Assembly: GCA_031291905.1 (NCBI GenBank)
Contig: JARLIC010000137.1
Coordinates: 51,762-115,761 of the forward strand
Origin: Minisyncoccota bacterium
Lineage (GTDB): Bacteria; Patescibacteriota; Minisyncoccia; UBA6257; 2-01-FULL-56-20
Length of the DNA stretch: 64,000 bases
Direction of reading: 5' to 3'
The notes below the pieces were generated by a model. The model had not been told where the DNA came from. It did no database searches and saw only the letters and a program-made list of their open reading frames with translations. Every line of letters starts with the position of its first letter. Within the stretch, counting starts at the first letter, position 1. Positions 1-64,000 of the stretch are shown piece by piece. A program made the translations under genes and the position numbers.

Positions 1-534
1 GGCGCCGCATGCCCATGGAGTAAGGCTTCGACTCGTAAGCCGGAAGCTTGCTCTTGATGGCGAGGCGCGTCTTGACATCGGTCGTGTATCCATTCTGGTC
101 CACGACGGGCTCGAAGATGATTTCCACCGTGACGGTTCGGGCTTTGGCGTCTCCGGGCCGCTCCTGGCAGTCCTTGGAAACCAAGCTCAGCCGGCTCTTG
201 AGTTCAGCATTGACGCTCCCCGCGTCCAGGATTGCAAGCGACCCGAAGTCGACCTCATGCAGCGAACTTGCCACGCTTCACCTCTTTCGCCTGATTCTTT
301 GAAGGACTTAATGCCAGACAACCCGACGATTTTCGGAAATCTTGTCAAATTTTCGCCGCTTCCACTTGCAGTACAGCCTATGTATCTTGTATGGTCGACT
401 GTGACGACGGTGCGAACTTTGGTACGCAGAGCGAACGAGGCCGGTTTGAGAGCCGGCTTCGCAAGGACTTTGGAAAGTTTCTGGCTCGACCCGATGCTTC
501 GTCGCCCCGTTGGCCGAATGCTAGCTGAAAATCT

Positions 535-574
535 TGACAGTTGGAAAGATACAAGTTTCCAGTGTGATTGTCAA
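535..574 (+). promoter_or_regulatory. candidate promoter/operator (TTGACA with nested inverted repeats TTGACA..TGTCAA and TGGAAA..TTTCCA) upstream of the gene starting at 641
   Basis: Read directly from the lower-GC stretch 300-650. Motif CTTGTA/TACAAG recurs at ~341, ~388 and ~550. Confidence 0.3.
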
Positions 575-640
575 GGCTAAACCTTCTTCTTGCTTTTCGC
601 CTTGCTTTTCACGGAATTGACTAGAGGTTACCGAACGGAG

Positions 641-1132
641 ATGCCTTTCATGACTACGCCTGACAAGAATTCCAAACCTGCGGCGATTCCCGGCCGCACG
701 TCTCCAGATTACGGAGGCAAGTCGTCGCGAGAAAAACAGATCACCGTCCAGGCGACGCCCGAGATGGTCGAGCTGTTCGACGATGTGATTCATTATCTGA
801 ATCAGCATCGCAAATTCGGCACCAAGAAATATGACAAGAAGAGGTTCTATAACAGTCTTCTTTTGGGGGTGCTGGACTTCCACTACGCCGGCGACTTTGA
901 CATCGAGGAGTTCAAGAAGAAGGGCCTCGTGCTGACCCTGATCGACCGGGGGGCGCTGCTGCATTCGCGGAAGGAGGCGATCGATACAGCGCCTTATGGC
1001 AAGAAGGGGCGAGATTTGGAGGCGGGAGGGAAAGCCAATGCAACCGAGCCCTCGAAGGATGCGAAGGCCCAGCCGCATCGCAAGCTTCCAGGTTTACGCA
1101 TCCCGAAGGATTACCTTTTCGGCGACAATTGA
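641..1132 (+). CDS. hypothetical Lys-rich protein
   Basis: ORF 590..1132. ATG at 641 is preceded by GGAG. Composition looks coding, unlike the Arg-rich antisense ORFs. Confidence 0.4.
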   Translation: MPFMTTPDKNSKPAAIPGRTSPDYGGKSSREKQITVQATPEMVELFDDVIHYLNQHRKFGTKKYDKKRFYNSLLLGVLDFHYAGDFDIEEFKKKGLVLTLIDRGALLHSRKEAIDTAPYGKKGRDLEAGGKANATEPSKDAKAQPHRKLPGLRIPKDYLFGDN

Positions 1133-1432
1133 CGTCGTGGCGTCTTCGGGGCTGAGGGCGATCAGGATGGGGCCGAATACGAACTGATGCCATGATTCCA
1201 ATTCGGGCATCTTGGATTTGGCCCTGTCCAATAGGTTGGCCGGAATCTTCAGTAGGTCGCGATCCCACATCGTGTCGCCGCGTATACCACGAAATCGGAA
1301 CTGCTCGGGGGCCAGCATCGCCCTCCTTTCTTCTTGCAGTTCCTCCACGATACGCCGATAACGCTCGGCTTCGCACCTCCAGAAGTCCGGGCCGGCTTCG
1401 TCGCCACGCTCTCGCGCATCCTCGGGCGCCAT
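1094..1432 (-). CDS. hypothetical protein
   Basis: 112-aa ORF with balanced composition. Confidence 0.3.
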   Translation of the reverse strand: MAPEDARERGDEAGPDFWRCEAERYRRIVEELQEERRAMLAPEQFRFRGIRGDTMWDRDLLKIPANLLDRAKSKMPELESWHQFVFGPILIALSPEDATTSIVAEKVILRDA

Positions 1433-1693
1433 GCGTCATCCTCCGTCGCTGTCATCACACCGGGGGTGGGTTGTTTGCCTCTCCACGAGATCCTAATAAA
1501 TCATGGGCCGCAATGCAAGCAATTCGCTCTTGACGATCGGCTTCGGAGTATGAATCGGACGCGTCAGCATTGTTCGATGTCGACGCATTTCGTTTCGCAG
1601 TACAGCCTTGCGCCGAAGGTGCATTTGAAAGAAATATCCTAGAAAACCGGATGATTCATGCCTTGGCATCTAGAGTGCATCATCGCGTCAAGC

Positions 1694-2008
1694 TCATTCT
1701 GGCTTGCCATCCGGCCCCGATGCAGCTTTATTTTGCCTATTGACCTCTCTTTCTATGGCAAGATTTAGATAGTGCTCGCACTTCTTTAGATCCTTTAACG
1801 TTGGCTCGCCGATCTTGCTTCCCGCTCGGATGGCGTATTTGCAGATGTTGTACGTCAGGCCGTCGAGACTCTGAAGCAGATGAACGGGCTGGATCGGATG
1901 TCCGCATTTCTTGCATTCAGCGTCCGGGATGCGGTAGTGGGCGGGGCAGCGGTCGTCAGTTTCGGGCGATCGTGTTGTAGTTGGCGACAAAGCCAGCCTC
2001 CTTGTCAT
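1694..2008 (-). CDS. DUF3310-like phage protein
   Basis: C-terminal HY..ECKKCG...LQSLDGLTYNICKYAIRAGSK....DLKKCEHYLNLAIE matches the DUF3310 pattern. Start is uncertain (ATG at 2008 or TTG at 1990); both overlap the 3' end of the upstream gene. Confidence 0.5.
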   Translation of the reverse strand: MTRRLALSPTTTRSPETDDRCPAHYRIPDAECKKCGHPIQPVHLLQSLDGLTYNICKYAIRAGSKIGEPTLKDLKKCEHYLNLAIEREVNRQNKAASGPDGKPE

Positions 2009-3293
2009 AGATGAACGCCTCGGCGGCGCGAATATTGCCGACGTACCCGTTCTCGCTGTGCCAGGCGTCGGTGGCGCACAGGGACGGAATCCCCCGCACG
2101 CGGACGCCCGCGAACTCGTCACTCTTGAAGCCGTGAAAGTGCCCCGTCTTGAACTCACGCCACGTCGTCTCGGCCCAGTCCTGCTTCCGCTCCTGGGCCA
2201 TGATCAAGGGGAGCTTCTCGCGTTTGATCTTGTCGCCGTGCGTGTAGCCCAGCAGGTTGACGCCGTACCGGACGTACTTGCGGGATTTCAGGTCGCAGTC
2301 GACCTCCACCCGTGCGTCGTGGCGGAAATGGGCCGCGATCGTCCGTGCCAGGTGGTACGACGTGTGCCAGTCGTGGTTGCCGGGGACCAGGACGACCTTG
2401 ACCTTCGGGCAGCGGTCGGCGAACAGCTCGATCGCACCGACGTTACAGTCCATGCCGATTCCAACCATCTTGGGATACCGACCGTCCAGCTCCAGTTGCG
2501 TGCCGGCGGTGGTCGTGTTGCGGGTCGCATCGACGTGGAAGTGGTCGCTCCCGATCAGGAAGACGACCTCTTCGACGTCGTACTTGTCGAGACGACCCCA
2601 GAGTTCCTCCACCGCTTCACCGAAGACGCGTTCGGCGATCCGCAAGTCGTAGTTCTCGCCCGTCTCGGGCGCCCAGCACAGCTTCCCGAGGTGCAGGTCG
2701 GGGATGTTGATCTCGGCCAGGACGCCGCTGTTGGTTTTGCGTGGGGGCAGGGGAGGGCGGCTGAAGAAAGGAGCCTTCTCCGCCATCCGTGCGAAGAACG
2801 CTTCGGATGCGTCGGTCAACTGCTTGGGGATCAGCCGTTCCAGTTTCAACGAGACCCGCCAGAGGCCGTGGCGCTCGGCCTCGTCCGCACCGTTCCCCTT
2901 CATCTTCATGACGACTTCCCAGGCCGTGCATCCCCAGGTCTTGACGCGCCACGTCGCCAGGTCGACTTCGGCGTAGGCGACGGCGTCTTCCAGGGTGCGG
3001 ATGCGGCGGGGGCTGGCGAGTTCCAAACTCTGTTCGTCGCCGGTTTCCACGATCTTGGATCGCATCCCGTCCGCCGTCGGCTCGTCGATCGCGGCGTCGC
3101 GGTCCAGCTTGTGAAAATAGGCAAGAGCGGCGCTAGCCGAACAGTTGGCTTGCGAGCCGCCGACCCGGCACGAGCCGCCGGACTCGCGGACCTGACGAAG
3201 AATCCTCTTCTGATCGGGCGTCAACTTGGCCAAGGTGCAATTCCTTTTGGTGGGACCAAAAGCAAGGCGGATTGCAAGAAATAAGTATTGCAA
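1956..3293 (-). CDS. calcineurin-like metallophosphoesterase with ~200-aa N-terminal extension
   Basis: Metallophosphoesterase motifs are present in order: DLHLG, GSDHFH, VPGNHDW, GYTHGDK, GHFH. The start is more likely the TTG at ~3230 (MAKLTPDQKRIL, preceded by AAAGGAA). Confidence 0.75.
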   Translation of the reverse strand: MQYLFLAIRLAFGPTKRNCTLAKLTPDQKRILRQVRESGGSCRVGGSQANCSASAALAYFHKLDRDAAIDEPTADGMRSKIVETGDEQSLELASPRRIRTLEDAVAYAEVDLATWRVKTWGCTAWEVVMKMKGNGADEAERHGLWRVSLKLERLIPKQLTDASEAFFARMAEKAPFFSRPPLPPRKTNSGVLAEINIPDLHLGKLCWAPETGENYDLRIAERVFGEAVEELWGRLDKYDVEEVVFLIGSDHFHVDATRNTTTAGTQLELDGRYPKMVGIGMDCNVGAIELFADRCPKVKVVLVPGNHDWHTSYHLARTIAAHFRHDARVEVDCDLKSRKYVRYGVNLLGYTHGDKIKREKLPLIMAQERKQDWAETTWREFKTGHFHGFKSDEFAGVRVRGIPSLCATDAWHSENGYVGNIRAAEAFIYDKEAGFVANYNTIARN

Positions 3294-3308
3294 ATCGACG
3301 CCGACGAG

Positions 3309-3626
3309 TCAAGCGTCGTCCGCGTCGGGATCGTCGAAGACGTCGACGGGCTCCAGGTCGGATCGGAAGATCCGGGCCGCGCGTTCGCAGGCGGCGATCG
3401 TCATCTCCCACGACGCGTACTTCAGGCGCCCCCTGGTGTCGTGGGGAAGCTCGATCGGCATCTTGCCGCCGGCCGCGAGCTGGACGAACGGCAGGATCGC
3501 TTTCAGCCACAGCCGGTCGCTCGACTGGACCGCCAGGTATTCCGGGTCGACGTCGATGCACTCGTGGGAACAATCGAAACCATCGTCTTCGCCGTCGTCG
3601 ATCGGCGATTCGTCCAGTTCGTTCAT
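3309..3626 (-). CDS. hypothetical acidic protein
   Basis: ORF 3309..3674; internal Met MNELDESP starts at 3626. Confidence 0.4.
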   Translation of the reverse strand: MNELDESPIDDGEDDGFDCSHECIDVDPEYLAVQSSDRLWLKAILPFVQLAAGGKMPIELPHDTRGRLKYASWEMTIAACERAARIFRSDLEPVDVFDDPDADDA

Positions 3627-3910
3627 GATGCCTTCCTCTCCCGCGAAAGGGATTGGTCCGCTTTCTGGTGGCACTCTTTACACAAAAATTGCACGCAAAT
3701 CGGATCGGAATGGTCTGGATGATGGCGATCCAAGATCCTAGAATGAAAACAGGCTTGACAGACCGCAGGGCGGTCGATCAAGCCAAGTCGTTCCGCCAAT
3801 GCGGCGGCGCGACGGGCGGCGTGGTGCCGGTTCCGTCGCGACGTTCTATAGTTTTGAGAAGCTGCGATCGCACGGTTGAGCCTGCTGGCGAGTCGGGCTC
3901 GTTCGGTCAT
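3623..3910 (-). CDS. HNH endonuclease-like small protein
   Basis: CQACFHSRILDRHHPDHSDPICVQFLCKECH matches the HNH His/Asn and Cys4 zinc pattern. Confidence 0.55.
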   Translation of the reverse strand: MTERARLASRLNRAIAASQNYRTSRRNRHHAARRAAALAERLGLIDRPAVCQACFHSRILDRHHPDHSDPICVQFLCKECHQKADQSLSRERKAS

Positions 3911-3942
3911 GGCGTTTACACCCTGGGGAGGATGGTAAATCG

Positions 3943-4578
3943 ATGATGACGATGGTAGTTTGTGCGGCGGCCTTGGTAGGGCAGGCGCCCAAGGCTGAAA
4001 AACCGATGGCGTTGGACCCGGTCACTCAGGGTCGCGTCTACGCGGCATACACCGGTGCCAGGGAATGGTCGTTCGGCTTGGCCAACAAGCTCTGTTACCG
4101 GAACCCAATGGTCCCCCTTCTTAACAGGGCTCGCCAGAAATCCGACGCTGTTTACAGCTACACGCTTTACCACCTAGAGGAAGGCGCCGCCAAACAGATC
4201 TGCGAGGCGTACGGGATATCGCGGATGACGCTCGCCAAGGTGATCGCGGACCCTCGCAGCCAGGACGTCGACTTCATTCCCGAGACGAACGGGGATGGAG
4301 GGATCGCGATGGCGACCGCCACCAATTTCAGCAGAGGGACGCGGTTTAACCCAAGGAAGGTCGTCTTGCCAGCGTCGATAGCCAGGCGGATCGGGTACAA
4401 GAATCCAGACCCGAACGCGCCGCCACCGCCACCGCCCTGGCGTCCTGAGTCGTACACGAGCGATGGTCGTCGGATACCGGGAAGGGCGGCGGATCCAGAG
4501 ATCGAACAAAGAAAGAAGGAGATCAAGGAAAGAGCAAAAAACACCGTGATCAAAGACCCGATTCCCGCATCGCCGTGA
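3943..4578 (+). CDS. hypothetical protein (possible HTH segment GISRMTLAKVI)
   Basis: Only plus-strand ORF of coding-like composition in this block. GGGGAGGA lies upstream of the ATG. It is divergent from the HNH gene. Confidence 0.45.
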   Translation: MMTMVVCAAALVGQAPKAEKPMALDPVTQGRVYAAYTGAREWSFGLANKLCYRNPMVPLLNRARQKSDAVYSYTLYHLEEGAAKQICEAYGISRMTLAKVIADPRSQDVDFIPETNGDGGIAMATATNFSRGTRFNPRKVVLPASIARRIGYKNPDPNAPPPPPPWRPESYTSDGRRIPGRAADPEIEQRKKEIKERAKNTVIKDPIPASP

Positions 4579-4580
4579 TC

Positions 4581-5087
4581 CTAAGACCTGGACAATCCGC
4601 CATAACTCTTGAGAACGGCCGTGTACGTCATTACGCCGTCGATGATCATCTTGGCGAAAAAATTCGTGACCAAGAAGTAGCCCTGCCAGTATTGATCGGT
4701 GGCACTGATTCCAAGTTGCGCGTAGGCGATGACCGAGCCGTCGAACAGGGCCGTCATGAGCGTATACGGGACCACGCCGACGTTGAAAACGCCCTCGATC
4801 CGAACATCCGTCTGAATGGCCACTGGCAGCGAGGCCGCGAACACCAGGTCCATCGAACTGTCGTAGTGGACCGACGATGTTACGTCCGACGTCTGAACGT
4901 CCGTGCGGGCCTCCCATGATCGGATAGGGACGAACGTCGGAGCAAGCGGCTTCGTCCTGTCGCGACCGGGCGGCTTGGTGAGGAACACGAACTTGGTCCC
5001 CGCACCCGCATCGTTAGTGTAGCCTAAATAGAGATAGCCTTGGGTTCCCGCACGTTTCCCGTCGTCGCCGTCATCAAATCCCGCCAT
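4581..5087 (-). CDS. hypothetical tail-associated protein
   Basis: Last ORF of the distal-tail gene run. Confidence 0.4.
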   Translation of the reverse strand: MAGFDDGDDGKRAGTQGYLYLGYTNDAGAGTKFVFLTKPPGRDRTKPLAPTFVPIRSWEARTDVQTSDVTSSVHYDSSMDLVFAASLPVAIQTDVRIEGVFNVGVVPYTLMTALFDGSVIAYAQLGISATDQYWQGYFLVTNFFAKMIIDGVMTYTAVLKSYGGLSRS

Positions 5088-5448
5088 CGTCGCTCCATTT
5101 GCCCAGCGGGCATTCCATGTCGCGGCCCCACGGCTTCACGGCCATCGAACATCTGCACTCTCGGCACTTGTTCCGCTTGGCGTCGAAGGACTCGCACGTC
5201 TCGCATATCGCGTGGCGGCGGTCGAATTCGGCCTGATCGACGGTCGCGCAGCCGGACTTGATGAACGTCCCGACCGCCACGGCAAGACTTCCGACTTGCT
5301 CAAGCAGCGGCGGATATTCGGGCTCGACTCCGTTGTGCCGGTCGATCACGCGTCGCCATTTCTCCGGGCTCTTGGCGTGGTTATTGCACAAAACCGCGTA
5401 CGAATCGCACTCGCCCGTGATCGGGCAGCCGGAGCACTTCGGGTCCAT
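5074..5448 (-). CDS. Cys-rich (11 Cys) small protein
   Basis: Start MDPKCSGC at 5448 overlaps the stop of the upstream gene (ATGA). Motifs CSGCPITGEC and CETCES..KCRECRC are present. Confidence 0.45.
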   Translation of the reverse strand: MDPKCSGCPITGECDSYAVLCNNHAKSPEKWRRVIDRHNGVEPEYPPLLEQVGSLAVAVGTFIKSGCATVDQAEFDRRHAICETCESFDAKRNKCRECRCSMAVKPWGRDMECPLGKWSDDGGI

Positions 5449-6941
5449 CAAGCGACCTCGTCGATGAAAATGCGCGTGACGACGTCCCCGGCGCCGATCG
5501 GCAGCGGGGCCGAGTAGTGCACAGGGCCGGACGTGTAATCGAGGTGAAGTGGACCGCACGACGATCCGCTTCCAAAGGTCACGGCAAGTCCGGACGTCGG
5601 CCAGTTTCCCGCTCCGGTTCCATCGATGGAGCCATAAGGGTAAGACGGACTGCTTCCGCCGTACACGATATTGATTCCATCGATTGCAAACGGGGCGTAG
5701 AGCGATGTGCAGTCGAAATAGATCGCCACCTTGAATGGAGCCGACGGCCTGGGAAAAAAAGGGTCCGACCTCCAGTGGCCGAGTTTCGTGGAGCCGGGCC
5801 GCAGCGACCCGTTAGGCATCTCCCAGGGCGCATCGGAGTACTTCATAGTCACCGAGTAGAGCGTGGTCGTCGTCGGCGGCCCGGCGGGGAAGGTGGGCGT
5901 CCGCACTTCGATGTACGTAAGCACCAGGTCTTTCTTGGGGAGGTCGCAGGGCCAGCAACATCGCCCCTTGAGCACCGCGTCGGGAGCGTCCTTGGTGTTG
6001 ACGCTTCCGTTCTTGGAGCCGTCCGCCGCAATTAGGTTGAACGTCTGGGCGCCGATGCCGCCGCTGGAAGCATAGTAAGTACGGGGGCCGGCGACGATTC
6101 CGTACCCCCATTTCAGAAACGCCAGTCCGCCGCATTCCAACTGGACGTTGTGGCCGCCCGGTGCGTTGGTCGGGTTCGTGTAGGAGGGTTGGTTCCACCA
6201 GTCGACGTTGCCGATCCACCGATAATTCTGTGTGCCGTCGTTATTGAAGATCGGGGTCTTCGTTAAACGCACCGACCCCACTCTATTTTCCTCGGCGATC
6301 GACTCGTCCTTGATATTATACGACAAGACCACGTCGCCGTCGGGATAGAAGCCCTGGGCGACGCCGCTTGACCCGGCCGCACCCCCGCAGTTTCGACATG
6401 GGCACCGTAACGTCGCCGCTGCATCCACGTCGAACGCAATGACTGGGTTCAGCCAGGGGGCCGGGAGGCCGAATTGCTGGACGATCGCGAACGTCGCCGT
6501 GATCGGGTCGCATGCTATTGAGTCGTGAGGGATGGACCTGGCGTCAATAGAGCCGCTTGAATCGCCCGGCTGGCTCGCGTTGAACAACCGCACGCCGGCT
6601 GGACACGTGGAGACGGAGTATCGCACGGTGAGCTGCATGCCCCCCCGGCTGGGATCGGTAAGCAGGACGTCGTCGATGCACGTCAGCTCATATCGATAGT
6701 ACGCAACGCCCGTCTTTCTGACGCAATCGCCGCTGGTCCAATCGTCGGTCGTCCACGCAATCCAATCCGTCTGCCACGGACGTCCTCCGGAAGCCATTGG
6801 GGTCGGCTGTTTAAGCGCATACACGCCGAGGTCGTCCGTGACGACGCCGTTCTTGAGGTATTGACCGTCGCACGCCTTGCAGCCGTTGAGGCACTGAGGC
6901 GAGCTTCCGCAGCAGCAGCCTTGGCGGTTCTTGGCACCCAA
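5448..6941 (-). CDS. distal tail / receptor-binding candidate (497 aa, Cys-cluster N-terminus)
   Basis: Large Gly/Ser/Thr-rich protein downstream of the tape-measure protein. N-terminus reads GCCCGSSPQCLNGCKAC. Confidence 0.5.
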   Translation of the reverse strand: MGAKNRQGCCCGSSPQCLNGCKACDGQYLKNGVVTDDLGVYALKQPTPMASGGRPWQTDWIAWTTDDWTSGDCVRKTGVAYYRYELTCIDDVLLTDPSRGGMQLTVRYSVSTCPAGVRLFNASQPGDSSGSIDARSIPHDSIACDPITATFAIVQQFGLPAPWLNPVIAFDVDAAATLRCPCRNCGGAAGSSGVAQGFYPDGDVVLSYNIKDESIAEENRVGSVRLTKTPIFNNDGTQNYRWIGNVDWWNQPSYTNPTNAPGGHNVQLECGGLAFLKWGYGIVAGPRTYYASSGGIGAQTFNLIAADGSKNGSVNTKDAPDAVLKGRCCWPCDLPKKDLVLTYIEVRTPTFPAGPPTTTTLYSVTMKYSDAPWEMPNGSLRPGSTKLGHWRSDPFFPRPSAPFKVAIYFDCTSLYAPFAIDGINIVYGGSSPSYPYGSIDGTGAGNWPTSGLAVTFGSGSSCGPLHLDYTSGPVHYSAPLPIGAGDVVTRIFIDEVA

Positions 6942-6954
6942 TGGGTCGTCCTCG

Positions 6955-7386
6955 TCAAGATGATCCGTCGCACTCTTCCCAGATCACTTGCCAGACGTTG
7001 AGGATCTTGGCGAGCACTAGATACTGACTACCGCCGACACTGGAAAGCCCCATGTTGTAAGCCTTGATCGGGTTTTCCTGGTCCACCTTAAGCACGCAAT
7101 CCCCGCTGTCGTCGCGAGCCAGTCGGACGGCGTAAACATCCGCTTTCCCGAGCATGCGATTGCCGTCGGCGTCATCTTCGGACGCCGGGATTCCATCTGT
7201 CCCCGATTTGGCGTACATCAGGGTCGGTGCGTTAAGATATACCTGCCTCCCGCTTGGACCCGTCATCATGCCGAGCCCAGGGCCGGGACTTGTTCCAGCC
7301 TGATCCGACACCGCCCGGTTCAACTGGCTGATCGCCTTGGCGAACGGATTCGACGACGCGAATTTGGTGAGCTTTGGGCGAAACAT
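6955..7386 (-). CDS. hypothetical tail protein
   Basis: ORF within the tail operon. Confidence 0.45.
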   Translation of the reverse strand: MFRPKLTKFASSNPFAKAISQLNRAVSDQAGTSPGPGLGMMTGPSGRQVYLNAPTLMYAKSGTDGIPASEDDADGNRMLGKADVYAVRLARDDSGDCVLKVDQENPIKAYNMGLSSVGGSQYLVLAKILNVWQVIWEECDGSS

Positions 7387-8384
7387 CAGTCGGCGTACTC
7401 CGGCCAGATGTCGAATTGCAATTCCGCCGTGGAGTAGGGGGCTTCTCCACCTTTAACCTGGATCACTTGGTCCCATTTCCCATCTGGAGAAACGAAATAG
7501 TTCCAGCTCGATTGATTGCTTCCGTTTACATCTTCGACGAGGCCGTTCGCAAGAATATGGTGCGTAATGTCGTACGTCAGGCCGCCGGTCGCGACGTCCG
7601 GCCTGGCTTCATACTCGTAGCTGAGATAAAGCATGCTTTCGGCCTTGAACGCCGTATTGCCAAAACCGAGAGGGATGTCGTTTGTTTTGCCAACGAGGTT
7701 ATTGAGTTTTTCCGAATCAACGAACGGCATGTTGTGGCGGGTGATTGTGATCTCAAGTTTGGGCCGAACGAGGCCCACCTTGGAGTCGTCGATGTTTTCG
7801 CCGCTGGTCGCGAATTTGTACCCTGAAGCGTAAGGCGAATACGCCTCTCCGGCCGCCTTGATCCGCGTCGTCGTGAACGGATATCCGCTGAGATCCGCAC
7901 CGGGGAAGTTGGGATCGAACTCCTTGTCGTCGACAATGTACGTCGGAACGCCCCACGTCGTGGGGATGACGACCATGGCGTACATGCCCCATCCGACCAT
8001 GCCCGTGGCCGACCCGTCGCCGTCAGTGCGAAATTTTACGGGGCGGAATTCCCCCGTCCCCATGCAGATCATGCGGTCCCATAGGTAGCCGCTTTGTTGG
8101 CCTGGCAGCCCCGGCGATTTATCACCGCTGATCACAGGGAGTTTCGTTGGAAGTTTGCGATAGTATTTGCCGCCCGAATATGAAGACGAGCCGGCGAGCA
8201 ACTGAAGAAACTTGATGTAGTCCTTCCATGCGATCAAGAAATCAATTTGGACGACAAGCCCCTGGTCGGTCCAGGACGGACGGATTCCGCCCTGAGATCC
8301 ATTCTCGCCCACGAAGATCGCGGCTTGAACGCCGTCGTCTCCCCCGAATTGAATGGGATCGCTGGAATACGGATTATTGGCCAC
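7386..8384 (-). CDS. distal tail protein candidate
   Basis: 332-aa ORF immediately downstream of the tape-measure protein. Confidence 0.5.
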   Translation of the reverse strand: MANNPYSSDPIQFGGDDGVQAAIFVGENGSQGGIRPSWTDQGLVVQIDFLIAWKDYIKFLQLLAGSSSYSGGKYYRKLPTKLPVISGDKSPGLPGQQSGYLWDRMICMGTGEFRPVKFRTDGDGSATGMVGWGMYAMVVIPTTWGVPTYIVDDKEFDPNFPGADLSGYPFTTTRIKAAGEAYSPYASGYKFATSGENIDDSKVGLVRPKLEITITRHNMPFVDSEKLNNLVGKTNDIPLGFGNTAFKAESMLYLSYEYEARPDVATGGLTYDITHHILANGLVEDVNGSNQSSWNYFVSPDGKWDQVIQVKGGEAPYSTAELQFDIWPEYAD

Positions 8385-8396
8385 GCGATATCATCC

Positions 8397-9746
8397 TCAG
8401 AAGGGGACGGCCCCGAGTTGGGGCTGTTTGGCCATCTTCTCGATCGCAACCGTCATGCGCTGTTGCTGTTCGAGCGATTTCTTGGCGATCTCGGTTTGAT
8501 TGCGAAGTTCATTGTGCTTGCCGCCGGTGATGGCATCCTGGATCTGACGACTCAAGCCCTGGATATCCGTGTAGGCGGCCCCGCGATGGCCGCCGCCTTT
8601 CTTGAGAGCGGCTTCCTCGGCGCTGAGCGTCAACTGGTCCTGGATCAAAGCCTTGTTTCGCTTGTCGACCTCGATGTCGGCATTCATTGCGTCTGCATCA
8701 CGCTGGGCGAGTTCCAGTTGAGATTTGCCGGACACGGCGTCCCAGAATCGACCCAAGAAGCTGGACCCCGAACTGAGGCCCTGGACCATGCTCGTCGTCG
8801 CCGAAACCACCGCGTTGAGCATCTGAAGCAGCTTCGTGAAGACAGGAAGTACCGTTTCCCCAATCGCGGCCGACAGGTTCTCCCAGTTCCCCTTGAGCAT
8901 GCGGAGCTGCATCGAATAGCGATCCTGAGATCGAACGATGTCTCCTTCGGCCCTCGCCAGTCCACCCGTGATCAAGGCGTATCGCGCCAACACCTTGGCC
9001 GAGTCCGTGACCACGCCGTCCGTGCCCACTAGCCCCATCTCGAACGCCTTGGCTTTAACCTTGGCTTCGGTCAGAAGCACGCCGAATTCACGGAGCGGGC
9101 GCGACATGCCCGAAAGGCCTGACTGAATCTTCCGCATCGCATCTTCGACGGGCACGTTGAAGAACGACGACGCTTCGGCGGCGAGTTTGGATAGGTTGGC
9201 ACCCATCTTCGCCGAGTCCTTCTCACTGGCCCCCGCGCCTTGCAGGAGGAGACCGGAAGAGGAGGAAAGTTCGTGGGTCTCCCGTTTGGATACTCCGTAC
9301 TTCGCCGCGAGTTCGTCGGCTTGATTTCCGACGATGCCTTTGTGCGAACCGAACACCTGTTGCGACTTGGCTTCAGCTTCCTGGAGTTCGCTGGCCGATT
9401 CGGCCGCCGCCTTGAGGCTGGTCGTCAACAACTCCAGGGAGCCGACGACCGCCGCAATCGCGATCGCCGCAGTGCCGCCGGGGATGGCGGCTCCGGCCGC
9501 AGGATTCGCATTTTGCGGACGGGGCGTCAAATTGGCTACTGCGCCAAGACCTCCTCCTCCTCTATGGAGAAGCGCCCCGTAAATACTCCCGACTGCACCT
9601 CCGAAATTTCCGCCAAGCTTATTGGCGATCGTCAGGAACCCGCTCATCTGCCGCTTGGTCTGAGCCAGGGCGTGGTCAAGCCCCTGTGTGTTCGCCCCGA
9701 TGTTGATCACGGCTGAGCCGAGAACATGGGCGTTCATAAAATTCAT
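8397..9746 (-). CDS. tail tape measure protein (short, 449 aa)
   Basis: Gly/Ala-rich N-terminus, long coiled-coil-like middle, and position right after the G/GT chaperone pair. Confidence 0.6.
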   Translation of the reverse strand: MNFMNAHVLGSAVINIGANTQGLDHALAQTKRQMSGFLTIANKLGGNFGGAVGSIYGALLHRGGGGLGAVANLTPRPQNANPAAGAAIPGGTAAIAIAAVVGSLELLTTSLKAAAESASELQEAEAKSQQVFGSHKGIVGNQADELAAKYGVSKRETHELSSSSGLLLQGAGASEKDSAKMGANLSKLAAEASSFFNVPVEDAMRKIQSGLSGMSRPLREFGVLLTEAKVKAKAFEMGLVGTDGVVTDSAKVLARYALITGGLARAEGDIVRSQDRYSMQLRMLKGNWENLSAAIGETVLPVFTKLLQMLNAVVSATTSMVQGLSSGSSFLGRFWDAVSGKSQLELAQRDADAMNADIEVDKRNKALIQDQLTLSAEEAALKKGGGHRGAAYTDIQGLSRQIQDAITGGKHNELRNQTEIAKKSLEQQQRMTVAIEKMAKQPQLGAVPF

Positions 9747-10240
9747 GGCGACTCATTCCACGCCTTCTCGGCGTTCTGGCGTTCTTCGAGATAGACTTTG
9801 TATTCGGCGGCGGACCCTATGGCTTTCGCACCGGGCGGTTCCTCGTTCGCGAGACAGACGAGTTGCGGGATCGTGAACCGCGCCAGTTCCCATGGCTTGA
9901 ATTTGCCTTCCTTCATCGCACTGTGGTAGATTTCCCACCAGTTGATTTTCGGCTCGCTCGCCGTTGCCGCCGGGACGCCTGTGAGCCACTCGTTGCGCTG
10001 GGCGGCGTCATGCTCAGCTCGTCGGGTTTTGGGTCGGTGGCCACCATGTCGATGTTCGTCGCCTGGCCGACCATCGCGGCGTCCACCAAGCTCATTTCGG
10101 TGAACAGGGCCTCCGCGTCGGCCTCCGTGAACGTCGGATCGCCCTTGCGGATCGATAGGAACAACGTCTGCTTGACGCCTTCGATCGAGAGCAAGAGCTT
10201 GTCGGCCTCGGGGGTGCCGATCAGGTGTCGCGGCTGGCAC
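9743..10240 (-). CDS. gpT-like extension reached by -1 frameshift from the gpG-like ORF
   Basis: This ORF lies in the -1 frame relative to 9913..10467. The fused product would read ...ATDPK/TRRAEHDAAQRNEWLTGV... Confidence 0.45.
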   Translation of the reverse strand: MPAATPDRHPRGRQALALDRRRQADVVPIDPQGRSDVHGGRRGGPVHRNELGGRRDGRPGDEHRHGGHRPKTRRAEHDAAQRNEWLTGVPAATASEPKINWWEIYHSAMKEGKFKPWELARFTIPQLVCLANEEPPGAKAIGSAAEYKVYLEERQNAEKAWNESP

Positions 10241-10467
10241 GCCGTAGACAGGGCCTCTTTAAGCAGGAACTCCTGCTGCTTCCAATTCCACGACCCGCTC
10301 GCGATAGCCTTTTCGACTTCCTTGAACGGATCAGGGAACTGACGATCGATCCACTCCTGGAGGCAACCGAAGTCTCCAATGTCGAGCGGGTGAACCTTAT
10401 ATTCCTTGCCCTTGACCGTCATCGTCTTGGGCTGCGCCGTGAGTGCGGAAAGGTTATTCATGAGCAC
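9913..10467 (-). CDS. tail assembly chaperone (gpG-like)
   Basis: Acidic 184-aa protein between the tube protein and the tape-measure protein. Its 3' end is overlapped by a -1-frame ORF. Confidence 0.55.
   Translation of the reverse strand: MLMNNLSALTAQPKTMTVKGKEYKVHPLDIGDFGCLQEWIDRQFPDPFKEVEKAIASGSWNWKQQEFLLKEALSTACQPRHLIGTPEADKLLLSIEGVKQTLFLSIRKGDPTFTEADAEALFTEMSLVDAAMVGQATNIDMVATDPKPDELSMTPPSATSGSQASRRQRRASRKSTGGKSTTVR
10027..10033 (-). promoter_or_regulatory. candidate slippery heptamer C_CCA_AAA for the G/GT -1 frameshift
   Basis: Zero-frame codons are gac cca aaa ccc. The heptamer fits the X_XXY_YYZ form inside the overlap of the two frames. Confidence 0.35.
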
Positions 10468-10468
10468 C

Positions 10469-10882
10469 TTAACTGTAGGGGAAGAACTTGCTGTTGGATA
10501 CTAACGTGCAGGTGTATTTCACGACGTCCTTGATATCGATATTGGAGGCGAAGTTCGAGATGTCGAACAGCCCGTGTCCCATCACGGCTCCCGCATCGAG
10601 CCCGAGCACGGTCGGGCACGCCCTGATTCCCGAATAGAGGTTGAACATGAGGGCGCTGGGAATGCTGTCGACGTGGAACATTCCTTCGACGTTGACCGTG
10701 GTATTCGCCATCACCGGGATCTGGGTGTTGAACAGGATGTTCGCATCCCCGTCGTAGTTCGTGTTGTCAGTACTGTCCACCAGCGTGCGGGCGACGTCGA
10801 ATGTGTACTTCGTAATCGGGATGTTCGTCCCGTTGAAGGTAATATACGACTGCATGCCGACTCTTTTTCCATCTTCGCCCAT
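10469..10882 (-). CDS. major tail (tube) protein candidate
   Basis: 137-aa ORF directly upstream of the chaperone pair. Assigned by gene order only. Confidence 0.4.
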   Translation of the reverse strand: MGEDGKRVGMQSYITFNGTNIPITKYTFDVARTLVDSTDNTNYDGDANILFNTQIPVMANTTVNVEGMFHVDSIPSALMFNLYSGIRACPTVLGLDAGAVMGHGLFDISNFASNIDIKDVVKYTCTLVSNSKFFPYS

Positions 10883-10900
10883 CTCGACCCTCCCCCTTCG

Positions 10901-12454
10901 TCAGAAATACCGCTCGATGAAATACTCGAATTCGATGATGCGTTTGTAGAGGGTCACGTTTCCGCCGGGGCCGGTCGCCTTGAACTTCGGGAACTGGCGT
11001 TCGGTGCGGCGCAGATAGAGAAGGACGCCGTCGGAGAACACCAACGGGGCGTCCTGGAGCGAGGCGGCCACGGCGTCGGCCATCTGGCGGGCGAGCAATT
11101 TCTCGGTCGCGACGACTTCGATCAGGAAGACGCCGTTGATGATCGACCCATGTGCACCGCGTGAACTCCTGGATTCGTAGTCCTCGAACTCCCTCGGCTC
11201 GCTGAACACGACGTACGGCGGGTCGGTCTTGGGCAACTCGACGTCGGAGACGAACTTCTCGCCCGTCGGTGCCCCCTTGACGTCGCCGAACGCGGCGACG
11301 ATCGCCGGCTTGGTCCTCAGCCATGCGATACACGCGGCGATCAGATCCCACGGCTTGTCGTACCGCTGGTCGTCTGGCTGGAGGATCGACGTCTTGACCT
11401 GCGGAGCGGGCCACATCAGTGGAACGCGTCGCTTGGGGACGACCACGAACAGCGGATGCGGCCGGGGGTCGTGTCGCGGCGGCGGGACGACGAACTGAAG
11501 GAACTGGCTCGTGAAGACCCACGGCGCAGCCTTGCGGCCGCGAAGGCGGGGGACGACGATCGGATCGAAGACCGGGATGCTGCGGTAGGCGATCGGCGGT
11601 CGGGTCGCGACGACGATCGGAACGCGGAGAGCTTTCGATCCCTTGAGGCGGGATGGAACGACGGTCGGCTGGGTCGACCACTGGGGGGCCAGCTCGAATG
11701 CGTCGCCGGGCAGGATCGTGACGATCCCCTTGAGCCGGGGGCCTCGCGCTGGGCGGGCGACCACGATCGGGCTTGCCCCGCGAGGGCGGATCTGTCGCGT
11801 CGCGTCGAACGAAGAGTGCAGGACGATCGGCGATCGAAATCGGCGCCTTGAGGCCGCCGGAGTGGTTACTATCTGGGGCGAGGGAGGCGGGGCTTCGGCG
11901 ATGCCTCCGGGCAGGATCGTGACGATCCCCTTGAGCCGAGGGCCTCGCGTTGGACGGCGGACGACGACCGGAGGATGGGGGCTGGCCCCCTGATTAATCC
12001 CCCACTTGTACGCCGGATGGACGATGATCGCGGGGGCCGCACGACGCAACCGAGGCGGATCAACGACGACGATCTGGTTCGGCAGGCCGTCCTTCGGCGG
12101 CTGCGTGTACCGCGTGCGGACGATGATCGCACGGGGAAGCGGCTTGGGCCTGCGAGCGACGTTGACGCCGAGCCACGTCGGCTGAAGGGGCTTGGGAGAA
12201 CCACCTCCACCGCTTGGAGGAGGGGGCGTGGGGACGCCCGTGACGACCCGAGTCGACGTGATTTGGATCAGGTCGAACGGCGACGGGCGGCGCCGCGTGA
12301 CGTAGTTGACGCCGAACCAAGTCGGCTGGAGCGGCTTCGGCGAACCACCCGCACCGATCGGCGGCGGCGGGACGACCACCGTGGACGCCGGCGGACTGGG
12401 CGTGACGACCAGGATGCGGCGGCGTCGACTTCCGTACTGGTAGCGGATTCCCAT
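10901..12454 (-). CDS. Pro/Arg-rich repetitive N-terminal region fused to a tail-completion-like C-terminal domain
   Basis: GC3 is strongly biased in this frame. Internal repeats: GGSPKPLQPTW occurs twice and RGPRLKGIVTILPG twice. The C-terminal 150 aa are globular (VVFSEPREFEDYE...KRIIEFEYFIERYF). Confidence 0.5.
   Translation of the reverse strand: MGIRYQYGSRRRRILVVTPSPPASTVVVPPPPIGAGGSPKPLQPTWFGVNYVTRRRPSPFDLIQITSTRVVTGVPTPPPPSGGGGSPKPLQPTWLGVNVARRPKPLPRAIIVRTRYTQPPKDGLPNQIVVVDPPRLRRAAPAIIVHPAYKWGINQGASPHPPVVVRRPTRGPRLKGIVTILPGGIAEAPPPSPQIVTTPAASRRRFRSPIVLHSSFDATRQIRPRGASPIVVARPARGPRLKGIVTILPGDAFELAPQWSTQPTVVPSRLKGSKALRVPIVVATRPPIAYRSIPVFDPIVVPRLRGRKAAPWVFTSQFLQFVVPPPRHDPRPHPLFVVVPKRRVPLMWPAPQVKTSILQPDDQRYDKPWDLIAACIAWLRTKPAIVAAFGDVKGAPTGEKFVSDVELPKTDPPYVVFSEPREFEDYESRSSRGAHGSIINGVFLIEVVATEKLLARQMADAVAASLQDAPLVFSDGVLLYLRRTERQFPKFKATGPGGNVTLYKRIIEFEYFIERYF
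11708..11949 (-). repeat. near-identical 41-bp direct repeat (11708-11748 and 11909-11949) inside the CDS
   Basis: gggcaggatcgtgacgatccccttgagccg(g/a)gggcctcgcg occurs twice. Confidence 0.7.
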
Positions 12455-12561
12455 GTTCTACAGGCCCACCGCCATACGGGGAGGTTGTCATGGATGTGAA
12501 GAAAGCGGGGAGGAGATGCGGGGGCGGCTGAAGCCGGAGCCCCGCTGAACGAACGCGGGCG

Positions 12562-13020
12562 TCACTCCTCGTAGCGGACGCCGCCGATGCAGTTGACCTG
12601 CGCCGTGGTCGTCACCTTGAGGCCGAGGATCGTGCCGCCGGGGACCATGTCTTCCTGGCCCGGGGGCAACGGGTAGATGACCAGGCCGCCGAAGACCGGG
12701 ATCGGATAGACGTGCAGCACGTCGCCCGAGGTGGGAGCCCCGGTCTGCGTGTTCTTGCTGACGGCCTGGAGCACCTCGCCGACGCTCGAAGGGTCGTTGA
12801 CCTTCTTGGGGGGGACGCTAGTGTTGGTGAACGAGCCGCCGGCCTGACGCTCGACGACCAGCGTGCCCGGCGCGTTGGCACTGTTGGTGCCGTCGAAGCC
12901 GACCTCGTAGCCGAGGATGCGGAGCCTCTGATTGGGGGGAGCGACGAGCTGCATCACCGTCAGGGTATTGGCGTTGATGTTCGCCGTGGTCCAGGTCGCG
13001 TAGCCGATCAAACCAGCCAT
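12562..13020 (-). CDS. hypothetical neck/tail structural protein
   Basis: ORF 12562..13086 with internal start MAGLIGYATW at 13020. Confidence 0.45.
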   Translation of the reverse strand: MAGLIGYATWTTANINANTLTVMQLVAPPNQRLRILGYEVGFDGTNSANAPGTLVVERQAGGSFTNTSVPPKKVNDPSSVGEVLQAVSKNTQTGAPTSGDVLHVYPIPVFGGLVIYPLPPGQEDMVPGGTILGLKVTTTAQVNCIGGVRYEE

Positions 13021-13165
13021 GATGTGGAACCTCTTGATATGCGGAGGGATGGGAAAAGGCGGGGAACGAACGGGCCGAGGCTCCACGTTGGAACTGGCCG
13101 CCCGGCACGCCCGTCGAAGACGGGGTGTTTTGGAAGTGGGAAGGGGAAGTGGAGGCGAAGCCGCC

Positions 13166-13912
13166 TCAGTCGGGATGGTAGTACTGAAAAGGGATGGGCA
13201 CGACGACGGGCCGGCGTGGGGGGAGGACGATGGCTCCGCTGGCGTTGACCAGGAGGTCGTCCATGAACACGCGGCTCGACGTGTTGTTCGCCTGTGCGGC
13301 GAACCCGTAGTAGCCGCCCGACGTGATGTCCGAGGCGGTGAGCGACGAGATCACGTTCACGGAAGTCGGCTGAAACGCACCGCTCGAATCCATCGTGTAG
13401 CCGTCGCTCATCCGAGTGAGAGTGACGTTGAAGATGTTCAGGCCGTACGTGACGACGCGGATCGCGTACCAACTGCCCTGGATGAGCGAACTGTCAGAGT
13501 TGGTGACGGACGCCAGGGTTGTGACCGTGCCGTTGACGATCTTGTCGAACTGGAGGTGAGCCCCCGTGAACGCGTTGTTGTACGCCAGATTCACCCAGTA
13601 GGCCGACGTGGTCGAGTTGTCCATCGTCGCGGCCGAGCACCGCATCGTCGGCCCGACCTTGTACAAGCCGACCGTCGCCGAGGAAGTGACGTAGACCATG
13701 CCCGTCAGGTCGAACGTGGCGCCGGCGCCGGGGTCGGCGATGCCGCTGGTCGCGTAATATTTGGTTCCCGCCGTGCCACTCGACAGCACCAAGCTGTTCG
13801 GCGACGAAAAGAATTGAGCGGCCGACGTGACCATCCCCGCGTCGTTGTTCCAGTTCGCCGGGATCGCGGGCGGCGTGACCGAGTCCCAATTTCCAACCAG
13901 AGAAAACGCCAT
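13166..13912 (-). CDS. Ser/Thr-rich structural protein
   Basis: 248 aa, very S/T/N-rich and beta-rich in composition. Confidence 0.5.
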   Translation of the reverse strand: MAFSLVGNWDSVTPPAIPANWNNDAGMVTSAAQFFSSPNSLVLSSGTAGTKYYATSGIADPGAGATFDLTGMVYVTSSATVGLYKVGPTMRCSAATMDNSTTSAYWVNLAYNNAFTGAHLQFDKIVNGTVTTLASVTNSDSSLIQGSWYAIRVVTYGLNIFNVTLTRMSDGYTMDSSGAFQPTSVNVISSLTASDITSGGYYGFAAQANNTSSRVFMDDLLVNASGAIVLPPRRPVVVPIPFQYYHPD

Positions 13913-13915
13913 GGA

Positions 13916-14257
13916 TCAAGTCTTCTCCTGACACGAAGCCCACCATTGGGCGGCGGGGACGGCCGGGGCGGTGTAGCCGACGACCTGATAGATCCGCGTA
14001 CGTCCCGCGCCGTCGACCCAAACAAGCACGTCTTTTGAACTCAGATCCGCGTCGTCAAGGAAGTAGATTTTCGTCGGATTGAACTCGATAGTCCGATTCA
14101 TTCCAGTTTCATCGCTGGTGTCGACGATCGTCCGGGCCTCTCCGGGCTGAACGAAGCAACGGAGCGATTGCGAGGACGTGGACGACGCGACTCTCGCCCC
14201 GCCGTCCTGATCGGCACCGAACGCATTGTGTTGCACCGTGACCGTATGAGGAGCCAT
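13916..14257 (-). CDS. hypothetical head-tail joining protein
   Basis: ORF 13916..14278 with Met MAPHTVTV at 14257. Small protein between connector-like and neck genes. Confidence 0.4.
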   Translation of the reverse strand: MAPHTVTVQHNAFGADQDGGARVASSTSSQSLRCFVQPGEARTIVDTSDETGMNRTIEFNPTKIYFLDDADLSSKDVLVWVDGAGRTRIYQVVGYTAPAVPAAQWWASCQEKT

Positions 14258-14281
14258 GCGGGCGGAAGGTCGTCTCATGGG

Positions 14282-15529
14282 TTACGCTCGATGGGAAACG
14301 TAGAGGGCGAGATCCTGACGGACGGGGTCCGGGATCGCCAGGTTCATAAGGTCGTTGATCTCGTACGAGTAATAGCCCGTCGACTCTTTCTTGACCGCGT
14401 AATCGAGGTTGATCCGCGAATACACGGTCTTGACGAGGTCGATCGCCGCCGTCTGGATGACCGTCGGGATCGTGGTGAACCCCGCGTCGTAGATCACGCG
14501 GACCACGTCGTTGGAGTGGTCGATGCTGGAGTCGAGACCCTGCATCCAGCCCGGCCCCCACATCGAGCCGAAGCCGTCGCTGAAGCCCACGCCGGGCGTG
14601 ACCAGCAGTCCGGTTCGTCGGTCCAGCCGCGACGTCGACACGTCCTCGCTGAACACCTGGAGCTGGACGCCGTCCGACAAGGCTCCCTGGGAGGTTCCGT
14701 CGCAATAAATTTCCGACACCGGCCAGCGTCCGTAGCCCATGGGGTCGACTGTGGCTTTCCACCCCGAGACCGCGTTGACGGCTGCGGCGAGGTCGTTGAT
14801 CGTCGCGAGGCCGGCGAACAGGATCGGGGTCGACGACGCGATCCCATAGGACGCACCGGCGAGGTTGAGACCCGTGTACGAAACGCTGAATGGGTTGGGG
14901 AGAACCACGTCCACGGTGCTGAAGTCGACGTAGGCCACCTGATAGGCCGAAGGGTCGGCGGTGATCGTGATCGCCGTTCGCGGGCTCCGCGACACGCGGA
15001 CGGCCCGATGCACGGGCATCTCCGAAAGCATCACTTCGCCGTCAAGCGTCGGGCTCAGGTATTCGGTGTACTCGCGTCGTGAAAACGTCCGGTTGCAGTA
15101 GCGGCGGATCTTCTCGGTGACGCCCTGGAGGATCAGCGGCAGCATCGCCACCTTGGCGGGATCGGCCGCGATGTCGGGGTTGAGAGCGAGGGCCGAAGCG
15201 GCCGAAACCAGCACGTCGTATTGCGGCTGATTGCCTGGTGCGGCGACGACTTCCAGAAGCCCGAAGGCGAGTTCGCCGTTGTTCGACGCGAGCCGGACGT
15301 GGACGGCATAGCCGCCGGGGGCGAGTGAAGCCGTTTGAGCGGCCGTCAGCGACAGCAGGATGTTCGGAGGACCGGCCGCCGCGAACGTGGGCGTGAACGT
15401 GATCAACGCCGCGTCGGTCAGCCCAGTGGAGACCGTCGCCGCCAGGATCGCGGTGGACGCGAGCGGGCACGCCGTAACGACGATCGGCGTCTTCGCCGCC
15501 TGACCTTGGACCACCTGCCACGTAAACAT
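14282..15529 (-). CDS. Ig-like N-domain fused to gp6-like head-tail connector domain
   Basis: Middle segment LILQGVTEKIRRYCNRTF resembles the gp6-like connector signature. N-terminal ~100 aa are Ala/Thr-rich and beta-rich. Confidence 0.45.
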   Translation of the reverse strand: MFTWQVVQGQAAKTPIVVTACPLASTAILAATVSTGLTDAALITFTPTFAAAGPPNILLSLTAAQTASLAPGGYAVHVRLASNNGELAFGLLEVVAAPGNQPQYDVLVSAASALALNPDIAADPAKVAMLPLILQGVTEKIRRYCNRTFSRREYTEYLSPTLDGEVMLSEMPVHRAVRVSRSPRTAITITADPSAYQVAYVDFSTVDVVLPNPFSVSYTGLNLAGASYGIASSTPILFAGLATINDLAAAVNAVSGWKATVDPMGYGRWPVSEIYCDGTSQGALSDGVQLQVFSEDVSTSRLDRRTGLLVTPGVGFSDGFGSMWGPGWMQGLDSSIDHSNDVVRVIYDAGFTTIPTVIQTAAIDLVKTVYSRINLDYAVKKESTGYYSYEINDLMNLAIPDPVRQDLALYVSHRA

Positions 15530-15701
15530 GCGTAATCCTCAATCCAGGCGGTCGAAGTCAACTGCAATTACACGGGGCGGTGGGGCTCGTCGGCGTCGGA
15601 ATATACGCGGCGAACGGCAGCGAACACGGAATGGGATCGACGACCCCGCCGGCGCCCATGCCGAGGTTCGACAGAAAGTAGATGATCATGACGAAGCCTC
15701 C

Positions 15702-17057
15702 TCAGACGAGGACGTATGCGACCTCGCCGGACACCGAGACGGCGCCAGAGAGGTTGATGTTCAAGGCCGCACTACTCGCCGTCCTGAAACGGCCGATCGG
15801 AGAGTATGAGCCGCCCGCCGAAGCGTACTGAATCATGTAGCGAAGACCCGAGATGTCGGTCGTGGCCGACTGCCACTTGACGTTGACGGTTCCGTTCGCG
15901 GTCGCCGACCATTGGAGGACGACGATCTGCTTGCCGGCCGACGACGCGACGACCTGCGTGTTGCCCGATGAGCTGGCGGTGAAGGTCGCGTATAGCGGCG
16001 CCGTCGGGACCGCCCCGCTATAGAGCGTGCTGACGTCGTCGGCGTTGGCGATCTTGCCGATCAGGTTCGTCCCGGCCGCGACGCCTACCGGGTTCGTGAT
16101 CGTGCCGACCGTCGTGACGTTGGTCACGGTGCCGACCGTGGTCACGGTCGCCAACGTCTGGGCGGAAGCAATGCTGACCGTCGCTAGCAGGTTCGCGGCG
16201 TTGGATTGAGCCACCGTCACCGGGTTAGTGATCCCCGTGACCGCCGTGACGGTCGAGACCGTGGCGAGCGTCTGGGCGGCGGCCAGAGAGACGGTCGCAT
16301 TCAGGTTGGAAGCGGTCGGCTGAGCCACGGTGACCGGGTTCGTGACGCTGGTGACGGCCCCGACGGTCCCCACGTTCGTGACGGTCGCTAGGGTCTGGGC
16401 CGCCGCGATGGACACGGTCGCGTTGAGGTTGGACGCCGTGGGCTGCGAGACCGTCACGGCGTTGGTGATCGTGCCGACCGTGCCGACGTTGGTGACCGTA
16501 GCAAGGGTTTGCGCCGAAGCGATCGAGACCGTGGCGTTGAGATTGGCTGCGGTGGGCTGTGCGACAGTAACGGGATTGGTGATCCCCGTCACGGCGGTCA
16601 CGGTCGACACCGTGCCGACGGTCGTCACTGTCCCGAGCGTCTGCCCTGATGCGATGTTCGCCGTGCAAAGCAGACTGGAGGCCGTCGGCTGCACGACCGT
16701 CACCGGATTGGTGATCGACGTGATCGAGGAGATCGCCCCGACGCTGACGGTCCCGCTGATCGCGGCGAGCACCGTCAGTTGGCCGCTGCTGTTGACGACC
16801 GCCGTGTTGCCCCCCTGCTTGATCGACATGACCCAGGGGTTGGTGTTCGGCGTATCGCCGGGGTTGACGACCCACGTCCCATCCTGCACCACGGGCATGC
16901 CGTTTCCGACCTGGACTGGCTGGGCGACAGCCGCATTGTCGGTGACGCTCGTCATGAAGACCATGGCGGCGGGCGCGTAAGCCTCGCCCGCCGCCGTCTT
17001 GTAGGTGACGAGCTTGGCGCCGCCTGCCCCGGCATTGAGTTCAATGTTCGTGGACAA
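15702..17057 (-). CDS. fibrous protein with 7-8 tandem ~37-aa repeats (NPVTVAQPTASNLNATVSIAAAQTLATVTNVGTVG)
   Basis: Repeats are visible in the translation and as ~111-bp DNA tandem repeats. Confidence 0.7.
   Translation of the reverse strand: MSTNIELNAGAGGAKLVTYKTAAGEAYAPAAMVFMTSVTDNAAVAQPVQVGNGMPVVQDGTWVVNPGDTPNTNPWVMSIKQGGNTAVVNSSGQLTVLAAISGTVSVGAISSITSITNPVTVVQPTASSLLCTANIASGQTLGTVTTVGTVSTVTAVTGITNPVTVAQPTAANLNATVSIASAQTLATVTNVGTVGTITNAVTVSQPTASNLNATVSIAAAQTLATVTNVGTVGAVTSVTNPVTVAQPTASNLNATVSLAAAQTLATVSTVTAVTGITNPVTVAQSNAANLLATVSIASAQTLATVTTVGTVTNVTTVGTITNPVGVAAGTNLIGKIANADDVSTLYSGAVPTAPLYATFTASSSGNTQVVASSAGKQIVVLQWSATANGTVNVKWQSATTDISGLRYMIQYASAGGSYSPIGRFRTASSAALNINLSGAVSVSGEVAYVLV
16030..16800 (-). 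repeat. ~111-bp tandem DNA repeats encoding the 37-aa protein repeats
   Basis: Recurring gtgaccg..gtgacggtcg..accgtggc..gtctgggc.. blocks. Confidence 0.7.
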
Positions 17058-17060
17058 CGC

Positions 17061-18656
17061 TCAGCACTCCGAATTGAAAATATAATTGTTCGTCACATTG
17101 GTGGTGAGCGAGGCCACGAACTTGGGGACGACCCCTCCCCGCAGTGCGGTCGCCAACGCGGACGGGTCGCCGGTCGCACCGCCGAAGGTGTCGATGTAGC
17201 AGACGCCATTCGCGGCGGCGGGTCTCGCCGTGACGCGGACCGTCACCCAGCCGGCGGCGGACGGCGTGAACGTCGTGAGCGACAGTTGGTTCCAGGTCCC
17301 CGTGTTGGCGGGCGCCGTGGTTGAGGCCGCCGAAACGCCGATGGCCGGCTCGGCGAGCACCTCGAAGACGGGAGGCGTCGCCGTGCCGTAGTTCGCGTCA
17401 GCGTTGGTGTAGATCGTCAGCGTGGTTGCGGACGCCGCGACCGGAACGCGCCACTCTTGCGTTCCGGGTCCGGGGCCGAGCTTCTCGGCCGCCGATCCCG
17501 CCTGGACTGTTCCGGTCTGGACCGTCGCCGTATCCTGTCGGCCGAAGCAGCCGACTTGCATCAAGAGCGATCCGCTGCCGGCCGGGACCATGCGGCCGCT
17601 GATGTCGACCGCAGGAGGGGTCCCCCCGTTGCCGAATCCAAGCTGCGGACTGCCGTCGAGCGGCTCCATGAACGGCCGAGGCGAAAGGCCAACCAGACGC
17701 TCGCCGCCGAAGTTCAGTCGCGGGTTGGCCGCGATCCGGGAGTGGGCTCCGATGGACACCGCCGTCCGGGGAGTGGTGACGTAGAAATCGTTGTAATCCT
17801 CGTCGATCACCGACGTGTTGTTGGCTGAAACGCTGCCGTTGAAGAAATAGCAGCCGTAGATCCCTATCTTCGTGGTCAAGGTGACGGCCGAACTGGTGTA
17901 GGCGGAAGCGCCCCCGCCGAAGACGAAACTGCAATTCTGGATCGTCTGGCCGGTTGCGAGGAATGAGCCGGAGCCCGTCTGCGTAAGGCGGGCGCCGGAG
18001 CCGCCGCCATAGAACAGGCTGTTTTGGATGAGGTTGCCCAGGCTATATTCAGCGGTGTGGAGCGGCGGCCGAATTTCCACGCCAATCCCGCCGGTAGGCG
18101 AGACGACCGTGTTTTGTGTGAACGTCAAGTTCATCGCCGCGCCAGCCGTGCCGTCGAACCAGCAGGTGACCGTTTTGAGTTGATGGGGGATGAGAATGCA
18201 ATTCGCAACCGTCCAGTTGGACCACACCCCCGTGACATACAGGGCGCACGCCGCCTGAGACGTGTTCGATCCTGTGATCTGGAAACCTTGGATCGTGACG
18301 TAACTCTTTCCGGTCGCGTAGAGCGTCGCCGTGGCCGTGAGCGCCGTCGTGTCGTTCGACCAGCCGAGCCACTCCACCTGGCCGGTGGCCGGCGTGGCGT
18401 AACCGCCGGCGAGAAACCCTGTCCCGTCGCAGTCGCCGATGATCGAGAGCGGCCCGGCGAGCGTCGGCGACAGGCTGAGCGTCACGATCTCGCGATACGG
18501 AGTACCCGGCTCTACGTAGACGACGTCGCCCGTGCCCGACAGGGTGATTTTGGGAGTAGGCCCGATCGCGGCGCCAATGGTTTGCCATGGGTTCGTTGCG
18601 GAACCTGTGCCTGTACTGTCGCTGCCCCTGGAACTGCTGACGTAGTACAAAGCCAT
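17061..18656 (-). CDS. right-handed beta-helix (pectate-lyase-like) fibre/spike protein
   Basis: N-terminus SSRGSDSTGTGSATNPWQTIGAAIG is the hallmark start of beta-helix spike proteins. The sequence is Gly/Thr/Asn-rich. Real start is probably MALYYV at 18656. Confidence 0.6.
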   Translation of the reverse strand: MALYYVSSSRGSDSTGTGSATNPWQTIGAAIGPTPKITLSGTGDVVYVEPGTPYREIVTLSLSPTLAGPLSIIGDCDGTGFLAGGYATPATGQVEWLGWSNDTTALTATATLYATGKSYVTIQGFQITGSNTSQAACALYVTGVWSNWTVANCILIPHQLKTVTCWFDGTAGAAMNLTFTQNTVVSPTGGIGVEIRPPLHTAEYSLGNLIQNSLFYGGGSGARLTQTGSGSFLATGQTIQNCSFVFGGGASAYTSSAVTLTTKIGIYGCYFFNGSVSANNTSVIDEDYNDFYVTTPRTAVSIGAHSRIAANPRLNFGGERLVGLSPRPFMEPLDGSPQLGFGNGGTPPAVDISGRMVPAGSGSLLMQVGCFGRQDTATVQTGTVQAGSAAEKLGPGPGTQEWRVPVAASATTLTIYTNADANYGTATPPVFEVLAEPAIGVSAASTTAPANTGTWNQLSLTTFTPSAAGWVTVRVTARPAAANGVCYIDTFGGATGDPSALATALRGGVVPKFVASLTTNVTNNYIFNSEC

Positions 18657-18907
18657 CAGGCAACCCCTTTCGCTAGAGCCGCCATGCGAGGGGCGACTTC
18701 GGAGAGAAGTGCGGCGAGGGCTTCCGAAGGTAGGTTTTCCAGGAGATCCGAAACGAGAACGGCCGAATTCCCGGTGCAATCAACGAGCATTTCGCCGGTA
18801 ACAGAGTCGCAGAAGCCGATTTCGATCTTGTAGTCGTTTTTCAAAACGATCGACTTTGGACCCGGTATCGACGAAAGCACGTATGGATTAAGATCCATGC
18901 TGATCAA
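18656..18907 (-). CDS. small hypothetical protein
   Basis: 83-aa ORF. Its stop overlaps the next gene's start. Confidence 0.4.
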   Translation of the reverse strand: MISMDLNPYVLSSIPGPKSIVLKNDYKIEIGFCDSVTGEMLVDCTGNSAVLVSDLLENLPSEALAALLSEVAPRMAALAKGVA

Positions 18908-18970
18908 CCTCGCGATATGATTCGCCGAACGGCGGGGTGGGGCGGGCCTTGCTGAATTGCAAGAGATTTG

Positions 18971-18989
18971 GTAGGATCACCGATCCTAC
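18971..18989. promoter_or_regulatory. perfect palindrome GTAGGATC-acc-GATCCTAC in divergent intergenic region
   Basis: Read directly between divergent gene starts at 18907 and 19020. Confidence 0.35.
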
Positions 18990-19019
18990 TTCTAAACTGC
19001 AAGGCTTGGAGCAAGACAA

Positions 19020-20669
19020 ATGGCTTGGGATTCAGCGTACTATTCGTCGGTCAACGAAGATCTCTTGCGATTCATCCCGCCGGATAGTAACCGCGTGCTT
19101 GAGGTGGGATGCGGAACCGGGGCGTTGGCCTCGCGGTTCAAGCGGATCAATCCGAAGTGCGTGTACTGGGGAGTGGAGGCTGACCAAGATGCGGGCGAAG
19201 CAGCTCACAATAATCCTGATCTCGATATCATGTTTTCAGAAACAATCGAGCACTTCCTAGGTCGATATCCCACGGAGTGCGAGAATCCCGATTGCGTCGT
19301 ATTCGGCGACTGCCTCGAACACCTTGTCGATCCACACGCCGTTCTCAAGAAATGCGTTGAATGGCTTAAGCCCAACGGCTCCGTCGTCGCCTGCGTTCCC
19401 AATGTTCAGCATTGGAGCGTGATTCAAACACTGATCCAGGGCCAATGGCCTCGAATGGGATCAGGATTGTTTGATGCGACGCATCTCAGTTGGTTCACCA
19501 AGCAAAGCCTGATTGAGATGTTCGAGGCGGCGGGGCTAACTATCGCGAAGATCGTCCCTCGCAATATCGCGCCAGGCGGCGAGCGTCTCATCGACGCCGT
19601 GAAGGAGTTTGGGCTTACCGAGGACGTCGGACGGTTTAGGGAGGGATGCCAGGCGTATCAATGGCTGATCCACGCCGTCAAGGGCGACGTCCCAAGCCGT
19701 AAAGTTCTCATCCGTGGCTTCACCGCCGAAGGATGCTGCGCCCGACCGCGTCTCACGGAGCCGGGCGGAATGATCAATACGATTCCCGGCTTCCGCTACT
19801 CCGAGGTCACGACACAGGTCGAGCCGGGGGAATCCGTGGTCGTTGTACGTCAGCGATTCAACATCACCGAAGCCGCCATCCGCGAACACCTGAAGCACGG
19901 GCAGTTGATTATCGGCGAATGGGACGACGACCCGTGGTACGAAGGGTTCAACGGCAAGCTCAAGACGCCATCCGTCGAATGGGCTCTCAAGGCTTGCCAC
20001 GCGATCCAGGTCAGCACCGAAGCCATCGCCGAACTCGTGCGACCGATCAACCCGAACGTCGCAGTGTTCCCGAATCAGATCGCAGCCGTGGGACCAGAAC
20101 GAGAGTACGTCGAGTCCGACGTAATCCGGGTCTATTTGGGAGGCCAGAGGAATAAAGGCGACTGGGACAAAGTGATCCCCTTCGTCAACGGCATGTCCGC
20201 CGCGAGCCCGGATGTTTTTCACTTCGTCGTCGTGCACGATAGGGATCTCTACCAGGCCCTTGAAACGCATAGGAAGACATTTTACGCCTTCCAGCCTTAC
20301 GAAAAGTATCGGGCCATACTGAGGACGTGCGATGTGACGATTGCTTCTCTAGCCAACACGCGGTTCAATCGGTGCAAGAGCGATATAACCGTAATCGAAT
20401 GCGCGGTGGAAGGCGTGGCCGTGATTCCGTGCAATCCAGAGTCCAGCATGTACACTGAGCTAAGGTCTTGGAAATACAACAAGAAACCAAGCGAGTTCGC
20501 TGAATCCCTTCGCAGCCAGGGACGAAGAGATCGCAGTTGGTCCATCAGCAACCGCATGCTCTGCGACCACTACAAGAAGCGAGCCGCATGGTACGACGGC
20601 TTGCTCGACGACAAGGCTGAATTGGATCGCCAGTTGTTCGAGCGGCTGCCGGAACTTCGTCCTACTTGA
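19020..20669 (+). CDS. class I SAM-dependent methyltransferase fused to GT-B-like glycosyltransferase domain
   Basis: MTase motif I VLEVGCGTGALA and post-I, II and III motifs are present. The C-terminal half has an ..ECAVEGVAVI.. GT-B-like region. GC is lower than in neighbours and the strand is opposite. Confidence 0.65.
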   Translation: MAWDSAYYSSVNEDLLRFIPPDSNRVLEVGCGTGALASRFKRINPKCVYWGVEADQDAGEAAHNNPDLDIMFSETIEHFLGRYPTECENPDCVVFGDCLEHLVDPHAVLKKCVEWLKPNGSVVACVPNVQHWSVIQTLIQGQWPRMGSGLFDATHLSWFTKQSLIEMFEAAGLTIAKIVPRNIAPGGERLIDAVKEFGLTEDVGRFREGCQAYQWLIHAVKGDVPSRKVLIRGFTAEGCCARPRLTEPGGMINTIPGFRYSEVTTQVEPGESVVVVRQRFNITEAAIREHLKHGQLIIGEWDDDPWYEGFNGKLKTPSVEWALKACHAIQVSTEAIAELVRPINPNVAVFPNQIAAVGPEREYVESDVIRVYLGGQRNKGDWDKVIPFVNGMSAASPDVFHFVVVHDRDLYQALETHRKTFYAFQPYEKYRAILRTCDVTIASLANTRFNRCKSDITVIECAVEGVAVIPCNPESSMYTELRSWKYNKKPSEFAESLRSQGRRDRSWSISNRMLCDHYKKRAAWYDGLLDDKAELDRQLFERLPELRPT

Positions 20670-20955
20670 TGATCGCCAGGACGTTCTCTTCTTTCACCAG
20701 AAGCAGCTTCTTGCCGTCGACCTTGAATTCCTCGCCCGCGTACTTCGTGAACAAGACCGTGCGGCCGGGCGAGAAACCGACTTCGATCCGCTCGCCGTTC
20801 GATGCGATCCGACCCGGACCGACCGCCAAAACTGTGCCCTTGTTCGGCCTGTCCTTGGCGACGTCCGGGAGGACGATGCCGCCCTGCGAAACGTCTTCGG
20901 TCGCGTCACGTTCGATGATGCACCAGTCAAGCGTCGGAACGAGAGTCATCAACAA
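20662..20955 (-). CDS. groES: co-chaperonin GroES (Cpn10)
   Basis: GGIVLPDVAKDRPNKGTVLAVGPGR..NGERI...KYAG.E.K.DGK..L..EENVLAII aligns along the full length with the GroES pattern. Confidence 0.85.
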   Translation of the reverse strand: MLMTLVPTLDWCIIERDATEDVSQGGIVLPDVAKDRPNKGTVLAVGPGRIASNGERIEVGFSPGRTVLFTKYAGEEFKVDGKKLLLVKEENVLAIIK

Positions 20956-20965
20956 AACTCCAGGG

Positions 20966-21196
20966 GCCTATGAAATGAGCGATCAGCGATGCGGGACGTG
21001 CGAGCACTTTGGACATGAACCGCATGCCAAAGCAGAGGGATCCCCAGGATACTGCTATCGAATCCAGGAGTATTATTGCCCAGGCCCAGAATTCAAAGAC
21101 CTGGCGTGCGTGTCGGCCGACGTCGGCGGCATCTTTTATTGCCGCCCCGAATTCGGCTGCATTCTCTGGGAAAAGAAGGAGAAGAATGATGAGTGA
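20966..21196 (+). CDS. small Cys-rich protein, paralog A (MSDQRCGTCEH...FGCILWEKK)
   Basis: ATG at 20966. Shares conserved N- and C-termini with two downstream paralogs. Confidence 0.55.
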   Translation, partial: AYEMSDQRCGTCEHFGHEPHAKAEGSPGYCYRIQEYYCPGPEFKDLACVSADVGGIFYCRPEFGCILWEKKEKNDE

Positions 21197-21410
21197 CCAG
21201 CGATGCGGGACGTGTGAGCACTATTGTAGAAGTGATCTACAGGCTGAAGAGAACACGTACGGCACGTGTGATCGAATAGGAACAGAAGGTGGCCCTTGGC
21301 CAAGCGAAGACAATCTGGCGTGCGCTGTCGACAGGCAGGACGGGGCGGATCTTCGCTGCATGCCAACCTTCGGCTGCGTACTCTGGGAATCAAAGGAGTC
21401 AGCGAAATGA
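21186..21410 (+). CDS. small Cys-rich protein, paralog B
   Basis: Start ATGATGAGTGA overlaps paralog A's stop. Sequence MMSDQRCGTCEHY...FGCVLWESK. Confidence 0.55.
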   Translation: MMSDQRCGTCEHYCRSDLQAEENTYGTCDRIGTEGGPWPSEDNLACAVDRQDGADLRCMPTFGCVLWESKESAK

Positions 21411-21691
21411 GTGACCAGCGATGCGGGGCGTGCAATCGATTCGGCGGTCTTCTCAGAAAGGATTACATGAGAGAAGACTATCCAGAGCCTTCTGAGAGAT
21501 TCAGCTTTGGGTACTGCCGAGCGATCAAACTCAATCGAATTCCCAATAGCAATGAACCCAGCGGCGAGCCGGATTGCCTCGCGTTCACAACCGACGTAGA
21601 AGACTATTCAGCAGCATTGATGGTTCGCCCCAATTTCGGCTGCGTCCTCTGGGAGCCTAAACGAACACCGGATCTTCCGGCTGCGGATTGA
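21407..21691 (+). CDS. small Cys-rich protein, paralog C
   Basis: ATGA overlap with paralog B. Sequence MSDQRCGACNRF...FGCVLWEPK. Confidence 0.55.
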   Translation: MSDQRCGACNRFGGLLRKDYMREDYPEPSERFSFGYCRAIKLNRIPNSNEPSGEPDCLAFTTDVEDYSAALMVRPNFGCVLWEPKRTPDLPAAD

Positions 21692-22622
21692 GTTGGCGGC
21701 GTAAATCGTCGTACAAAACCTCTTCCCGCATACTCCGCGTCAGCACGTCCTTCACCGCGTGAACGTATCGCGAGTCCATGCCGTCGAGCCCGGCGGCGTG
21801 GCCGCGAAGGTGGGCGTTGGGCATGATCTCCGCCCATAAGCCGAATTGATCGGCCCAGTTCGGCAGATCGTCCATCATGCCGTCGAGCCACTTCAGGAAC
21901 GACTTCTGCTGCTCGGGCTTCTCGACGAGGTTCTGGCGGTAGGATTCGTTCTTGCCGTGGTGTCGCCAGTAACCGATGCGGACGGGGTCGCAGACGACCT
22001 TGCCCTTGCGGCCCATCGCGGCGAGGATCGTTCGTTCGGTGAACAGGTCGCAGTGCTCGGGCACTTCCGCCATCGCGTCGCGGAAGTCCTGGCCGCACCG
22101 GAAGGCGACGGCGGGCGACAACGCCCAGCTTGTGACGTACGCGAACGGCGTCAGCATGTCGCCGTCGATGACCATCGGCCTGTTCCTGAGAAGGTTCATC
22201 GGCACCAGAGGGCCGACACCGGTGAACCACATCGCAAGGTCTTCGTCTTCGGAGATAGCGAGGATCGCGGTCCACGTCTGTGCATCCGCGAACGTGTCGA
22301 AAGCGATGGTGATCCGCTCGCTGTACCGCTCATGGACGATGTCGTCGTCCTGGCACCACGCGAAGTATTCGGCCCCGTCGTCCATCGCCATCTCGGCGGC
22401 TTCACGCCAGTTCTCCCAGAGGCACGTCGCGTCGGTGCGTCGATGGGAGACGAGCGGGTTGTCTTTGTATTGGTGCATCAACTCGGCGGTCGCGTCCGTC
22501 ATGCCCTGATCGGCGACGAGTATCCGGCATGGCGAGATCTGCCCCAAGAGGCATTCGATCGTCTTGCCGAGGAATTCCGTGCGATCCAGGTGCGGGACGC
22601 CGACCGTGAGCTTGGGATGCAT
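21657..22622 (-). CDS. family-2 (GT-A) glycosyltransferase
   Basis: N-terminus LTVGVPHLDRTEFLGKTIECLLGQ...ILVADQG fits the GT2 start pattern. A DxD-like WCQDDD follows. Confidence 0.6.
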   Translation of the reverse strand: MHPKLTVGVPHLDRTEFLGKTIECLLGQISPCRILVADQGMTDATAELMHQYKDNPLVSHRRTDATCLWENWREAAEMAMDDGAEYFAWCQDDDIVHERYSERITIAFDTFADAQTWTAILAISEDEDLAMWFTGVGPLVPMNLLRNRPMVIDGDMLTPFAYVTSWALSPAVAFRCGQDFRDAMAEVPEHCDLFTERTILAAMGRKGKVVCDPVRIGYWRHHGKNESYRQNLVEKPEQQKSFLKWLDGMMDDLPNWADQFGLWAEIMPNAHLRGHAAGLDGMDSRYVHAVKDVLTRSMREEVLYDDLRRQLNPQPEDPVFV

Positions 22623-22709
22623 GGAGGATTCCGAAGAATGAGGAGCCGCCGCCCCGATCGTTTACAAGGCGAAGGGGGCGACGGCGATTAACACATCAGC
22701 AATCGCTGA

Positions 22710-23168
22710 TCAAAAGAACGTGTTTTCAAGCTGCACATACGCGGCCGTGTCGTTGTACGACGCGGGGGCGTAGTGCTCGACGAAGCCGTTGGCGTGAACG
22801 CCCGCGACTACCGACGCACCGGACACCGACAGGACCGGGAAAAGCCAAGGTCCCGTGCTCTGGTTGCCGAGGAACTCGCCCCGGATCTCCGCGACGAGGG
22901 TTCCGCCCGACGCCGAGGTGGCGGAGGCGAACAACAGGCCCGTGGATGCGACCAGGGTCGACCCAGTGCCGGTCGAAGCCGACGCGGCGTAGAACAGCAT
23001 CCTGGCCGAAGCCGCTCCACCCGAACCGGCGTCCAGGTGGAAAACCATCTTGTTGCGGCCGGTCATGGTCAACGCCGAGCCGATGGACGAGCCGGCGGCG
23101 TAGACGGCGGGGGGCAGTCCGGCGTTCAGCTCGCTGAACACGTCCCGGAACTTGCGACTTGCAAACAT
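22710..23168 (-). CDS. Ala/Ser/Gly-rich structural protein (decoration candidate)
   Basis: 152-aa ORF directly downstream of the capsid genes. Confidence 0.45.
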   Translation of the reverse strand: MFASRKFRDVFSELNAGLPPAVYAAGSSIGSALTMTGRNKMVFHLDAGSGGAASARMLFYAASASTGTGSTLVASTGLLFASATSASGGTLVAEIRGEFLGNQSTGPWLFPVLSVSGASVVAGVHANGFVEHYAPASYNDTAAYVQLENTFF

Positions 23169-23190
23169 GGGGATTACCTCCGGGAAGTGA

Positions 23191-24690
23191 TTAGGAGCCG
23201 AGCGAAAGCTGGACGAAGGGGGACGTCTTGTAGATCACGCCCGAGGGGGACGTCGACTGACGCGGCCCCATCCACAAGGACTTGCCGTCGTGGCGCTGCT
23301 TCCAGCGATACGCGATCTGGTCGGTGTCGAAGAGGAACTGTTCGCTGATCGCGACTTCGATGCCCGAGCGGTTCGCCACGCCGTACTGCGTGGGGTCGAT
23401 GAGCATGATGTCGCCGGTGCCCGAGACCTCAAGCTTTTCGGTCGTGAAGCGGATCGGCAGGCCGAGCAGGGTGCCCGCAGCCTGATACCGCATGCCGGCC
23501 GACTTGGTCCCGGCGATACTGGAAAGCATCGCGGCCTGGGTGATCTGTGAGTTGGGCTGGAACGCAAGGGTGGTGCCGTCGCGGACGTTAAGAAGTTGAC
23601 TGTAGGTCGCCTGGTGGGCGATGAACATCGCGTTCTTAAGACATGACATATCGAACAAGGCCAACATCGCCTGGAGGTCGGCGAGCTGGATCTTGTTCTG
23701 CAACAGGCGGGTCGCCGTGAGCAACGCCGGGCTCTGGCGGATTCCGGTCGGCTTGCCGGCTCCGTCGCCGTTCAGGAACACGAAGTCCGTCTTGTACGCC
23801 ATCGCCTTCAAAAAGAGGCTCTGAAGGACGGTGGCAGCCGAGATGTAGTTGTCGGCGACGAGGTCGCGGGAGATCTGCGTGTAAGCAGTCTGGTCGACGA
23901 TTTTGTACGTGATCTCGCGAAGCTTCGCGTCGGAAGCCTGGCGTTGGGTCGACTCGCCCTTGTAGAAGACCTGGATGCCGGCGGTCGCCGACGTCTGGCC
24001 GATGCCGGGGGCGAAGTACTGGTCCAGGGCGGGCCAGTGGACTTCGTTGGTCGCCCCGACCGGGATGTTGAAGGCGTACGGCTCGATCAGCGACTCTTCC
24101 ATCGCGATCTCGTTGTAGCCTCCGAGAATCTCCGGCTTCACGAAGTAGCCATAGGCGGAGCCGCCGGAAAGCGATTCACTGCCGGCGCGAGCGACGGCGG
24201 GCGACGCGGTCGACATGGAGCCGTCCCATGTCCGCTCCAGCTTGAAGTGCTCGACGAGCCGCTGGTCGGCGTGGTCGCGTTCGCCCTGAGACGCCGACGG
24301 GCGGGTTCGATAGAGCAGCCCGAGGATTTCGCCAAGGCCGCGACCGATCGCCTTGCCGTCCACGCCGCGATCGGCGGGGGATTCGGTGTGCTCGATCGTC
24401 CCGTTGAACGGAACGCCGTCGTCATCGAACTCCATGCCCTTGGACGGAGGGCCTTTACTGGGCTTATTGCCGCCGCTCTGGAGCGAACGCTTGAGGTCTT
24501 CAAGCTCCTTCGTGATCCCGGCGGTGGCGTCACTGAGTTGGCTGCGGACCATCGCGCTGACGTGGGCCTGAGCGTCGGATTCCTCGGCGAATCCGTACTC
24601 GATGTACCCTCGTGCGACCTTCTCGTCCGCGATATCGATCACATCGCCGGCCTTGTGCTCGTCGATGTTCTTCTTGAGCTTCACAAACAT
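23191..24690 (-). CDS. HK97-fold capsid protein paralog with N-terminal coiled-coil (delta-like) segment
   Basis: DLVADNYISAATVLQSLFLKAMAYKTDFVFLNGDGAGKPTGI matches the HK97 major-capsid signature. Start MFVKLKK at 24690. Confidence 0.7.
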   Translation of the reverse strand: MFVKLKKNIDEHKAGDVIDIADEKVARGYIEYGFAEESDAQAHVSAMVRSQLSDATAGITKELEDLKRSLQSGGNKPSKGPPSKGMEFDDDGVPFNGTIEHTESPADRGVDGKAIGRGLGEILGLLYRTRPSASQGERDHADQRLVEHFKLERTWDGSMSTASPAVARAGSESLSGGSAYGYFVKPEILGGYNEIAMEESLIEPYAFNIPVGATNEVHWPALDQYFAPGIGQTSATAGIQVFYKGESTQRQASDAKLREITYKIVDQTAYTQISRDLVADNYISAATVLQSLFLKAMAYKTDFVFLNGDGAGKPTGIRQSPALLTATRLLQNKIQLADLQAMLALFDMSCLKNAMFIAHQATYSQLLNVRDGTTLAFQPNSQITQAAMLSSIAGTKSAGMRYQAAGTLLGLPIRFTTEKLEVSGTGDIMLIDPTQYGVANRSGIEVAISEQFLFDTDQIAYRWKQRHDGKSLWMGPRQSTSPSGVIYKTSPFVQLSLGS

Positions 24691-24843
24691 GGGGTTCTCC
24701 CGATGTTGTCGTGGGTGTTGACAACGCTCGGCGCGGCGAATCTCCAGTCCGCCGGGGAGTCCGCCGCATCTCGAAGACGGGTCGGGCCGGGAACCTGATT
24801 GCTCGTGCGCTGACACGAAACAAAAACGTGTATTAAGATGTCG

Positions 24844-25884
24844 TTACTTGAGAACGACGAAGGGGCCGGCGGTCTGCGAGCCGTCGGCGATCGTGACGGG
24901 CTGCCTCCAGAGCGGCGAGCCGTCGACCCGGAACTTGAACCGAAAGACCGTACTGTCGGTGTCGAACATGAACTCGTCGGCCGACCGCGTCTCGACGAAC
25001 TCGCCGAGTGACCCACAGGTCACGCTCATGTCGGGGTCGCCGTTATTGTCCACGGTGCGGGCCACGAGGGCGTACTGGCTCCAGTCGCCGACGATCAAAT
25101 CGCCTTGCGTCCCGAGTGCGGGGCACTGTTCGACGGGCAGGAGCGGGCGGCCCTTGAGCAACGGGTACGGGTTGCCGTACATCCCCATCGGCATGTACAG
25201 ATTCGCGGGCCAGCCGGTCGTCGTGGCCACGGCGTCGAGCTTCAGCAGCGTGTCGTCGTTGCACATCCACGCCGCGTTGCGACGGCAGTACGGCCAGAGC
25301 CGGCTCCACATCGTGTCGACGTCGGCCTGTGCGATGTTGTTGGAGCCGTTCCGCGTGACCTGGATGCTGGAGTTGGCCGCGATCACGCCGAGCGGGTGAG
25401 TGATCCCCTTGCCGTTGATCATCGACTCGACGACGGCGTACTGGATTTCCTGGCTTGCGGCGTAGTCCAACATTCGTTCGACGAGCGGGGCGTCGGCGAG
25501 CAGGTCGTTGCTGAACGGCGTGGAAAAGACCATGGCTCGCTTGGGGACGAACTTGATCATCGCCGCCGCCGGCTGGCTGGCGTCCGGCGTGGCCGACTTG
25601 TCGTCGGTCGTTCCCTGCCATCGAACCTTGATGCCGCCGAAGCGAGAACCGGCGACGCGGCTGGTTTCGTCCAGTGCGGGCCACTCGGCTTCGTGCTTGT
25701 TGGTCGTCAGGAAGAGGCATCGCGCCAATGGGCCGTCGATCGCACGAGCCTTGTCCCACACCGACTGGAACAGCTCGGTGTCGAGCAGGAAGCCGCCGTT
25801 GGCCCCGCCGCCGTACGTATTCAGTGCGCGGGTGACGTCCGCAAAGTAACGGACGATCGGATTTCCGCTCTGTGCGGTCGTCAT
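24844..25884 (-). CDS. HK97-fold capsid protein paralog (no delta domain)
   Basis: NDLLADAPLVERMLDYAASQEIQYAVVESMINGKGITHPLGVI carries the same HK97 signature in a second, different sequence. Confidence 0.7.
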   Translation of the reverse strand: MTTAQSGNPIVRYFADVTRALNTYGGGANGGFLLDTELFQSVWDKARAIDGPLARCLFLTTNKHEAEWPALDETSRVAGSRFGGIKVRWQGTTDDKSATPDASQPAAAMIKFVPKRAMVFSTPFSNDLLADAPLVERMLDYAASQEIQYAVVESMINGKGITHPLGVIAANSSIQVTRNGSNNIAQADVDTMWSRLWPYCRRNAAWMCNDDTLLKLDAVATTTGWPANLYMPMGMYGNPYPLLKGRPLLPVEQCPALGTQGDLIVGDWSQYALVARTVDNNGDPDMSVTCGSLGEFVETRSADEFMFDTDSTVFRFKFRVDGSPLWRQPVTIADGSQTAGPFVVLK

Positions 25885-25925
25885 GCGATGCCTCGAAATG
25901 TCAAAGAACTTGCAGAGCGGTGGGA

Positions 25926-27071
25926 TTAAGCTTCGCCGCGAAACCAGCCCTTGAGATCCTGGATGCGTTGCGTGTTGGCCTTCTCGAAGTCGTCGATCGA
26001 CCTGAGAGCTTCCTTCAAGATGTCGTCAAGCGGACGGCCGACGAGCGGGGGAAGGTCGGGCCTGGCATCGACGACGGACTCGACTTCCTTGGCGGCCTCG
26101 ATGAATTCGTCGATGGCGGTTTCGACGGCCGACGCGGTTCGCTCGATCGTTTCGGGCTCAACGGCGGCTTGCGTCGCTTCAGGCTCGGGCTCGGGCGTGG
26201 TTCGTTCGACGGCTTCAGGCTTAACGACAGGGACGGCCTCTTCATCGAGGGACCGCTTCTCTTCGTCCTTCATGCACATCTCGACGTCGTCGCCCGCATC
26301 GTCGTCGGCGGATCGCTTCTTCTTTTTCTTCTTCTTGGTCTCGTCGTCTTCGTCGTCGTCCGGCTCATCGGCCTCATCTTCGTCGTCGTCGACCAAGGCG
26401 CCGCCGTCGGCAAGCGTCGATTCGTTCATGCGTTCGACGGGATCGACGCCGGTCAGTGTTCGCCTGACTTCTTCGGGCTCGTTCATCTGTTCAATGATGG
26501 GGTCCACTAGCGGTTTCACATCCTCGTTAGGGGACCAGAAACCACGCACGACGAGCCTTGCAATTGACCTAAGTTCTTGCTGGCTAAGTGCTTCGGGATT
26601 CCCTGGGACGGCCGTGACACTGTACTCCAGAAGCTCGGACGACCGATAAACCAGGTCGCAATTAGCGAGTTCGGGACGCGATCGAATCTCTTCGCGGGTC
26701 GGGACGCTCGCGTCTTTCGGGAGGATCGAGACCGACCAGCCTCGCATCGTGCCATCGCAATACATGTCGAAAAGCTGGGCCGAAAAATCGTCCTTGCCGA
26801 AAATCGTCTTGGCGAGCAGTCGTTCCGTGTTGTCCTTCTCGACCCGAACCCACTGGTTGCGACCAATCGGAAGCGATCCTCGCAGGGGGTCTTTGCCGTG
26901 CTCGAACAGCACAACGGGGTTGGTCCTGTACGCGACAAGGTCGATGCCTCGCGGCTCGATCACGGTCTTGTAGCGATCGACGGCGCGAGTCCCGATCTTG
27001 GCGACGACGGACCTCTCGGCGGGCTTGACGTCGTCAACGACGGCGGCAAAGGAGCGGATGATTTGATTCAT
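25926..27071 (-). CDS. prohead protease (S78/HK97-type) fused to acidic/Lys-rich scaffold-like C-terminus
   Basis: GTMRGWSVSI matches the GxxxGWSxGF-type S78 motif. The C-terminal half is D/E-rich with a KKKKKKK run and coiled-coil character. Confidence 0.7.
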   Translation of the reverse strand: MNQIIRSFAAVVDDVKPAERSVVAKIGTRAVDRYKTVIEPRGIDLVAYRTNPVVLFEHGKDPLRGSLPIGRNQWVRVEKDNTERLLAKTIFGKDDFSAQLFDMYCDGTMRGWSVSILPKDASVPTREEIRSRPELANCDLVYRSSELLEYSVTAVPGNPEALSQQELRSIARLVVRGFWSPNEDVKPLVDPIIEQMNEPEEVRRTLTGVDPVERMNESTLADGGALVDDDEDEADEPDDDEDDETKKKKKKKRSADDDAGDDVEMCMKDEEKRSLDEEAVPVVKPEAVERTTPEPEPEATQAAVEPETIERTASAVETAIDEFIEAAKEVESVVDARPDLPPLVGRPLDDILKEALRSIDDFEKANTQRIQDLKGWFRGEA

Positions 27072-27109
27072 ATCGGGGCTCGCAAGATGGGGCGTGGCCC
27101 CGAACAGGA

Positions 27110-27400
27110 TCAGTCGTTGTCGACGACGAACTGGGGCGGGACGTAGCTCGACTCGACCACGTCCTTCACGGCTTCGGTGCCAGTCGCCGGTGCGTGAAAC
27201 GCACCGAGGTCCGACACCGGGAGCCAGATGCCGTCGATGCGGTGATACATCGCGACCGGGAAAGTGCAGGTGATCACGTCGCCCGGCTTGGCCCTAGCGA
27301 TCTCCGTGACGTTATCCTGGAACTTAGCCCGGTCTTCTGCGGTGAGATGGTCGACCGGCGAGACGAGAAGGGGAGGGGGGAGGGGCATGATCAGTTCCAA
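27110..27400 (-). CDS. hypothetical protein
   Basis: 96-aa ORF. Confidence 0.35.
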   Translation of the reverse strand: MELIMPLPPPLLVSPVDHLTAEDRAKFQDNVTEIARAKPGDVITCTFPVAMYHRIDGIWLPVSDLGAFHAPATGTEAVKDVVESSYVPPQFVVDND

Positions 27401-27945
27401 GCCTTGCGGATTCGGTTGAGTTTCGTGAGGCTGGAGAGCATGACTTTGCTCTTTTGTTCAAGGCCGACGTTGTGACGACGTGGGGTTCCGGCTCGGTCGG
27501 TGTGAACTGCTGTCAGGCTGGTTCGCTTCGTGACGCCGACGTTATGCATCGCGTTAGCGGCCGAGATGTGCGGCCGGATATTGGCCTTGATCTTTCGCGG
27601 AGTGTGATTGGGGTTTATGCTGGTTCCAGCCGAGATGTTCGTGCTGACTCCGGCCATCTTGCCCGTGAGAAATGCAGGACCGGCGGCGTTCATCGCAGGC
27701 CGCAAGAAGGGGTGGGGGCGCATTTTCCAGGTGCCGAATTCCTGCGGGATCGCGTGGTTTGTTCCGGCGTAGAGCGTCAGAGTCTTCGTTGCTCTGTCGT
27801 AACGGTAGCCGATCGACTTTTGCAGATCCCCGGAGTCGACGGCTACCATGGTTTCCGCAATCGCCACCATCGCTTGGCCGGCGGCGTGCATTCGTTTTTC
27901 AACGAGGTCGTCAATCCACTTCGTGGGGTTCCACTGGATGCCCAT
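27391..27945 (-). CDS. HK97 gp10-family phage protein
   Basis: SGDLQKSIGY...LYAGTNHAIPQEFGT....PHPFLRPA matches the gp10-family pattern. Confidence 0.5.
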   Translation of the reverse strand: MGIQWNPTKWIDDLVEKRMHAAGQAMVAIAETMVAVDSGDLQKSIGYRYDRATKTLTLYAGTNHAIPQEFGTWKMRPHPFLRPAMNAAGPAFLTGKMAGVSTNISAGTSINPNHTPRKIKANIRPHISAANAMHNVGVTKRTSLTAVHTDRAGTPRRHNVGLEQKSKVMLSSLTKLNRIRKAWN

Positions 27946-27960
27946 CGATCACTCCGCCGC

Positions 27961-28506
27961 CTACGTATGAAGCACATGGAACGGCTTGCGGACGCCGGCG
28001 CTATGGGCTTCGGCCGCTTCCAGCGACAACAGGATCGCCTTCTCTGGAGACTTGAACCCGTCCGACCGCTTCACTGCGTAGAGGCAACCGAGTGCGATGT
28101 CTTGCCCGCAACCCACGGCGTCATATCGATCCAGCGATTCGCCTACCTGGAAATCCGAATCGATCCTGAACAGCCTTCCTTGGAATCCGACGAGGAAGGT
28201 TCCCGCCGATTCCTGGCCCCTGTCGACGCTGAGATGGCCGGCGGATCGAAACCGTTCCCTTACGGCGTCAACGAATCGAGTCACCATGTACTCGTAAACG
28301 TCGTCGCCTTGATGTAGCTTCGGTGGCGTGAATCCGTAGCGAAGGATCTGGCCCATCCGAAACGATGATGTGAAACCGAACAGCATATCGCCGTTCAGGA
28401 ACACTTTCTCGTCGGACCTGACGGTCAGAGACAAGCCGCCGACTGCGGCACTGTCTCCACCGACATAGACGTCTTTGCCGTAAACCAGTCCGGCTATACA
28501 GGTCAA
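27961..28506 (-). CDS. HslV/proteasome-beta-like Ntn hydrolase
   Basis: N-terminus M-TCIAG..GKDVYVGGDSAAVGG....KVF...D.LFGFTSS and later AVGCGQDIALG parallel HslV (TTIVSV...GDGQ..GN..KVR..GFAGG; AIGSGG). Confidence 0.5.
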   Translation of the reverse strand: MTCIAGLVYGKDVYVGGDSAAVGGLSLTVRSDEKVFLNGDMLFGFTSSFRMGQILRYGFTPPKLHQGDDVYEYMVTRFVDAVRERFRSAGHLSVDRGQESAGTFLVGFQGRLFRIDSDFQVGESLDRYDAVGCGQDIALGCLYAVKRSDGFKSPEKAILLSLEAAEAHSAGVRKPFHVLHT

Positions 28507-28528
28507 ACGCGACTCCTGATTGGCATAG

Positions 28529-28762
28529 TTAGACCAGCGGCTTCCGGTCCTCGGACCTCTTGACGAGATAAAAGTCTTCAGTCAAGAGTTCCAACAACTT
28601 GTCGCCGTGCTCGTTTCTTGGGATCGACTCGACCGTGACATGAACGACGTCGTCGTGTTTAGAATCGATGGTGATACGCCGGACAGGAACAGTGATCCCG
28701 AGTGCTTGGGCAAGTTCCTTAAGAAACAAGGCCGGTGCGAATAAACTGGTGACGTTGCTCAT
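28529..28762 (-). CDS. hypothetical protein
   Basis: 77-aa ORF. Confidence 0.35.
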   Translation of the reverse strand: MSNVTSLFAPALFLKELAQALGITVPVRRITIDSKHDDVVHVTVESIPRNEHGDKLLELLTEDFYLVKRSEDRKPLV

Positions 28763-28780
28763 TCAGTCCCTTTTGAGAAA

Positions 28781-29587
28781 TCAAGGAGCGACAATGAACT
28801 CTTCGCCGTCATCGCCAAGACGATACGTCAGGTGACAATGGCAATTTTGTCGGCACTGGCGATCGCCAATACTCCTGAGACTTCCGATCGGAACGAAGCC
28901 TCTCGCGGAGTCTTCCAGGCAGTCCCCGCAGTGTTCGGCTTCTCCAAGGACCAAGCGTTCCTGATCGAACACCATGTTCCTGGCGTACGTCGCTCGGGCG
29001 ATCTCTTGCGAGCAGCCCCAGGCGCAGGCACCGTAGGATTCGGCTCGGGCGATGAATTGATTAGCCGTGATCGGTGCGGGGAAGATGAAGACTTCCAGCG
29101 TCTTGTCCGGATTGAAGGGCTGGGGCCGAAGCATGTCGGCCTGGAAGCGATCGAGGTAGGCGTCTTGCGTTACGGCCTGGCGTTCGGCCTGCTGGAGTTC
29201 ATCACTGGTCAAGGCTCGCGGGCCGAGCAAGCCCATCGCACCGGCGACGATCGATTCGCGGACGAAGCCTTTTATCCGTTTGAAGAACCGGCCCGCTTGT
29301 TCACGTAGAGACCGCCCAACTTGCTCATCTTCGGCTGGGCCGAGAAGACTCCGGCCTTCGTTCCAGTCGAGCTGGCTCCTTGCGAACTGCTGGGCTTCAT
29401 GCTTAATCCACGCTTTGGAAAAAGCACGAATGGCTTCGAGAAGGCGAAGACGCTCATGCCCATCGAGTTGCCCCTTGTTGTAGCGTGCGGTCCAGCCGAG
29501 CTTTTTGAGGACGTGTGCGAGGATCGCTTCGGCCGAAGCCGGCTTGTTCGTCAGCCGCTTGCTTCCGAGGGAAGGTCCACGGACCAC
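28781..29587 (-). CDS. Mu F-like head morphogenesis protein
   Basis: Located directly after the portal gene. C-terminal H...CRQNCHCHL resembles the Mu F domain His/Cys motif. Confidence 0.55.
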   Translation of the reverse strand: MVRGPSLGSKRLTNKPASAEAILAHVLKKLGWTARYNKGQLDGHERLRLLEAIRAFSKAWIKHEAQQFARSQLDWNEGRSLLGPAEDEQVGRSLREQAGRFFKRIKGFVRESIVAGAMGLLGPRALTSDELQQAERQAVTQDAYLDRFQADMLRPQPFNPDKTLEVFIFPAPITANQFIARAESYGACAWGCSQEIARATYARNMVFDQERLVLGEAEHCGDCLEDSARGFVPIGSLRSIGDRQCRQNCHCHLTYRLGDDGEEFIVAP

Positions 29588-31209
29588 GGCAGGTGATCGA
29601 AAGGGTCGCGATCCTCACCCTCCGCTAATCCTTCGACTCCATGAAGCTCCGCATCCTCTTGATCGAGGCCGCCATAAGCACCGCGAAGGCCGTCAGTCCC
29701 GCCATGCTCAAGACTTCGATTGCGGCTTGCATTGGGCTTCTTCTTCTTGTCGTCGCCGCCCTTGGCTTTCGGCTTCTTCTTCACGTCCTTGTTGTTGACG
29801 GCCGGGTTCCCGCCGCCTTCGGCCATTCCGATCGCACCGGCGGTGGCCATCTTGATTGTAGCTTCATTCATCTTAACAATCATCGACAGCGGCGACATGG
29901 TGTTCGGAAGAATCGGCTCGTCCCCCCACGGCACCGGAGGGAGGCCGGTTTCGGCGTTCCTCTGGTTGATCGTGATGCTTCCGTTCCTCAGATCCATGTC
30001 GAATATCTTGGTTTCTTGCTCGCGATCGACCTTGAGCGGGTTGTCGAAAGCGAAGAACAGCCGCCGGTCCCATTGCTGGATCACCCGCGTCAACTTGCTT
30101 GCGATCGACATGCACCGGGGGCTGATCGCCTGCTCGGCGTGCATCTCCTTGGCGGCCTGGAGGTTCGCCAGGTTCGTGTCGGTGGAGAAGAACTCTATCG
30201 GCGTGCCCATCGCGGCGCACATCGCCTGCCAGTCGTACTCGGCGATCTTCAGGCCCGAGAGGTCGGTCGGCGCATAGGTCGTCGGCTGGAAGTTCCACAT
30301 CCCGGTCGTGACCAGGATGCCGCCCTGGCGAGAGCGGGCGTGCTTCATGTTCAGTTCTTGCTCGAACTTCAGCCGCTCGGCGTCGCCGGGCATCGCGTTC
30401 GCGTCGGCGGGCGATGCGATCAGGTTGGGACGAGGCCCTTGCGCCAGGAGTTGCTCCTGGACCGACACGAACTTGTCTTCGAGCTTGGCGTACTCGTAAG
30501 CGGCGTAGAGCGGCGGGTACGACGCTCCGTAAGGGTCTTTCAGGCTCACGCCGTGACCGAAGTAGACGATCTCGTCGGGCTCCAGTCGACTGGCGAAATA
30601 CTGGTAGTGCGACGGAATCGGGGTTCCGGCTGCGCGGACCGGGAGGACGTACTGGCTGAACAGCGGCCAGAATTCCGTGTACGGCCTGCCTTCCGGCCCC
30701 TTGGGGGCGAAGTAAGCACGGCCGATGATGTCGCTGTAGAGCGAGATCATTTTGAGGATGTAGACGAGATCGAACATCCCGTACGGATCGGGATTGTTGA
30801 GCGTGTGGAGAAACGGATGCTCGCGAATCTCTCGAATATTCGCGACGTTCGTTCCATTGCTGGGGACGTACCCCGCGTTCCGCATGTGGCAGAACTGCCG
30901 AAGCGAAACCTCTCGCGGGTCGGAGATGTCCTTCGGCTTCTTGCCGTTCGTCGAGTCCATGTACAACTTGAGCGGAACGGAACTGACGGCGTTCGCGTTG
31001 ATGACGGCACAACTGTAGGCGATCGACTTGAAGTGCTCGATCAACTCGACCGGCGAAGGGGCCGGCTTGGACCGCCACGCGTCCGTGGTCGACGGGCCGC
31101 CGATCCACCCGGTGCCGAGAGAGAATCCCCCAGGGGGTCCAGAGGAGCCTTTACGCTCGACACTGAACGCCGATGCGTCGGCCTGGAGTCTTTCGAGGAA
31201 GCTTGCCAA
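29551..31209 (-). CDS. portal protein
   Basis: 552 aa, located downstream of terminase. Acidic/basic C-terminal tail. Central HPFLHTLNNPDPYGMFDLVYILK segment. Confidence 0.7.
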   Translation of the reverse strand: MASFLERLQADASAFSVERKGSSGPPGGFSLGTGWIGGPSTTDAWRSKPAPSPVELIEHFKSIAYSCAVINANAVSSVPLKLYMDSTNGKKPKDISDPREVSLRQFCHMRNAGYVPSNGTNVANIREIREHPFLHTLNNPDPYGMFDLVYILKMISLYSDIIGRAYFAPKGPEGRPYTEFWPLFSQYVLPVRAAGTPIPSHYQYFASRLEPDEIVYFGHGVSLKDPYGASYPPLYAAYEYAKLEDKFVSVQEQLLAQGPRPNLIASPADANAMPGDAERLKFEQELNMKHARSRQGGILVTTGMWNFQPTTYAPTDLSGLKIAEYDWQAMCAAMGTPIEFFSTDTNLANLQAAKEMHAEQAISPRCMSIASKLTRVIQQWDRRLFFAFDNPLKVDREQETKIFDMDLRNGSITINQRNAETGLPPVPWGDEPILPNTMSPLSMIVKMNEATIKMATAGAIGMAEGGGNPAVNNKDVKKKPKAKGGDDKKKKPNASRNRSLEHGGTDGLRGAYGGLDQEDAELHGVEGLAEGEDRDPFDHLPWSVDLPSEASG

Positions 31210-31224
31210 GTTTGATTGTCGCCG

Positions 31225-31494
31225 CTAAAGAACCCGGTCAAGGAACCAGGCTGGATAAACGTCTTCGAGTTCCGATCGCCACAAGAGGCCGTCTCGGATG
31301 TCCTGTTTCCACATCTTGACGGTGACGTTCATCCACCGAGCACCGACCGCGAATCCGTTGGGCCTTCGGTCGGCGAACAAGCCGAACTGGAGGTCGCCCT
31401 TGCCCGTAGTCTCAAACAAGTACATCTCTTCAGCGGCTTCGCCGGAGAAATCCAGGCCGTCCTCTTTGGCGAACATCCTGTAAATCTCAGACAT
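31225..31494 (-). CDS. hypothetical protein
   Basis: 89-aa ORF. Confidence 0.35.
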   Translation of the reverse strand: MSEIYRMFAKEDGLDFSGEAAEEMYLFETTGKGDLQFGLFADRRPNGFAVGARWMNVTVKMWKQDIRDGLLWRSELEDVYPAWFLDRVL

Positions 31495-31584
31495 GGCGAG
31501 CCACTTCTTGCTGATCTTCAGCCTGCTTTTCGCACTGACATAGACAACCTCGCAATTTGATTAGCCGACCGAGAGGGGAGTGGT

Positions 31585-31827
31585 TCAGGCAGGCCCAACA
31601 GGTCCGCCCAACGGCGGCGGCGGGTAGACGATCGGCGGGTTTGGCCCGGGGAAAGGTCCGGGGCTCGGCTCTGGTGCCGGAGTTGGTTCGCTCGGCGGAT
31701 TGCTCGGTGGCCGTGGAACGGTCGGGTCCGACACGATCACGGGCGGCATCACAACGCGTCCGGGGCTGATTCGCGGTTCAAGCGGCATTGCACCGCAGCA
31801 GCCGCACAGGCTGGGTATGAATCGCAT
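31585..31827 (-). CDS. Pro-rich small protein (uncertain)
   Basis: ORF could be a GC-rich artefact. N-terminus MRFIPSLCGCCG is followed by PxP repeats. Confidence 0.25.
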   Translation of the reverse strand: MRFIPSLCGCCGAMPLEPRISPGRVVMPPVIVSDPTVPRPPSNPPSEPTPAPEPSPGPFPGPNPPIVYPPPPLGGPVGPA

Positions 31828-31866
31828 ATGGTTGATCCGTGGGAGTGGATCGGAGGGAGAGATGAA

Positions 31867-31970
31867 GTGACGCGCCTTGGAATCGAACCAAGGTGGGCCA
31901 TCTACTGACGACCCCAGCCGCCAACAGCCCCGCTAAAAGGAGCGAAGCCTAACGTTGGTTGTCCGCGTCA
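31867..31970 (-). tRNA. non-canonical tRNA-like gene (~104 nt), candidate anticodon UUA
   Basis: On the minus strand TGACGCG...CCTTGGTTCGATTCCAAGGCGCGTCA-C shows a canonical T-arm (GGTTCGATTCC) and perfect 7-bp acceptor pairing (TGACGCG/CGCGTCA) 96 nt apart. Hairpin GCTCC-TTTTAGC-GGGGC gives a 7-nt loop with anticodon positions UUA. The D-arm and long variable region do not fold cleanly by hand. Confidence 0.4.
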
Positions 31971-32295
31971 ACTGATTCACGATTATCGTGATACAAGAAA
32001 GATCAGCATGGCGGTAATGTTGGTGACAAGGCATACCGCCCCGATCGAGATCCTGAACTTTCGTGCTTCGGTGATGCCATCTTGTTTAATGAAATTCAAG
32101 GCGAACAAGTTGATAACAAGCCACGCCAGCCACGCTCAAGCCAAGTGGATCGCCATCTAGTTCCTTTGTTCTACAATAAGGCTGTGAATCAGATTTCCTT
32201 AATACAGCAATTCCCGATTTTGAATAATAAGTTTCTAGGGACACCGTACGCTTTGGTCGATAGATCCACGGCGTATTCCTCTGCGCGAATTCCTT

Positions 32296-32559
32296 TCAGA
32301 TCTTCGGGCGAGTGCTCGATCGGCGTGAAGTGCCAAGCGGCGTCTCCCGCACGTCCATCAGCACCGACGTATCGGCCAGCCTGTCCCGGTTCCGACTCAT
32401 CGATTCGCCGTTCCAACGCCTATCCCCCTGGAAAATGCCGTAGCGACGCCTGACATCGACGACCTCGGCCATGCATCGCGGGCACACTTCGTCGTCAGCC
32501 GCGCAACCGCAGTCGCTGCAATAATCTTCACAGACATCGGCGTCGTCGTTGATCATCAA
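32296..32559 (-). CDS. small protein with N-terminal Cys cluster (CEDYCSDCGC....CPRC)
   Basis: ATGA-coupled to the upstream membrane-protein gene. Confidence 0.35.
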   Translation of the reverse strand: MMINDDADVCEDYCSDCGCAADDEVCPRCMAEVVDVRRRYGIFQGDRRWNGESMSRNRDRLADTSVLMDVRETPLGTSRRSSTRPKI

Positions 32560-32822
32560 TCACGTCGTCCATAAAAACGCTGGTTCAGGGCGGCGATCGT
32601 TTCCTCGCCGCTCCAGTGCAGCCAGAGCAGAGCCCGATAGAGCCTGAGGCCGACCCAACTGGCGCCCATGATGGGAATCGAAAGCACGCCCATGAAAACC
32701 TTGAAGAGAAAATCGGACCACCCCATGACGGCGGGTCCGGCAAGCCTCTCCAGCATGACTTCCGTCTTCGTCGGGCGATCGATCACGGCTTGCCCCTCGG
32801 TTTCGTTCTCGTCTTGCAGCAC
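32556..32822 (-). CDS. small membrane protein
   Basis: Hydrophobic stretch FLFKVFMGVLSIPIMGASWVGLRLYRALLWL. Confidence 0.45.
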   Translation of the reverse strand: MLQDENETEGQAVIDRPTKTEVMLERLAGPAVMGWSDFLFKVFMGVLSIPIMGASWVGLRLYRALLWLHWSGEETIAALNQRFYGRRD

Positions 32823-32886
32823 AGCAAGATAAATTCATTGCTACGATGGCAAGACTATCATCTTGCGAAGCAGAACGCAAGTCAGA

Positions 32887-33318
32887 TTAGGCGCCGACTT
32901 CGGTCCAGCGTTCGTCGTCCCAATCGCTCGTCATCGCCTCGTAGGTTCCGTCGTGCTGGGCCGGCGGCGGCGGCTGGATATTGTGCTTGGCCCCGTAGAT
33001 CGCCATCGCACGAACGACGAGCGGCGGCGGATTGCCGGTGGTCGCGGTCAGCGTGTCCCACCACTGGTGCGGGCCGTCTCCCTCGATCGCGACCTGGCGG
33101 CAGAAGTCGCACCGGAGGGCGGCCAGATCGTAGCGTCGCAGGAGTCGGGTTGATCGCTGTGTCGACCGGGTGCAGCGAGGGCAGGGGGGGCCGTCGTGCT
33201 TGATCACGACCTGGACTTCATCGTCCGGCACGTCGGCTTCGACGGCTTCAATAATGGCGTCTTCGGCATCGCGGGGCTTCGGGGGACGGCCGCGACGTTT
33301 GGTCTCGATCGTGCTCAT
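32887..33318 (-). CDS. basic zinc-ribbon protein (KRRGRPPKP; CPRC...CDFC)
   Basis: Overlaps the TerL stop by 4 nt. Confidence 0.45.
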   Translation of the reverse strand: MSTIETKRRGRPPKPRDAEDAIIEAVEADVPDDEVQVVIKHDGPPCPRCTRSTQRSTRLLRRYDLAALRCDFCRQVAIEGDGPHQWWDTLTATTGNPPPLVVRAMAIYGAKHNIQPPPPAQHDGTYEAMTSDWDDERWTEVGA

Positions 33319-35864
33319 GCTACCTCTATGTCCGTGTCATGCCACGAGTCGGGCCACCAGCGGGGGTCTTGCCAATCTTGCTGGGCGGCTCGATCTTTTT
33401 CGATCTTCTCCAGCCACGCCCGCTCCAGCCGTTCGCGTTCCATGCGTTCGCGTTCTTCGGGGGGGATGGCGGCTGGGCCACGCTTCTGGACTTCAAGAGA
33501 GGCGTAGGCGAGCACGTCGACTGTGTCGTCGTGGGCACCGTTAGGAAAGGTCATCAACTCGGTTTCGAGGTTGTCGAGTTCCGGGTGATGCTTGGGAAAC
33601 CAAATCTGACCGGCTTCCATGCGTATCTGGGCGTCTACGCTTCGGGCTATTTTATCGACGTTCCCGGTCTTGAGCGACTGGATCGTCAAGCCTTGCTTTC
33701 GAGCCGCTTTAATGACTAGGTTTTGCGCTGCAACATCTTCGATTCCACAATACGACGCCTTGTGCTTGTCCATCATCGCACGAATAGACGGGACGAGCTT
33801 ATCGCCGGTCATCTGTTCGCGATGCATGTCAAGAAGAATCAGGTCGCTGTCCGGCGTCACAGCCCACGCGCCGATGCATGTGTAGTCCGCACTGGTTCTT
33901 GTAGAAAATGCGAGGTCTACCGCCAGGAAAATTCGGCAGTGATCGAGGCTGAATGATCGTGTTTCAAGCCTGATGTAGTTTTCGTGCCGATCATAGTATT
34001 TGAAATCTGATCGCCGAAATAATCCACCACCCTCGGGGGAGGGGCGTTGCTGATACACAGAATTAAAAAGATGTTTTTGGGTTGCTTTGACACGAAGCAG
34101 GTATTCTTCGTTGAAGTGCTCGGGCCAGAGGGCTTCGCCTCGCTTGCGTCCCATCGGATCGTTATCTTCGGCCAAAGCCGGAAGATTATAGACGACCCAT
34201 TCCTCGCCCGTCTCTTTCGCTCGATCCAGGATCTTGCCGACCATGTCGGCTTCATGCCACCTCTGCATGACGACGACGATCGACCCACCGGGCTCAAGCC
34301 GCGTGTACGCGGTTCCGACGTACCAGTTCCAAGCCTTCTCGCGAAGCGTCTCGCTGAACGCATCCTCTTGCTTCTGGACGTCGTCAAGCACAAGTAGGTG
34401 CGCTCCCTTCCCGAGCAACGCGCCCCCCATGCCGACGGTCTGCATTCCGCCGCTGTGGCCCTTGAGCATCCAGCGATCGGCGGCCTTGCTATCCTGGCGG
34501 ATCTTGACTCCGAAGTATTTCTCGCCGTCCTCTTCGATCAGGTCGCGTACCTTGCGTCCCCACTCGGAAGCGAACTCAGCCTCATACGACGCCAGGATCA
34601 CTTTCTTGTCCGGGTTCCTCCCCAGATACCACGCCGGGAAGTACATCGACGTCATTGTGCTATTGCACGTCGGAATCATCGAGCGGCCACACAAAAACAT
34701 GTGGCTCGGTGAGTCGACTTCGATGCAAACAGTGTCGCCGGTTCCGACGTACGTGGCGCCGATGTATCGGTTCGGCTGCTTAACGCCGTCGCGACATCGC
34801 GGCGACTTCCGAGGCGACTTGCAGGCCCCTGCTTTATAGAACATGACGCGGAATTTGGGTCCGCAATCTTTTCCATAAAGCGTAGCTCTTCCAAGTATCA
34901 GGCTCGCCTTGGTTCCGAGTGAACGAACGAGTTCAAGGCAGCCTTCAGCCAATGCTAGGTCTGTCGAGCAAAACTCGACCTGGCCATCCGGAGCGACATG
35001 GCCATCCGTGTCGCAAAGCCCACGAAGCAACTCAAACCTTTGGCTCTCGCTCGCTCGCAGGTATTGGTTCGGGACATGCTTGTTCTTCAGCAGGCCGAGT
35101 TCGCGAAGCTTTCCGCCAAGGCCCATGACCCCAAATACGTTTTCGACCGACCGATCTCTCGTCTCGTAGCCGAGCCGCGAAAGTTCTTCCTTGAACCACT
35201 CAGTATCCAGGCCGTTGCACGTGATGCCGCAGTTCTCGGAGCAGCCGTTTCCAAGCCAAACACCGAGGACGTACGGGTCGATCGGCAAGTCGGCATCGGG
35301 AAGCTGAAGTGCCCCCTGCTTGCGGACCATAAGCCTCTTGTTTCGAGGCTTCGAGAGATAGGCGGTGTCTTTGACGTGGAATATATCGCGAGTCTTCGCC
35401 TTGCTGACGACCCACTCGTGATTTTGGTCGGCGAAGATTTCATCGCCGTCGTCGGTTGTTACTCGGTAGATCGGGCGGTTCTTCCAGACGGGAGACTTTG
35501 CCACAACGTTACAGGGCTGACCGTCTTCATTAAAGACCTGATCGCCCGGCTTCAGTTCCCCTATCGTCGTCCAGCCGGAAGGCGTCGGGATCGGGGTGCT
35601 CAGGGCTAAGGCTTTCCCGTGCCTCGGTGGCACCGTCACAATTAATCGTTTGATCCGGCCCTCCGCCACATCCATCATCTTCTGCGTCAAGAAGAGAAGA
35701 TGTTTCGCCGGCTTCCACTGAAATTCGCTCGAAAGATGTGCATAGTGCGCGGGGCTCAGGTTCGCTATATGCTTCTCTAGGCTGAATCGCTCCTGCGAGT
35801 TGAGTGAGGCCGCCAAGGAGCGTAAGGACTCGATCTGTTGCGGCGTCTCCATTGAGGTGATCAA
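33315..35864 (-). CDS. terminase large subunit interrupted by an intein
   Basis: N-terminal ATPase region runs through the Walker A up to VTVPPRHGK. It resumes as STMTSMYFPAWYLG.. after ~317 inserted residues. C-terminal RNase-H-like nuclease (FLAVDLAFS...DSDLILLD). Confidence 0.85.
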   Translation of the reverse strand: MITSMETPQQIESLRSLAASLNSQERFSLEKHIANLSPAHYAHLSSEFQWKPAKHLLFLTQKMMDVAEGRIKRLIVTVPPRHGKALALSTPIPTPSGWTTIGELKPGDQVFNEDGQPCNVVAKSPVWKNRPIYRVTTDDGDEIFADQNHEWVVSKAKTRDIFHVKDTAYLSKPRNKRLMVRKQGALQLPDADLPIDPYVLGVWLGNGCSENCGITCNGLDTEWFKEELSRLGYETRDRSVENVFGVMGLGGKLRELGLLKNKHVPNQYLRASESQRFELLRGLCDTDGHVAPDGQVEFCSTDLALAEGCLELVRSLGTKASLILGRATLYGKDCGPKFRVMFYKAGACKSPRKSPRCRDGVKQPNRYIGATYVGTGDTVCIEVDSPSHMFLCGRSMIPTCNSTMTSMYFPAWYLGRNPDKKVILASYEAEFASEWGRKVRDLIEEDGEKYFGVKIRQDSKAADRWMLKGHSGGMQTVGMGGALLGKGAHLLVLDDVQKQEDAFSETLREKAWNWYVGTAYTRLEPGGSIVVVMQRWHEADMVGKILDRAKETGEEWVVYNLPALAEDNDPMGRKRGEALWPEHFNEEYLLRVKATQKHLFNSVYQQRPSPEGGGLFRRSDFKYYDRHENYIRLETRSFSLDHCRIFLAVDLAFSTRTSADYTCIGAWAVTPDSDLILLDMHREQMTGDKLVPSIRAMMDKHKASYCGIEDVAAQNLVIKAARKQGLTIQSLKTGNVDKIARSVDAQIRMEAGQIWFPKHHPELDNLETELMTFPNGAHDDTVDVLAYASLEVQKRGPAAIPPEERERMERERLERAWLEKIEKDRAAQQDWQDPRWWPDSWHDTDIEVA
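34662..35612 (-). mobile_element. intein with LAGLIDADG homing endonuclease inserted in the terminase P-loop
   Basis: Hint N-blocks ALALSTPIPTPSGWTTIGELKPGDQVFNEDG and ..IFADQNHEWVV. Two LAGLIDADG motifs: YVLGVWLGNGCS and LLRGLCDTDGHV. C-terminal block ..VCIEVDSPSHMFLCGRSMIPTCN followed by S. Confidence 0.7.
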
Positions 35865-36345
35865 TCTCGATCCTCTGCACGAACATCCCGTGGTACTTGG
35901 CGAGTTTGTCCATCGCCTCGGCCGCGTCGTGGAACTTGACCTCGATCGCGCCGCTCGGGTGGATCTTGAGATCCTTGATCAGGTTGCCCTTCTTGAGCTT
36001 CTTGACCTTCTTCAGGTCCAGCACAGGCTTCTCGATCGGCTCGCCGCTGGAGTCGAGCTTGACGTTGCCTCTGGCGTCCACGTCTTCAACGAACTCGACG
36101 AACTCCATCACGTCCAGTGAGGCGATCGTCGACAGTCGTGCCAGAACCTCGGCGACCGGCATCGCCCCGGATTCTTCGAGCTTCTGTTCGAGGTATCCGC
36201 TGATCACCCTGCTTTTGAGTAGTTGAAAGGCGGCCGACTCAGGATTCGCGTACCCCGCCATCTTCGCGGCTTTGACCGCGTTGTCTTTGGCGTCGCCAAG
36301 GTAGTAGTGGACGAACAGACGTTGGCGGTGGTTGAGCGTCGACAT
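35530..36345 (-). CDS. terminase small subunit
   Basis: N-terminus LNHRQRLFVHYYLGDAKDNAVKAAKMAGYANPESAAFQLLK fits the terminase small-subunit pattern. The 3' 335 nt overlap the TerL ORF in another frame. Confidence 0.65.
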   Translation of the reverse strand: MSTLNHRQRLFVHYYLGDAKDNAVKAAKMAGYANPESAAFQLLKSRVISGYLEQKLEESGAMPVAEVLARLSTIASLDVMEFVEFVEDVDARGNVKLDSSGEPIEKPVLDLKKVKKLKKGNLIKDLKIHPSGAIEVKFHDAAEAMDKLAKYHGMFVQRIEIDHLNGDAATDRVLTLLGGLTQLAGAIQPREAYSEPEPRALCTSFERISVEAGETSSLLDAEDDGCGGGPDQTINCDGATEARESLSPEHPDPDAFRLDDDRGTEAGRSGL

Positions 36346-36352
36346 GGGCGGT

Positions 36353-36577
36353 TCAGCGGGAGTGCGTGGGGAGCAGGATGTGGCCTACCAGGGTTCCCAA
36401 AGCGAAAACCGCCACGACGAACGTCACGGGGTAATCGGCGAACAGGCGAGCGGCGACCCGAGAATACGTGGCGTGAACGCCGAACGTCTTCATCAGCCAA
36501 ACGTCGGACGCGATGATGAACAACGCGACCGCGACCATCAGGGCCAACGTCAGCCATTGCCGTTGAACATCGTCCAT
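36353..36577 (-). CDS. two-TM small membrane protein (holin-like candidate)
   Basis: 74 aa with two hydrophobic helices, just upstream of TerS. Confidence 0.4.
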   Translation of the reverse strand: MDDVQRQWLTLALMVAVALFIIASDVWLMKTFGVHATYSRVAARLFADYPVTFVVAVFALGTLVGHILLPTHSR

Positions 36578-36593
36578 CGCGTCGCCCCGCGAA

Positions 36594-37064
36594 TCAAAGC
36601 GTGATATTGATGATGTCCGGCAGGTTGCATTTCTTACCGGGGTCGGCCGGAACGGGGCAGACGTGCATCGCCAGCCGCTTCTTGAGCAGTTCGTAATTTC
36701 CGGTGACTTCCGACAATCTCAGGTCCGTGGCGACGATCTTGTCATTGGCGAGTTTGAGCTTTCCAAGGCAGTCGTCGACTTCAGCCTCCGACTTGTCGAG
36801 CCGCTTAAGGATCGTCTCGAATCGCTGATCGTTCGCCGCACGGTAGATCGCCCACCCGAGGCCCACCACGCCCAACGCCGCGCCGATGGCGATCGGAAAG
36901 AAATCGTCCTGAGCCGCCGCCCATGACACGGACGCGATCGAGGCGAGTACGCCCGTAACCAATGCGTTTCCGCTCGAAACACCGTGCAACATGATCATCC
37001 CCTCGATCGACGCCAAATCACCCGTGCCGCCTTGTAGACGGCCGACGCGAGGAGACCGATCCAA
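36594..37064 (-). CDS. membrane-anchored coiled-coil protein (spanin-like candidate)
   Basis: One TM segment followed by a KLKLANDKIVATDLRLSEV coiled-coil region. Confidence 0.35.
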   Translation of the reverse strand: MDRSPRVGRLQGGTGDLASIEGMIMLHGVSSGNALVTGVLASIASVSWAAAQDDFFPIAIGAALGVVGLGWAIYRAANDQRFETILKRLDKSEAEVDDCLGKLKLANDKIVATDLRLSEVTGNYELLKKRLAMHVCPVPADPGKKCNLPDIINITL

Positions 37065-37510
37065 ACCGCCGCCCAGAACACGCGAGCATCAAGGAAGGGC
37101 CGATCCTCCATGTCGATCGCGGGCATGAACCAGGCGATGGCGAACATGGCGGCGACCCACAACAGGATGCCTAGTTGCCCCACTTTTCCGCTTCCGGCTT
37201 GGGGGCTTGCAGCGATGCACGATCGGCTCGCCACGCACTGGTCAGCGTGATCGCCGGATGGTCGCGGGGCAACTTGTCCTGAAGGCTCTGAAGGAAGGTC
37301 GTCACGACCGTTCCAAGCTTGGCCCAATCCGATGCGGGGATGTTGGACACCGCCATGACGGCGATCTTGAAGGCGAATTTCGCGAGCGTGAGCCACATTG
37401 CCGGGCCTCCTTGAATCCTTGGAGTGGAGCAAACGAAAGCAGCCGGGCCTGGCGTCTCACGACGGTTGGCCCGGCGCTGCCCGACGATCGAAATCGGCGG
37501 GGGATATGAA

Positions 37511-37813
37511 TCAGGGGGTCGGTGCGGAAGCCGGGGGATTGACGTCGAGCACGGCCGCGTCGATCTTGGCCTTCAGGGCGTCACCCTTGGCTTCGATGGC
37601 GGCGACTTCGGCGGGGTCGGCGACCTTGGACTTCAGATCGGCGATTTCGGTGACGAGGGTCGTCACGCTGGCCTGAAACTCGGCGAGCTTCGCGGTGAAC
37701 GAGGCGTCGAGAGCGTCGATCTTGCTGTCGATATTGCTGAACAAGGCCATGATCATATTCTCCAGGGCGGGACTAAGGGCAACGGTATGAACGATATTAA
37801 TTGTGAGCGGCAT
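37511..37813 (-). CDS. small coiled-coil protein
   Basis: 100 aa, Ala/Lys/Asp-rich. Confidence 0.35.
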   Translation of the reverse strand: MPLTINIVHTVALSPALENMIMALFSNIDSKIDALDASFTAKLAEFQASVTTLVTEIADLKSKVADPAEVAAIEAKGDALKAKIDAAVLDVNPPASAPTP

Positions 37814-37820
37814 GGCGTCC

Positions 37821-38639
37821 TCAGATTGCGAGGGCGATGGGCGGCGTGTCGGCGTCGGATGGATCTTCGATCACGGCCTTGATCGTGTAGGCTTCTTGGT
37901 AGCCGGTCGCGTTCCAGTGATCTTCCTTGTACCAGCCGAAGCCGTTCTGGCCCCACGCACGACTCCACGACCCGCAATGCCTCAACGCCGGCTTCCCGTT
38001 CCGCAGCGTCTTCTTGCCGCCCGCGATCAGGATGGCGTGATTTCCCGGACCGCGATCGACGCCCATGCAGCCTTCGGAATCGAGGTTGCTGTACGTGTTG
38101 CCGACCTGGATGGCCAGGATCACCGCACGACGACGGCCGCCGGCCTCACTCTGGACCTCTTCCCAGCTATTAAGCTGCTGGTCGATCTCGAAGCGGAATC
38201 GGAGGGCGTTCGCGACAGCTTTTGCCGAGAAGCTTCGCGGATTGGCAAGTGACGCGGGGATCTGGCCGACCTCGCAAATGCCGACCTTGGCGATCTGGGC
38301 CGCCGCGTCCAAGATGCTGGTCCCGACGTTCCAGCCGCCGGTCGCGACCGAGTAGGAGTACAACGGCTCAAGCTGGGCGTGCGGTTGCCCCGACTGGAGC
38401 CGGGCGAACATGAGACCCTGTGTCGAGCTGTAGTGCGTGCAGCCGTTGTAGCCGTTCTGGTCGAGCACCTTCAATTGGCTCGGCCAGTGATCCCAATCGG
38501 GGATCTCCGACGCTGGAATCACGCTGGACGCCATGCGCGGGATGGCGGATCGCAGGATCTCGGAACTGCGAGGCAGGCCAAGCAGAAACTTTTGTCCGCT
38601 GGGGGTGACGTGGCTACCGGAAGCGTATTGCGACATCAC
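37821..38639 (-). CDS. papain-like (C1 family) cysteine peptidase
   Basis: QNGYNGCTHYSS fits the Gln-Cys block. GPGNHAILIAGG fits the His block. SWSRAWGQNGFGWY fits the Asn-Trp block. Confidence 0.55.
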   Translation of the reverse strand: MMSQYASGSHVTPSGQKFLLGLPRSSEILRSAIPRMASSVIPASEIPDWDHWPSQLKVLDQNGYNGCTHYSSTQGLMFARLQSGQPHAQLEPLYSYSVATGGWNVGTSILDAAAQIAKVGICEVGQIPASLANPRSFSAKAVANALRFRFEIDQQLNSWEEVQSEAGGRRRAVILAIQVGNTYSNLDSEGCMGVDRGPGNHAILIAGGKKTLRNGKPALRHCGSWSRAWGQNGFGWYKEDHWNATGYQEAYTIKAVIEDPSDADTPPIALAI

Positions 38640-39271
38640 TGGCCCCTCAACGTCTTGATCTTGGCCATCACGTCGTCGAACGATTCGGGATTCGACACGT
38701 CGATCACCGGGGCCGGTGGCGCCGGCTCAGCGTCGTACTTCACGCCGGTCGCGGCCTCCTGAACGACTAAAACGGCCCGCGACGAAGCGTAACCGTCCAT
38801 TTTCCTGGCCTTCAGCTCCGGGCTGCTCGCCCCGTAAGCCCTCCAGTGGCAGTCCAGGCCCTTCCAGTCCGTGCCGACCGCCGCATCGCGGATCGCGGAC
38901 GACTTCACCGTCGCGTCGTCCGGCTCGATGAAGGACAGAGTCAACGTCCTGTCGTGCTTGACGGGAGCCGGGACTGGTGCGGGGGACGGATCGGGCTTGG
39001 GTGCGGGAGAGGGGGCAGGCCCTGGAATCGGTGCGGGAATCGGAACCGGCGCCGGAATGGGAGTAGGGGCCGGGCCGTGGCCGAACATGGCGGCGCCGAT
39101 CGCGATCCCCATGACCAGCGTCTTGACCTGATCGTACACCCACGCACCAGCGCCCATCGCCGCGCCTTCAACCTGAACCAACGCCTGATAGGCGGGAGTC
39201 TGGGCGGCTGCGGGGTCTGGCATGGGAAGCCCTTTGGAAAAGAAGGGACGTGGAGCAGGCAACGCCGACAT
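38636..39271 (-). CDS. membrane-anchored protein with PAPVPIPAP-type Pro-rich linker and C-terminal globular domain
   Basis: TM segment LVMGIAIGAAMF, then PAP repeats (DNA repeats at 38985-39065). Confidence 0.45.
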   Translation of the reverse strand: MSALPAPRPFFSKGLPMPDPAAAQTPAYQALVQVEGAAMGAGAWVYDQVKTLVMGIAIGAAMFGHGPAPTPIPAPVPIPAPIPGPAPSPAPKPDPSPAPVPAPVKHDRTLTLSFIEPDDATVKSSAIRDAAVGTDWKGLDCHWRAYGASSPELKARKMDGYASSRAVLVVQEAATGVKYDAEPAPPAPVIDVSNPESFDDVMAKIKTLRGQ

Positions 39272-39362
39272 TCGTTCGCCGGTTTTGGTTATCCCGGATC
39301 GGATTACGGATGCACGGGGCCTTTAGGGTTCAGCGTCGGAACGCCGGCGCTGCCTGCCCTGA

Positions 39363-39692
39363 TCAGGCGGATTGAGACGCACGCCGTTCGCGGCGGGTCT
39401 GATTCGACTTGGCGGGAGATGGGGCGGGAGTGGGCGATTCGGCTGACGCCGCCTTGGGCTCGGGTTTTGGGTCCGTAAGCGGGTCGCGTTGGAGAATTCC
39501 AAGATGGTCGACGCCCGATTTATGGCACACGGCACATGTGCAGAGCGATCCTCTTGGAATCTCAGAGACCCCGGTTCCCCGGCACCGTCCGCAAGTTGCG
39601 TGATCCACGAACCCCGTGGACCGACATGACTTACACGGATGCACATCTTTACATGTGAGTTGAGAGTAAGGCTTTGAGGATGCGCCGAACAT
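39363..39692 (-). CDS. DnaJ-type zinc-finger (CxxCxGxG x2) small protein
   Basis: CKSCRSTG and CGRCRGTG repeats. A further CTCAVCHKSG follows. Start taken at internal Met. Confidence 0.45.
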   Translation of the reverse strand: MFGASSKPYSQLTCKDVHPCKSCRSTGFVDHATCGRCRGTGVSEIPRGSLCTCAVCHKSGVDHLGILQRDPLTDPKPEPKAASAESPTPAPSPAKSNQTRRERRASQSA

Positions 39693-39978
39693 CAGGACGA
39701 GTTCCGGACCCTCGACTCGCGGCAACGGCGGAGTCCAGTCTGCCCAAATATTCTTCCGTGACATGCCGGTTCTTCACCTTTTCTGGCATCTGCTTGAGGT
39801 AGTCGGAAATAACCGTGAAATCAACCTCGAAGCATTCGGCGATATCCCTGAGAGGGATACCCGCCCGGTGCAGGTCGCTCCAGATCAGGACCGTGGCTCG
39901 AATCTCATTGAGTTTGCCGGCAGGTTCGTCTTTATGCGGAGGCTCTATCTGGATTCCGCGTTCGTCGACCCAACTCAT
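39649..39978 (-). CDS. HTH DNA-binding protein
   Basis: RATVLIWSDLHRAGIPLRDIAECFEVDFTVISDYL resembles a sigma region-4/resolvase-type HTH. Confidence 0.45.
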   Translation of the reverse strand: MSWVDERGIQIEPPHKDEPAGKLNEIRATVLIWSDLHRAGIPLRDIAECFEVDFTVISDYLKQMPEKVKNRHVTEEYLGRLDSAVAASRGSGTRPDVRRILKALLSTHM

Positions 39979-40032
39979 GCAGACGAGCCCTTTCGACAAT
40001 ACCTGTCTCTCTACTAATAGAAATTTGTCTTG

Positions 40033-40275
40033 CTATTTCTCTTGTTTGCCAAACATAATTTCGCATAACTCCTTTATTGTCTTCCACTTACGCATAGGAT
40101 AATCTTGTTGGGTGTTTGATTTTGGGTTATCGTTCGCTGCTATAAACAGTCGTGCGGCAGCGTTTATCGCGATACGGTAATCCGCCGAGTCGTTGTCTCC
40201 TTCTTTGGACAACTCTTCAACGCGAGCCATTGCTTCGGCATAGTTCTCGAACTTGGGTCTTTTCGGTTTCGCCAT
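40033..40275 (-). CDS. hypothetical protein
   Basis: Lower-GC ORF with start MAKPKRPKF. Confidence 0.35.
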   Translation of the reverse strand: MAKPKRPKFENYAEAMARVEELSKEGDNDSADYRIAINAAARLFIAANDNPKSNTQQDYPMRKWKTIKELCEIMFGKQEK

Positions 40276-40316
40276 TGCAACCTCATCGTTGTTAGTTATC
40301 TGGGATAACTTCGTGA

Positions 40317-40664
40317 TCACCGCGGTAATGCGTTCCAGTTACGGATCGCGATCCGCACTGAATCACCTTTGGAGCCTCGCATATAGCAGTTCGGGCAATG
40401 AACTTGCCAGAAACCAAAGTTCACGAAACAAGCTAGTCTGCCGTTGCCCCAAGTCCCATCGCAACCGCACCCAGGGCAAGGATCGATCGACGGCACTTCG
40501 GATTTGACAGCCTTAACATGGACGTTGATCGCTGCCATCCGTTCGTTGAACGCCCGGCCGTGCTTTTTCTTGCCCTCCGCATCGAGGGACTTGAACCACG
40601 CCTTGAGTTCCTTGGGCGAGTTAATGTCGGCGGGGATCATCTCAACCTCATTGTTGTCAGACAA
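40317..40664 (-). CDS. Lar-family-like restriction alleviation protein
   Basis: PCPGCGCDG....C......HCPNC.......DSVRIAIRNWNALPR fits the Lar pattern (CPFCG...C..CG....eAi.aWNrR). Confidence 0.55.
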   Translation of the reverse strand: MSDNNEVEMIPADINSPKELKAWFKSLDAEGKKKHGRAFNERMAAINVHVKAVKSEVPSIDPCPGCGCDGTWGNGRLACFVNFGFWQVHCPNCYMRGSKGDSVRIAIRNWNALPR

Positions 40665-41037
40665 GTCGACTCAAAAGCCTGTCGGCAACCGGAAACCCCC
40701 GCCTATCGACTATCGCATCGTACGCAACGTCATAGAATTTCGTTCGCCGCTCCAACTTTTCCTTTGCGGCGTAGGTTATGCACAAACACCCTCTGAGCAG
40801 ATACGAAGGCGTTTTAGAGACATCAAGATTGTCCAGGATCGAATCGATGATCTTGAACTCGCCTTCGTGGCACAATCGATCGATCGCATTGAAAACATGA
40901 TCGGTCGCCCCCTGACTATTGTCGATCGCCGTTAATGCGTATAGGTCTTCAAGGAACTCTGTAACATCGAAATCCATCATCCCTCCTAAATAGGATACGA
41001 CGCCGCGAACGAGTGCTCGCGACGCCGCTGTGATCAC
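40657..41037 (-). CDS. hypothetical protein
   Basis: ORF. Confidence 0.35.
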   Translation of the reverse strand: MITAASRALVRGVVSYLGGMMDFDVTEFLEDLYALTAIDNSQGATDHVFNAIDRLCHEGEFKIIDSILDNLDVSKTPSYLLRGCLCITYAAKEKLERRTKFYDVAYDAIVDRRGFPVADRLLSRLV

Positions 41038-41040
41038 TGC

Positions 41041-41349
41041 TTACTCAGTTCGCTCGATCGCCGCTATCGCCCACATCAGACATTGCTCAAGATTCGTCAG
41101 CGCCGATGACTGCTCACGCGACGCGGATGAGTGGTCGACGATGGACAAGGCGAGATTCTTGGCATCGTCCCGAAGTAACGCGAGAGGGATAACCTTGTCA
41201 GCCCGAACAGTGAGCTTTGCGGCGAACCGCTTCTCGACTTCTTCGCGGAATCGCTCGGCGCGAGTCTTTCCGTCATCGATATGAACAGCGTAGATGGGTG
41301 GCGGGTTATCTCTCACCGAACTTGGAGCCGGGTACACAGGGTTCATCAA
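41041..41349 (-). CDS. hypothetical protein
   Basis: ORF. Confidence 0.35.
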   Translation of the reverse strand: MMNPVYPAPSSVRDNPPPIYAVHIDDGKTRAERFREEVEKRFAAKLTVRADKVIPLALLRDDAKNLALSIVDHSSASREQSSALTNLEQCLMWAIAAIERTE

Positions 41350-41948
41350 AGCTCTCCTTCAAAAACCGATCCGCCGAAGTAGTCGATCACATCGAACTCA
41401 CGCGGGCGGGCGAACGGAATGTCGTCTTCCTGAAAAGCGTCCACCTCGGCCTGGCTGACAGGAACCGTTCGCCCCTGCCCACCCTGCCCGTTGTATCCGC
41501 CGCCGCCACGACCTTGCGGTGCGGGACCGCGACCCTGGGGAGGACCGCTGCGCGACTCGGCTTGCGGCTGGCGTTCGTTTCCGCCTTGGCTGCGCGGTCC
41601 GTCTTCGTCGCGAGCCTTAGCCTCAAGGTTCTGGACCCGGTCGGCGTTCACCTTGATTTTGCTCCGTTTCTCGCCGGTCGCCTTGTCGTCCCACTGGTCC
41701 ATCTTGAGCGAGCCTTCGACGAAGATCAGGTTGCCCTTGTGCAAGGTATTGCAGGCCCGCTCCGCCGCCGCACCCCAGACGGTCGCGTCGATATAGAGGA
41801 CTTCTTCCTTCCACTCGTCGTTCTTGTCCTTCCATGACCGATTGACGGCCATGCGGAGTTCGGTCACGGCCGATCCGCTTGGAATGCGGCGCAACTCGGG
41901 CTCGAAAGTCAGTCGGCCCATGAGTTGGACCTTATTTAAGTCAGCCAT
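41346..41948 (-). CDS. ssb: single-stranded DNA-binding protein
   Basis: N-terminal OB pattern MADLNKVQLMGRLTFEPELR..SGSAV..LRMAVNRSWKDK. Gly/Gln-rich tail ending EDDIPF plus ~20 extra residues. Confidence 0.8.
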   Translation of the reverse strand: MADLNKVQLMGRLTFEPELRRIPSGSAVTELRMAVNRSWKDKNDEWKEEVLYIDATVWGAAAERACNTLHKGNLIFVEGSLKMDQWDDKATGEKRSKIKVNADRVQNLEAKARDEDGPRSQGGNERQPQAESRSGPPQGRGPAPQGRGGGGYNGQGGQGRTVPVSQAEVDAFQEDDIPFARPREFDVIDYFGGSVFEGEL

Positions 41949-41964
41949 TCGTCGTCTCCTCTTC

Positions 41965-42306
41965 TTAGGAATATTGACCCGTCGGCAGGTCGTCGCCGTT
42001 GATCACGCATTCGTACGACGCTATGTTCGAGGACGTAATTTTCGCCGAAAAGTCGGCGATTCGAAATTTCCCCGACATACTGTACAACCGATTGCGAGAC
42101 GTGAGAATGCAATAGGCTGTAGCCTTCTGGCTCTGCAAGTACTCCAGGAGACCGTCGGGCAAATCGCTCAACCCGAAGACCCCCTTGACGCTGCCACCGA
42201 CGCCGCCGTTGGTAAGCCTCACGTCGATAGTATGAATCCCCAGTGCGACCGGCCCTACGCCATCGAACTCTATCCTCATCACCGCCGAACCACCATGACT
42301 ATCCAT
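41965..42306 (-). CDS. hypothetical protein
   Basis: Start MDSHGG is preceded by GGGAGGGTGAG. Confidence 0.4.
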   Translation of the reverse strand: MDSHGGSAVMRIEFDGVGPVALGIHTIDVRLTNGGVGGSVKGVFGLSDLPDGLLEYLQSQKATAYCILTSRNRLYSMSGKFRIADFSAKITSSNIASYECVINGDDLPTGQYS

Positions 42307-42307
42307 C

Positions 42308-42454
42308 TCACCCTCCCGCCATCTTAATAACGAACATTCCAACGACATAAACGAGCATCGCCGCAACCAGGCCGATCATCAAGAACCCGTTAGGCGCGGG
42401 CCGAAAAGGATCTATAACCGGCTGAGGTCGCTCAGGCTTCGGCGGAATCTCCAT
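42308..42454 (-). CDS. 48-aa hydrophobic peptide (MEIPPKPERP...LMIGLVAAMLVYVVGMFVIKMAGG)
   Basis: Not in the ORF track (<60 aa). Its ATG is preceded by the same GCGGGAGGGTGAGATGG element that also forms its stop (AGG-TGA). Confidence 0.35.
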   Translation of the reverse strand: MEIPPKPERPQPVIDPFRPAPNGFLMIGLVAAMLVYVVGMFVIKMAGG

Positions 42455-42544
42455 CTCACCCTCCCGCATACACCAGAAACCCCATTGCCACCACGAACAC
42501 CATCATCGCCACCGAGACGGCCGCCAGATGCCAGTTGAAGCGTC

Positions 42545-42931
42545 TCACAGCCCGTACCTCCCAGCCATCTCATGAACCCCTGAATCCGCCGCAACCTCGC
42601 AAACCGCCTGCTGCAACTCCTCCAGCGTCATCGCCCGACCCAGCGCGAGAATCGACTGATACGTCTCTTCCACCTGATCGCCGCAGTCTTCCGCCTTCAG
42701 CACCTTCTTGACGATGCGACGCAGCATGAACCGCTGGATGAAATTCGGATTGCGGCACTTGTCTAACGCGGTGCTCGATTTCCAGCACTCAAACAGCAGG
42801 ATCGCGATTTTCAAGATCGCGACGATGATCGCCACGGTTACGACGACGCTTCCTGGCTTGCTCTGAGCGTCGCGGGAGATGGTCGGCATGTTGGCGATGG
42901 TGCGTTCGGCGAGTCGGTCGATTTGGGTCAT
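42545..42931 (-). CDS. membrane protein
   Basis: TM segment VVVTVAIIVAILKIAILLF. Confidence 0.4.
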   Translation of the reverse strand: MTQIDRLAERTIANMPTISRDAQSKPGSVVVTVAIIVAILKIAILLFECWKSSTALDKCRNPNFIQRFMLRRIVKKVLKAEDCGDQVEETYQSILALGRAMTLEELQQAVCEVAADSGVHEMAGRYGL

Positions 42932-43305
42932 TGGGTCCCTTGCTTCTATTGTACGACGGCCTTGGTCGGCTATCGCATGAGGCTACTCCAGTTTACGGAA
43001 CGCTTGGATCGCTACTTGTTGCTTCGCCAATGCCGTCAATCAAGTATTTCCCCTTGCTGACCCAATTGACGCACGCTCCATTACTGGTTGCAAATCGAGA
43101 TAGACCTTTTGTGAGGCCGTTTGGCCCGCTCAGGTGAATCGACTCTATCACTGTGCCGTGCTCGAAAATCCTATGAGTGACCCCGAATGCATCAATCACA
43201 TCGAAGCACTGTTTTGTAGGGTGGATTCTGTTCATCGTATCTCCGATAGCCTTTGTCTTGTAATTGCAATGCGTACCAAACGGCCACGTGGCCATGCGGC
43301 GTACG

Positions 43306-43785
43306 TCACGCCGCGTTACTATCGGCCTCCAATGGGTAAAACTTGCCGCCCATTCTATAGCCGATAACTACCCCCAGGGTGTTCCGCGTCTCTTGTTTAA
43401 TGTGCTTGAACGCCTCCGGGGATCTCGCCATTACATGGCGTATGTTATACAGTCCTAACTTCTCTAGACGTTTGTGGGACAACAGCATCCCGCCGTTTGC
43501 GTCAGCCATGCCAGTGATAATGCGAACCCATTCTTGAATGGGCTTTGGTTTTTCCTGCTTCTTCTTTACAGAGATAGGATTCGGATCGCACTGATCCCGT
43601 GCAGGCTTCTGCTTCAGCCCTACGCCGCCGAATTCCGCTTTCGAGCACGACGGCCATGATGGGTACAAGAGAGCGACCCATCCTTTTCGACGACGAAATT
43701 CAGCCACGTCGTCCGGACGGCCGAACGGATCTTCCTTGATCCGATCGGCATAGGCCCTGGCTTCCCGATACTTCATAACAAGCAT
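43306..43785 (-). CDS. hypothetical protein
   Basis: ORF. Confidence 0.35.
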   Translation of the reverse strand: MLVMKYREARAYADRIKEDPFGRPDDVAEFRRRKGWVALLYPSWPSCSKAEFGGVGLKQKPARDQCDPNPISVKKKQEKPKPIQEWVRIITGMADANGGMLLSHKRLEKLGLYNIRHVMARSPEAFKHIKQETRNTLGVVIGYRMGGKFYPLEADSNAA

Positions 43786-43808
43786 GTACGCTTCTCGCCT
43801 CTTGCTGA

Positions 43809-44909
43809 TTACTTGATCTTGAAAGAGTATTCCTTGCGCTGGCCGTGATTAAGTTCGTCGAGCACCCCGCGCGCCGACGTCTTAACACCTTTATTCCTGT
43901 GGTACTCGCGCGCTTCTCGCGCCGCCTTGATGATGCCTGAAGCCTTGAGGTCAACGAGTTTGCTATGCCATTTCGTCCGGAGCAGCGACTCGCCTTCGCT
44001 GTTCTTCTGGATGTAGAACAGGGGGGCGACTACGCTCTCGTTGATGAACTCGCCGTCGTGCAATTCGACGAATAGAGGCCAGAGTTGCCTAAGGATTTCG
44101 CGGTCCTGGCTTGCGAGGTTCATCATCATCTTGATGCATCGAACACTGCGAGTGCCGCCCGGCTGGACTACGTAGCCATCCTGTGCAAACAAGTCGCGCA
44201 GGAAAACAGCGTTGGCCACACCGGCCTCGCATTTCGCCTTGAAGTCGTCATGCGGCGTGATGCGACGCCGTTCTTCGTTGGTTGCGATGTAAGCATTGGA
44301 CTCCTCGCGCTTATCCTGCATTTCATAGACCATGCAGGGGACGAACTCGATCGCATCGATCATATTTGCCGCAAGGAGCCGATGCCCTCCATCGTACACA
44401 AAGAAAGAACCGTCCGGACGACGTGCCACAAGCAGCGTGCCGAACGACGACCACCTGAATTTCCTCTTGATCGACTTGGCGAAATGAATGGCCGTCTCTC
44501 GCTGATAAGAGACGTCGATGAACAAACTCGACTTGTCGAGCATCATGAACTCGCCAGTTTCGTCCAGGATCGCACAGTCGCCGCCCGGCACCGCGAAGCC
44601 AAAGCCGTCGTCAACGTCGTCCTGATACGAAGTCTCAAAGTACACCGTGCACGGCACCGCCGCCCTGTCGACAGCCATTAGGATTTCGCGGCCCGATTTC
44701 AGCGTGCCGTCGGGATAGAATTGCACGACATGCCTACTGTTCCTCCATAGGCCGTTCCTGATGTCCTCTGTGAGCGCCATGACCAGACGCATGTCCCTTG
44801 GCCCGGTTGGTGCCCCAACCATGATCGCCCTGGCTCGCTCTGGAGTCACCATCTCAATGCTCGTGTCGCCACTATGCTCAACCATCGTTGCTTTCAAAAC
44901 CGTAGACAT
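43809..44909 (-). CDS. ParB-like nuclease domain protein
   Basis: LLVARRPDGSFFVYDGGHRLLAA fits the ParB N-domain GxxRxxA motif. Confidence 0.55.
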   Translation of the reverse strand: MSTVLKATMVEHSGDTSIEMVTPERARAIMVGAPTGPRDMRLVMALTEDIRNGLWRNSRHVVQFYPDGTLKSGREILMAVDRAAVPCTVYFETSYQDDVDDGFGFAVPGGDCAILDETGEFMMLDKSSLFIDVSYQRETAIHFAKSIKRKFRWSSFGTLLVARRPDGSFFVYDGGHRLLAANMIDAIEFVPCMVYEMQDKREESNAYIATNEERRRITPHDDFKAKCEAGVANAVFLRDLFAQDGYVVQPGGTRSVRCIKMMMNLASQDREILRQLWPLFVELHDGEFINESVVAPLFYIQKNSEGESLLRTKWHSKLVDLKASGIIKAAREAREYHRNKGVKTSARGVLDELNHGQRKEYSFKIK

Positions 44910-44970
44910 TCATGATCTCCTGTTATGAAGTTGCACTGAAACACCTGAACTGAAAACCCAACACCGACCC

Positions 44971-45255
44971 TCAGTCGTTGGCACTCTCGACGAGCGACAT
45001 TGACGCTTCGCCAGAAGACTCGTCTTCGGCTTGATCCTTGAATACGCCCTTCTTGCGTAAGTTGATAAGAGCGACGATGGCATCGTTCATTGTGCACGGA
45101 AAGTATTGGATCATATTGACCCAGAGAACTTCGTGCTCATAGGTACTGCCTATTTGGTCTGCCGACAAAGTGATTTCGCCTTCACTCTTTAAGCGCTTGT
45201 ACGTGGCCTCCAGAACTTCCTGGAAATCTTTTCTGTCACGGATTCTCACGATCAA
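44971..45255 (-). CDS. hypothetical protein
   Basis: ORF. Confidence 0.35.
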   Translation of the reverse strand: MIVRIRDRKDFQEVLEATYKRLKSEGEITLSADQIGSTYEHEVLWVNMIQYFPCTMNDAIVALINLRKKGVFKDQAEDESSGEASMSLVESAND

Positions 45256-46150
45256 CCTCCTCTAAGTAATCGATGCGCTGGCCGATCCACCGCATCATGG
45301 GAACTGGGAAAGAATTGCCGAGCACCGTCGTTCGCTGCTTGTCGCTCGCGGGGCGACCCTTATAAGTGACGCTCGTCCACTCATCCGGAAATCCCTGAAG
45401 CCTCTCCCACTCGATCGGCGTGAGCCGCCTTGTGATGCCGTCCCTGGCCACAAGCACTCCTTCGCCACCCTGACTTGCCCGAAGCGTCGGCGTCATTCCG
45501 ACGCAAGCTTTAGGGGTAGGGTCTCCGGTCCAACCGACGGGCTCCTTCCGAGTGCTTCCAGGAATTCGGGCGGCGCCGTCTTTCCGTATCGCGGAAACCT
45601 TGCCAGCATCTTGTCGATGGCCTCTGGCGTCAAAAAGTACCGCTGCGGCACGCTGCCATCGTCCTCCAGAATGTCCGACAACGAAGACGCGACGGCGTCG
45701 CTGGGGGACTCCGAAAGACTGGCAGTCCAGCACACGCCAGCACACGCCAAACCCGCACTCGGCCAGGATTTCAAGGAAGTTTCCGAAAGCCCTTCCGTTG
45801 TCGATGGACAGGATGCCAGGGACGTTTTCCCAGACGAACCATCGCGGGCGAAGAACCTCAAGAAGTCTTGCATAGTGCAGCGTGAGTCCGCCGCGATCGT
45901 CAGCCATGCCTTGTCGGCTTCCGACAATGGACCAACTTTGGCAAGGCGGTCCGCCAACGAGGACGTCGATCGGCCCATGTTCATCTCCGATGGTCGTCAT
46001 GTCGCCAAGGTTAGGAACGCTCGGATGCCGTTCAGCCAGCAACGCTGAAGCGAATGGGTCGATTTCAGAGAAAAAAGACGGCTTCCATCCCAGCGGTTCC
46101 CACGCCACCGTGGCGGCTTCTATCCCGCTGCACACACTGCCATAGATCAT
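45236..46150 (-). CDS. dcm: DNA (cytosine-5)-methyltransferase
   Basis: Motif I GSVCSGIEAA, motif IV GGPPCQSWS, ENV, QRRRRVFVVG and LGNSFPV are all present. Start MIYGSVC at 46150. Confidence 0.8.
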   Translation of the reverse strand: MIYGSVCSGIEAATVAWEPLGWKPSFFSEIDPFASALLAERHPSVPNLGDMTTIGDEHGPIDVLVGGPPCQSWSIVGSRQGMADDRGGLTLHYARLLEVLRPRWFVWENVPGILSIDNGRAFGNFLEILAECGFGVCWRVLDCQSFGVPQRRRRVFVVGHSGGRWQRAAAVLFDARGHRQDAGKVSAIRKDGAARIPGSTRKEPVGWTGDPTPKACVGMTPTLRASQGGEGVLVARDGITRRLTPIEWERLQGFPDEWTSVTYKGRPASDKQRTTVLGNSFPVPMMRWIGQRIDYLEEVDRENP

Positions 46151-46217
46151 CGTCGCTATCCCAATCCTGAATCGCCACGCAAGGTTCACGCGACTCGACG
46201 ATGTTGCTTTGCCATAA

Positions 46218-47329
46218 TTACTTATTGATCGGCATAACAACATACGTATAATTTTCGCCCGACCTGAACACCACCGCGTTCTTCGGGTCCAGCAAATCCA
46301 CCGTCAGGACCGTATCCATCTCCAGTGACCGCAACGCTTCGACGACGTACTGCGGGTCCATCGTCAGCGACATTCCATCCCCATCGAAGCCGCCCAGCAA
46401 AGGCAACTCGATGCACGATTGGCCGACGTCTGAGGCGTTGCTGGTCAACTCCACGCCATCGGACGAGAACTTGAACGTGACGCCCCGGCTTTCCTCGCTG
46501 GTCACGATCGAAGCCTGTTGCGTGGCCGACAAGAACGACGCCACGTCCAGCGGGATCGTGTACGTCGAGCTTTTGGGAAACACATCCTGATATCGCGGGA
46601 ACCGGCCTTCCACCAGCCGACTGTAGATCACGCTGTTCGACGACCGAACCACGACCGCAACGCCCTTAAGGAAGGCGACGTGAATCTGATCGCCGTCGCC
46701 GGACAGAGCCTTGTCGATCAGCTTCAGAGCTTTGACCGGAAGAACGCATTGCGAATCGTCCACGTCGCCGACCCGCTCAGCAGGAACCGTGGCTCGTGCC
46801 AGACGGCGGCCGTCGGTTCCGACGAACGAGACGCTGTCGTCCGCCCGTTCGACCAGGACGCCGCCGAGAGCGTATCGAGCCGAGTTCAGGTCGGTCGCAA
46901 AAGCCGTCCTCTTGATCAGCTTCTTCAAGTCCGAGTCGATCAGGACCATGTACGATTCGCTGTCAAACCCGGCTGGCTCGGGGAACAAACTTGGTTCTTC
47001 GTTCGGCAGGTTGAACCGTGACCGCTTGCCCCGGATCAGCAACTTGTCATCATCGGCTTCGATGCTGATCTCGTCGTCGATCGACGTCCGCAGGATTTGA
47101 CTGACGCGGTCGGTCGGCAGGATAACATGGCCGTCTCGATCGAACTTCACGCCAAGCAGCGTCCGCCGCACCCCGACTTCCAGATCCGTCGCGATCAATG
47201 TGCATTCGTCGTTGTCGATGACAAGTTTCACGTTTTGCAGGATCGGCTTGGGTGATCGAGCCGGCACGACGCTGGCGACCGTTGTAAACGCTTCGAGCAA
47301 GGCTTTTCGGTTGAACGTCGCTTTCAAGG
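46218..47329 (-). CDS. dnaN: DNA polymerase III beta subunit (sliding clamp)
   Basis: N-terminus KATFNRKALLEAFTTVASVVPARSPKPILQNVKL....LIATDLEV and C-terminal YTYVVMPINK are present. Likely TTG start at 47329 with GAGGTGG upstream. Confidence 0.8.
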
Positions 47330-47815
47330 TTCCACCTCGTGTGTCGGGCCATCTGATAGAAAGGTAGCCATCTGGTAATAGAACTTCTCTCGCCCCTCGA
47401 AGTCGTCTTCGACGGCGCATGCTTCGACCTTGCCGGCGTCCAAAAACATCGCCGCCGCACAGCCAGCCTGATCGATTTCGAGGTATACAGTGCGGTACTT
47501 ATGGGATTCGGTGTGTTTGAACATCATGCCGATTCCACCCTGGACGCAAGGTGACAGCCGCGTCAGGAATTGCATTCCTGGGTATTCAGCGAACAAGAAG
47601 TACTGAGCGACATCCAAAGCTTCCAGCGTCGGCGTCGGTGCGTCATATCCGTCCCACCCTGGCTTGAGCATCGTCAGCTTCACGAGCTTGGATTTCCAGT
47701 CGATCACGCTTCCCCTGACTCCCTCTGATCTCGATCCGCAAAAAACGTCTCGTAATCTGCTTTCGTCAACGACAGCAACTCGTCGTCCGGCATGCTGGCG
47801 AGGTAGGTGTTCCAC
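47324..47815 (-). CDS. hypothetical protein
   Basis: ORF. Confidence 0.35.
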   Translation of the reverse strand: MEHLPRQHAGRRVAVVDESRLRDVFCGSRSEGVRGSVIDWKSKLVKLTMLKPGWDGYDAPTPTLEALDVAQYFLFAEYPGMQFLTRLSPCVQGGIGMMFKHTESHKYRTVYLEIDQAGCAAAMFLDAGKVEACAVEDDFEGREKFYYQMATFLSDGPTHEVEP

Positions 47816-48126
47816 TTTTCCCAGAAGTCGACTTTAGGCTTAGCCTCTTCTTGATCTCTCTCGAACTCGATCCTGTACCTACACCACCAATCACAGAACA
47901 CAACGTCTAATGCTTCGGGTTTCGTCCTATCTCCAAGCATTTCGTCAAGGGATGCTATGTTCGCCTTGACTATCGCGAGTTTGGCACTACACGACTTAAA
48001 CTGGTATCCGACCTCATCCTTGACCACCTTCGCCGGCACCTTGATCGCCCACGATTCGACGCCGACCGCGTCCATCCCGGTGGGGAACCAGACTCCGGGA
48101 GTGGATTGAAGGTCCCGCATGTTCAT
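47704..48126 (-). CDS. hypothetical protein
   Basis: ORF. Confidence 0.35.
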   Translation of the reverse strand: MNMRDLQSTPGVWFPTGMDAVGVESWAIKVPAKVVKDEVGYQFKSCSAKLAIVKANIASLDEMLGDRTKPEALDVVFCDWWCRYRIEFERDQEEAKPKVDFWEKWNTYLASMPDDELLSLTKADYETFFADRDQRESGEA

Positions 48127-48512
48127 GATTCAGGCTCCCTTGGTTTGCCGACGCCTCGATAGAAGAACCGGTAGTCGTCGATCGTAAATCTCAGTTTCAC
48201 TGTCGGCTCGATCGTCAGAAGGAAGTCGTGCCAGGTTTCCCAGTACTGAATCTGGCTGACAGCCCTATCGCGGAGAGACGTCCCTTCGAGGCGTATTTTC
48301 ATGTCGCTTTCCCAATACGCGACGTGCTTCTTTATCACAAAGTCGGCGACGTCCCCCGCCTCAATCTCGCACGTCCAGTTGTCGCGGCCGACAGCAGTCT
48401 GTACGTATTTCATTCCGTCTTCCATGGTCCCAATTCTCCCGATCGTCGTCCACTTGACCGTAATCGGGGGATACGGCGATCCGTCGGGCTGTAGACTAGG
48501 CATGTTCATCAC
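48123..48512 (-). CDS. hypothetical protein
   Basis: ORF. Confidence 0.4.
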   Translation of the reverse strand: MMNMPSLQPDGSPYPPITVKWTTIGRIGTMEDGMKYVQTAVGRDNWTCEIEAGDVADFVIKKHVAYWESDMKIRLEGTSLRDRAVSQIQYWETWHDFLLTIEPTVKLRFTIDDYRFFYRGVGKPREPES

Positions 48513-48796
48513 GCCGCCTCCTGGTGAATCAAATGCTCCGCGTCACACACCTTGAGGATGCTCAACGCGAGCTGGACCGCCTGATCCCTGGGTAGCTTCA
48601 TGAACCCCCACAGGCCAGGGCTTTTGAACGACACGTCGATCAAATCGCCTTCGCCGTCCTGGACCGCGATTTTGGCTACGGACTGGGCCTCAACGCGAAC
48701 GGTGTCGATCGGCCTTCCGGAGAGCGACCGATTGACCGTCAGCATCCGCATGGCCGTCTCTCGAAGCGAAACACTCATCTTCGCTCGCATTCTCAT
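48509..48796 (-). CDS. hypothetical protein (first gene of the minus-strand block)
   Basis: ORF. Confidence 0.35.
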   Translation of the reverse strand: MRMRAKMSVSLRETAMRMLTVNRSLSGRPIDTVRVEAQSVAKIAVQDGEGDLIDVSFKSPGLWGFMKLPRDQAVQLALSILKVCDAEHLIHQEAA

Positions 48797-48930
48797 GGGC
48801 TCCTCGATTGTCTTGCTTTCAAGCGTCCATCCTCAGCGAGCCCAATCCTACCGGGCGAACATTTGCATGTCAATGGAGAAAGCAAGAAATTTCACTTGCC
48901 ACTAAACAGGGCTTCATGAAGTGAAATCCG

Positions 48931-49304
48931 AGCCGTCGAGACCTTTCGACGGGGAGGGTTTCGCAAGACTCCTCCGCGTTCGGCTGGTCCCGGCCCCATC
49001 GCGAATAGTTGGAGCCCACACGCAGAAATGGCCCAGGATGCCCCAGGAGCGATCCGTGATGTCAAACTGATGGAATCTACCAACCTGGTCCCGGCGATCG
49101 CGTGGTGAGCCCAGGAGAGGCCTCCGAACGCAGGGGGTTGCGAGCCGGGCGACGGCGTCCCCCGCGAACCGATTTTCGGCCTCGCGTGATATACAAGAAA
49201 AACCGTCGGCCTCGTGCGAATTCGGAATTAGCTTGCGCAGTACAAGAACAAGCGTCGCTCAATCTGGATTGCGAGCCGTTCGCCGTCGAAAGGTCTCGAC
49301 GGCT
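48931..49304. promoter_or_regulatory. 22-bp perfect inverted repeat pair (48931-48952 / 49283-49304) bracketing ~330 bp of the divergent control region
   Basis: agccgtcgagacctttcgacgg versus its exact reverse complement. Confidence 0.5.
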
Positions 49305-49574
49305 CACGTCTCCCCTTAGAATTTGCATTCAGGTAAGAAGATTAGATATGGCTAAACCAAATACTAAAACCTAATCCTTCGGAGTCAAAAAGACAATACT
49401 TCGCACGGCCAGCGTGCCCGAACCTTCTTTATATAGGGAATCCATCAAAGATCGTGAATGCAAGCGGCCGATTGTCTTGCTTTGCTAAAAATCTTGCAAT
49501 CTGTCTTGACGTTCGGAATAAACGGCGGTAGGATCTGGCTCGGGCGACAAGAACGTTGGAATGGCAAGGAGAAC

Positions 49575-50741
49575 ATGCGAATGAGTGAGCTGATCGTGGA
49601 GGTGTGCGAAGTACTGGAAGTCCTGCCGCATGGGAATGCGGATCGGCTTGAGATCGTCACGGTGAAAAATTGGCCCGTGGTTGTCCAGAAGGGCCTTCTC
49701 AAGCAAGGCGATCCCGTCGTTTTCTTTCCGCCGGACAGCGTCTTGACCGAAGAACTGGCCGATCGGCTCGGCATCCGGAAGTACCTCGCCCCGGTCAAGA
49801 CCGGCGAATCCGTCACCGGCTATCGGGTCCGGGCCACTCGGCTTCGCGGTGTCGCCAGTTTCGGGACGATCGACCATGAGATCCCGGAAGGCTTCGCGGT
49901 CGGGGCCGACGTGGCGGAGCACTACGGCGTAACGAAGTGGGAGCCGCCGGCACGGGGTGGCGACAATTGGGCTGGCGGAGGGCTCAAGGGCAGCCAGTAT
50001 CGCGTCACCAATGCGGCGTTCCACCGATACAAGAGCATCAGCAATATTCGGCACAATCGCAATGCGTTCAAGGACGGCGAGATGGTCGTCCTCACGGAGA
50101 AGGTCCACGGCTCCAATATGAGGTCCGGCCTCATCAAGACGCCGTACGACCCCGGAACCGGCTTTATTGGTTTCTTGCGGCGGATTTACTGCCGGGTGTT
50201 CGGTTCGCCGGAGCCGACCTACGAGTTGATGGCCGGGAGCCACAACCTTCCTCGCGACGTCTATAGCGAAGACGGCAGCCTCACAGAGTACGCCCTCCCG
50301 ATCGGCGAACCGAACGTCGTCGGCCTGCTCAAGTACCTGAGCAACGGCGAGCACGACGTCATCCTGTTCAGCGAACTGTTCGGCAGCGGCGTCCAAGATA
50401 TGACGTATGGCCACAAGGACGGCAGTCGTGGCTTCCTGGCCTTCGACATCACGATCGACGGACGATATCTGGACGCGGTTGAGAAGTACGACCTGCTGTC
50501 CCGCTATCAGGTACCGACCGTCCCCGTGCTTTACACGGGACCCTTCTCATGGGATGTCGTCGAAGCCTATACCGATGGCCCGACCACGATCTGTGATCCC
50601 AAGGATGCCGGCCCGTTCAAGGGTCGCGAGGGCGTCGTCGTGACGTGCTTGACGGAGCCTCGGGACTATCCAGGCCGGAAGATTTACAAGTCGATTTCGG
50701 CGGATTATTTGGCCCGGAAGAATGCCACGGATTCCCACTGA
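49575..50741 (+). CDS. ATP-dependent RNA ligase (Rnl family) with N-terminal tRNA-binding-like OB domain
   Basis: N-terminus EVLEVLPHGNADRLEIV...GDPVVFFPPDSVL resembles the HPNADkL tRNA-binding domain. Ligase motif I LTEKVHGSN matches Rnl EKIHGTN. Later EGVVV and KIYK fit motifs IV and V. AAGGAGAAC upstream of the ATG. Confidence 0.65.
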   Translation: MRMSELIVEVCEVLEVLPHGNADRLEIVTVKNWPVVVQKGLLKQGDPVVFFPPDSVLTEELADRLGIRKYLAPVKTGESVTGYRVRATRLRGVASFGTIDHEIPEGFAVGADVAEHYGVTKWEPPARGGDNWAGGGLKGSQYRVTNAAFHRYKSISNIRHNRNAFKDGEMVVLTEKVHGSNMRSGLIKTPYDPGTGFIGFLRRIYCRVFGSPEPTYELMAGSHNLPRDVYSEDGSLTEYALPIGEPNVVGLLKYLSNGEHDVILFSELFGSGVQDMTYGHKDGSRGFLAFDITIDGRYLDAVEKYDLLSRYQVPTVPVLYTGPFSWDVVEAYTDGPTTICDPKDAGPFKGREGVVVTCLTEPRDYPGRKIYKSISADYLARKNATDSH

Positions 50742-50752
50742 GGAGGATCAAG

Positions 50753-51142
50753 ATGAGCGATAAGGCGAACGGCGGCTACGTGATCCCGGAGAATATCTTG
50801 AACATGATGGAATTCGGATTCTCCGGAGTCCACGAGAAGAAGCCCGTGGCCATGAGGCATGCTGAGGTCGACAAGGCTTTCCTCGCGGCCAAGAAGGCTT
50901 GTGCAGAACTGATCGAGGCCGAGAACGCCTATCTCGTGTCGCGGGGCTTCGTGATGGAGCTTGATCACGAGAAGGAGGTCGTCCGGTGGCGCGAACCCAA
51001 GGAGCATGGCGGCTCGCTTTGGGGGCGGCAGCAAGCCCTCGGGGTCGCATGCAGGAAAGAGCAGATGGCTAAATACGCAGCCGAGCAGGATATCGCGAAA
51101 CTCAAGGCTGAGCATGGGATTGAGGACGGGGGTGCGAAGTGA
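50753..51142 (+). CDS. hypothetical protein
   Basis: GGAGGA upstream of ATG at 50753. Confidence 0.4.
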   Translation: MSDKANGGYVIPENILNMMEFGFSGVHEKKPVAMRHAEVDKAFLAAKKACAELIEAENAYLVSRGFVMELDHEKEVVRWREPKEHGGSLWGRQQALGVACRKEQMAKYAAEQDIAKLKAEHGIEDGGAK

Positions 51143-51750
51143 GCGAACAAGCCAAAAGCAGCGACGCGCGATCCCCGCACACTGACGCCCTCGATACGCT
51201 CGGAAGCATCATTACAGAGAACGAAAAGCGAGACGCGATCCACCTGGCGGTTGAAAATGTCGTGGCGGCCCACGTTCTTCGGCCTGGAGAGCATGTCGGT
51301 TTCTGGGCTGTTGGGATAGTCGGGAGCAGTTCTAAGCCAGTTGGGATCGTCGATCCTTTCCTGAAGACGGCCGTCAATGAAGGCGAGCACTTCTGGCTGA
51401 TCGTCTACCCTCGCCAGATCACGTCGCTTCGTCACGTCTGGACGCACCCGGCGTTTCCTGACGCATCGGAGCTGAAGACGCAGGAGGTCGCGATTCAACG
51501 CGAAGTCGATCCCGTTGCGGAGTCACGGCGGTGGATCGATAACTTCGCCGCGTCAATCGATCAAACGACCAATCGGCTGATGGAGGCGGCTGCCACTTGG
51601 ATCAATGACCGCGAGTTCACGTACGACAACAGCCGAGCCTATAGTGACTTTCAGCACAAGTTCCCGGAGTTCTGGGGCCACTATGAAGTCGTGACTGGGG
51701 CGAAGGTTGAAGAGGACGATCGCGAGAGGTTCTTTACGTGTGGCTGCTAA
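51139..51750 (+). CDS. hypothetical protein
   Basis: GTGA-coupled start. Confidence 0.4.
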   Translation: MSEQAKSSDARSPHTDALDTLGSIITENEKRDAIHLAVENVVAAHVLRPGEHVGFWAVGIVGSSSKPVGIVDPFLKTAVNEGEHFWLIVYPRQITSLRHVWTHPAFPDASELKTQEVAIQREVDPVAESRRWIDNFAASIDQTTNRLMEAAATWINDREFTYDNSRAYSDFQHKFPEFWGHYEVVTGAKVEEDDRERFFTCGC

Positions 51751-51763
51751 GGGAGGAAGCGAA

Positions 51764-52207
51764 ATGAATCGTCGTATCTTTGGAAAGAAATCAACAGGTT
51801 GGCTTGCGGCGTTCGGGGCTGTGCTTGGCGTGAAGACGGCACAGGCCCATGAGCCTTTCGGCCTGAAGGCGACGGGCCAACTAGAGACGATGGGCTACTG
51901 GAAAACCAAGCCGGATAATCCTGCCAGCACCGATCGGTATGGAATTTACATCAAGTTGGATAGTCCAGTTATCCAAGATGACGGAACCAAGTTGGATGAT
52001 TTCATCCTCCATATTTCAGAGTGCCGCAGGGCGTGGCATCTAAAATACAGAGTGACGAGTGCGGATGGAGTCATCTCGAAACAGTCAATCCATTGCGATC
52101 AACGCAATGCTATTCACGTCAATCGGAAGGGCTTGGATCAAATCCAGATTGGGACGGCTGCAATTTTCTTGCCGCCGAAGTACGAGGAGACGTCTTCATG
52201 TCCATGA
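51764..52207 (+). CDS. Tat-signal secreted protein, paralog 1
   Basis: MNRRIFGKKSTGWLAAFGAVLGVKTAQA signal. GGGAGGAAG upstream. Confidence 0.55.
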   Translation: MNRRIFGKKSTGWLAAFGAVLGVKTAQAHEPFGLKATGQLETMGYWKTKPDNPASTDRYGIYIKLDSPVIQDDGTKLDDFILHISECRRAWHLKYRVTSADGVISKQSIHCDQRNAIHVNRKGLDQIQIGTAAIFLPPKYEETSSCP

Positions 52208-52632
52208 ATCTGAATCGCCGCGCCTTCAGCAAGAAATCAGCCGGAGCATTCGGAGCCGTCCTCGCAGCCCTGGGCGTGAAGACGGCGACGGCGGAGAAGC
52301 TGTCGACGCCGATGGCTGGTGGTCGGCTGGAGACGGTGGGCTATTGGACCCACGAAACCTGCAAGCCCGATGTCGATCCATTGCCGGCCGTGCATCTCCA
52401 TGGTCAGGATTGGCCCGCTGGGTCCAAACGGCTCCACGTGCAATCCAGGGTGGCCAAGCTAAATCACAGCTATACGGCCGCATGGAAAGGCAAGCCACAA
52501 ATGAAGTGCACCAATTGGGCCGTCGTTCGCGTGTACCTGAACCGCGATGGAACAGAGACGTACGAGTTTGTCCCGGCCGATGGTCAGTCTGAATTGCTTC
52601 GCAAGAATGAGCCGATCGGCACCTTTTCCTGA
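52198..52632 (+). CDS. Tat-signal secreted protein, paralog 2
   Basis: MSMNLNRRAFSKKSAGAFGAVLAALGVKTATA signal. Shares the RLETVGYW motif with paralog 1. Confidence 0.55.
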   Translation: MSMNLNRRAFSKKSAGAFGAVLAALGVKTATAEKLSTPMAGGRLETVGYWTHETCKPDVDPLPAVHLHGQDWPAGSKRLHVQSRVAKLNHSYTAAWKGKPQMKCTNWAVVRVYLNRDGTETYEFVPADGQSELLRKNEPIGTFS

Positions 52633-52642
52633 AAGGACCACC

Positions 52643-52981
52643 ATGAACCGGCGTGACTTCGTTGGCAAGGCGGCTGGGGCTTCGGCCCTGGCTGCTACTG
52701 GCGGAATGGCAAAGGCTGACGTAGTCGAGCCGCCGGCAGAGGTTTGCAAACTTCGGCACACGGCCGAAGATGGGCCGCCGTGCGTGAGGATCAAGGTGCT
52801 CGGGGTCACGAAAATCTATGACATGAGCGCCACGAGCTGGAATAGCGATCACCCCGGCTCCAAATGGGAATGCGAGTACGAGTTGACTCGGATCGACGGC
52901 AGCACGGTAATCAGAACCGCGAACACGGTTCAACTGGGCAGCGACAAGCAGCCCAAATCCTTTGGATTCGACCTCTCTTGA
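52643..52981 (+). CDS. Tat-signal secreted protein 3
   Basis: MNRRDFVGKAAGASALAATGGMAKA signal. Confidence 0.5.
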   Translation: MNRRDFVGKAAGASALAATGGMAKADVVEPPAEVCKLRHTAEDGPPCVRIKVLGVTKIYDMSATSWNSDHPGSKWECEYELTRIDGSTVIRTANTVQLGSDKQPKSFGFDLS

Positions 52982-53001
52982 CAATCAGGAGTCCCCAGAG
53001 A

Positions 53002-53316
53002 ATGCATGATCGCACGGAGCACCTCGACTTGCTGGCCGACCACGTTGTTGAGATCATAGGCGGGCTTCAGCGTGAAGCCGTCCGGGAAGCCGTCAGCGAC
53101 GCGACCGCGATCAACATTTGCAAGATCAAACCTTCGGCTATTCATCCTAATGGCCAGCCGATGTTTGATGCCAAAACCTTGCAATACGCTGACGGCCTCA
53201 TGGAAGACGTGTTTAGCCACATCGCCAGCAAGTGGTCCGAGTTCCGCGAGATTCAGCGGCGGCTCTGTTCGGCGAGTGCGATGCATTACGATGAAAATGG
53301 GGACTTCGATCTATGA
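53002..53316 (+). CDS. hypothetical protein
   Basis: CAGGAG upstream. Confidence 0.35.
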   Translation: MHDRTEHLDLLADHVVEIIGGLQREAVREAVSDATAINICKIKPSAIHPNGQPMFDAKTLQYADGLMEDVFSHIASKWSEFREIQRRLCSASAMHYDENGDFDL

Positions 53317-53570
53317 GCAAGGCAAAACCAGAAACCAGGAGTTCAGAACCAATCAAGGAGATCAAGAGCGAAATGCAAGTCCGTAGAGAAGTTTACGAAG
53401 CGGCGAAGCGAGACATCATCCAGGTCGTCGTCGAACTGGCCACGGAGCACGAGTTGTTCCCTATCGAGATCGTCGCGATCCTTGGCGAGATCGGTGCGAA
53501 GTTCTCGGTGGAAGAACTCAACCGCCAGTACGAAGAGTTCTACGAACCGGCCGACGCGGACGCGAGGTGA
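53313..53570 (+). CDS. hypothetical protein
   Basis: ORF. Confidence 0.35.
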   Translation: MSKAKPETRSSEPIKEIKSEMQVRREVYEAAKRDIIQVVVELATEHELFPIEIVAILGEIGAKFSVEELNRQYEEFYEPADADAR

Positions 53571-53595
53571 CAACGATGCAACCGCCCGCTCGACG

Positions 53596-54225
53596 ATGAG
53601 TGGGCGGCCTTTTATCAGGAGTGCCATATTGAGGTATGTGAGCATCGATATCGAGACGACGGGATTGAATCCGGAGACGGATCAGATCCTTGAGTTCGGA
53701 GCCGTGATCGACGACACGCTGAGGCCAGATGTTCCGGTTGAGGAACTGCCGACGTTCCGCAAGGTAATCCGGAGCGACCGGCTATCCGGGACGCCAATGG
53801 CAATCGCCATCAACGCGAGCCTGATCAACTTCATTGCTTCCGTGGAAAAGCCGGAAGAGAACGAATTGTTCTGCCTTCCTAAAGATCTTGGCTTCGAGTT
53901 CTTCGTTTGGCTTCGAGGTCATGGATTCAAGATCAAGAACAACTCGAATGCGGCCTTTGTGCCAGCAGGAAAGAACTACGCCGGATTCGATTCCAGGTTC
54001 CTAAATAAGATCCCCCACTGGAATACGTATCTGACTCCATGCCATCGCACGCTCGACCCCGCCATCCTCTACTTCGATCCCCTGAAGGACGAGAAGCCGC
54101 CGAGCCTTTACGAATGCCTGGAGCGGGCTGGGTTCGACGCTACGGTGAAGCACACGGCCGTCGACGACGCACGTGATGTGGTGCGACTTCTTAGGCATAA
54201 GTTTGCGGAGGTGTCTGGTGGCTGA
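53596..54225 (+). CDS. DEDD-family 3'-5' exonuclease
   Basis: Exo I motif YVSIDIETTGL and Exo III motif HTAVDDARDVVRLL. Confidence 0.7.
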   Translation: MSGRPFIRSAILRYVSIDIETTGLNPETDQILEFGAVIDDTLRPDVPVEELPTFRKVIRSDRLSGTPMAIAINASLINFIASVEKPEENELFCLPKDLGFEFFVWLRGHGFKIKNNSNAAFVPAGKNYAGFDSRFLNKIPHWNTYLTPCHRTLDPAILYFDPLKDEKPPSLYECLERAGFDATVKHTAVDDARDVVRLLRHKFAEVSGG

Positions 54226-55180
54226 GAACACGAAGATTCAGTGGGCCACGCACACCTGGAGCCCACATCGTGGATGTGCGAAAATCAGCCCTGGGTGTGC
54301 TAATTGCTACGCGGAACGCGGCAGTCATCGCAACCCAGGACTATTCGGCGTATGGGGAGTGAACGGCAACCGAGTCATCAACGCTGACTGGGACAAGCCG
54401 CTGGCGTGGGACCGCAAGGCCGCCAAGCTCGGCGAACGGCACCGCGTGTTCCCGTCGCTGTGCGACCCGTTCGAGGATCGCGAGGATCTGGACGGGTCGC
54501 GGTCGCGGCTTCTGGAGTTGATCAGCAAAACGCCGAACCTCGATTGGCTGCTACTGACGAAACGTCCCGAGAACTGGCGTCCGCTGATGCAAAGATTGGC
54601 GAACGCCGGAGTCAGCGACGGCGACTGCTTGGCGGGCGACTGGCTCGCCGGAAATCCGCCCGCCAACGTCTGGCTCGGCGTGTCGGTCGAGAATCAGGAA
54701 TACGCGGACAAGCGTCTGCCTATCTTGCTTCAGATCCCAGCCGCGATCCGCTGGGTGAGCTATGAACCCGCGTTGGGGCTAGTCGATTTTAAACCTCATA
54801 TCTGGGACATCGACTGGATCGTATGCGGTGGCGAGAGCGGGCCAAGGGCCAGGCCCTTCGACCTTCGCTGGGCCGAAGCCGCACGCGATCAATGCAAGGA
54901 AACCGACGTGTTGTTCTTCATGAAGCAGGCCGGTTCTCGGCCGATCATGAGCAGCGACGAGGCCAATCCCATCAAGCGGGCCGTCTGCGAGAAATACAAC
55001 GCCGGCTGGATCGAGCGGCACATCACCGATCCCAAAGGCGGTGCGATCGAGGAATGGCCAGAGGATCTGAGGGTCCGCGAGATCCCAGTTGTCGGAGCGA
55101 CGCCAGCCGAGATCAAGAAGGCCGAGGCGAAGGGGATGCCGCTGTTTGATTCTACAGAGAAGGAGACTGGCCTTGAGTGA
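54218..55180 (+). CDS. phage Gp37/Gp68-family protein
   Basis: TKIQWATHTWSPHRGCAKISPGCANCYAERG fits the N-terminal hallmark of this family. Probable GTG start at 54218 after GGAG. Confidence 0.6.
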   Translation: MAENTKIQWATHTWSPHRGCAKISPGCANCYAERGSHRNPGLFGVWGVNGNRVINADWDKPLAWDRKAAKLGERHRVFPSLCDPFEDREDLDGSRSRLLELISKTPNLDWLLLTKRPENWRPLMQRLANAGVSDGDCLAGDWLAGNPPANVWLGVSVENQEYADKRLPILLQIPAAIRWVSYEPALGLVDFKPHIWDIDWIVCGGESGPRARPFDLRWAEAARDQCKETDVLFFMKQAGSRPIMSSDEANPIKRAVCEKYNAGWIERHITDPKGGAIEEWPEDLRVREIPVVGATPAEIKKAEAKGMPLFDSTEKETGLE

Positions 55181-55475
55181 CGCGAAAGAGATTATCGCCA
55201 AGCTGGAATTTATCGATGGTATTCATAGTCTGTATCAGGACGATCGAAAGACGATCGACGAGGCTATTGAGTTCATTGAGCGGCTAACGAAGCCGATGAC
55301 GCTGAAAGAGTGCCGCGACATCTTGAACGCGAACGAGTACAGCTTCGATCTCTGGGACGCACCTTGGGAAGTAGAGGGCGACGTGCTCTACAACGGGCTG
55401 GACGCACTGACATTGTTTGAGGCAAACGCACTGTCGCGTGCCTACATGGTCCAGAAGGAGGCTGGACGTGGCTGA
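55173..55475 (+). CDS. hypothetical protein (TTG start)
   Basis: AGGAG lies 7 nt upstream of TTG. Confidence 0.35.
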   Translation: MSDAKEIIAKLEFIDGIHSLYQDDRKTIDEAIEFIERLTKPMTLKECRDILNANEYSFDLWDAPWEVEGDVLYNGLDALTLFEANALSRAYMVQKEAGRG

Positions 55476-55842
55476 AACGAGCGAACTGCTAAAAGAGATC
55501 CGGCACGTCCTGGATAGCGAGAATACCGAGATAATAGATCTCTACGACGCCCTTGAGAAGGCGGCCGAGTTCATCGAGGGATGCGGCAAGCCAACCGAGA
55601 AGATCAAGGCGAAGTCGAATACGACGAAAGGGCTTCTCGAAGCCTGCCTGTGCGGCAAGTCTCCCGTCGTGCTCGACAACACGGCGAACGGCAAGTGGTC
55701 GATCGGATGCTATCAGGCGTTCTTCGGGCTGATGCCGGGCGAAACTGAATGCAAGGACAGGCCGGCGGTCGTTGAAGCGGAGTCGCGAGGGCATGCGGTC
55801 GAGACCTGGAATGAGCTGATCGTGCGGCGCAGGAATGCGTGA
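55468..55842 (+). CDS. Lar-like zinc-ribbon protein (weak)
   Basis: CLCGKS....C......ECKD......HAVETWNELIVRR. GTG start after AAGGAGG. Confidence 0.35.
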   Translation: MAETSELLKEIRHVLDSENTEIIDLYDALEKAAEFIEGCGKPTEKIKAKSNTTKGLLEACLCGKSPVVLDNTANGKWSIGCYQAFFGLMPGETECKDRPAVVEAESRGHAVETWNELIVRRRNA

Positions 55843-55896
55843 CGCCGCGAAGTCCGCCTTGCAATTCCATATTAGTAGACGAGAACAGGAGAGAAC

Positions 55897-56640
55897 ATGG
55901 GGATTCCGAGGGCGATCCTGTGTACGCCAAGATTTTCCGACGAGGTCAACGCTTTGTCGTTCATGTCCTCCCAGAATGCGACAAGAAATGAACTTCATCC
56001 ACCCGAAGATCATATCGAGATCGTGTACAACGTCGGCGCGAAAGGGTCGCTTTTGACCCTCTGCTTCAACCAGCTCCTCGTCGAAGCCCTGAATAAACGA
56101 GACGAAGGCGAAGTCGATTATATAGTCATGGCTCACGCGGACATAGCGGCCAGCCCAGGATGGCTCAACGTCTTATTCTCTCGCCTCCGCCAACGCGGAG
56201 ACGTGGTCGTGTCGGCGGTCGTGCCGATCAAGGAGCCGCAGAAATCCAAGACGAGCTGTGCCGTCGGCTCGCGCAGAGACCACTACGATATCCGCCGCTA
56301 TATCACGACAGAAGATCGCCTGTCGACGCCCGAGACGTTCGCCACCAAAGATGTCGCAAGGGACGACGACGAGGTTTTGCTGATAAATACAGGCATGTGG
56401 ATCGGAGATCTTTCATGGCCAGGATGGGACGCCTTCGCGTTCGACTTCGAGAACAAGATCATGGTGAACCCGGCCAGCGGGAAGCGCCAGGCGTTTTGTC
56501 TTCCTGAGGACTGGGCCATGTCTTTTGCCCTAGATGAGGCCACCGCTCCGTACAGTGCGTCGTGGGCCGTGCAAACCTACCATTTTGGCCCGAGCGTCTG
56601 GGATAGCCACGAGATTCCGGCTGCCGTGGGGGCGCAATGA
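55897..56640 (+). CDS. hypothetical protein, possible GT-A-like DxD (DYIVMAHAD)
   Basis: ORF. Confidence 0.35.
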   Translation: MGIPRAILCTPRFSDEVNALSFMSSQNATRNELHPPEDHIEIVYNVGAKGSLLTLCFNQLLVEALNKRDEGEVDYIVMAHADIAASPGWLNVLFSRLRQRGDVVVSAVVPIKEPQKSKTSCAVGSRRDHYDIRRYITTEDRLSTPETFATKDVARDDDEVLLINTGMWIGDLSWPGWDAFAFDFENKIMVNPASGKRQAFCLPEDWAMSFALDEATAPYSASWAVQTYHFGPSVWDSHEIPAAVGAQ

Positions 56641-57516
56641 GCAAGACGAACTCGGATCGCGACCGGCTCAACTTCATCGGCCAATCCTATGCCACCGTCA
56701 ACCATAACGGCCATGCGTGGGAAGTCAGGTTCATGAACGGCCAATGTGCCGTTCACAAGCAGCTACGCAAAGCCGTGGACGAGGCTATGCGATTCACCAA
56801 AGCGATAACCCGGGACGGAGATTGAATCCATGTCCACCACCGCATTTTTGATCTATGCTTCTTTCGTGGCCGGAGCCGCCTGTGCGGTCGCCTTCTCTTG
56901 GGTCGTCTCCAAGATCACCTTCCGTCCCAAAAAATAGACACCAACAGCAAGATATTTCGCTTGCTTTTTGGTCGGCGTCTTGCTAAAGTATAGAAAGGAG
57001 AAGATCAATCGTAACAGCAAGACGGAGGGACAGTTTGAGCGTTGTGAAAGAGGCTGTTTTCGTCACGGTTCTGATCGTGGCGTGGTACGCGGCGTGGCTG
57101 GCGATCGATTTCGTCAGACCCATGGATACGGCGGAAGCCAGGAAGTCGAATCCCGGGGCCGTAACGCCCGAGAACGCCCCGCTTCTTGGGCCTGGAATCG
57201 AGCGAACGATCGAAGCGTTGGGCGGATCAGTGGAGGAAGGGGTTGAGCCTTGAGTGAAGATTTCAAGTCGGTCATTGCGTTCGAAAAGGCTTGCGGCAAG
57301 GAATTGGACGCAGTGGAGGGAGAGTAAGATGGCAAAGATGCTGAGGATCGTGGTTCGGTCCTATATTTTCGACGAGGTCGACATCGCCGAAGACGAGTGG
57401 AATGCGATGAGCCGCAAAGACAGGGAAGACATGGCTCGCACGGTTTTGCGAGGCGCGGGCATCTGTGACATCGAGTTTAACGAAGAGTATCTGGACGAAG
57501 GGGAGGACGACTGAAC

Positions 57517-57963
57517 GTGGAATCAGCTTTCAGGCAAGTTTGCCGGTTTGAAGAGGCGTTCGGACATGAATTGTCCAGTAAGCCTCCGGCAGCACCAAGC
57601 AGGGATACGATCCGGCTTCGGCGGAAACTGATCCTTGAAGAAGCACGAGAGACGCTGGCTGCTCTCCGCGTCGTCCAGAAGGCCGTTGAGGCTGGAGACT
57701 CCGTGACTGGCGAGATGCTGGCCGAGGTGGCTGATGGATCGGCGGATTTGCAATTCGTCTGCAAGGGAACCGATGTCGCCTTTGGGGTCGACGGGCCTGC
57801 GGTCATGAACGAAGTGTGCCGAGCCAACCTCTCGAAATTCGGCCCTGGCCACTACTACGACGAGACGGGAAAGCTCAGAAAACCACCGGGATTCAAGCCT
57901 CCCGACATTCTCGGCGTGATCATGAATCAGAAGCCACTCGCTGAGTTGTACGGGAGCGAATGA
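57517..57963 (+). CDS. MazG/HisE-like nucleotide pyrophosphohydrolase
   Basis: FEEAFG......LRRKLILEEARE...A......E.ADGSADLQFVCKG..VAFGVDG...EVCRANLSKF. Confidence 0.5.
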   Translation: MESAFRQVCRFEEAFGHELSSKPPAAPSRDTIRLRRKLILEEARETLAALRVVQKAVEAGDSVTGEMLAEVADGSADLQFVCKGTDVAFGVDGPAVMNEVCRANLSKFGPGHYYDETGKLRKPPGFKPPDILGVIMNQKPLAELYGSE

Positions 57964-58098
57964 TGCATGAGTCCCGACGCCACAAGATCCTGGCCCGCAT
58001 CGAGAAGCGGAAGTGGCCTGAAGGCGACACTGCCTACATTCACCCTTTCTACTTTCCCGGCGTAAAGTCGAAGACAATAACGACGTGGGACGAGTTCT

Positions 58099-58530
58099 GT
58101 GTCGCGATGGGAATCGAATCGAAACTCAGGGAGCCAGAGATTGAGTATCCTGACCGGAATAAGTCCGTCCCAATGGGAGCGAGACCATATCATCGCCGTA
58201 AGGCAGGGCGTTAAGTACATCGCCGAGCACGATGCTGTGCCGGACACACCGATGTGGGACATGCTGGTTCATCGTCACGAGATCAATACCGCGAGGTTCG
58301 ACCACTACCATCACGTCGTCGGCAACGCTCTCGAAGAACTAGCCAGGCGACGCCTGACCGAATTCACCTGCCCGCCGCCCTACGACCACAAAGCCCCGTG
58401 CATCCCGTCGATCGAATGCCGGCCCGAAGTCCCGCTCCATCCCCAGGTCGTGCCTGAGCCGGGTTCGGTGATCAGCCTTGTTATCGGGCTCGTCCTATTG
58501 ATGGCTTTTGGCGTGAGGAGGATGCGATGA
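58099..58530 (+). CDS. hypothetical protein with C-terminal TM segment
   Basis: VISLVIGLVLLMAFGV. Start uncertain. Confidence 0.3.
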   Translation: MSRWESNRNSGSQRLSILTGISPSQWERDHIIAVRQGVKYIAEHDAVPDTPMWDMLVHRHEINTARFDHYHHVVGNALEELARRRLTEFTCPPPYDHKAPCIPSIECRPEVPLHPQVVPEPGSVISLVIGLVLLMAFGVRRMR

Positions 58531-58877
58531 GCACGTTCTACGCGAAATCCAGCAAGGTCGACGCGGTGCAGTGGTTCAAGGAAGGCGATCATCCCGACGT
58601 CTATATGCTCGGCGGCGACCCGTACTTCAAGACAGAAAACTCGGTCGTTCCTCAAGACGTGAATCCTGGGGATTGGATCGTCACGCCGCCGAACGGCAGG
58701 TCGATGCTTTGTTCGCACGAAGAGTTCAATGAGGCGTACGGCCAAGAAAGCGATTCCATCAAAGCCTTCGCCAACCACGTCCGCGACGTCAGCAGCGAGT
58801 TCTCGTCGGTCCACGGCAAGCGGTTGATCGTCGTCGATGAGAGCAAACTGAAAGCGTTCCTGCAAGCAACGGAGTAG
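58527..58877 (+). CDS. hypothetical protein
   Basis: ORF. Confidence 0.35.
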   Translation: MSTFYAKSSKVDAVQWFKEGDHPDVYMLGGDPYFKTENSVVPQDVNPGDWIVTPPNGRSMLCSHEEFNEAYGQESDSIKAFANHVRDVSSEFSSVHGKRLIVVDESKLKAFLQATE

Positions 58878-58881
58878 AGCG

Positions 58882-59496
58882 ATGGCCGCAAAGACCACCA
58901 GGATCAAGAGGCTGACCAAGAAGAAGAAGGATGAGGCTGCGAAGAACGTCCCGTTGGCCAAGCACATCGCGAAGAAAATGGGATGGCGAGATCTTCCGAT
59001 GGAGGATCAGATCCAAGAGGCGTCCGTCGGCCTGTGCAAAGCGGTGAACGGATTCGATCCATCCAGGGGAACGAAGCTGAGCACCATGATCGGCCGATGT
59101 GCGATGAACGAGATCTTGTCTGCGAGGCGGAAGTACGGTTTGATCCGGATACCAGACTACCTCCAAGAGAAAGCGAACGCCGAACACGGCCTCCAGAAGC
59201 ACGTCAAACAGGCCGGAAAGCGGCTCAGTATCGACGGGATATCGGAGGACTCGGAATTTCATCCAAGGTGCCCCGAAGACGACGACTCCGAGTTCGGCTG
59301 GAAGGCGATGCGGGCGGTTCGATGGGCCGTCCAGAAGCTTCCGCCGATCGAGCGGGACGTGATTCGCGGGCTGATGTTCCGCCAGGAAACAGCCCGCGAA
59401 CTGGGCAAGAAGCACGGCGTCCACGTCTCGGTGGTGCGTCACCTGAAAGACACAGCCTTGGCGAAGTTGCGAGCGAGTTTGGTTAAGCACGTGTAA
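58882..59496 (+). CDS. sigma-70 family sigma factor
   Basis: Region 2: PMEDQIQEASVGLCKAVNGFDPSRGTKLSTMIGRCAMNEI. Region 4: IERDVIRGLMFRQETARELG...VSVVRHLKDTALAKLR. Confidence 0.75.
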   Translation: MAAKTTRIKRLTKKKKDEAAKNVPLAKHIAKKMGWRDLPMEDQIQEASVGLCKAVNGFDPSRGTKLSTMIGRCAMNEILSARRKYGLIRIPDYLQEKANAEHGLQKHVKQAGKRLSIDGISEDSEFHPRCPEDDDSEFGWKAMRAVRWAVQKLPPIERDVIRGLMFRQETARELGKKHGVHVSVVRHLKDTALAKLRASLVKHV

Positions 59497-59511
59497 ATAA
59501 CTGGGGGCGAC

Positions 59512-60072
59512 ATGGCCAAAAAGAAGCCGACCGCGAAAGGATTGATTCCCTTTGACCTGCCATTGAATGAGGAACAAAAAGAACTGGCGGCGTCGTGCGA
59601 GAGGATGGTGGTGAACATAGCGAAGAAGTCGGCGAATCGGAACAACAACTTCGACGACCTGATCGACGCCGGGCAGATGGGCCTCATACGAGCCGCCCAG
59701 ACATACGACGAGGCGAAAGGTGCGTTTTCGACGCACGCGTATCGGTGGATTTTAGCGAAAGTGCTGAGAGCAAGACATGAGCTAAACAAGAACAACGCCA
59801 GAAAGGATTACGCATTCGACGTGCGGAATCTTCCGTCTCGCCCGGCCGAAGACACCTGGTTTGACCCAGATGTCGTATTGCAAGCCTTCGACTCCCTTCC
59901 CAGGCAACTTCAGGACGTTGTTCGACTCAGGGTCTGGGATGACGACGCCAAGAAGCTGGATAAGGTCGCCAGGCGGCTGGGCTGCGTAAAACAAACGGTC
60001 TTAACCCGCCAAGCCAAGGCGTTCGGAATCCTCCGCGACACGCTCTGGCGATACGCACGGGAGGCTTCATGA
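59512..60072 (+). CDS. sigma-70 family sigma factor (second, adjacent)
   Basis: Region 2: FDDLIDAGQMGLIRAAQTYDEAKGAFSTHAYRWI. Region 4: LQDVVRLRVWDDDAKKLDKVARRLGCVKQTVLTRQAKAFGILR. Confidence 0.75.
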   Translation: MAKKKPTAKGLIPFDLPLNEEQKELAASCERMVVNIAKKSANRNNNFDDLIDAGQMGLIRAAQTYDEAKGAFSTHAYRWILAKVLRARHELNKNNARKDYAFDVRNLPSRPAEDTWFDPDVVLQAFDSLPRQLQDVVRLRVWDDDAKKLDKVARRLGCVKQTVLTRQAKAFGILRDTLWRYAREAS

Positions 60073-60422
60073 CCAACTCGTGCCCCGGCTGCCGATCAAC
60101 CAAGGTCCAGCCCGTCTTGTCGCTACATGTCGGCTGGCGGGTCTTGTGCTCCGGGTGCTTGATGATGGGGCCGATCGGCGTGGATCAGACGGACGCGGAG
60201 AACAGGTGGAATAGGTTGCCACGAGTTTCCGATTTGGACGCCGAGATGAGGTATTTGTTCGATGTGATCAGTGCTGTCGCCAGGGGAGCCCATGACGACG
60301 AGCAGATGGAGTTCAGGACAAGTCTGAGCGGCTCTTGGATGACGGTAGGCGGCATCCGAAGGGCTGTTGCTCAGTGGAAGAATCTGCCTCGTGCGGAATA
60401 CGCTATTGAGGAGCTGCCATGA
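60069..60422 (+). CDS. Lar-family-like restriction alleviation protein
   Basis: SCPGCRS......(x12)...CSGC..MGP.....DAENRWNRLPR. Confidence 0.55.
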   Translation: MTNSCPGCRSTKVQPVLSLHVGWRVLCSGCLMMGPIGVDQTDAENRWNRLPRVSDLDAEMRYLFDVISAVARGAHDDEQMEFRTSLSGSWMTVGGIRRAVAQWKNLPRAEYAIEELP

Positions 60423-60703
60423 GTATGACCCTGCACCAGCTCGCCGACGAGCTTCTGGAGATCCGCCGCTACGTGCGGAGCCACCCAAAGCACGTCAAGG
60501 AGCGAATGGCTGTGATTAACGATCGCGACATTGTGAATGTCGGGCGGTATCACCCATTCCATAGAAAACTGAAACGAATGGCGACCAATGTCAACGCCGG
60601 TCTCGATCGCATCGTCGTCGACCCCGAGATCCTCGAAGGCTACCTCTACGGGGCCGCCGCCGAGATTCGTGAACTCGCTATAAAGCTGGAAACTACAGGA
60701 TGA
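60419..60703 (+). CDS. hypothetical protein
   Basis: ORF. Confidence 0.35.
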   Translation: MSMTLHQLADELLEIRRYVRSHPKHVKERMAVINDRDIVNVGRYHPFHRKLKRMATNVNAGLDRIVVDPEILEGYLYGAAAEIRELAIKLETTG

Positions 60704-60718
60704 TTCGGGGGCCTGGAG

Positions 60719-61018
60719 ATGGGCTGGAGAGAACGCAATCGGCCACCGGGCTTCAGGCATCTCAAGCGAGTCTGGTGCAAATACCTTGAGCGGCTTATCT
60801 GGCGGGAATCGGGCGCTTGGCGTGGCAACAACAGAAGCTATCGCGGCTGGGTCCGCCACATGAGAACAACGGCGGAAATTCGGGCCTACGACCCAGAGTT
60901 CTGCCGAGCGAAACGAAGCCCGCACCGACTGCCGGATGTTCGCGACGGCTACTGGCGGCGGAATCAGAGATGCTGGAAACGATTCCGGTCCTCGCAGTAC
61001 AAAATGAGGCCGATGTAA
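60719..61018 (+). CDS. basic Arg/Trp-rich small protein, paralog 1
   Basis: MGWRERNRP...DPEFCRAKRSP...WKRFR. Confidence 0.45.
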   Translation: MGWRERNRPPGFRHLKRVWCKYLERLIWRESGAWRGNNRSYRGWVRHMRTTAEIRAYDPEFCRAKRSPHRLPDVRDGYWRRNQRCWKRFRSSQYKMRPM

Positions 61019-61039
61019 CAATTAGGAGGTAGGCGATTC

Positions 61040-61246
61040 ATGGCAAAGGCAATGGATATCACGGGGCAGGTTTTTGGTAGGCTAACTGCCGTGAGCCGGC
61101 TTGTTGGCCCAAACATTTCCACCGTCAGCATGGACCACGCCGTCGAGGTCGCCCAGGCCGCACGGCTGAAATTCATTCGGGATAACGAAGGCAGGCTCAG
61201 CTACGATCCCGACTGGCACCTGAAGAATCGTTTCGCGGAGGAATAA
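61040..61246 (+). CDS. small protein with GQVFGRLTAV motif (resembles N-termini of phage HNH/AP2 endonucleases)
   Basis: 68-aa ORF. Confidence 0.35.
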   Translation: MAKAMDITGQVFGRLTAVSRLVGPNISTVSMDHAVEVAQAARLKFIRDNEGRLSYDPDWHLKNRFAEE

Positions 61247-61250
61247 TCCA

Positions 61251-61523
61251 ATGGGCTGGCGGGACAAGAATCAGCCCCAGAACGGCAGTCGTTGCTGGCA
61301 CGCCTACGGATGCCTCAACAAGTTCATGGGGCGAAAGTGGGCGAGCGGAAACTACTATCGCCATTTCCGCGTCATGCGAATCCTGAAGGCTTGCGATCCC
61401 GAGTTCAACAGGCCCGGCCGAAGCTATCGCCAGACGCCGCATCCTTGGGACGACGTCTACATAAAGTGCCAGAAGACGTGGAAGAAATTCCGCAGAACCA
61501 GATGGAAACCCAAACAAACATGA
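61251..61523 (+). CDS. basic Arg/Trp-rich small protein, paralog 2
   Basis: MGWRDKNQP...DPEFNRPGRSY...WKKFRR. Confidence 0.45.
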   Translation: MGWRDKNQPQNGSRCWHAYGCLNKFMGRKWASGNYYRHFRVMRILKACDPEFNRPGRSYRQTPHPWDDVYIKCQKTWKKFRRTRWKPKQT

Positions 61524-61774
61524 GCGAGAAACCAAAGTGTCCAGCGAAATGGACGCTACCTGAAATCATTTGGGCATTGCGTGATATTAAATATCTGGGA
61601 CACGACCAGTGGAAGATGGTCGCTGGCAAGAGCGGTCGAGCGAAGACGCATATCCAAGGTTCTCGCTACGACGCGCTTCTTGACATCGAGACAGCCAGGG
61701 CCGTCGTTGCGTGGGAGAAAGTCCGACGCGGAGACTGGCGGCTATCGGTAGCAGCAAACCCGGAGACATCATGA
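61520..61774 (+). CDS. hypothetical protein
   Basis: ATGA-coupled; start MSEKPKCPAKW. Confidence 0.4.
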   Translation: MSEKPKCPAKWTLPEIIWALRDIKYLGHDQWKMVAGKSGRAKTHIQGSRYDALLDIETARAVVAWEKVRRGDWRLSVAANPETS

Positions 61775-61965
61775 CCACCGGCATCACCAAGGCTGCCCTG
61801 GATCAACTGCCGCCCTTCGAGGCTTGGGTGATCAAACGCCGGCTTGTCGACAAAGAGAACTCGTGGAGGCGACTGGAATCTGAATGCGGTCTAGCCGTCT
61901 ACCGTTTAAAGCAGATCGAGCGTGAGGCTTTACTGAAGTTGTTTAATCCCGAGGGACAAGTATGA
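61771..61965 (+). CDS. small sigma-region-4-like HTH protein
   Basis: ECGLAVYRLKQIEREALLKL resembles a region 4.2 helix-turn-helix. Confidence 0.35.
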   Translation: MTTGITKAALDQLPPFEAWVIKRRLVDKENSWRRLESECGLAVYRLKQIEREALLKLFNPEGQV

Positions 61966-62909
61966 CCCGCCCCCCGATCCCGCTTCTTGCCCCGAACGTC
62001 ACTTGCGGCTTCCCGTATTTCGATCCCGACGTCTTCGAGACAGGCTTGGGCGTCCAGTATTTCAAGGAAGCCGGCGTCGCACTGATCTCGCGTCCTAACG
62101 TGAATATCGCGGCGGCTGCCGGGTTCCTGGACAGCTTTGACGACAGCCTTGGGTTTCGCGAGTACCTGTTCGACCCCGTGAATATCGACGACGGGGCGCA
62201 AGCGGCCAAGTACGCGGGACAGGGGTGCTATCAAAGCTATAGTGCGAAGAGGACCTGGAACAAGGACGCCGGAAGGTATCTCGACCACATCAAGGAGTTA
62301 GGTCACGGCTCCGTTCTTGAAGCGGCCAGTTATGGGTTCCAGTTCTGGGGAGTCGACCGAGCACTTACGCATGAGTTGGTCCGGCACCGGATGCTCAGTT
62401 TTTCACAGACATCGCAACGTTTCTGCGATGACAAAGCGTTGCGATTTGTTGAGAGGCCGGAGTATCAGCCCGAAAGATTGCCGGACGACGCGGGCGACGA
62501 ACTTAAGAGAGATGTCGCGTGGGCAGACACGAAGTTTCAGCAGATCATTAATAGTTTCGTGAGTCATTACGAATTATCCGCCGAGAATCTTGGCTCCGCT
62601 CGCGACCACGGCCATCCGCTGCTTCAAGGCGGCTCGGCGACCGAGAAGCGTAAGCATCTCAATCAGGTCGCGAGAGAATGCCTTCCCAATTGTTGCGAGG
62701 CCCCGATCGTCGTCACCGGCAACGCGAGGGCTTGGCGCGGATTCCTGGACCAGCGAGCCACGCCGCACGCCGACGTGCCGATCCGCGAGTTGGCCATCAA
62801 GGTTCTGAAAGCGTTATTGGTGACGAGTCCATTGTTGTTCGGCGACTATGAGATCGCGAAGCAGGATGATGGAACCGAGGCCGCTACGACCGCCTACCGC
62901 AAGGTCTGA
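61962..62909 (+). CDS. thyX: flavin-dependent thymidylate synthase
   Basis: ThyX signature RHRMLSFSQTSQR (RHRxxxxxxxSxR). Confidence 0.8.
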   Translation: MTRPPIPLLAPNVTCGFPYFDPDVFETGLGVQYFKEAGVALISRPNVNIAAAAGFLDSFDDSLGFREYLFDPVNIDDGAQAAKYAGQGCYQSYSAKRTWNKDAGRYLDHIKELGHGSVLEAASYGFQFWGVDRALTHELVRHRMLSFSQTSQRFCDDKALRFVERPEYQPERLPDDAGDELKRDVAWADTKFQQIINSFVSHYELSAENLGSARDHGHPLLQGGSATEKRKHLNQVARECLPNCCEAPIVVTGNARAWRGFLDQRATPHADVPIRELAIKVLKALLVTSPLLFGDYEIAKQDDGTEAATTAYRKV

Positions 62910-63066
62910 AAGCCATGCCAGAAACCGACCACGCCAGATACATCAGCCTTCTAACCAACCTGTACTCCGGTGCGACGTTGAGCGATAGTGAGCATATCGA
63001 GTTGACGAATTTGCATTTCGCGAATATAGCCAGGGTTGGAAAGATCACCACCGAGGGTGCGGCACC

Positions 63067-63363
63067 ATGAATATCCAAGATTGCAGTTTTCCGGTCAACG
63101 GAGACAGGTTTACTTTCGCACTCGTCAGCAAGGATGCTCACGATACCACTGTCGCCATCAAAGACGCCCGCATTAAGGAACTTGAAGCGTCTCTCTATGA
63201 AGCGCAGTTCGACCTAAAGTACGCCAAGTGGTCGACAGATAATGCGTACGCCGTCGTCGACAAGCTCGGAATTAGGATCGGCAAACTTCGGGTGCATCTC
63301 GCGGCCCGCGACGCCGAGATCGCTGAACTGAAGCTCAGAATCACCAGTGGAGACGCAGAATGA
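63067..63363 (+). CDS. hypothetical protein
   Basis: ORF. Confidence 0.35.
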   Translation: MNIQDCSFPVNGDRFTFALVSKDAHDTTVAIKDARIKELEASLYEAQFDLKYAKWSTDNAYAVVDKLGIRIGKLRVHLAARDAEIAELKLRITSGDAE

Positions 63364-64000
63364 TTCGCTACGGGAAGCGGTTGTCGAAGAAGACGATCTT
63401 CGATTACGTCCAGTGCCGTGACGAGAACAGTCATGCGGATTTCGTGTTCGCCGATCTAGTTCGGCAACTCGAAGAGAGAGAAGAAGAACTCGAAGCGAAA
63501 GACGCGGAACTGGCCGAGGCGGCCGAGCCGAAGGCTTGCGGTGCATACAGGATCGTCCACGAGGACGAGTACGCGGAGCTGAAGCGGCAGGCGAATATCG
63601 GCCGCGCCAAGGAAGAACTCTACTTTCGAGCGATGGACGCCAAGGACGCCGAGATCGATCGATATAAGGGCGCGACGGAACTCGCTGGCAAATTGATCGA
63701 CGACAGGAATTCGATCATCGAATCCAAGGACATGACGATCGCTGACCTTGAACGCGACATGGTCTGCCTTGAGCACGAACGTAAGGCTTCCCGACTGGCT
63801 TCCGGCAAGAACGGAGAAACGATCGGCAAACTTCGTGGGGAAGTTAAGACGAAGGACGCCGAGATCGCGTCCCTGAAGTCCGACCTCCAAGCCGTCGTTT
63901 TTGAGAGCGAATCGCAGGCGGCCGAGATCATCCGACAGCGAGACGAGGCCAGGGCCGAACTTCGCAAACTCCAGCGTCTCCAGAGCAGCGAGTCCACCTA
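63360..64000 (+). CDS. coiled-coil protein with repeated KDAEI(A/D) heptad-like units (3' partial)
   Basis: ATG at 63360 overlaps the previous stop. No stop before the window end. Confidence 0.4.
   Translation, partial: MIRYGKRLSKKTIFDYVQCRDENSHADFVFADLVRQLEEREEELEAKDAELAEAAEPKACGAYRIVHEDEYAELKRQANIGRAKEELYFRAMDAKDAEIDRYKGATELAGKLIDDRNSIIESKDMTIADLERDMVCLEHERKASRLASGKNGETIGKLRGEVKTKDAEIASLKSDLQAVVFESESQAAEIIRQRDEARAELRKLQRLQSSEST

Follow-up and report, generated by a model that had tools for sequence, protein, structure and literature searches.

Tandem Trp/Arg-rich mini-proteins of a phage gene cluster as members of a rare modular family

What are two small and extremely basic proteins encoded almost side by side in a phage gene cluster, and does the short gene that separates them have any part in their origin? 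The question is raised by three ORFs in the window, that is, the whole 64,000-nucleotide stretch of DNA analysed here. All three lie on the forward strand at the positions reported by the first-pass annotation. Mini-A (60719-61018) encodes 99 aa with a pI of 11.6; ORF68 (61040-61246) encodes 68 aa with a pI of 6.7 and has a strong AGGAGG ribosome-binding site; mini-B (61251-61523), with a GGAGGA ribosome-binding site, encodes 90 aa with a pI of 10.5. The GC3 values of the three ORFs (0.68-0.74; 0.69 for mini-A) match those of their neighbours, which is consistent with genuine coding frames. The high basicity ascribed to the mini-proteins, about 25% Arg plus Lys, was confirmed: the content is 28% in mini-A and 24% in mini-B, with 7% Trp in each and net charges of +20 and +17, respectively. 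The motif pairs quoted for them are present as well, namely MGWRERNRP and MGWRDKNQP, DPEFCRAKRS and DPEFNRPGRS, and WKRFR and WKKFR. The window contains no MGWR gene besides these two, the string MGWRD occurring only by chance inside the first sigma-factor gene. No Rfam family, tRNA, or promoter or terminator signal above background was found within the gene cluster.

Similarity of composition only, the outcome that was named in advance as fatal to the proposed paralogy, is ruled out. BLASTP with composition adjustment aligned mini-A and mini-B over their full length at 33% identity (E = 2e-11). Their Smith-Waterman score of 130 compares with 33.7 +/- 6.4 for 5000 shuffled versions of mini-B (z = 15), none of which attained the observed value. 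No nucleotide-level repeat between the two genes was found past the first 26 nt. Mini-B is 79% identical to protein P0001 of another phage, encoded next to ThyA/DHFR in the contig of that phage, and mini-A is about 55% identical to P0002, also from another phage; its homologues comprise P0002, P0003 and P0005. Since each window copy is closer to a protein of another phage than to its neighbour, either the duplication is old or mini-B was acquired separately. Mini-A and mini-B are true paralogues of ancient divergence.

Relatives of the mini-proteins recurrently form tandem arrays of two or three family members (three copies at each of two loci and two copies at a further one), separated by spacers of 0-33 nt and with no intervening gene, HNH genes included. 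The exact trio of mini-A, ORF68 and mini-B was found only in contigs identical to the window. Judged by these comparisons, the duplication is unrelated to ORF68.

The family to which the two proteins belong is rare and diverse in its hosts, which include phages of Alphaproteobacteria and Xanthomonas as well as a Planctomycete genome. Word-index homologue searches returned three and then 13 homologues, and a third search, based on a 149-sequence profile, brought few additional proteins, none of them informatively named. An exhaustive HMM search with a profile of mini-A, mini-B and three homologues yielded 334 clusters at E <= 1e-3. The mini-protein family was aligned by hhalign (probability 99.3%, E 3.6e-20) with a set of long forms that includes the phiOC_p081 CDS of Ochrobactrum phage vB_OspM_OC, proteins of ORM_20, Phosso and XaC1, and five metagenomic long forms. 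The long and fused forms match phrog_12793 with E-values down to 4.5e-9, and 6 of 15 short forms match it weakly. No direct PHROG HMM match was found at E <= 1 for mini-A or mini-B, and their link to phrog_12793 is by profile match and transitivity. Mini-A and mini-B are thus short forms of a rare, uncharacterised family of phages and mobile elements.

The cultured members of phrog_12793 (phiOC_p081, ORM20_00239, Sinorhizobium phage Phosso gp382 and XaC1_183) share with the mini-proteins a core of approximately 55-65 residues and the same invariant R, E, L-P, W-D-D and W-K...R...Q motifs, with tblastn matches down to 6e-5. They too are encoded in early or middle, non-structural regions. The cultured-phage proteins, 143-184 aa long, possess an additional N-terminal domain of some 80-110 residues, whereas the window proteins consist of the bare C-terminal module with a 9-residue leader. 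As phrog_12793 has no assigned function, the likeness explains nothing of the mechanism.

The family is absent from Pfam, NCBIfam and PADLOC. Scans of mini-A, mini-B and ORF68 against Pfam, PHROG, NCBIfam and PADLOC gave no usable match, and the PADLOC models found nothing at E <= 0.1 in these three proteins or their neighbours, or in three fused relatives. A set of 50,697 phage records gave no match to the region by megablast or to mini-A by tblastn, and pattern scans of metagenome and genome contigs with a five-sequence alignment gave no confirmed locus. A PDB sequence profile search with 15 sequences returned nothing; with 149 sequences, the sole match was the trypanosomal mitoribosomal protein bS6m (T. 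brucei), whose C-terminus bears a non-significant likeness (E 0.28) to the W-K-x-F-x-R-T-R-W tail of the family. The mini-proteins resemble small basic phage proteins of ribosomal type, such as bS21, in size and charge; a scan of 15 members gave no Pfam match to ribosomal families at E <= 10. Literature searches on phrog_12793, on small basic Trp/Arg-rich phage proteins and on the cultured phages with long forms yielded nothing on the family, and neither did a comparative paper on jumbo phages (PMC7824862).

The conserved core comprises about 55 residues and reads R-H-P-R-T-T-x-E-x-R ... R-A-K-R-S-P-x-x-L-P-x-x-W-D-D ... S-W-K-x-x-R-K-T-Q-Y-K, the first two motifs having the fuller versions R-H-P-R-T-T-Q-E-R-R and R-A-K-R-S-P-x-N-L-P-x-x-W-D-D. 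By column conservation among 149 family members, it corresponds to residues 43-95 of mini-A (60845-61003, forward strand; GWVRHMRTTAEIRAYDPEFCRAKRSPHRLPDVRDGYWRRNQRCWKRFRSSQYK), and by alignment and the conservation table to residues 33-86 of mini-B (61347-61508, forward strand; GNYYRHFRVMRILKACDPEFNRPGRSYRQTPHPWDDVYIKCQKTWKKFRRTRWK). In mini-A numbering, W86 and K87 are invariant (149/149), R46, E53, R63, R66 and R90 each occur in 95% or more of the members, and L71, P72, D76, D77 and Q93 are kept in most of them. The C-terminal motif S/C/T-W-K-x-x-R-x-x-Q/R-Y/W-K is represented by CWKRFRSSQYK in mini-A and TWKKFRRTRWK in mini-B. The central motif, R-A-K-R-S/N-P-x-x-L-P followed by W/Y-D-D, is recognisable in both proteins with one deviation each: the second Asp of W-D-D is Gly in mini-A (RAKRSPHRLPDVRDG), and the Leu of L-P is replaced by Thr in mini-B (RPGRSYRQTPHPWDD). 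The helix motif R-x-x-R/K-T-T-x-E-x-R is kept in mini-A (RHMRTTAEIR). In mini-B (RHFRVMRILK) its T-T-x-E-x-R part is replaced by V-M-R-I-L-K, and the motif lacks Glu there and in the orthologue P0001 (RHLHIMRILK); position 53, Glu in 143 of the 149 members, is Ile in mini-B. Having lost this near-invariant residue, mini-B may not do what canonical members do. Zinc binding by the mini-proteins was considered and rejected, the Cys and His positions not being conserved.

The core occurs in several architectures. Stand-alone cores are 57-66 aa long; the short forms, of 85-100 aa, begin with a conserved nonapeptide, which in the window proteins reads M-G-W-R-E/D-K/R-N-x-P and corresponds to the F-R-x-G-P-V-P-G segment before the core in longer relatives. 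The core also forms the C-terminus of proteins of 143-202 aa. It is N-terminal in two further kinds of protein, one of about 180-200 aa ending in ...TWWSDKDIGIEYIL and one of about 140-160 aa in which it is joined to an RRDHFH.EHRWC partner. Across these alignments it behaves as a portable module, found alone, with an extension, or fused at either end to unrelated domains. The conservation of the acidic residues E53, D76 and D77 argues for a defined small fold and not for a plain Arg-rich peptide. An AlphaFold model built from 15 sequences was too unconfident to use (pLDDT 55); with 149 sequences the pLDDT rose to 82, with a low pTM of 0.44. The model has no structural neighbours and matches no known fold, which fits a small, possibly partner-dependent fold.

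The gene between the paralogues had been described as an HNH-like fragment. This holds for one short segment, the N-terminal motif at residues 5-20 (61052-61099, forward strand; MDITGQVFGRLTAVSR), which contains GQVFGRLTAV and is the sole part of ORF68 that resembles zinc-ribbon/HNH phage proteins or matches anything at all. This 16-residue N-terminal strand, D-I-T-G-Q-x-F-G-R-L-T-A-V-S-R, conforms to the pattern G-x-x-F-G-R-L-T-V/A. Its sequence ITGQVFGRLTAVSR is identical in 14 of 16 positions to the N-terminus of an HNH-type protein from one of the surveyed loci (tblastn against the six-frame window, E 0.002), and phrog_374, annotated as HNH endonuclease, matches residues 1-22 of ORF68 at E 0.016. 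In other phage proteins the motif is continued by a CxCxCG...SCGC zinc ribbon, in some cases with an HNH domain after it; a zinc-ribbon protein of Bacillus phage LY3 (77 aa) and a protein of Acinetobacter phage HFM1 (212 aa) begin with this motif as well. The comparators that start with G-x-x-F-G-R-L-T-V (phrog_374 and the "transcription factor" of Bacillus phage vB_BceP_LY3) match ORF68 over its first 16-20 residues, and every one of them carries the cysteine ribbon, whereas the remaining 48 residues of ORF68 are orphan.

The rest of the description did not stand. ORF68 contains no cysteine, so that the W-x-C-x-C-x-C-G ... S-C-G-C ribbon is missing, and no HNH motif was detected in it with Pfam or NCBIfam, or in any frame by tblastn with the full HNH-type protein. 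Residues 21-68 match nothing; no further HNH or zinc-ribbon remnants occur around ORF68 in any frame, and there is no other G-x-x-F-G-R-L-T-type gene in the window. Exact copies of ORF68 were found only in contigs identical to the window. By these features ORF68 is not a nuclease; it probably derives from a mobile gene of the zinc-ribbon/HNH type, as a piece that has either decayed or been re-used. No Pfam match to the AP2 DNA-binding domain was obtained at E <= 1. A supposed resemblance of its segment AVEVAQAARLKF to AP2 C-termini found no support in the searches, and the idea that ORF68 is an internally deleted AP2/HNH protein, retaining an N-terminal strand and a C-terminal "eeA..aR" helix, was dropped as unsupported.

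Genes of the family always occur in non-structural clusters of early or middle type, with neighbours such as sigma factors, ThyX, ThyA/DHFR, ribonucleotide reductase, thymidylate kinase, gp32/gp59 and a helicase. An RNA-related theme, though a weak one, is seen repeatedly in the surroundings of the family genes. An RNA ligase lies at most two genes from a family member at two loci, a DHHA1 phosphoesterase overlaps the end of the family gene at a third, the family gene of Brevundimonas phage Kikimora adjoins a tRNA array and a metallophosphatase, and in Phosso a peptidyl-tRNA hydrolase is encoded about 3 kb away. In the window, an RNA ligase is encoded 10 kb from the mini-protein genes. By raw count, RNA-repair contexts are found in only a minority of about 15 loci. 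At other loci the family gene has an integrase as its neighbour within an integrative element, or belongs to an unremarkable stretch of chromosome in a Thermoguttaceae genome.

Mini-A and mini-B are tandem, anciently diverged members of a family built on a basic core of about 55 residues, and we tentatively propose that this portable module serves as a binding or targeting unit. The likeliest ligand would be nucleic acid, gripped via the invariant Arg/Lys residues and the invariant Trp, and RNA is slightly favoured over DNA; this is a best guess from chemistry and conservation, in which we have low confidence. Expression of the stand-alone copies, from the gene cluster with the sigma factors and ThyX, would fall in the early or middle phase of infection, and the tandem paralogues may have diverged towards different targets. 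ORF68 is an independent small orphan gene inserted between the two. We give this explanation as a whole a probability of roughly 40%. Searches of Pfam, NCBIfam, PDB profiles and structures gave no homology or fold link from the module to known nucleic-acid-binding domains.

A functional analogy for a nucleic-acid-binding role is offered by lambda N and HK022 Nun. These proteins of about 100 aa are very basic, largely unstructured alone and encoded in early operons, and they grip RNA or nucleic acid by Arg residues and a stacking Trp. Antiterminators of the lambda N type are marked by an N-terminal Arg-rich motif, which binds the boxB hairpin of nut sites, and by regions that bind NusA and RNA polymerase. 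The window family has no evident sequence similarity to them; in contrast to a linear Arg-rich peptide, its conserved acidic, Pro and Leu positions and the confident deep-alignment model point to a small fold. N-type regulators are not known to occur as tandem paralogues or fusions.

High positive charge would suit the binding of an acidic protein surface equally well. The module may bind proteins, in which case the stand-alone copies would be small proteins that inhibit or modulate an acidic target in the host (for instance RNA polymerase or a sigma factor, a site on the ribosome, or a protein of defence) and the paralogues would reflect an arms race. The gene cluster is consistent with such a role, as it holds two sigma-70-family genes, a sigma region-4-like mini-protein and a Lar-like restriction-alleviation homologue, and the same association recurs at three other loci. 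Tandem amplification within particular lineages is characteristic of genes that interact with the host, the fusions to varied partner domains are likewise in keeping with a targeting module, and an unconfident shallow-alignment model is common for partner-dependent binders. However, most of the near-invariant positions are occupied by Arg, Lys or Trp, a pattern more typical of nucleic-acid contacts than of a protein interface, which usually varies with the host; and the spread of the family over phages whose hosts differ widely speaks for a universal ligand. Searches revealed no similarity to known anti-sigma, RNA polymerase inhibitor, anti-restriction or anti-defence proteins. We regard a protein target as rather unlikely.

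A more specific form of the nucleic-acid reading, to which we assign a small probability, takes the core for a previously undescribed RNA-binding fold, possibly tRNA-binding, that phages and mobile elements would use as a portable targeting unit, either to repair RNA or to counter host systems that cleave it, each paralogue recognising a different RNA. It is compatible with the lack of a matching Pfam family or solved fold and with the loci that lie beside RNA ligases, phosphoesterases and tRNA arrays.

It is very unlikely that the mini-proteins are packaged internal proteins, borne in the capsid to neutralise the charge of DNA or injected with the genome, with the MGWR... N-terminus as a targeting or cleavage signal. 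Phage T4 encodes such paralogues in a row (internal proteins ipI-III), and the extreme basicity of mini-A and mini-B, the succession of paralogues and the conserved nonapeptide of the short forms are in agreement with this model. However, the two genes sit among genes of regulation and nucleotide metabolism, far from the head module (terminase, 33315-35864; major head protein, 23191-24816, on the other strand). In many family members the N-terminal segment is absent altogether or the core comes last in a larger protein, so a cleavable signal cannot define the family, and some members are encoded on a bacterial chromosome or within an element that carries an integrase.

The view that the mini-proteins are functionless remnants of a homing-endonuclease insertion that duplicated its target gene in place draws on the HNH-type start of ORF68, on a homing-endonuclease gene directly upstream of a family member in ORM_20, on a member that follows an intein/HNH-bearing ribonucleotide reductase and on HNH genes 1.4-2.4 kb downstream of one three-copy array, yet it is hardly credible given that arrays exist without an intervening gene, that each copy is far closer to a protein of another phage (79% and about 55%) than to its neighbour (33%) with no nucleotide similarity past the start, that both copies are intact with the key residues of the family kept and host-like GC3, and that no other endonuclease remnants occur in any nearby frame.

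As a feature of the window, the locus is ordinary: small early phage genes, tandem duplicates and a mobile-gene scrap between them. Its analysis delimits a compact and highly conserved basic module of 334 clusters, with no entry in Pfam and no structural neighbour, that is found by itself, as tandem arrays and in no fewer than three fusion architectures. Should the module turn out to be a new nucleic-acid-binding domain, several hundred dark-matter phage proteins would gain an annotation, and the function of the unknown fusion partners could be hinted at. The stand-alone forms of 57-66 aa are small enough for direct biochemistry and NMR. In the public assembly that contains the phage, mini-A was left uncalled by the gene caller.

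The two small basic, Trp/Arg-rich proteins of the window, mini-A (99 aa, 60719-61018) and mini-B (90 aa, 61251-61523), are short-form members of a catalogued, functionally blank phage family of the phrog_12793 type. The motifs quoted in the first-pass annotation were all found in these two ORFs and in the 68-aa gene between them (ORF68, 61040-61246), and its claim of paralogy holds. Mini-A and mini-B align end to end with 33% identity (BLASTP with composition adjustment, E = 2e-11). The similarity is not compositional only: the Smith-Waterman score is 130, compared with 33.7 +/- 6.4 for 5000 shuffles (z = 15), none of which scored as high. Arginine and lysine make up 28% of mini-A and 24% of mini-B, tryptophan 7%, and the pI values are 11.6 and 10.5, respectively. 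Nucleotide similarity is confined to the first 26 nt. GC3 is 0.68-0.74 across all three ORFs, matching that of their neighbours, and the reading frames and start codons are confirmed by conservation of the proteins in distant relatives.

The window belongs to a tailed phage, with large terminase (33315-35864) and major head protein (23191-24816) genes on the minus strand. At 849 aa, the terminase ORF exceeds the usual length. Its match to phrog_38 spans residues 402-823; residues 49-301 resemble another terminase PHROG and also show weak similarity to primase and DnaC-like loader families. Fusion at the N-terminus, an inserted segment or an ORF drawn too long could each account for this. The trio belongs to a tightly packed, co-directional plus-strand cluster. 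It is preceded by two adjacent sigma-70-family genes (58882-59496; 59512-60072, Sigma70_r2, E = 1.3e-11; phrog_351), a 117-aa Lar-like zinc-ribbon gene (60069-60422) and a 94-aa orphan (60419-60703), and followed by an 84-aa orphan (61520-61774), a 64-aa protein whose sole match, to sigma region 4, is weak (61771-61965; E = 0.011), and ThyX (61962-62909). The Lar-like product has an N-terminal CxxC...CxxC ribbon with a weak likeness to the restriction-alleviation family (TIGR03655, E = 0.0021, below cut-off). Three related contigs (L001-L003) repeat the sigma gene pair and a 64-aa gene, and encode a 177-aa Lar_restr_allev protein a few genes from their mini-protein. No promoter or terminator signal above background, Rfam family or tRNA was found in or near the trio. 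A public metagenome contig is 100% identical to the window over 58040-64000; its gene calls omit mini-A and the 84-aa ORF, which are absent from protein collections because the gene caller missed them. Mini-A is clearly a conserved gene.

Word-index searches retrieved 3 and then 13 homologues, none of them named and each from an environmental phage contig, and an exhaustive profile search retrieved 334 clusters at E <= 1e-3 (19 at E <= 1e-10). The fetched sequences have in common one core of ~55 residues, which occurs alone (57-66 aa), with an N-terminal M-G-W-R-E-R-N-x-P-(V-P-G) extension (85-100 aa, the window type), at the C-terminus of proteins of 143-202 aa, or at the N-terminus of proteins of either ~180-200 aa ending in ...TWWSDKDIGIEYIL or ~140-160 aa with an RRDHFH.EHRWC partner. 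In mini-A numbering, W86 and K87 occur in all of 149 members, R46, E53, R63, R66 and R90 in at least 95%, and L71, P72, D76, D77 and Q93 in most. Of these residues mini-A lacks just the second Asp; the T-T-x-E-x-R motif has been lost from both mini-B and its orthologue P0001. Just seven of 50,697 cultured-phage records hold the core, all in proteins annotated as hypothetical; they are large phages of Ochrobactrum, Sinorhizobium, Brevundimonas or Xanthomonas, or an unassigned faecal contig. The mini family aligns with the cultured long forms at 99.3% probability (hhalign, E = 3.6e-20), and long and fused forms match the uncharacterised phrog_12793 down to E = 4.5e-9. The family has no match in Pfam, NCBIfam, PADLOC or PDB sequences. 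Beyond the catalogue entry, the analysis delimits the core, describes the architectures in which it occurs, shows that Pfam and known folds lack it, and documents its recurrent tandem amplification.

Adjacent copies without an intervening gene, separated by 0-33 nt, occur on three related contigs (three each in L006 and L009, two in L007). In the distance tree and by pairwise scores, mini-B groups with P0001 (69/87 identical) and mini-A with P0002, P0003 and P0005 (~50-55%); the L006 and L009 array copies form separate clades. The closer relatives elsewhere and the separate array clades indicate that mini-A and mini-B are old paralogues or were separately acquired, and that amplification was repeated across lineages. 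The proposed homing-endonuclease insertion duplicated in place does not agree with the gene-free arrays or with the pairing of each protein with other-phage relatives, and such a scar is a highly improbable source of the pair. About 1.2 kb downstream of the L006 array, a 417-aa ORF (12154-13407, plus strand) looks by eye like a TnpB/OrfB-type transposon protein.

The description of ORF68 as an HNH-like fragment stands only for its leader. Residues 5-20 match phrog_374 'HNH endonuclease' (E = 0.016) and share 14 of 16 positions with the N-terminus of a protein of 204 aa, in which, by eye, a Cys ribbon and an HNH_3-like D-R-I-D-N-D...N-C-R-W motif follow; ORF68 itself has no cysteine and no HNH motif, and cannot be a nuclease. 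A 77-aa zinc-ribbon 'transcription factor' of Bacillus phage LY3 begins with the same leader, as does a 212-aa protein of Acinetobacter phage HFM1. The remaining residues are orphan, and no other fragment of a zinc-ribbon/HNH gene was found nearby in any frame. ORF68 is best described as an orphan gene whose leader is a relic of a mobile gene of the zinc-ribbon/HNH type; given its strong AGGAGG site and host-like GC3, it is probably expressed. The trio was seen only in contigs identical to the window. A 504-aa protein on another contig (L020, 1088-2602, plus strand) contains at least six repeats of a G-Q-R-F-G-R-L-T ... C-x-C-x-C-G ... S-C-G-C unit, which places the leader motif of ORF68 in a repeatable zinc-ribbon module and not in the HNH domain itself.

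The AlphaFold model of mini-A was unconfident with 15 sequences (pLDDT 55) and reached pLDDT 82 and pTM 0.44 with 149. It contains a beta-hairpin (14-32), a helix (51-56) and short helical turns (~64-66, 74-76, 86-89); the fold is either new or non-globular by itself. Mini-B residues 67-86 (61449-61508), DDVYIKCQKTWKKFRRTRWK, resemble the C-terminal extension of Trypanosoma brucei mitoribosomal bS6m, DIYTQLEMNWKEFSRTRWS; with a profile E-value of only 0.28, this likeness is probably chance.

The module is portable and strongly basic; its invariant positions are Arg, Lys and Trp, plus a few acidic ones. Its genes always lie among non-structural genes of early/middle type, and it has been amplified repeatedly. 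We infer that it is a binding unit whose ligand would most likely be nucleic acid, a reading to which we give a probability of about 0.4. That it acts instead as a protein-binding inhibitor seems unlikely, and that it is a packaged internal protein very unlikely. Within the nucleic-acid-binding reading, gene context leans weakly towards RNA. An RNA ligase lies within two genes of a family member on two contigs (L024, L029), a DHHA1 phosphoesterase overlaps the end of a family gene on L026, the unannotated Kikimora copy adjoins a tRNA array and a metallophosphatase, a peptidyl-tRNA hydrolase is near the Phosso copy, and the window encodes an RNA ligase at a distance of 10 kb. In large phages the RNA-repair toolkit consists of RNA ligases, phosphoesterases and tRNAs (PMC7824862). 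Nucleotide-metabolism and replication genes are just as frequent neighbours, some copies adjoin an integrase, and others sit in a bacterial chromosome. Lambda N and other Arg-rich RNA-binding regulators are similar in chemistry but not homologous. Interest would be higher only if the module were a new RNA-binding domain. The RNA ligase of the window (phrog_968, E = 8.7e-40) is encoded at 49458-50741 (plus strand), and a sliding-clamp-like processivity factor (phrog_947, E = 1.6e-63) at 46218-47420 (minus strand).

The copy in Brevundimonas phage vB_BpoS-Kikimora (L017, ~2950-3190, plus strand; ~228480-228720 of the record) is a clear family member, ...FRHPRTMQERRRN...RGRRKHLPSSWDDI...SWKDF.RHRKQW, and phage Gurke shares this match. 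The Kikimora copy lies directly after the large tRNA array, on the opposite strand to the annotated CDS KIKIMORA_03730, which was probably annotated on the wrong strand. At least nine DUF6197 paralogues, each of ~100 aa, lie in tandem (L026, 9024-12779; also L027 and L028) on a phage contig that has a 63-aa stand-alone core. A 180-aa fused member, P0168, lies next to a 262-aa unknown gene on metagenome scaffolds (L031, 7001-8348; L032), surrounded by ordinary genes of bacteria (CLC channel, CstA, glycoside hydrolase) with no phage genes in view; it is present on 18 contigs, and one source assigns it to a Thermoguttaceae MAG. In an apparent integrative element (L034, 3952-5183), a stand-alone core of 60 aa (P0162) overlaps the stop codon of a gene for a tyrosine recombinase (Phage_integrase), a position reminiscent of small recombination-directionality or regulatory genes.
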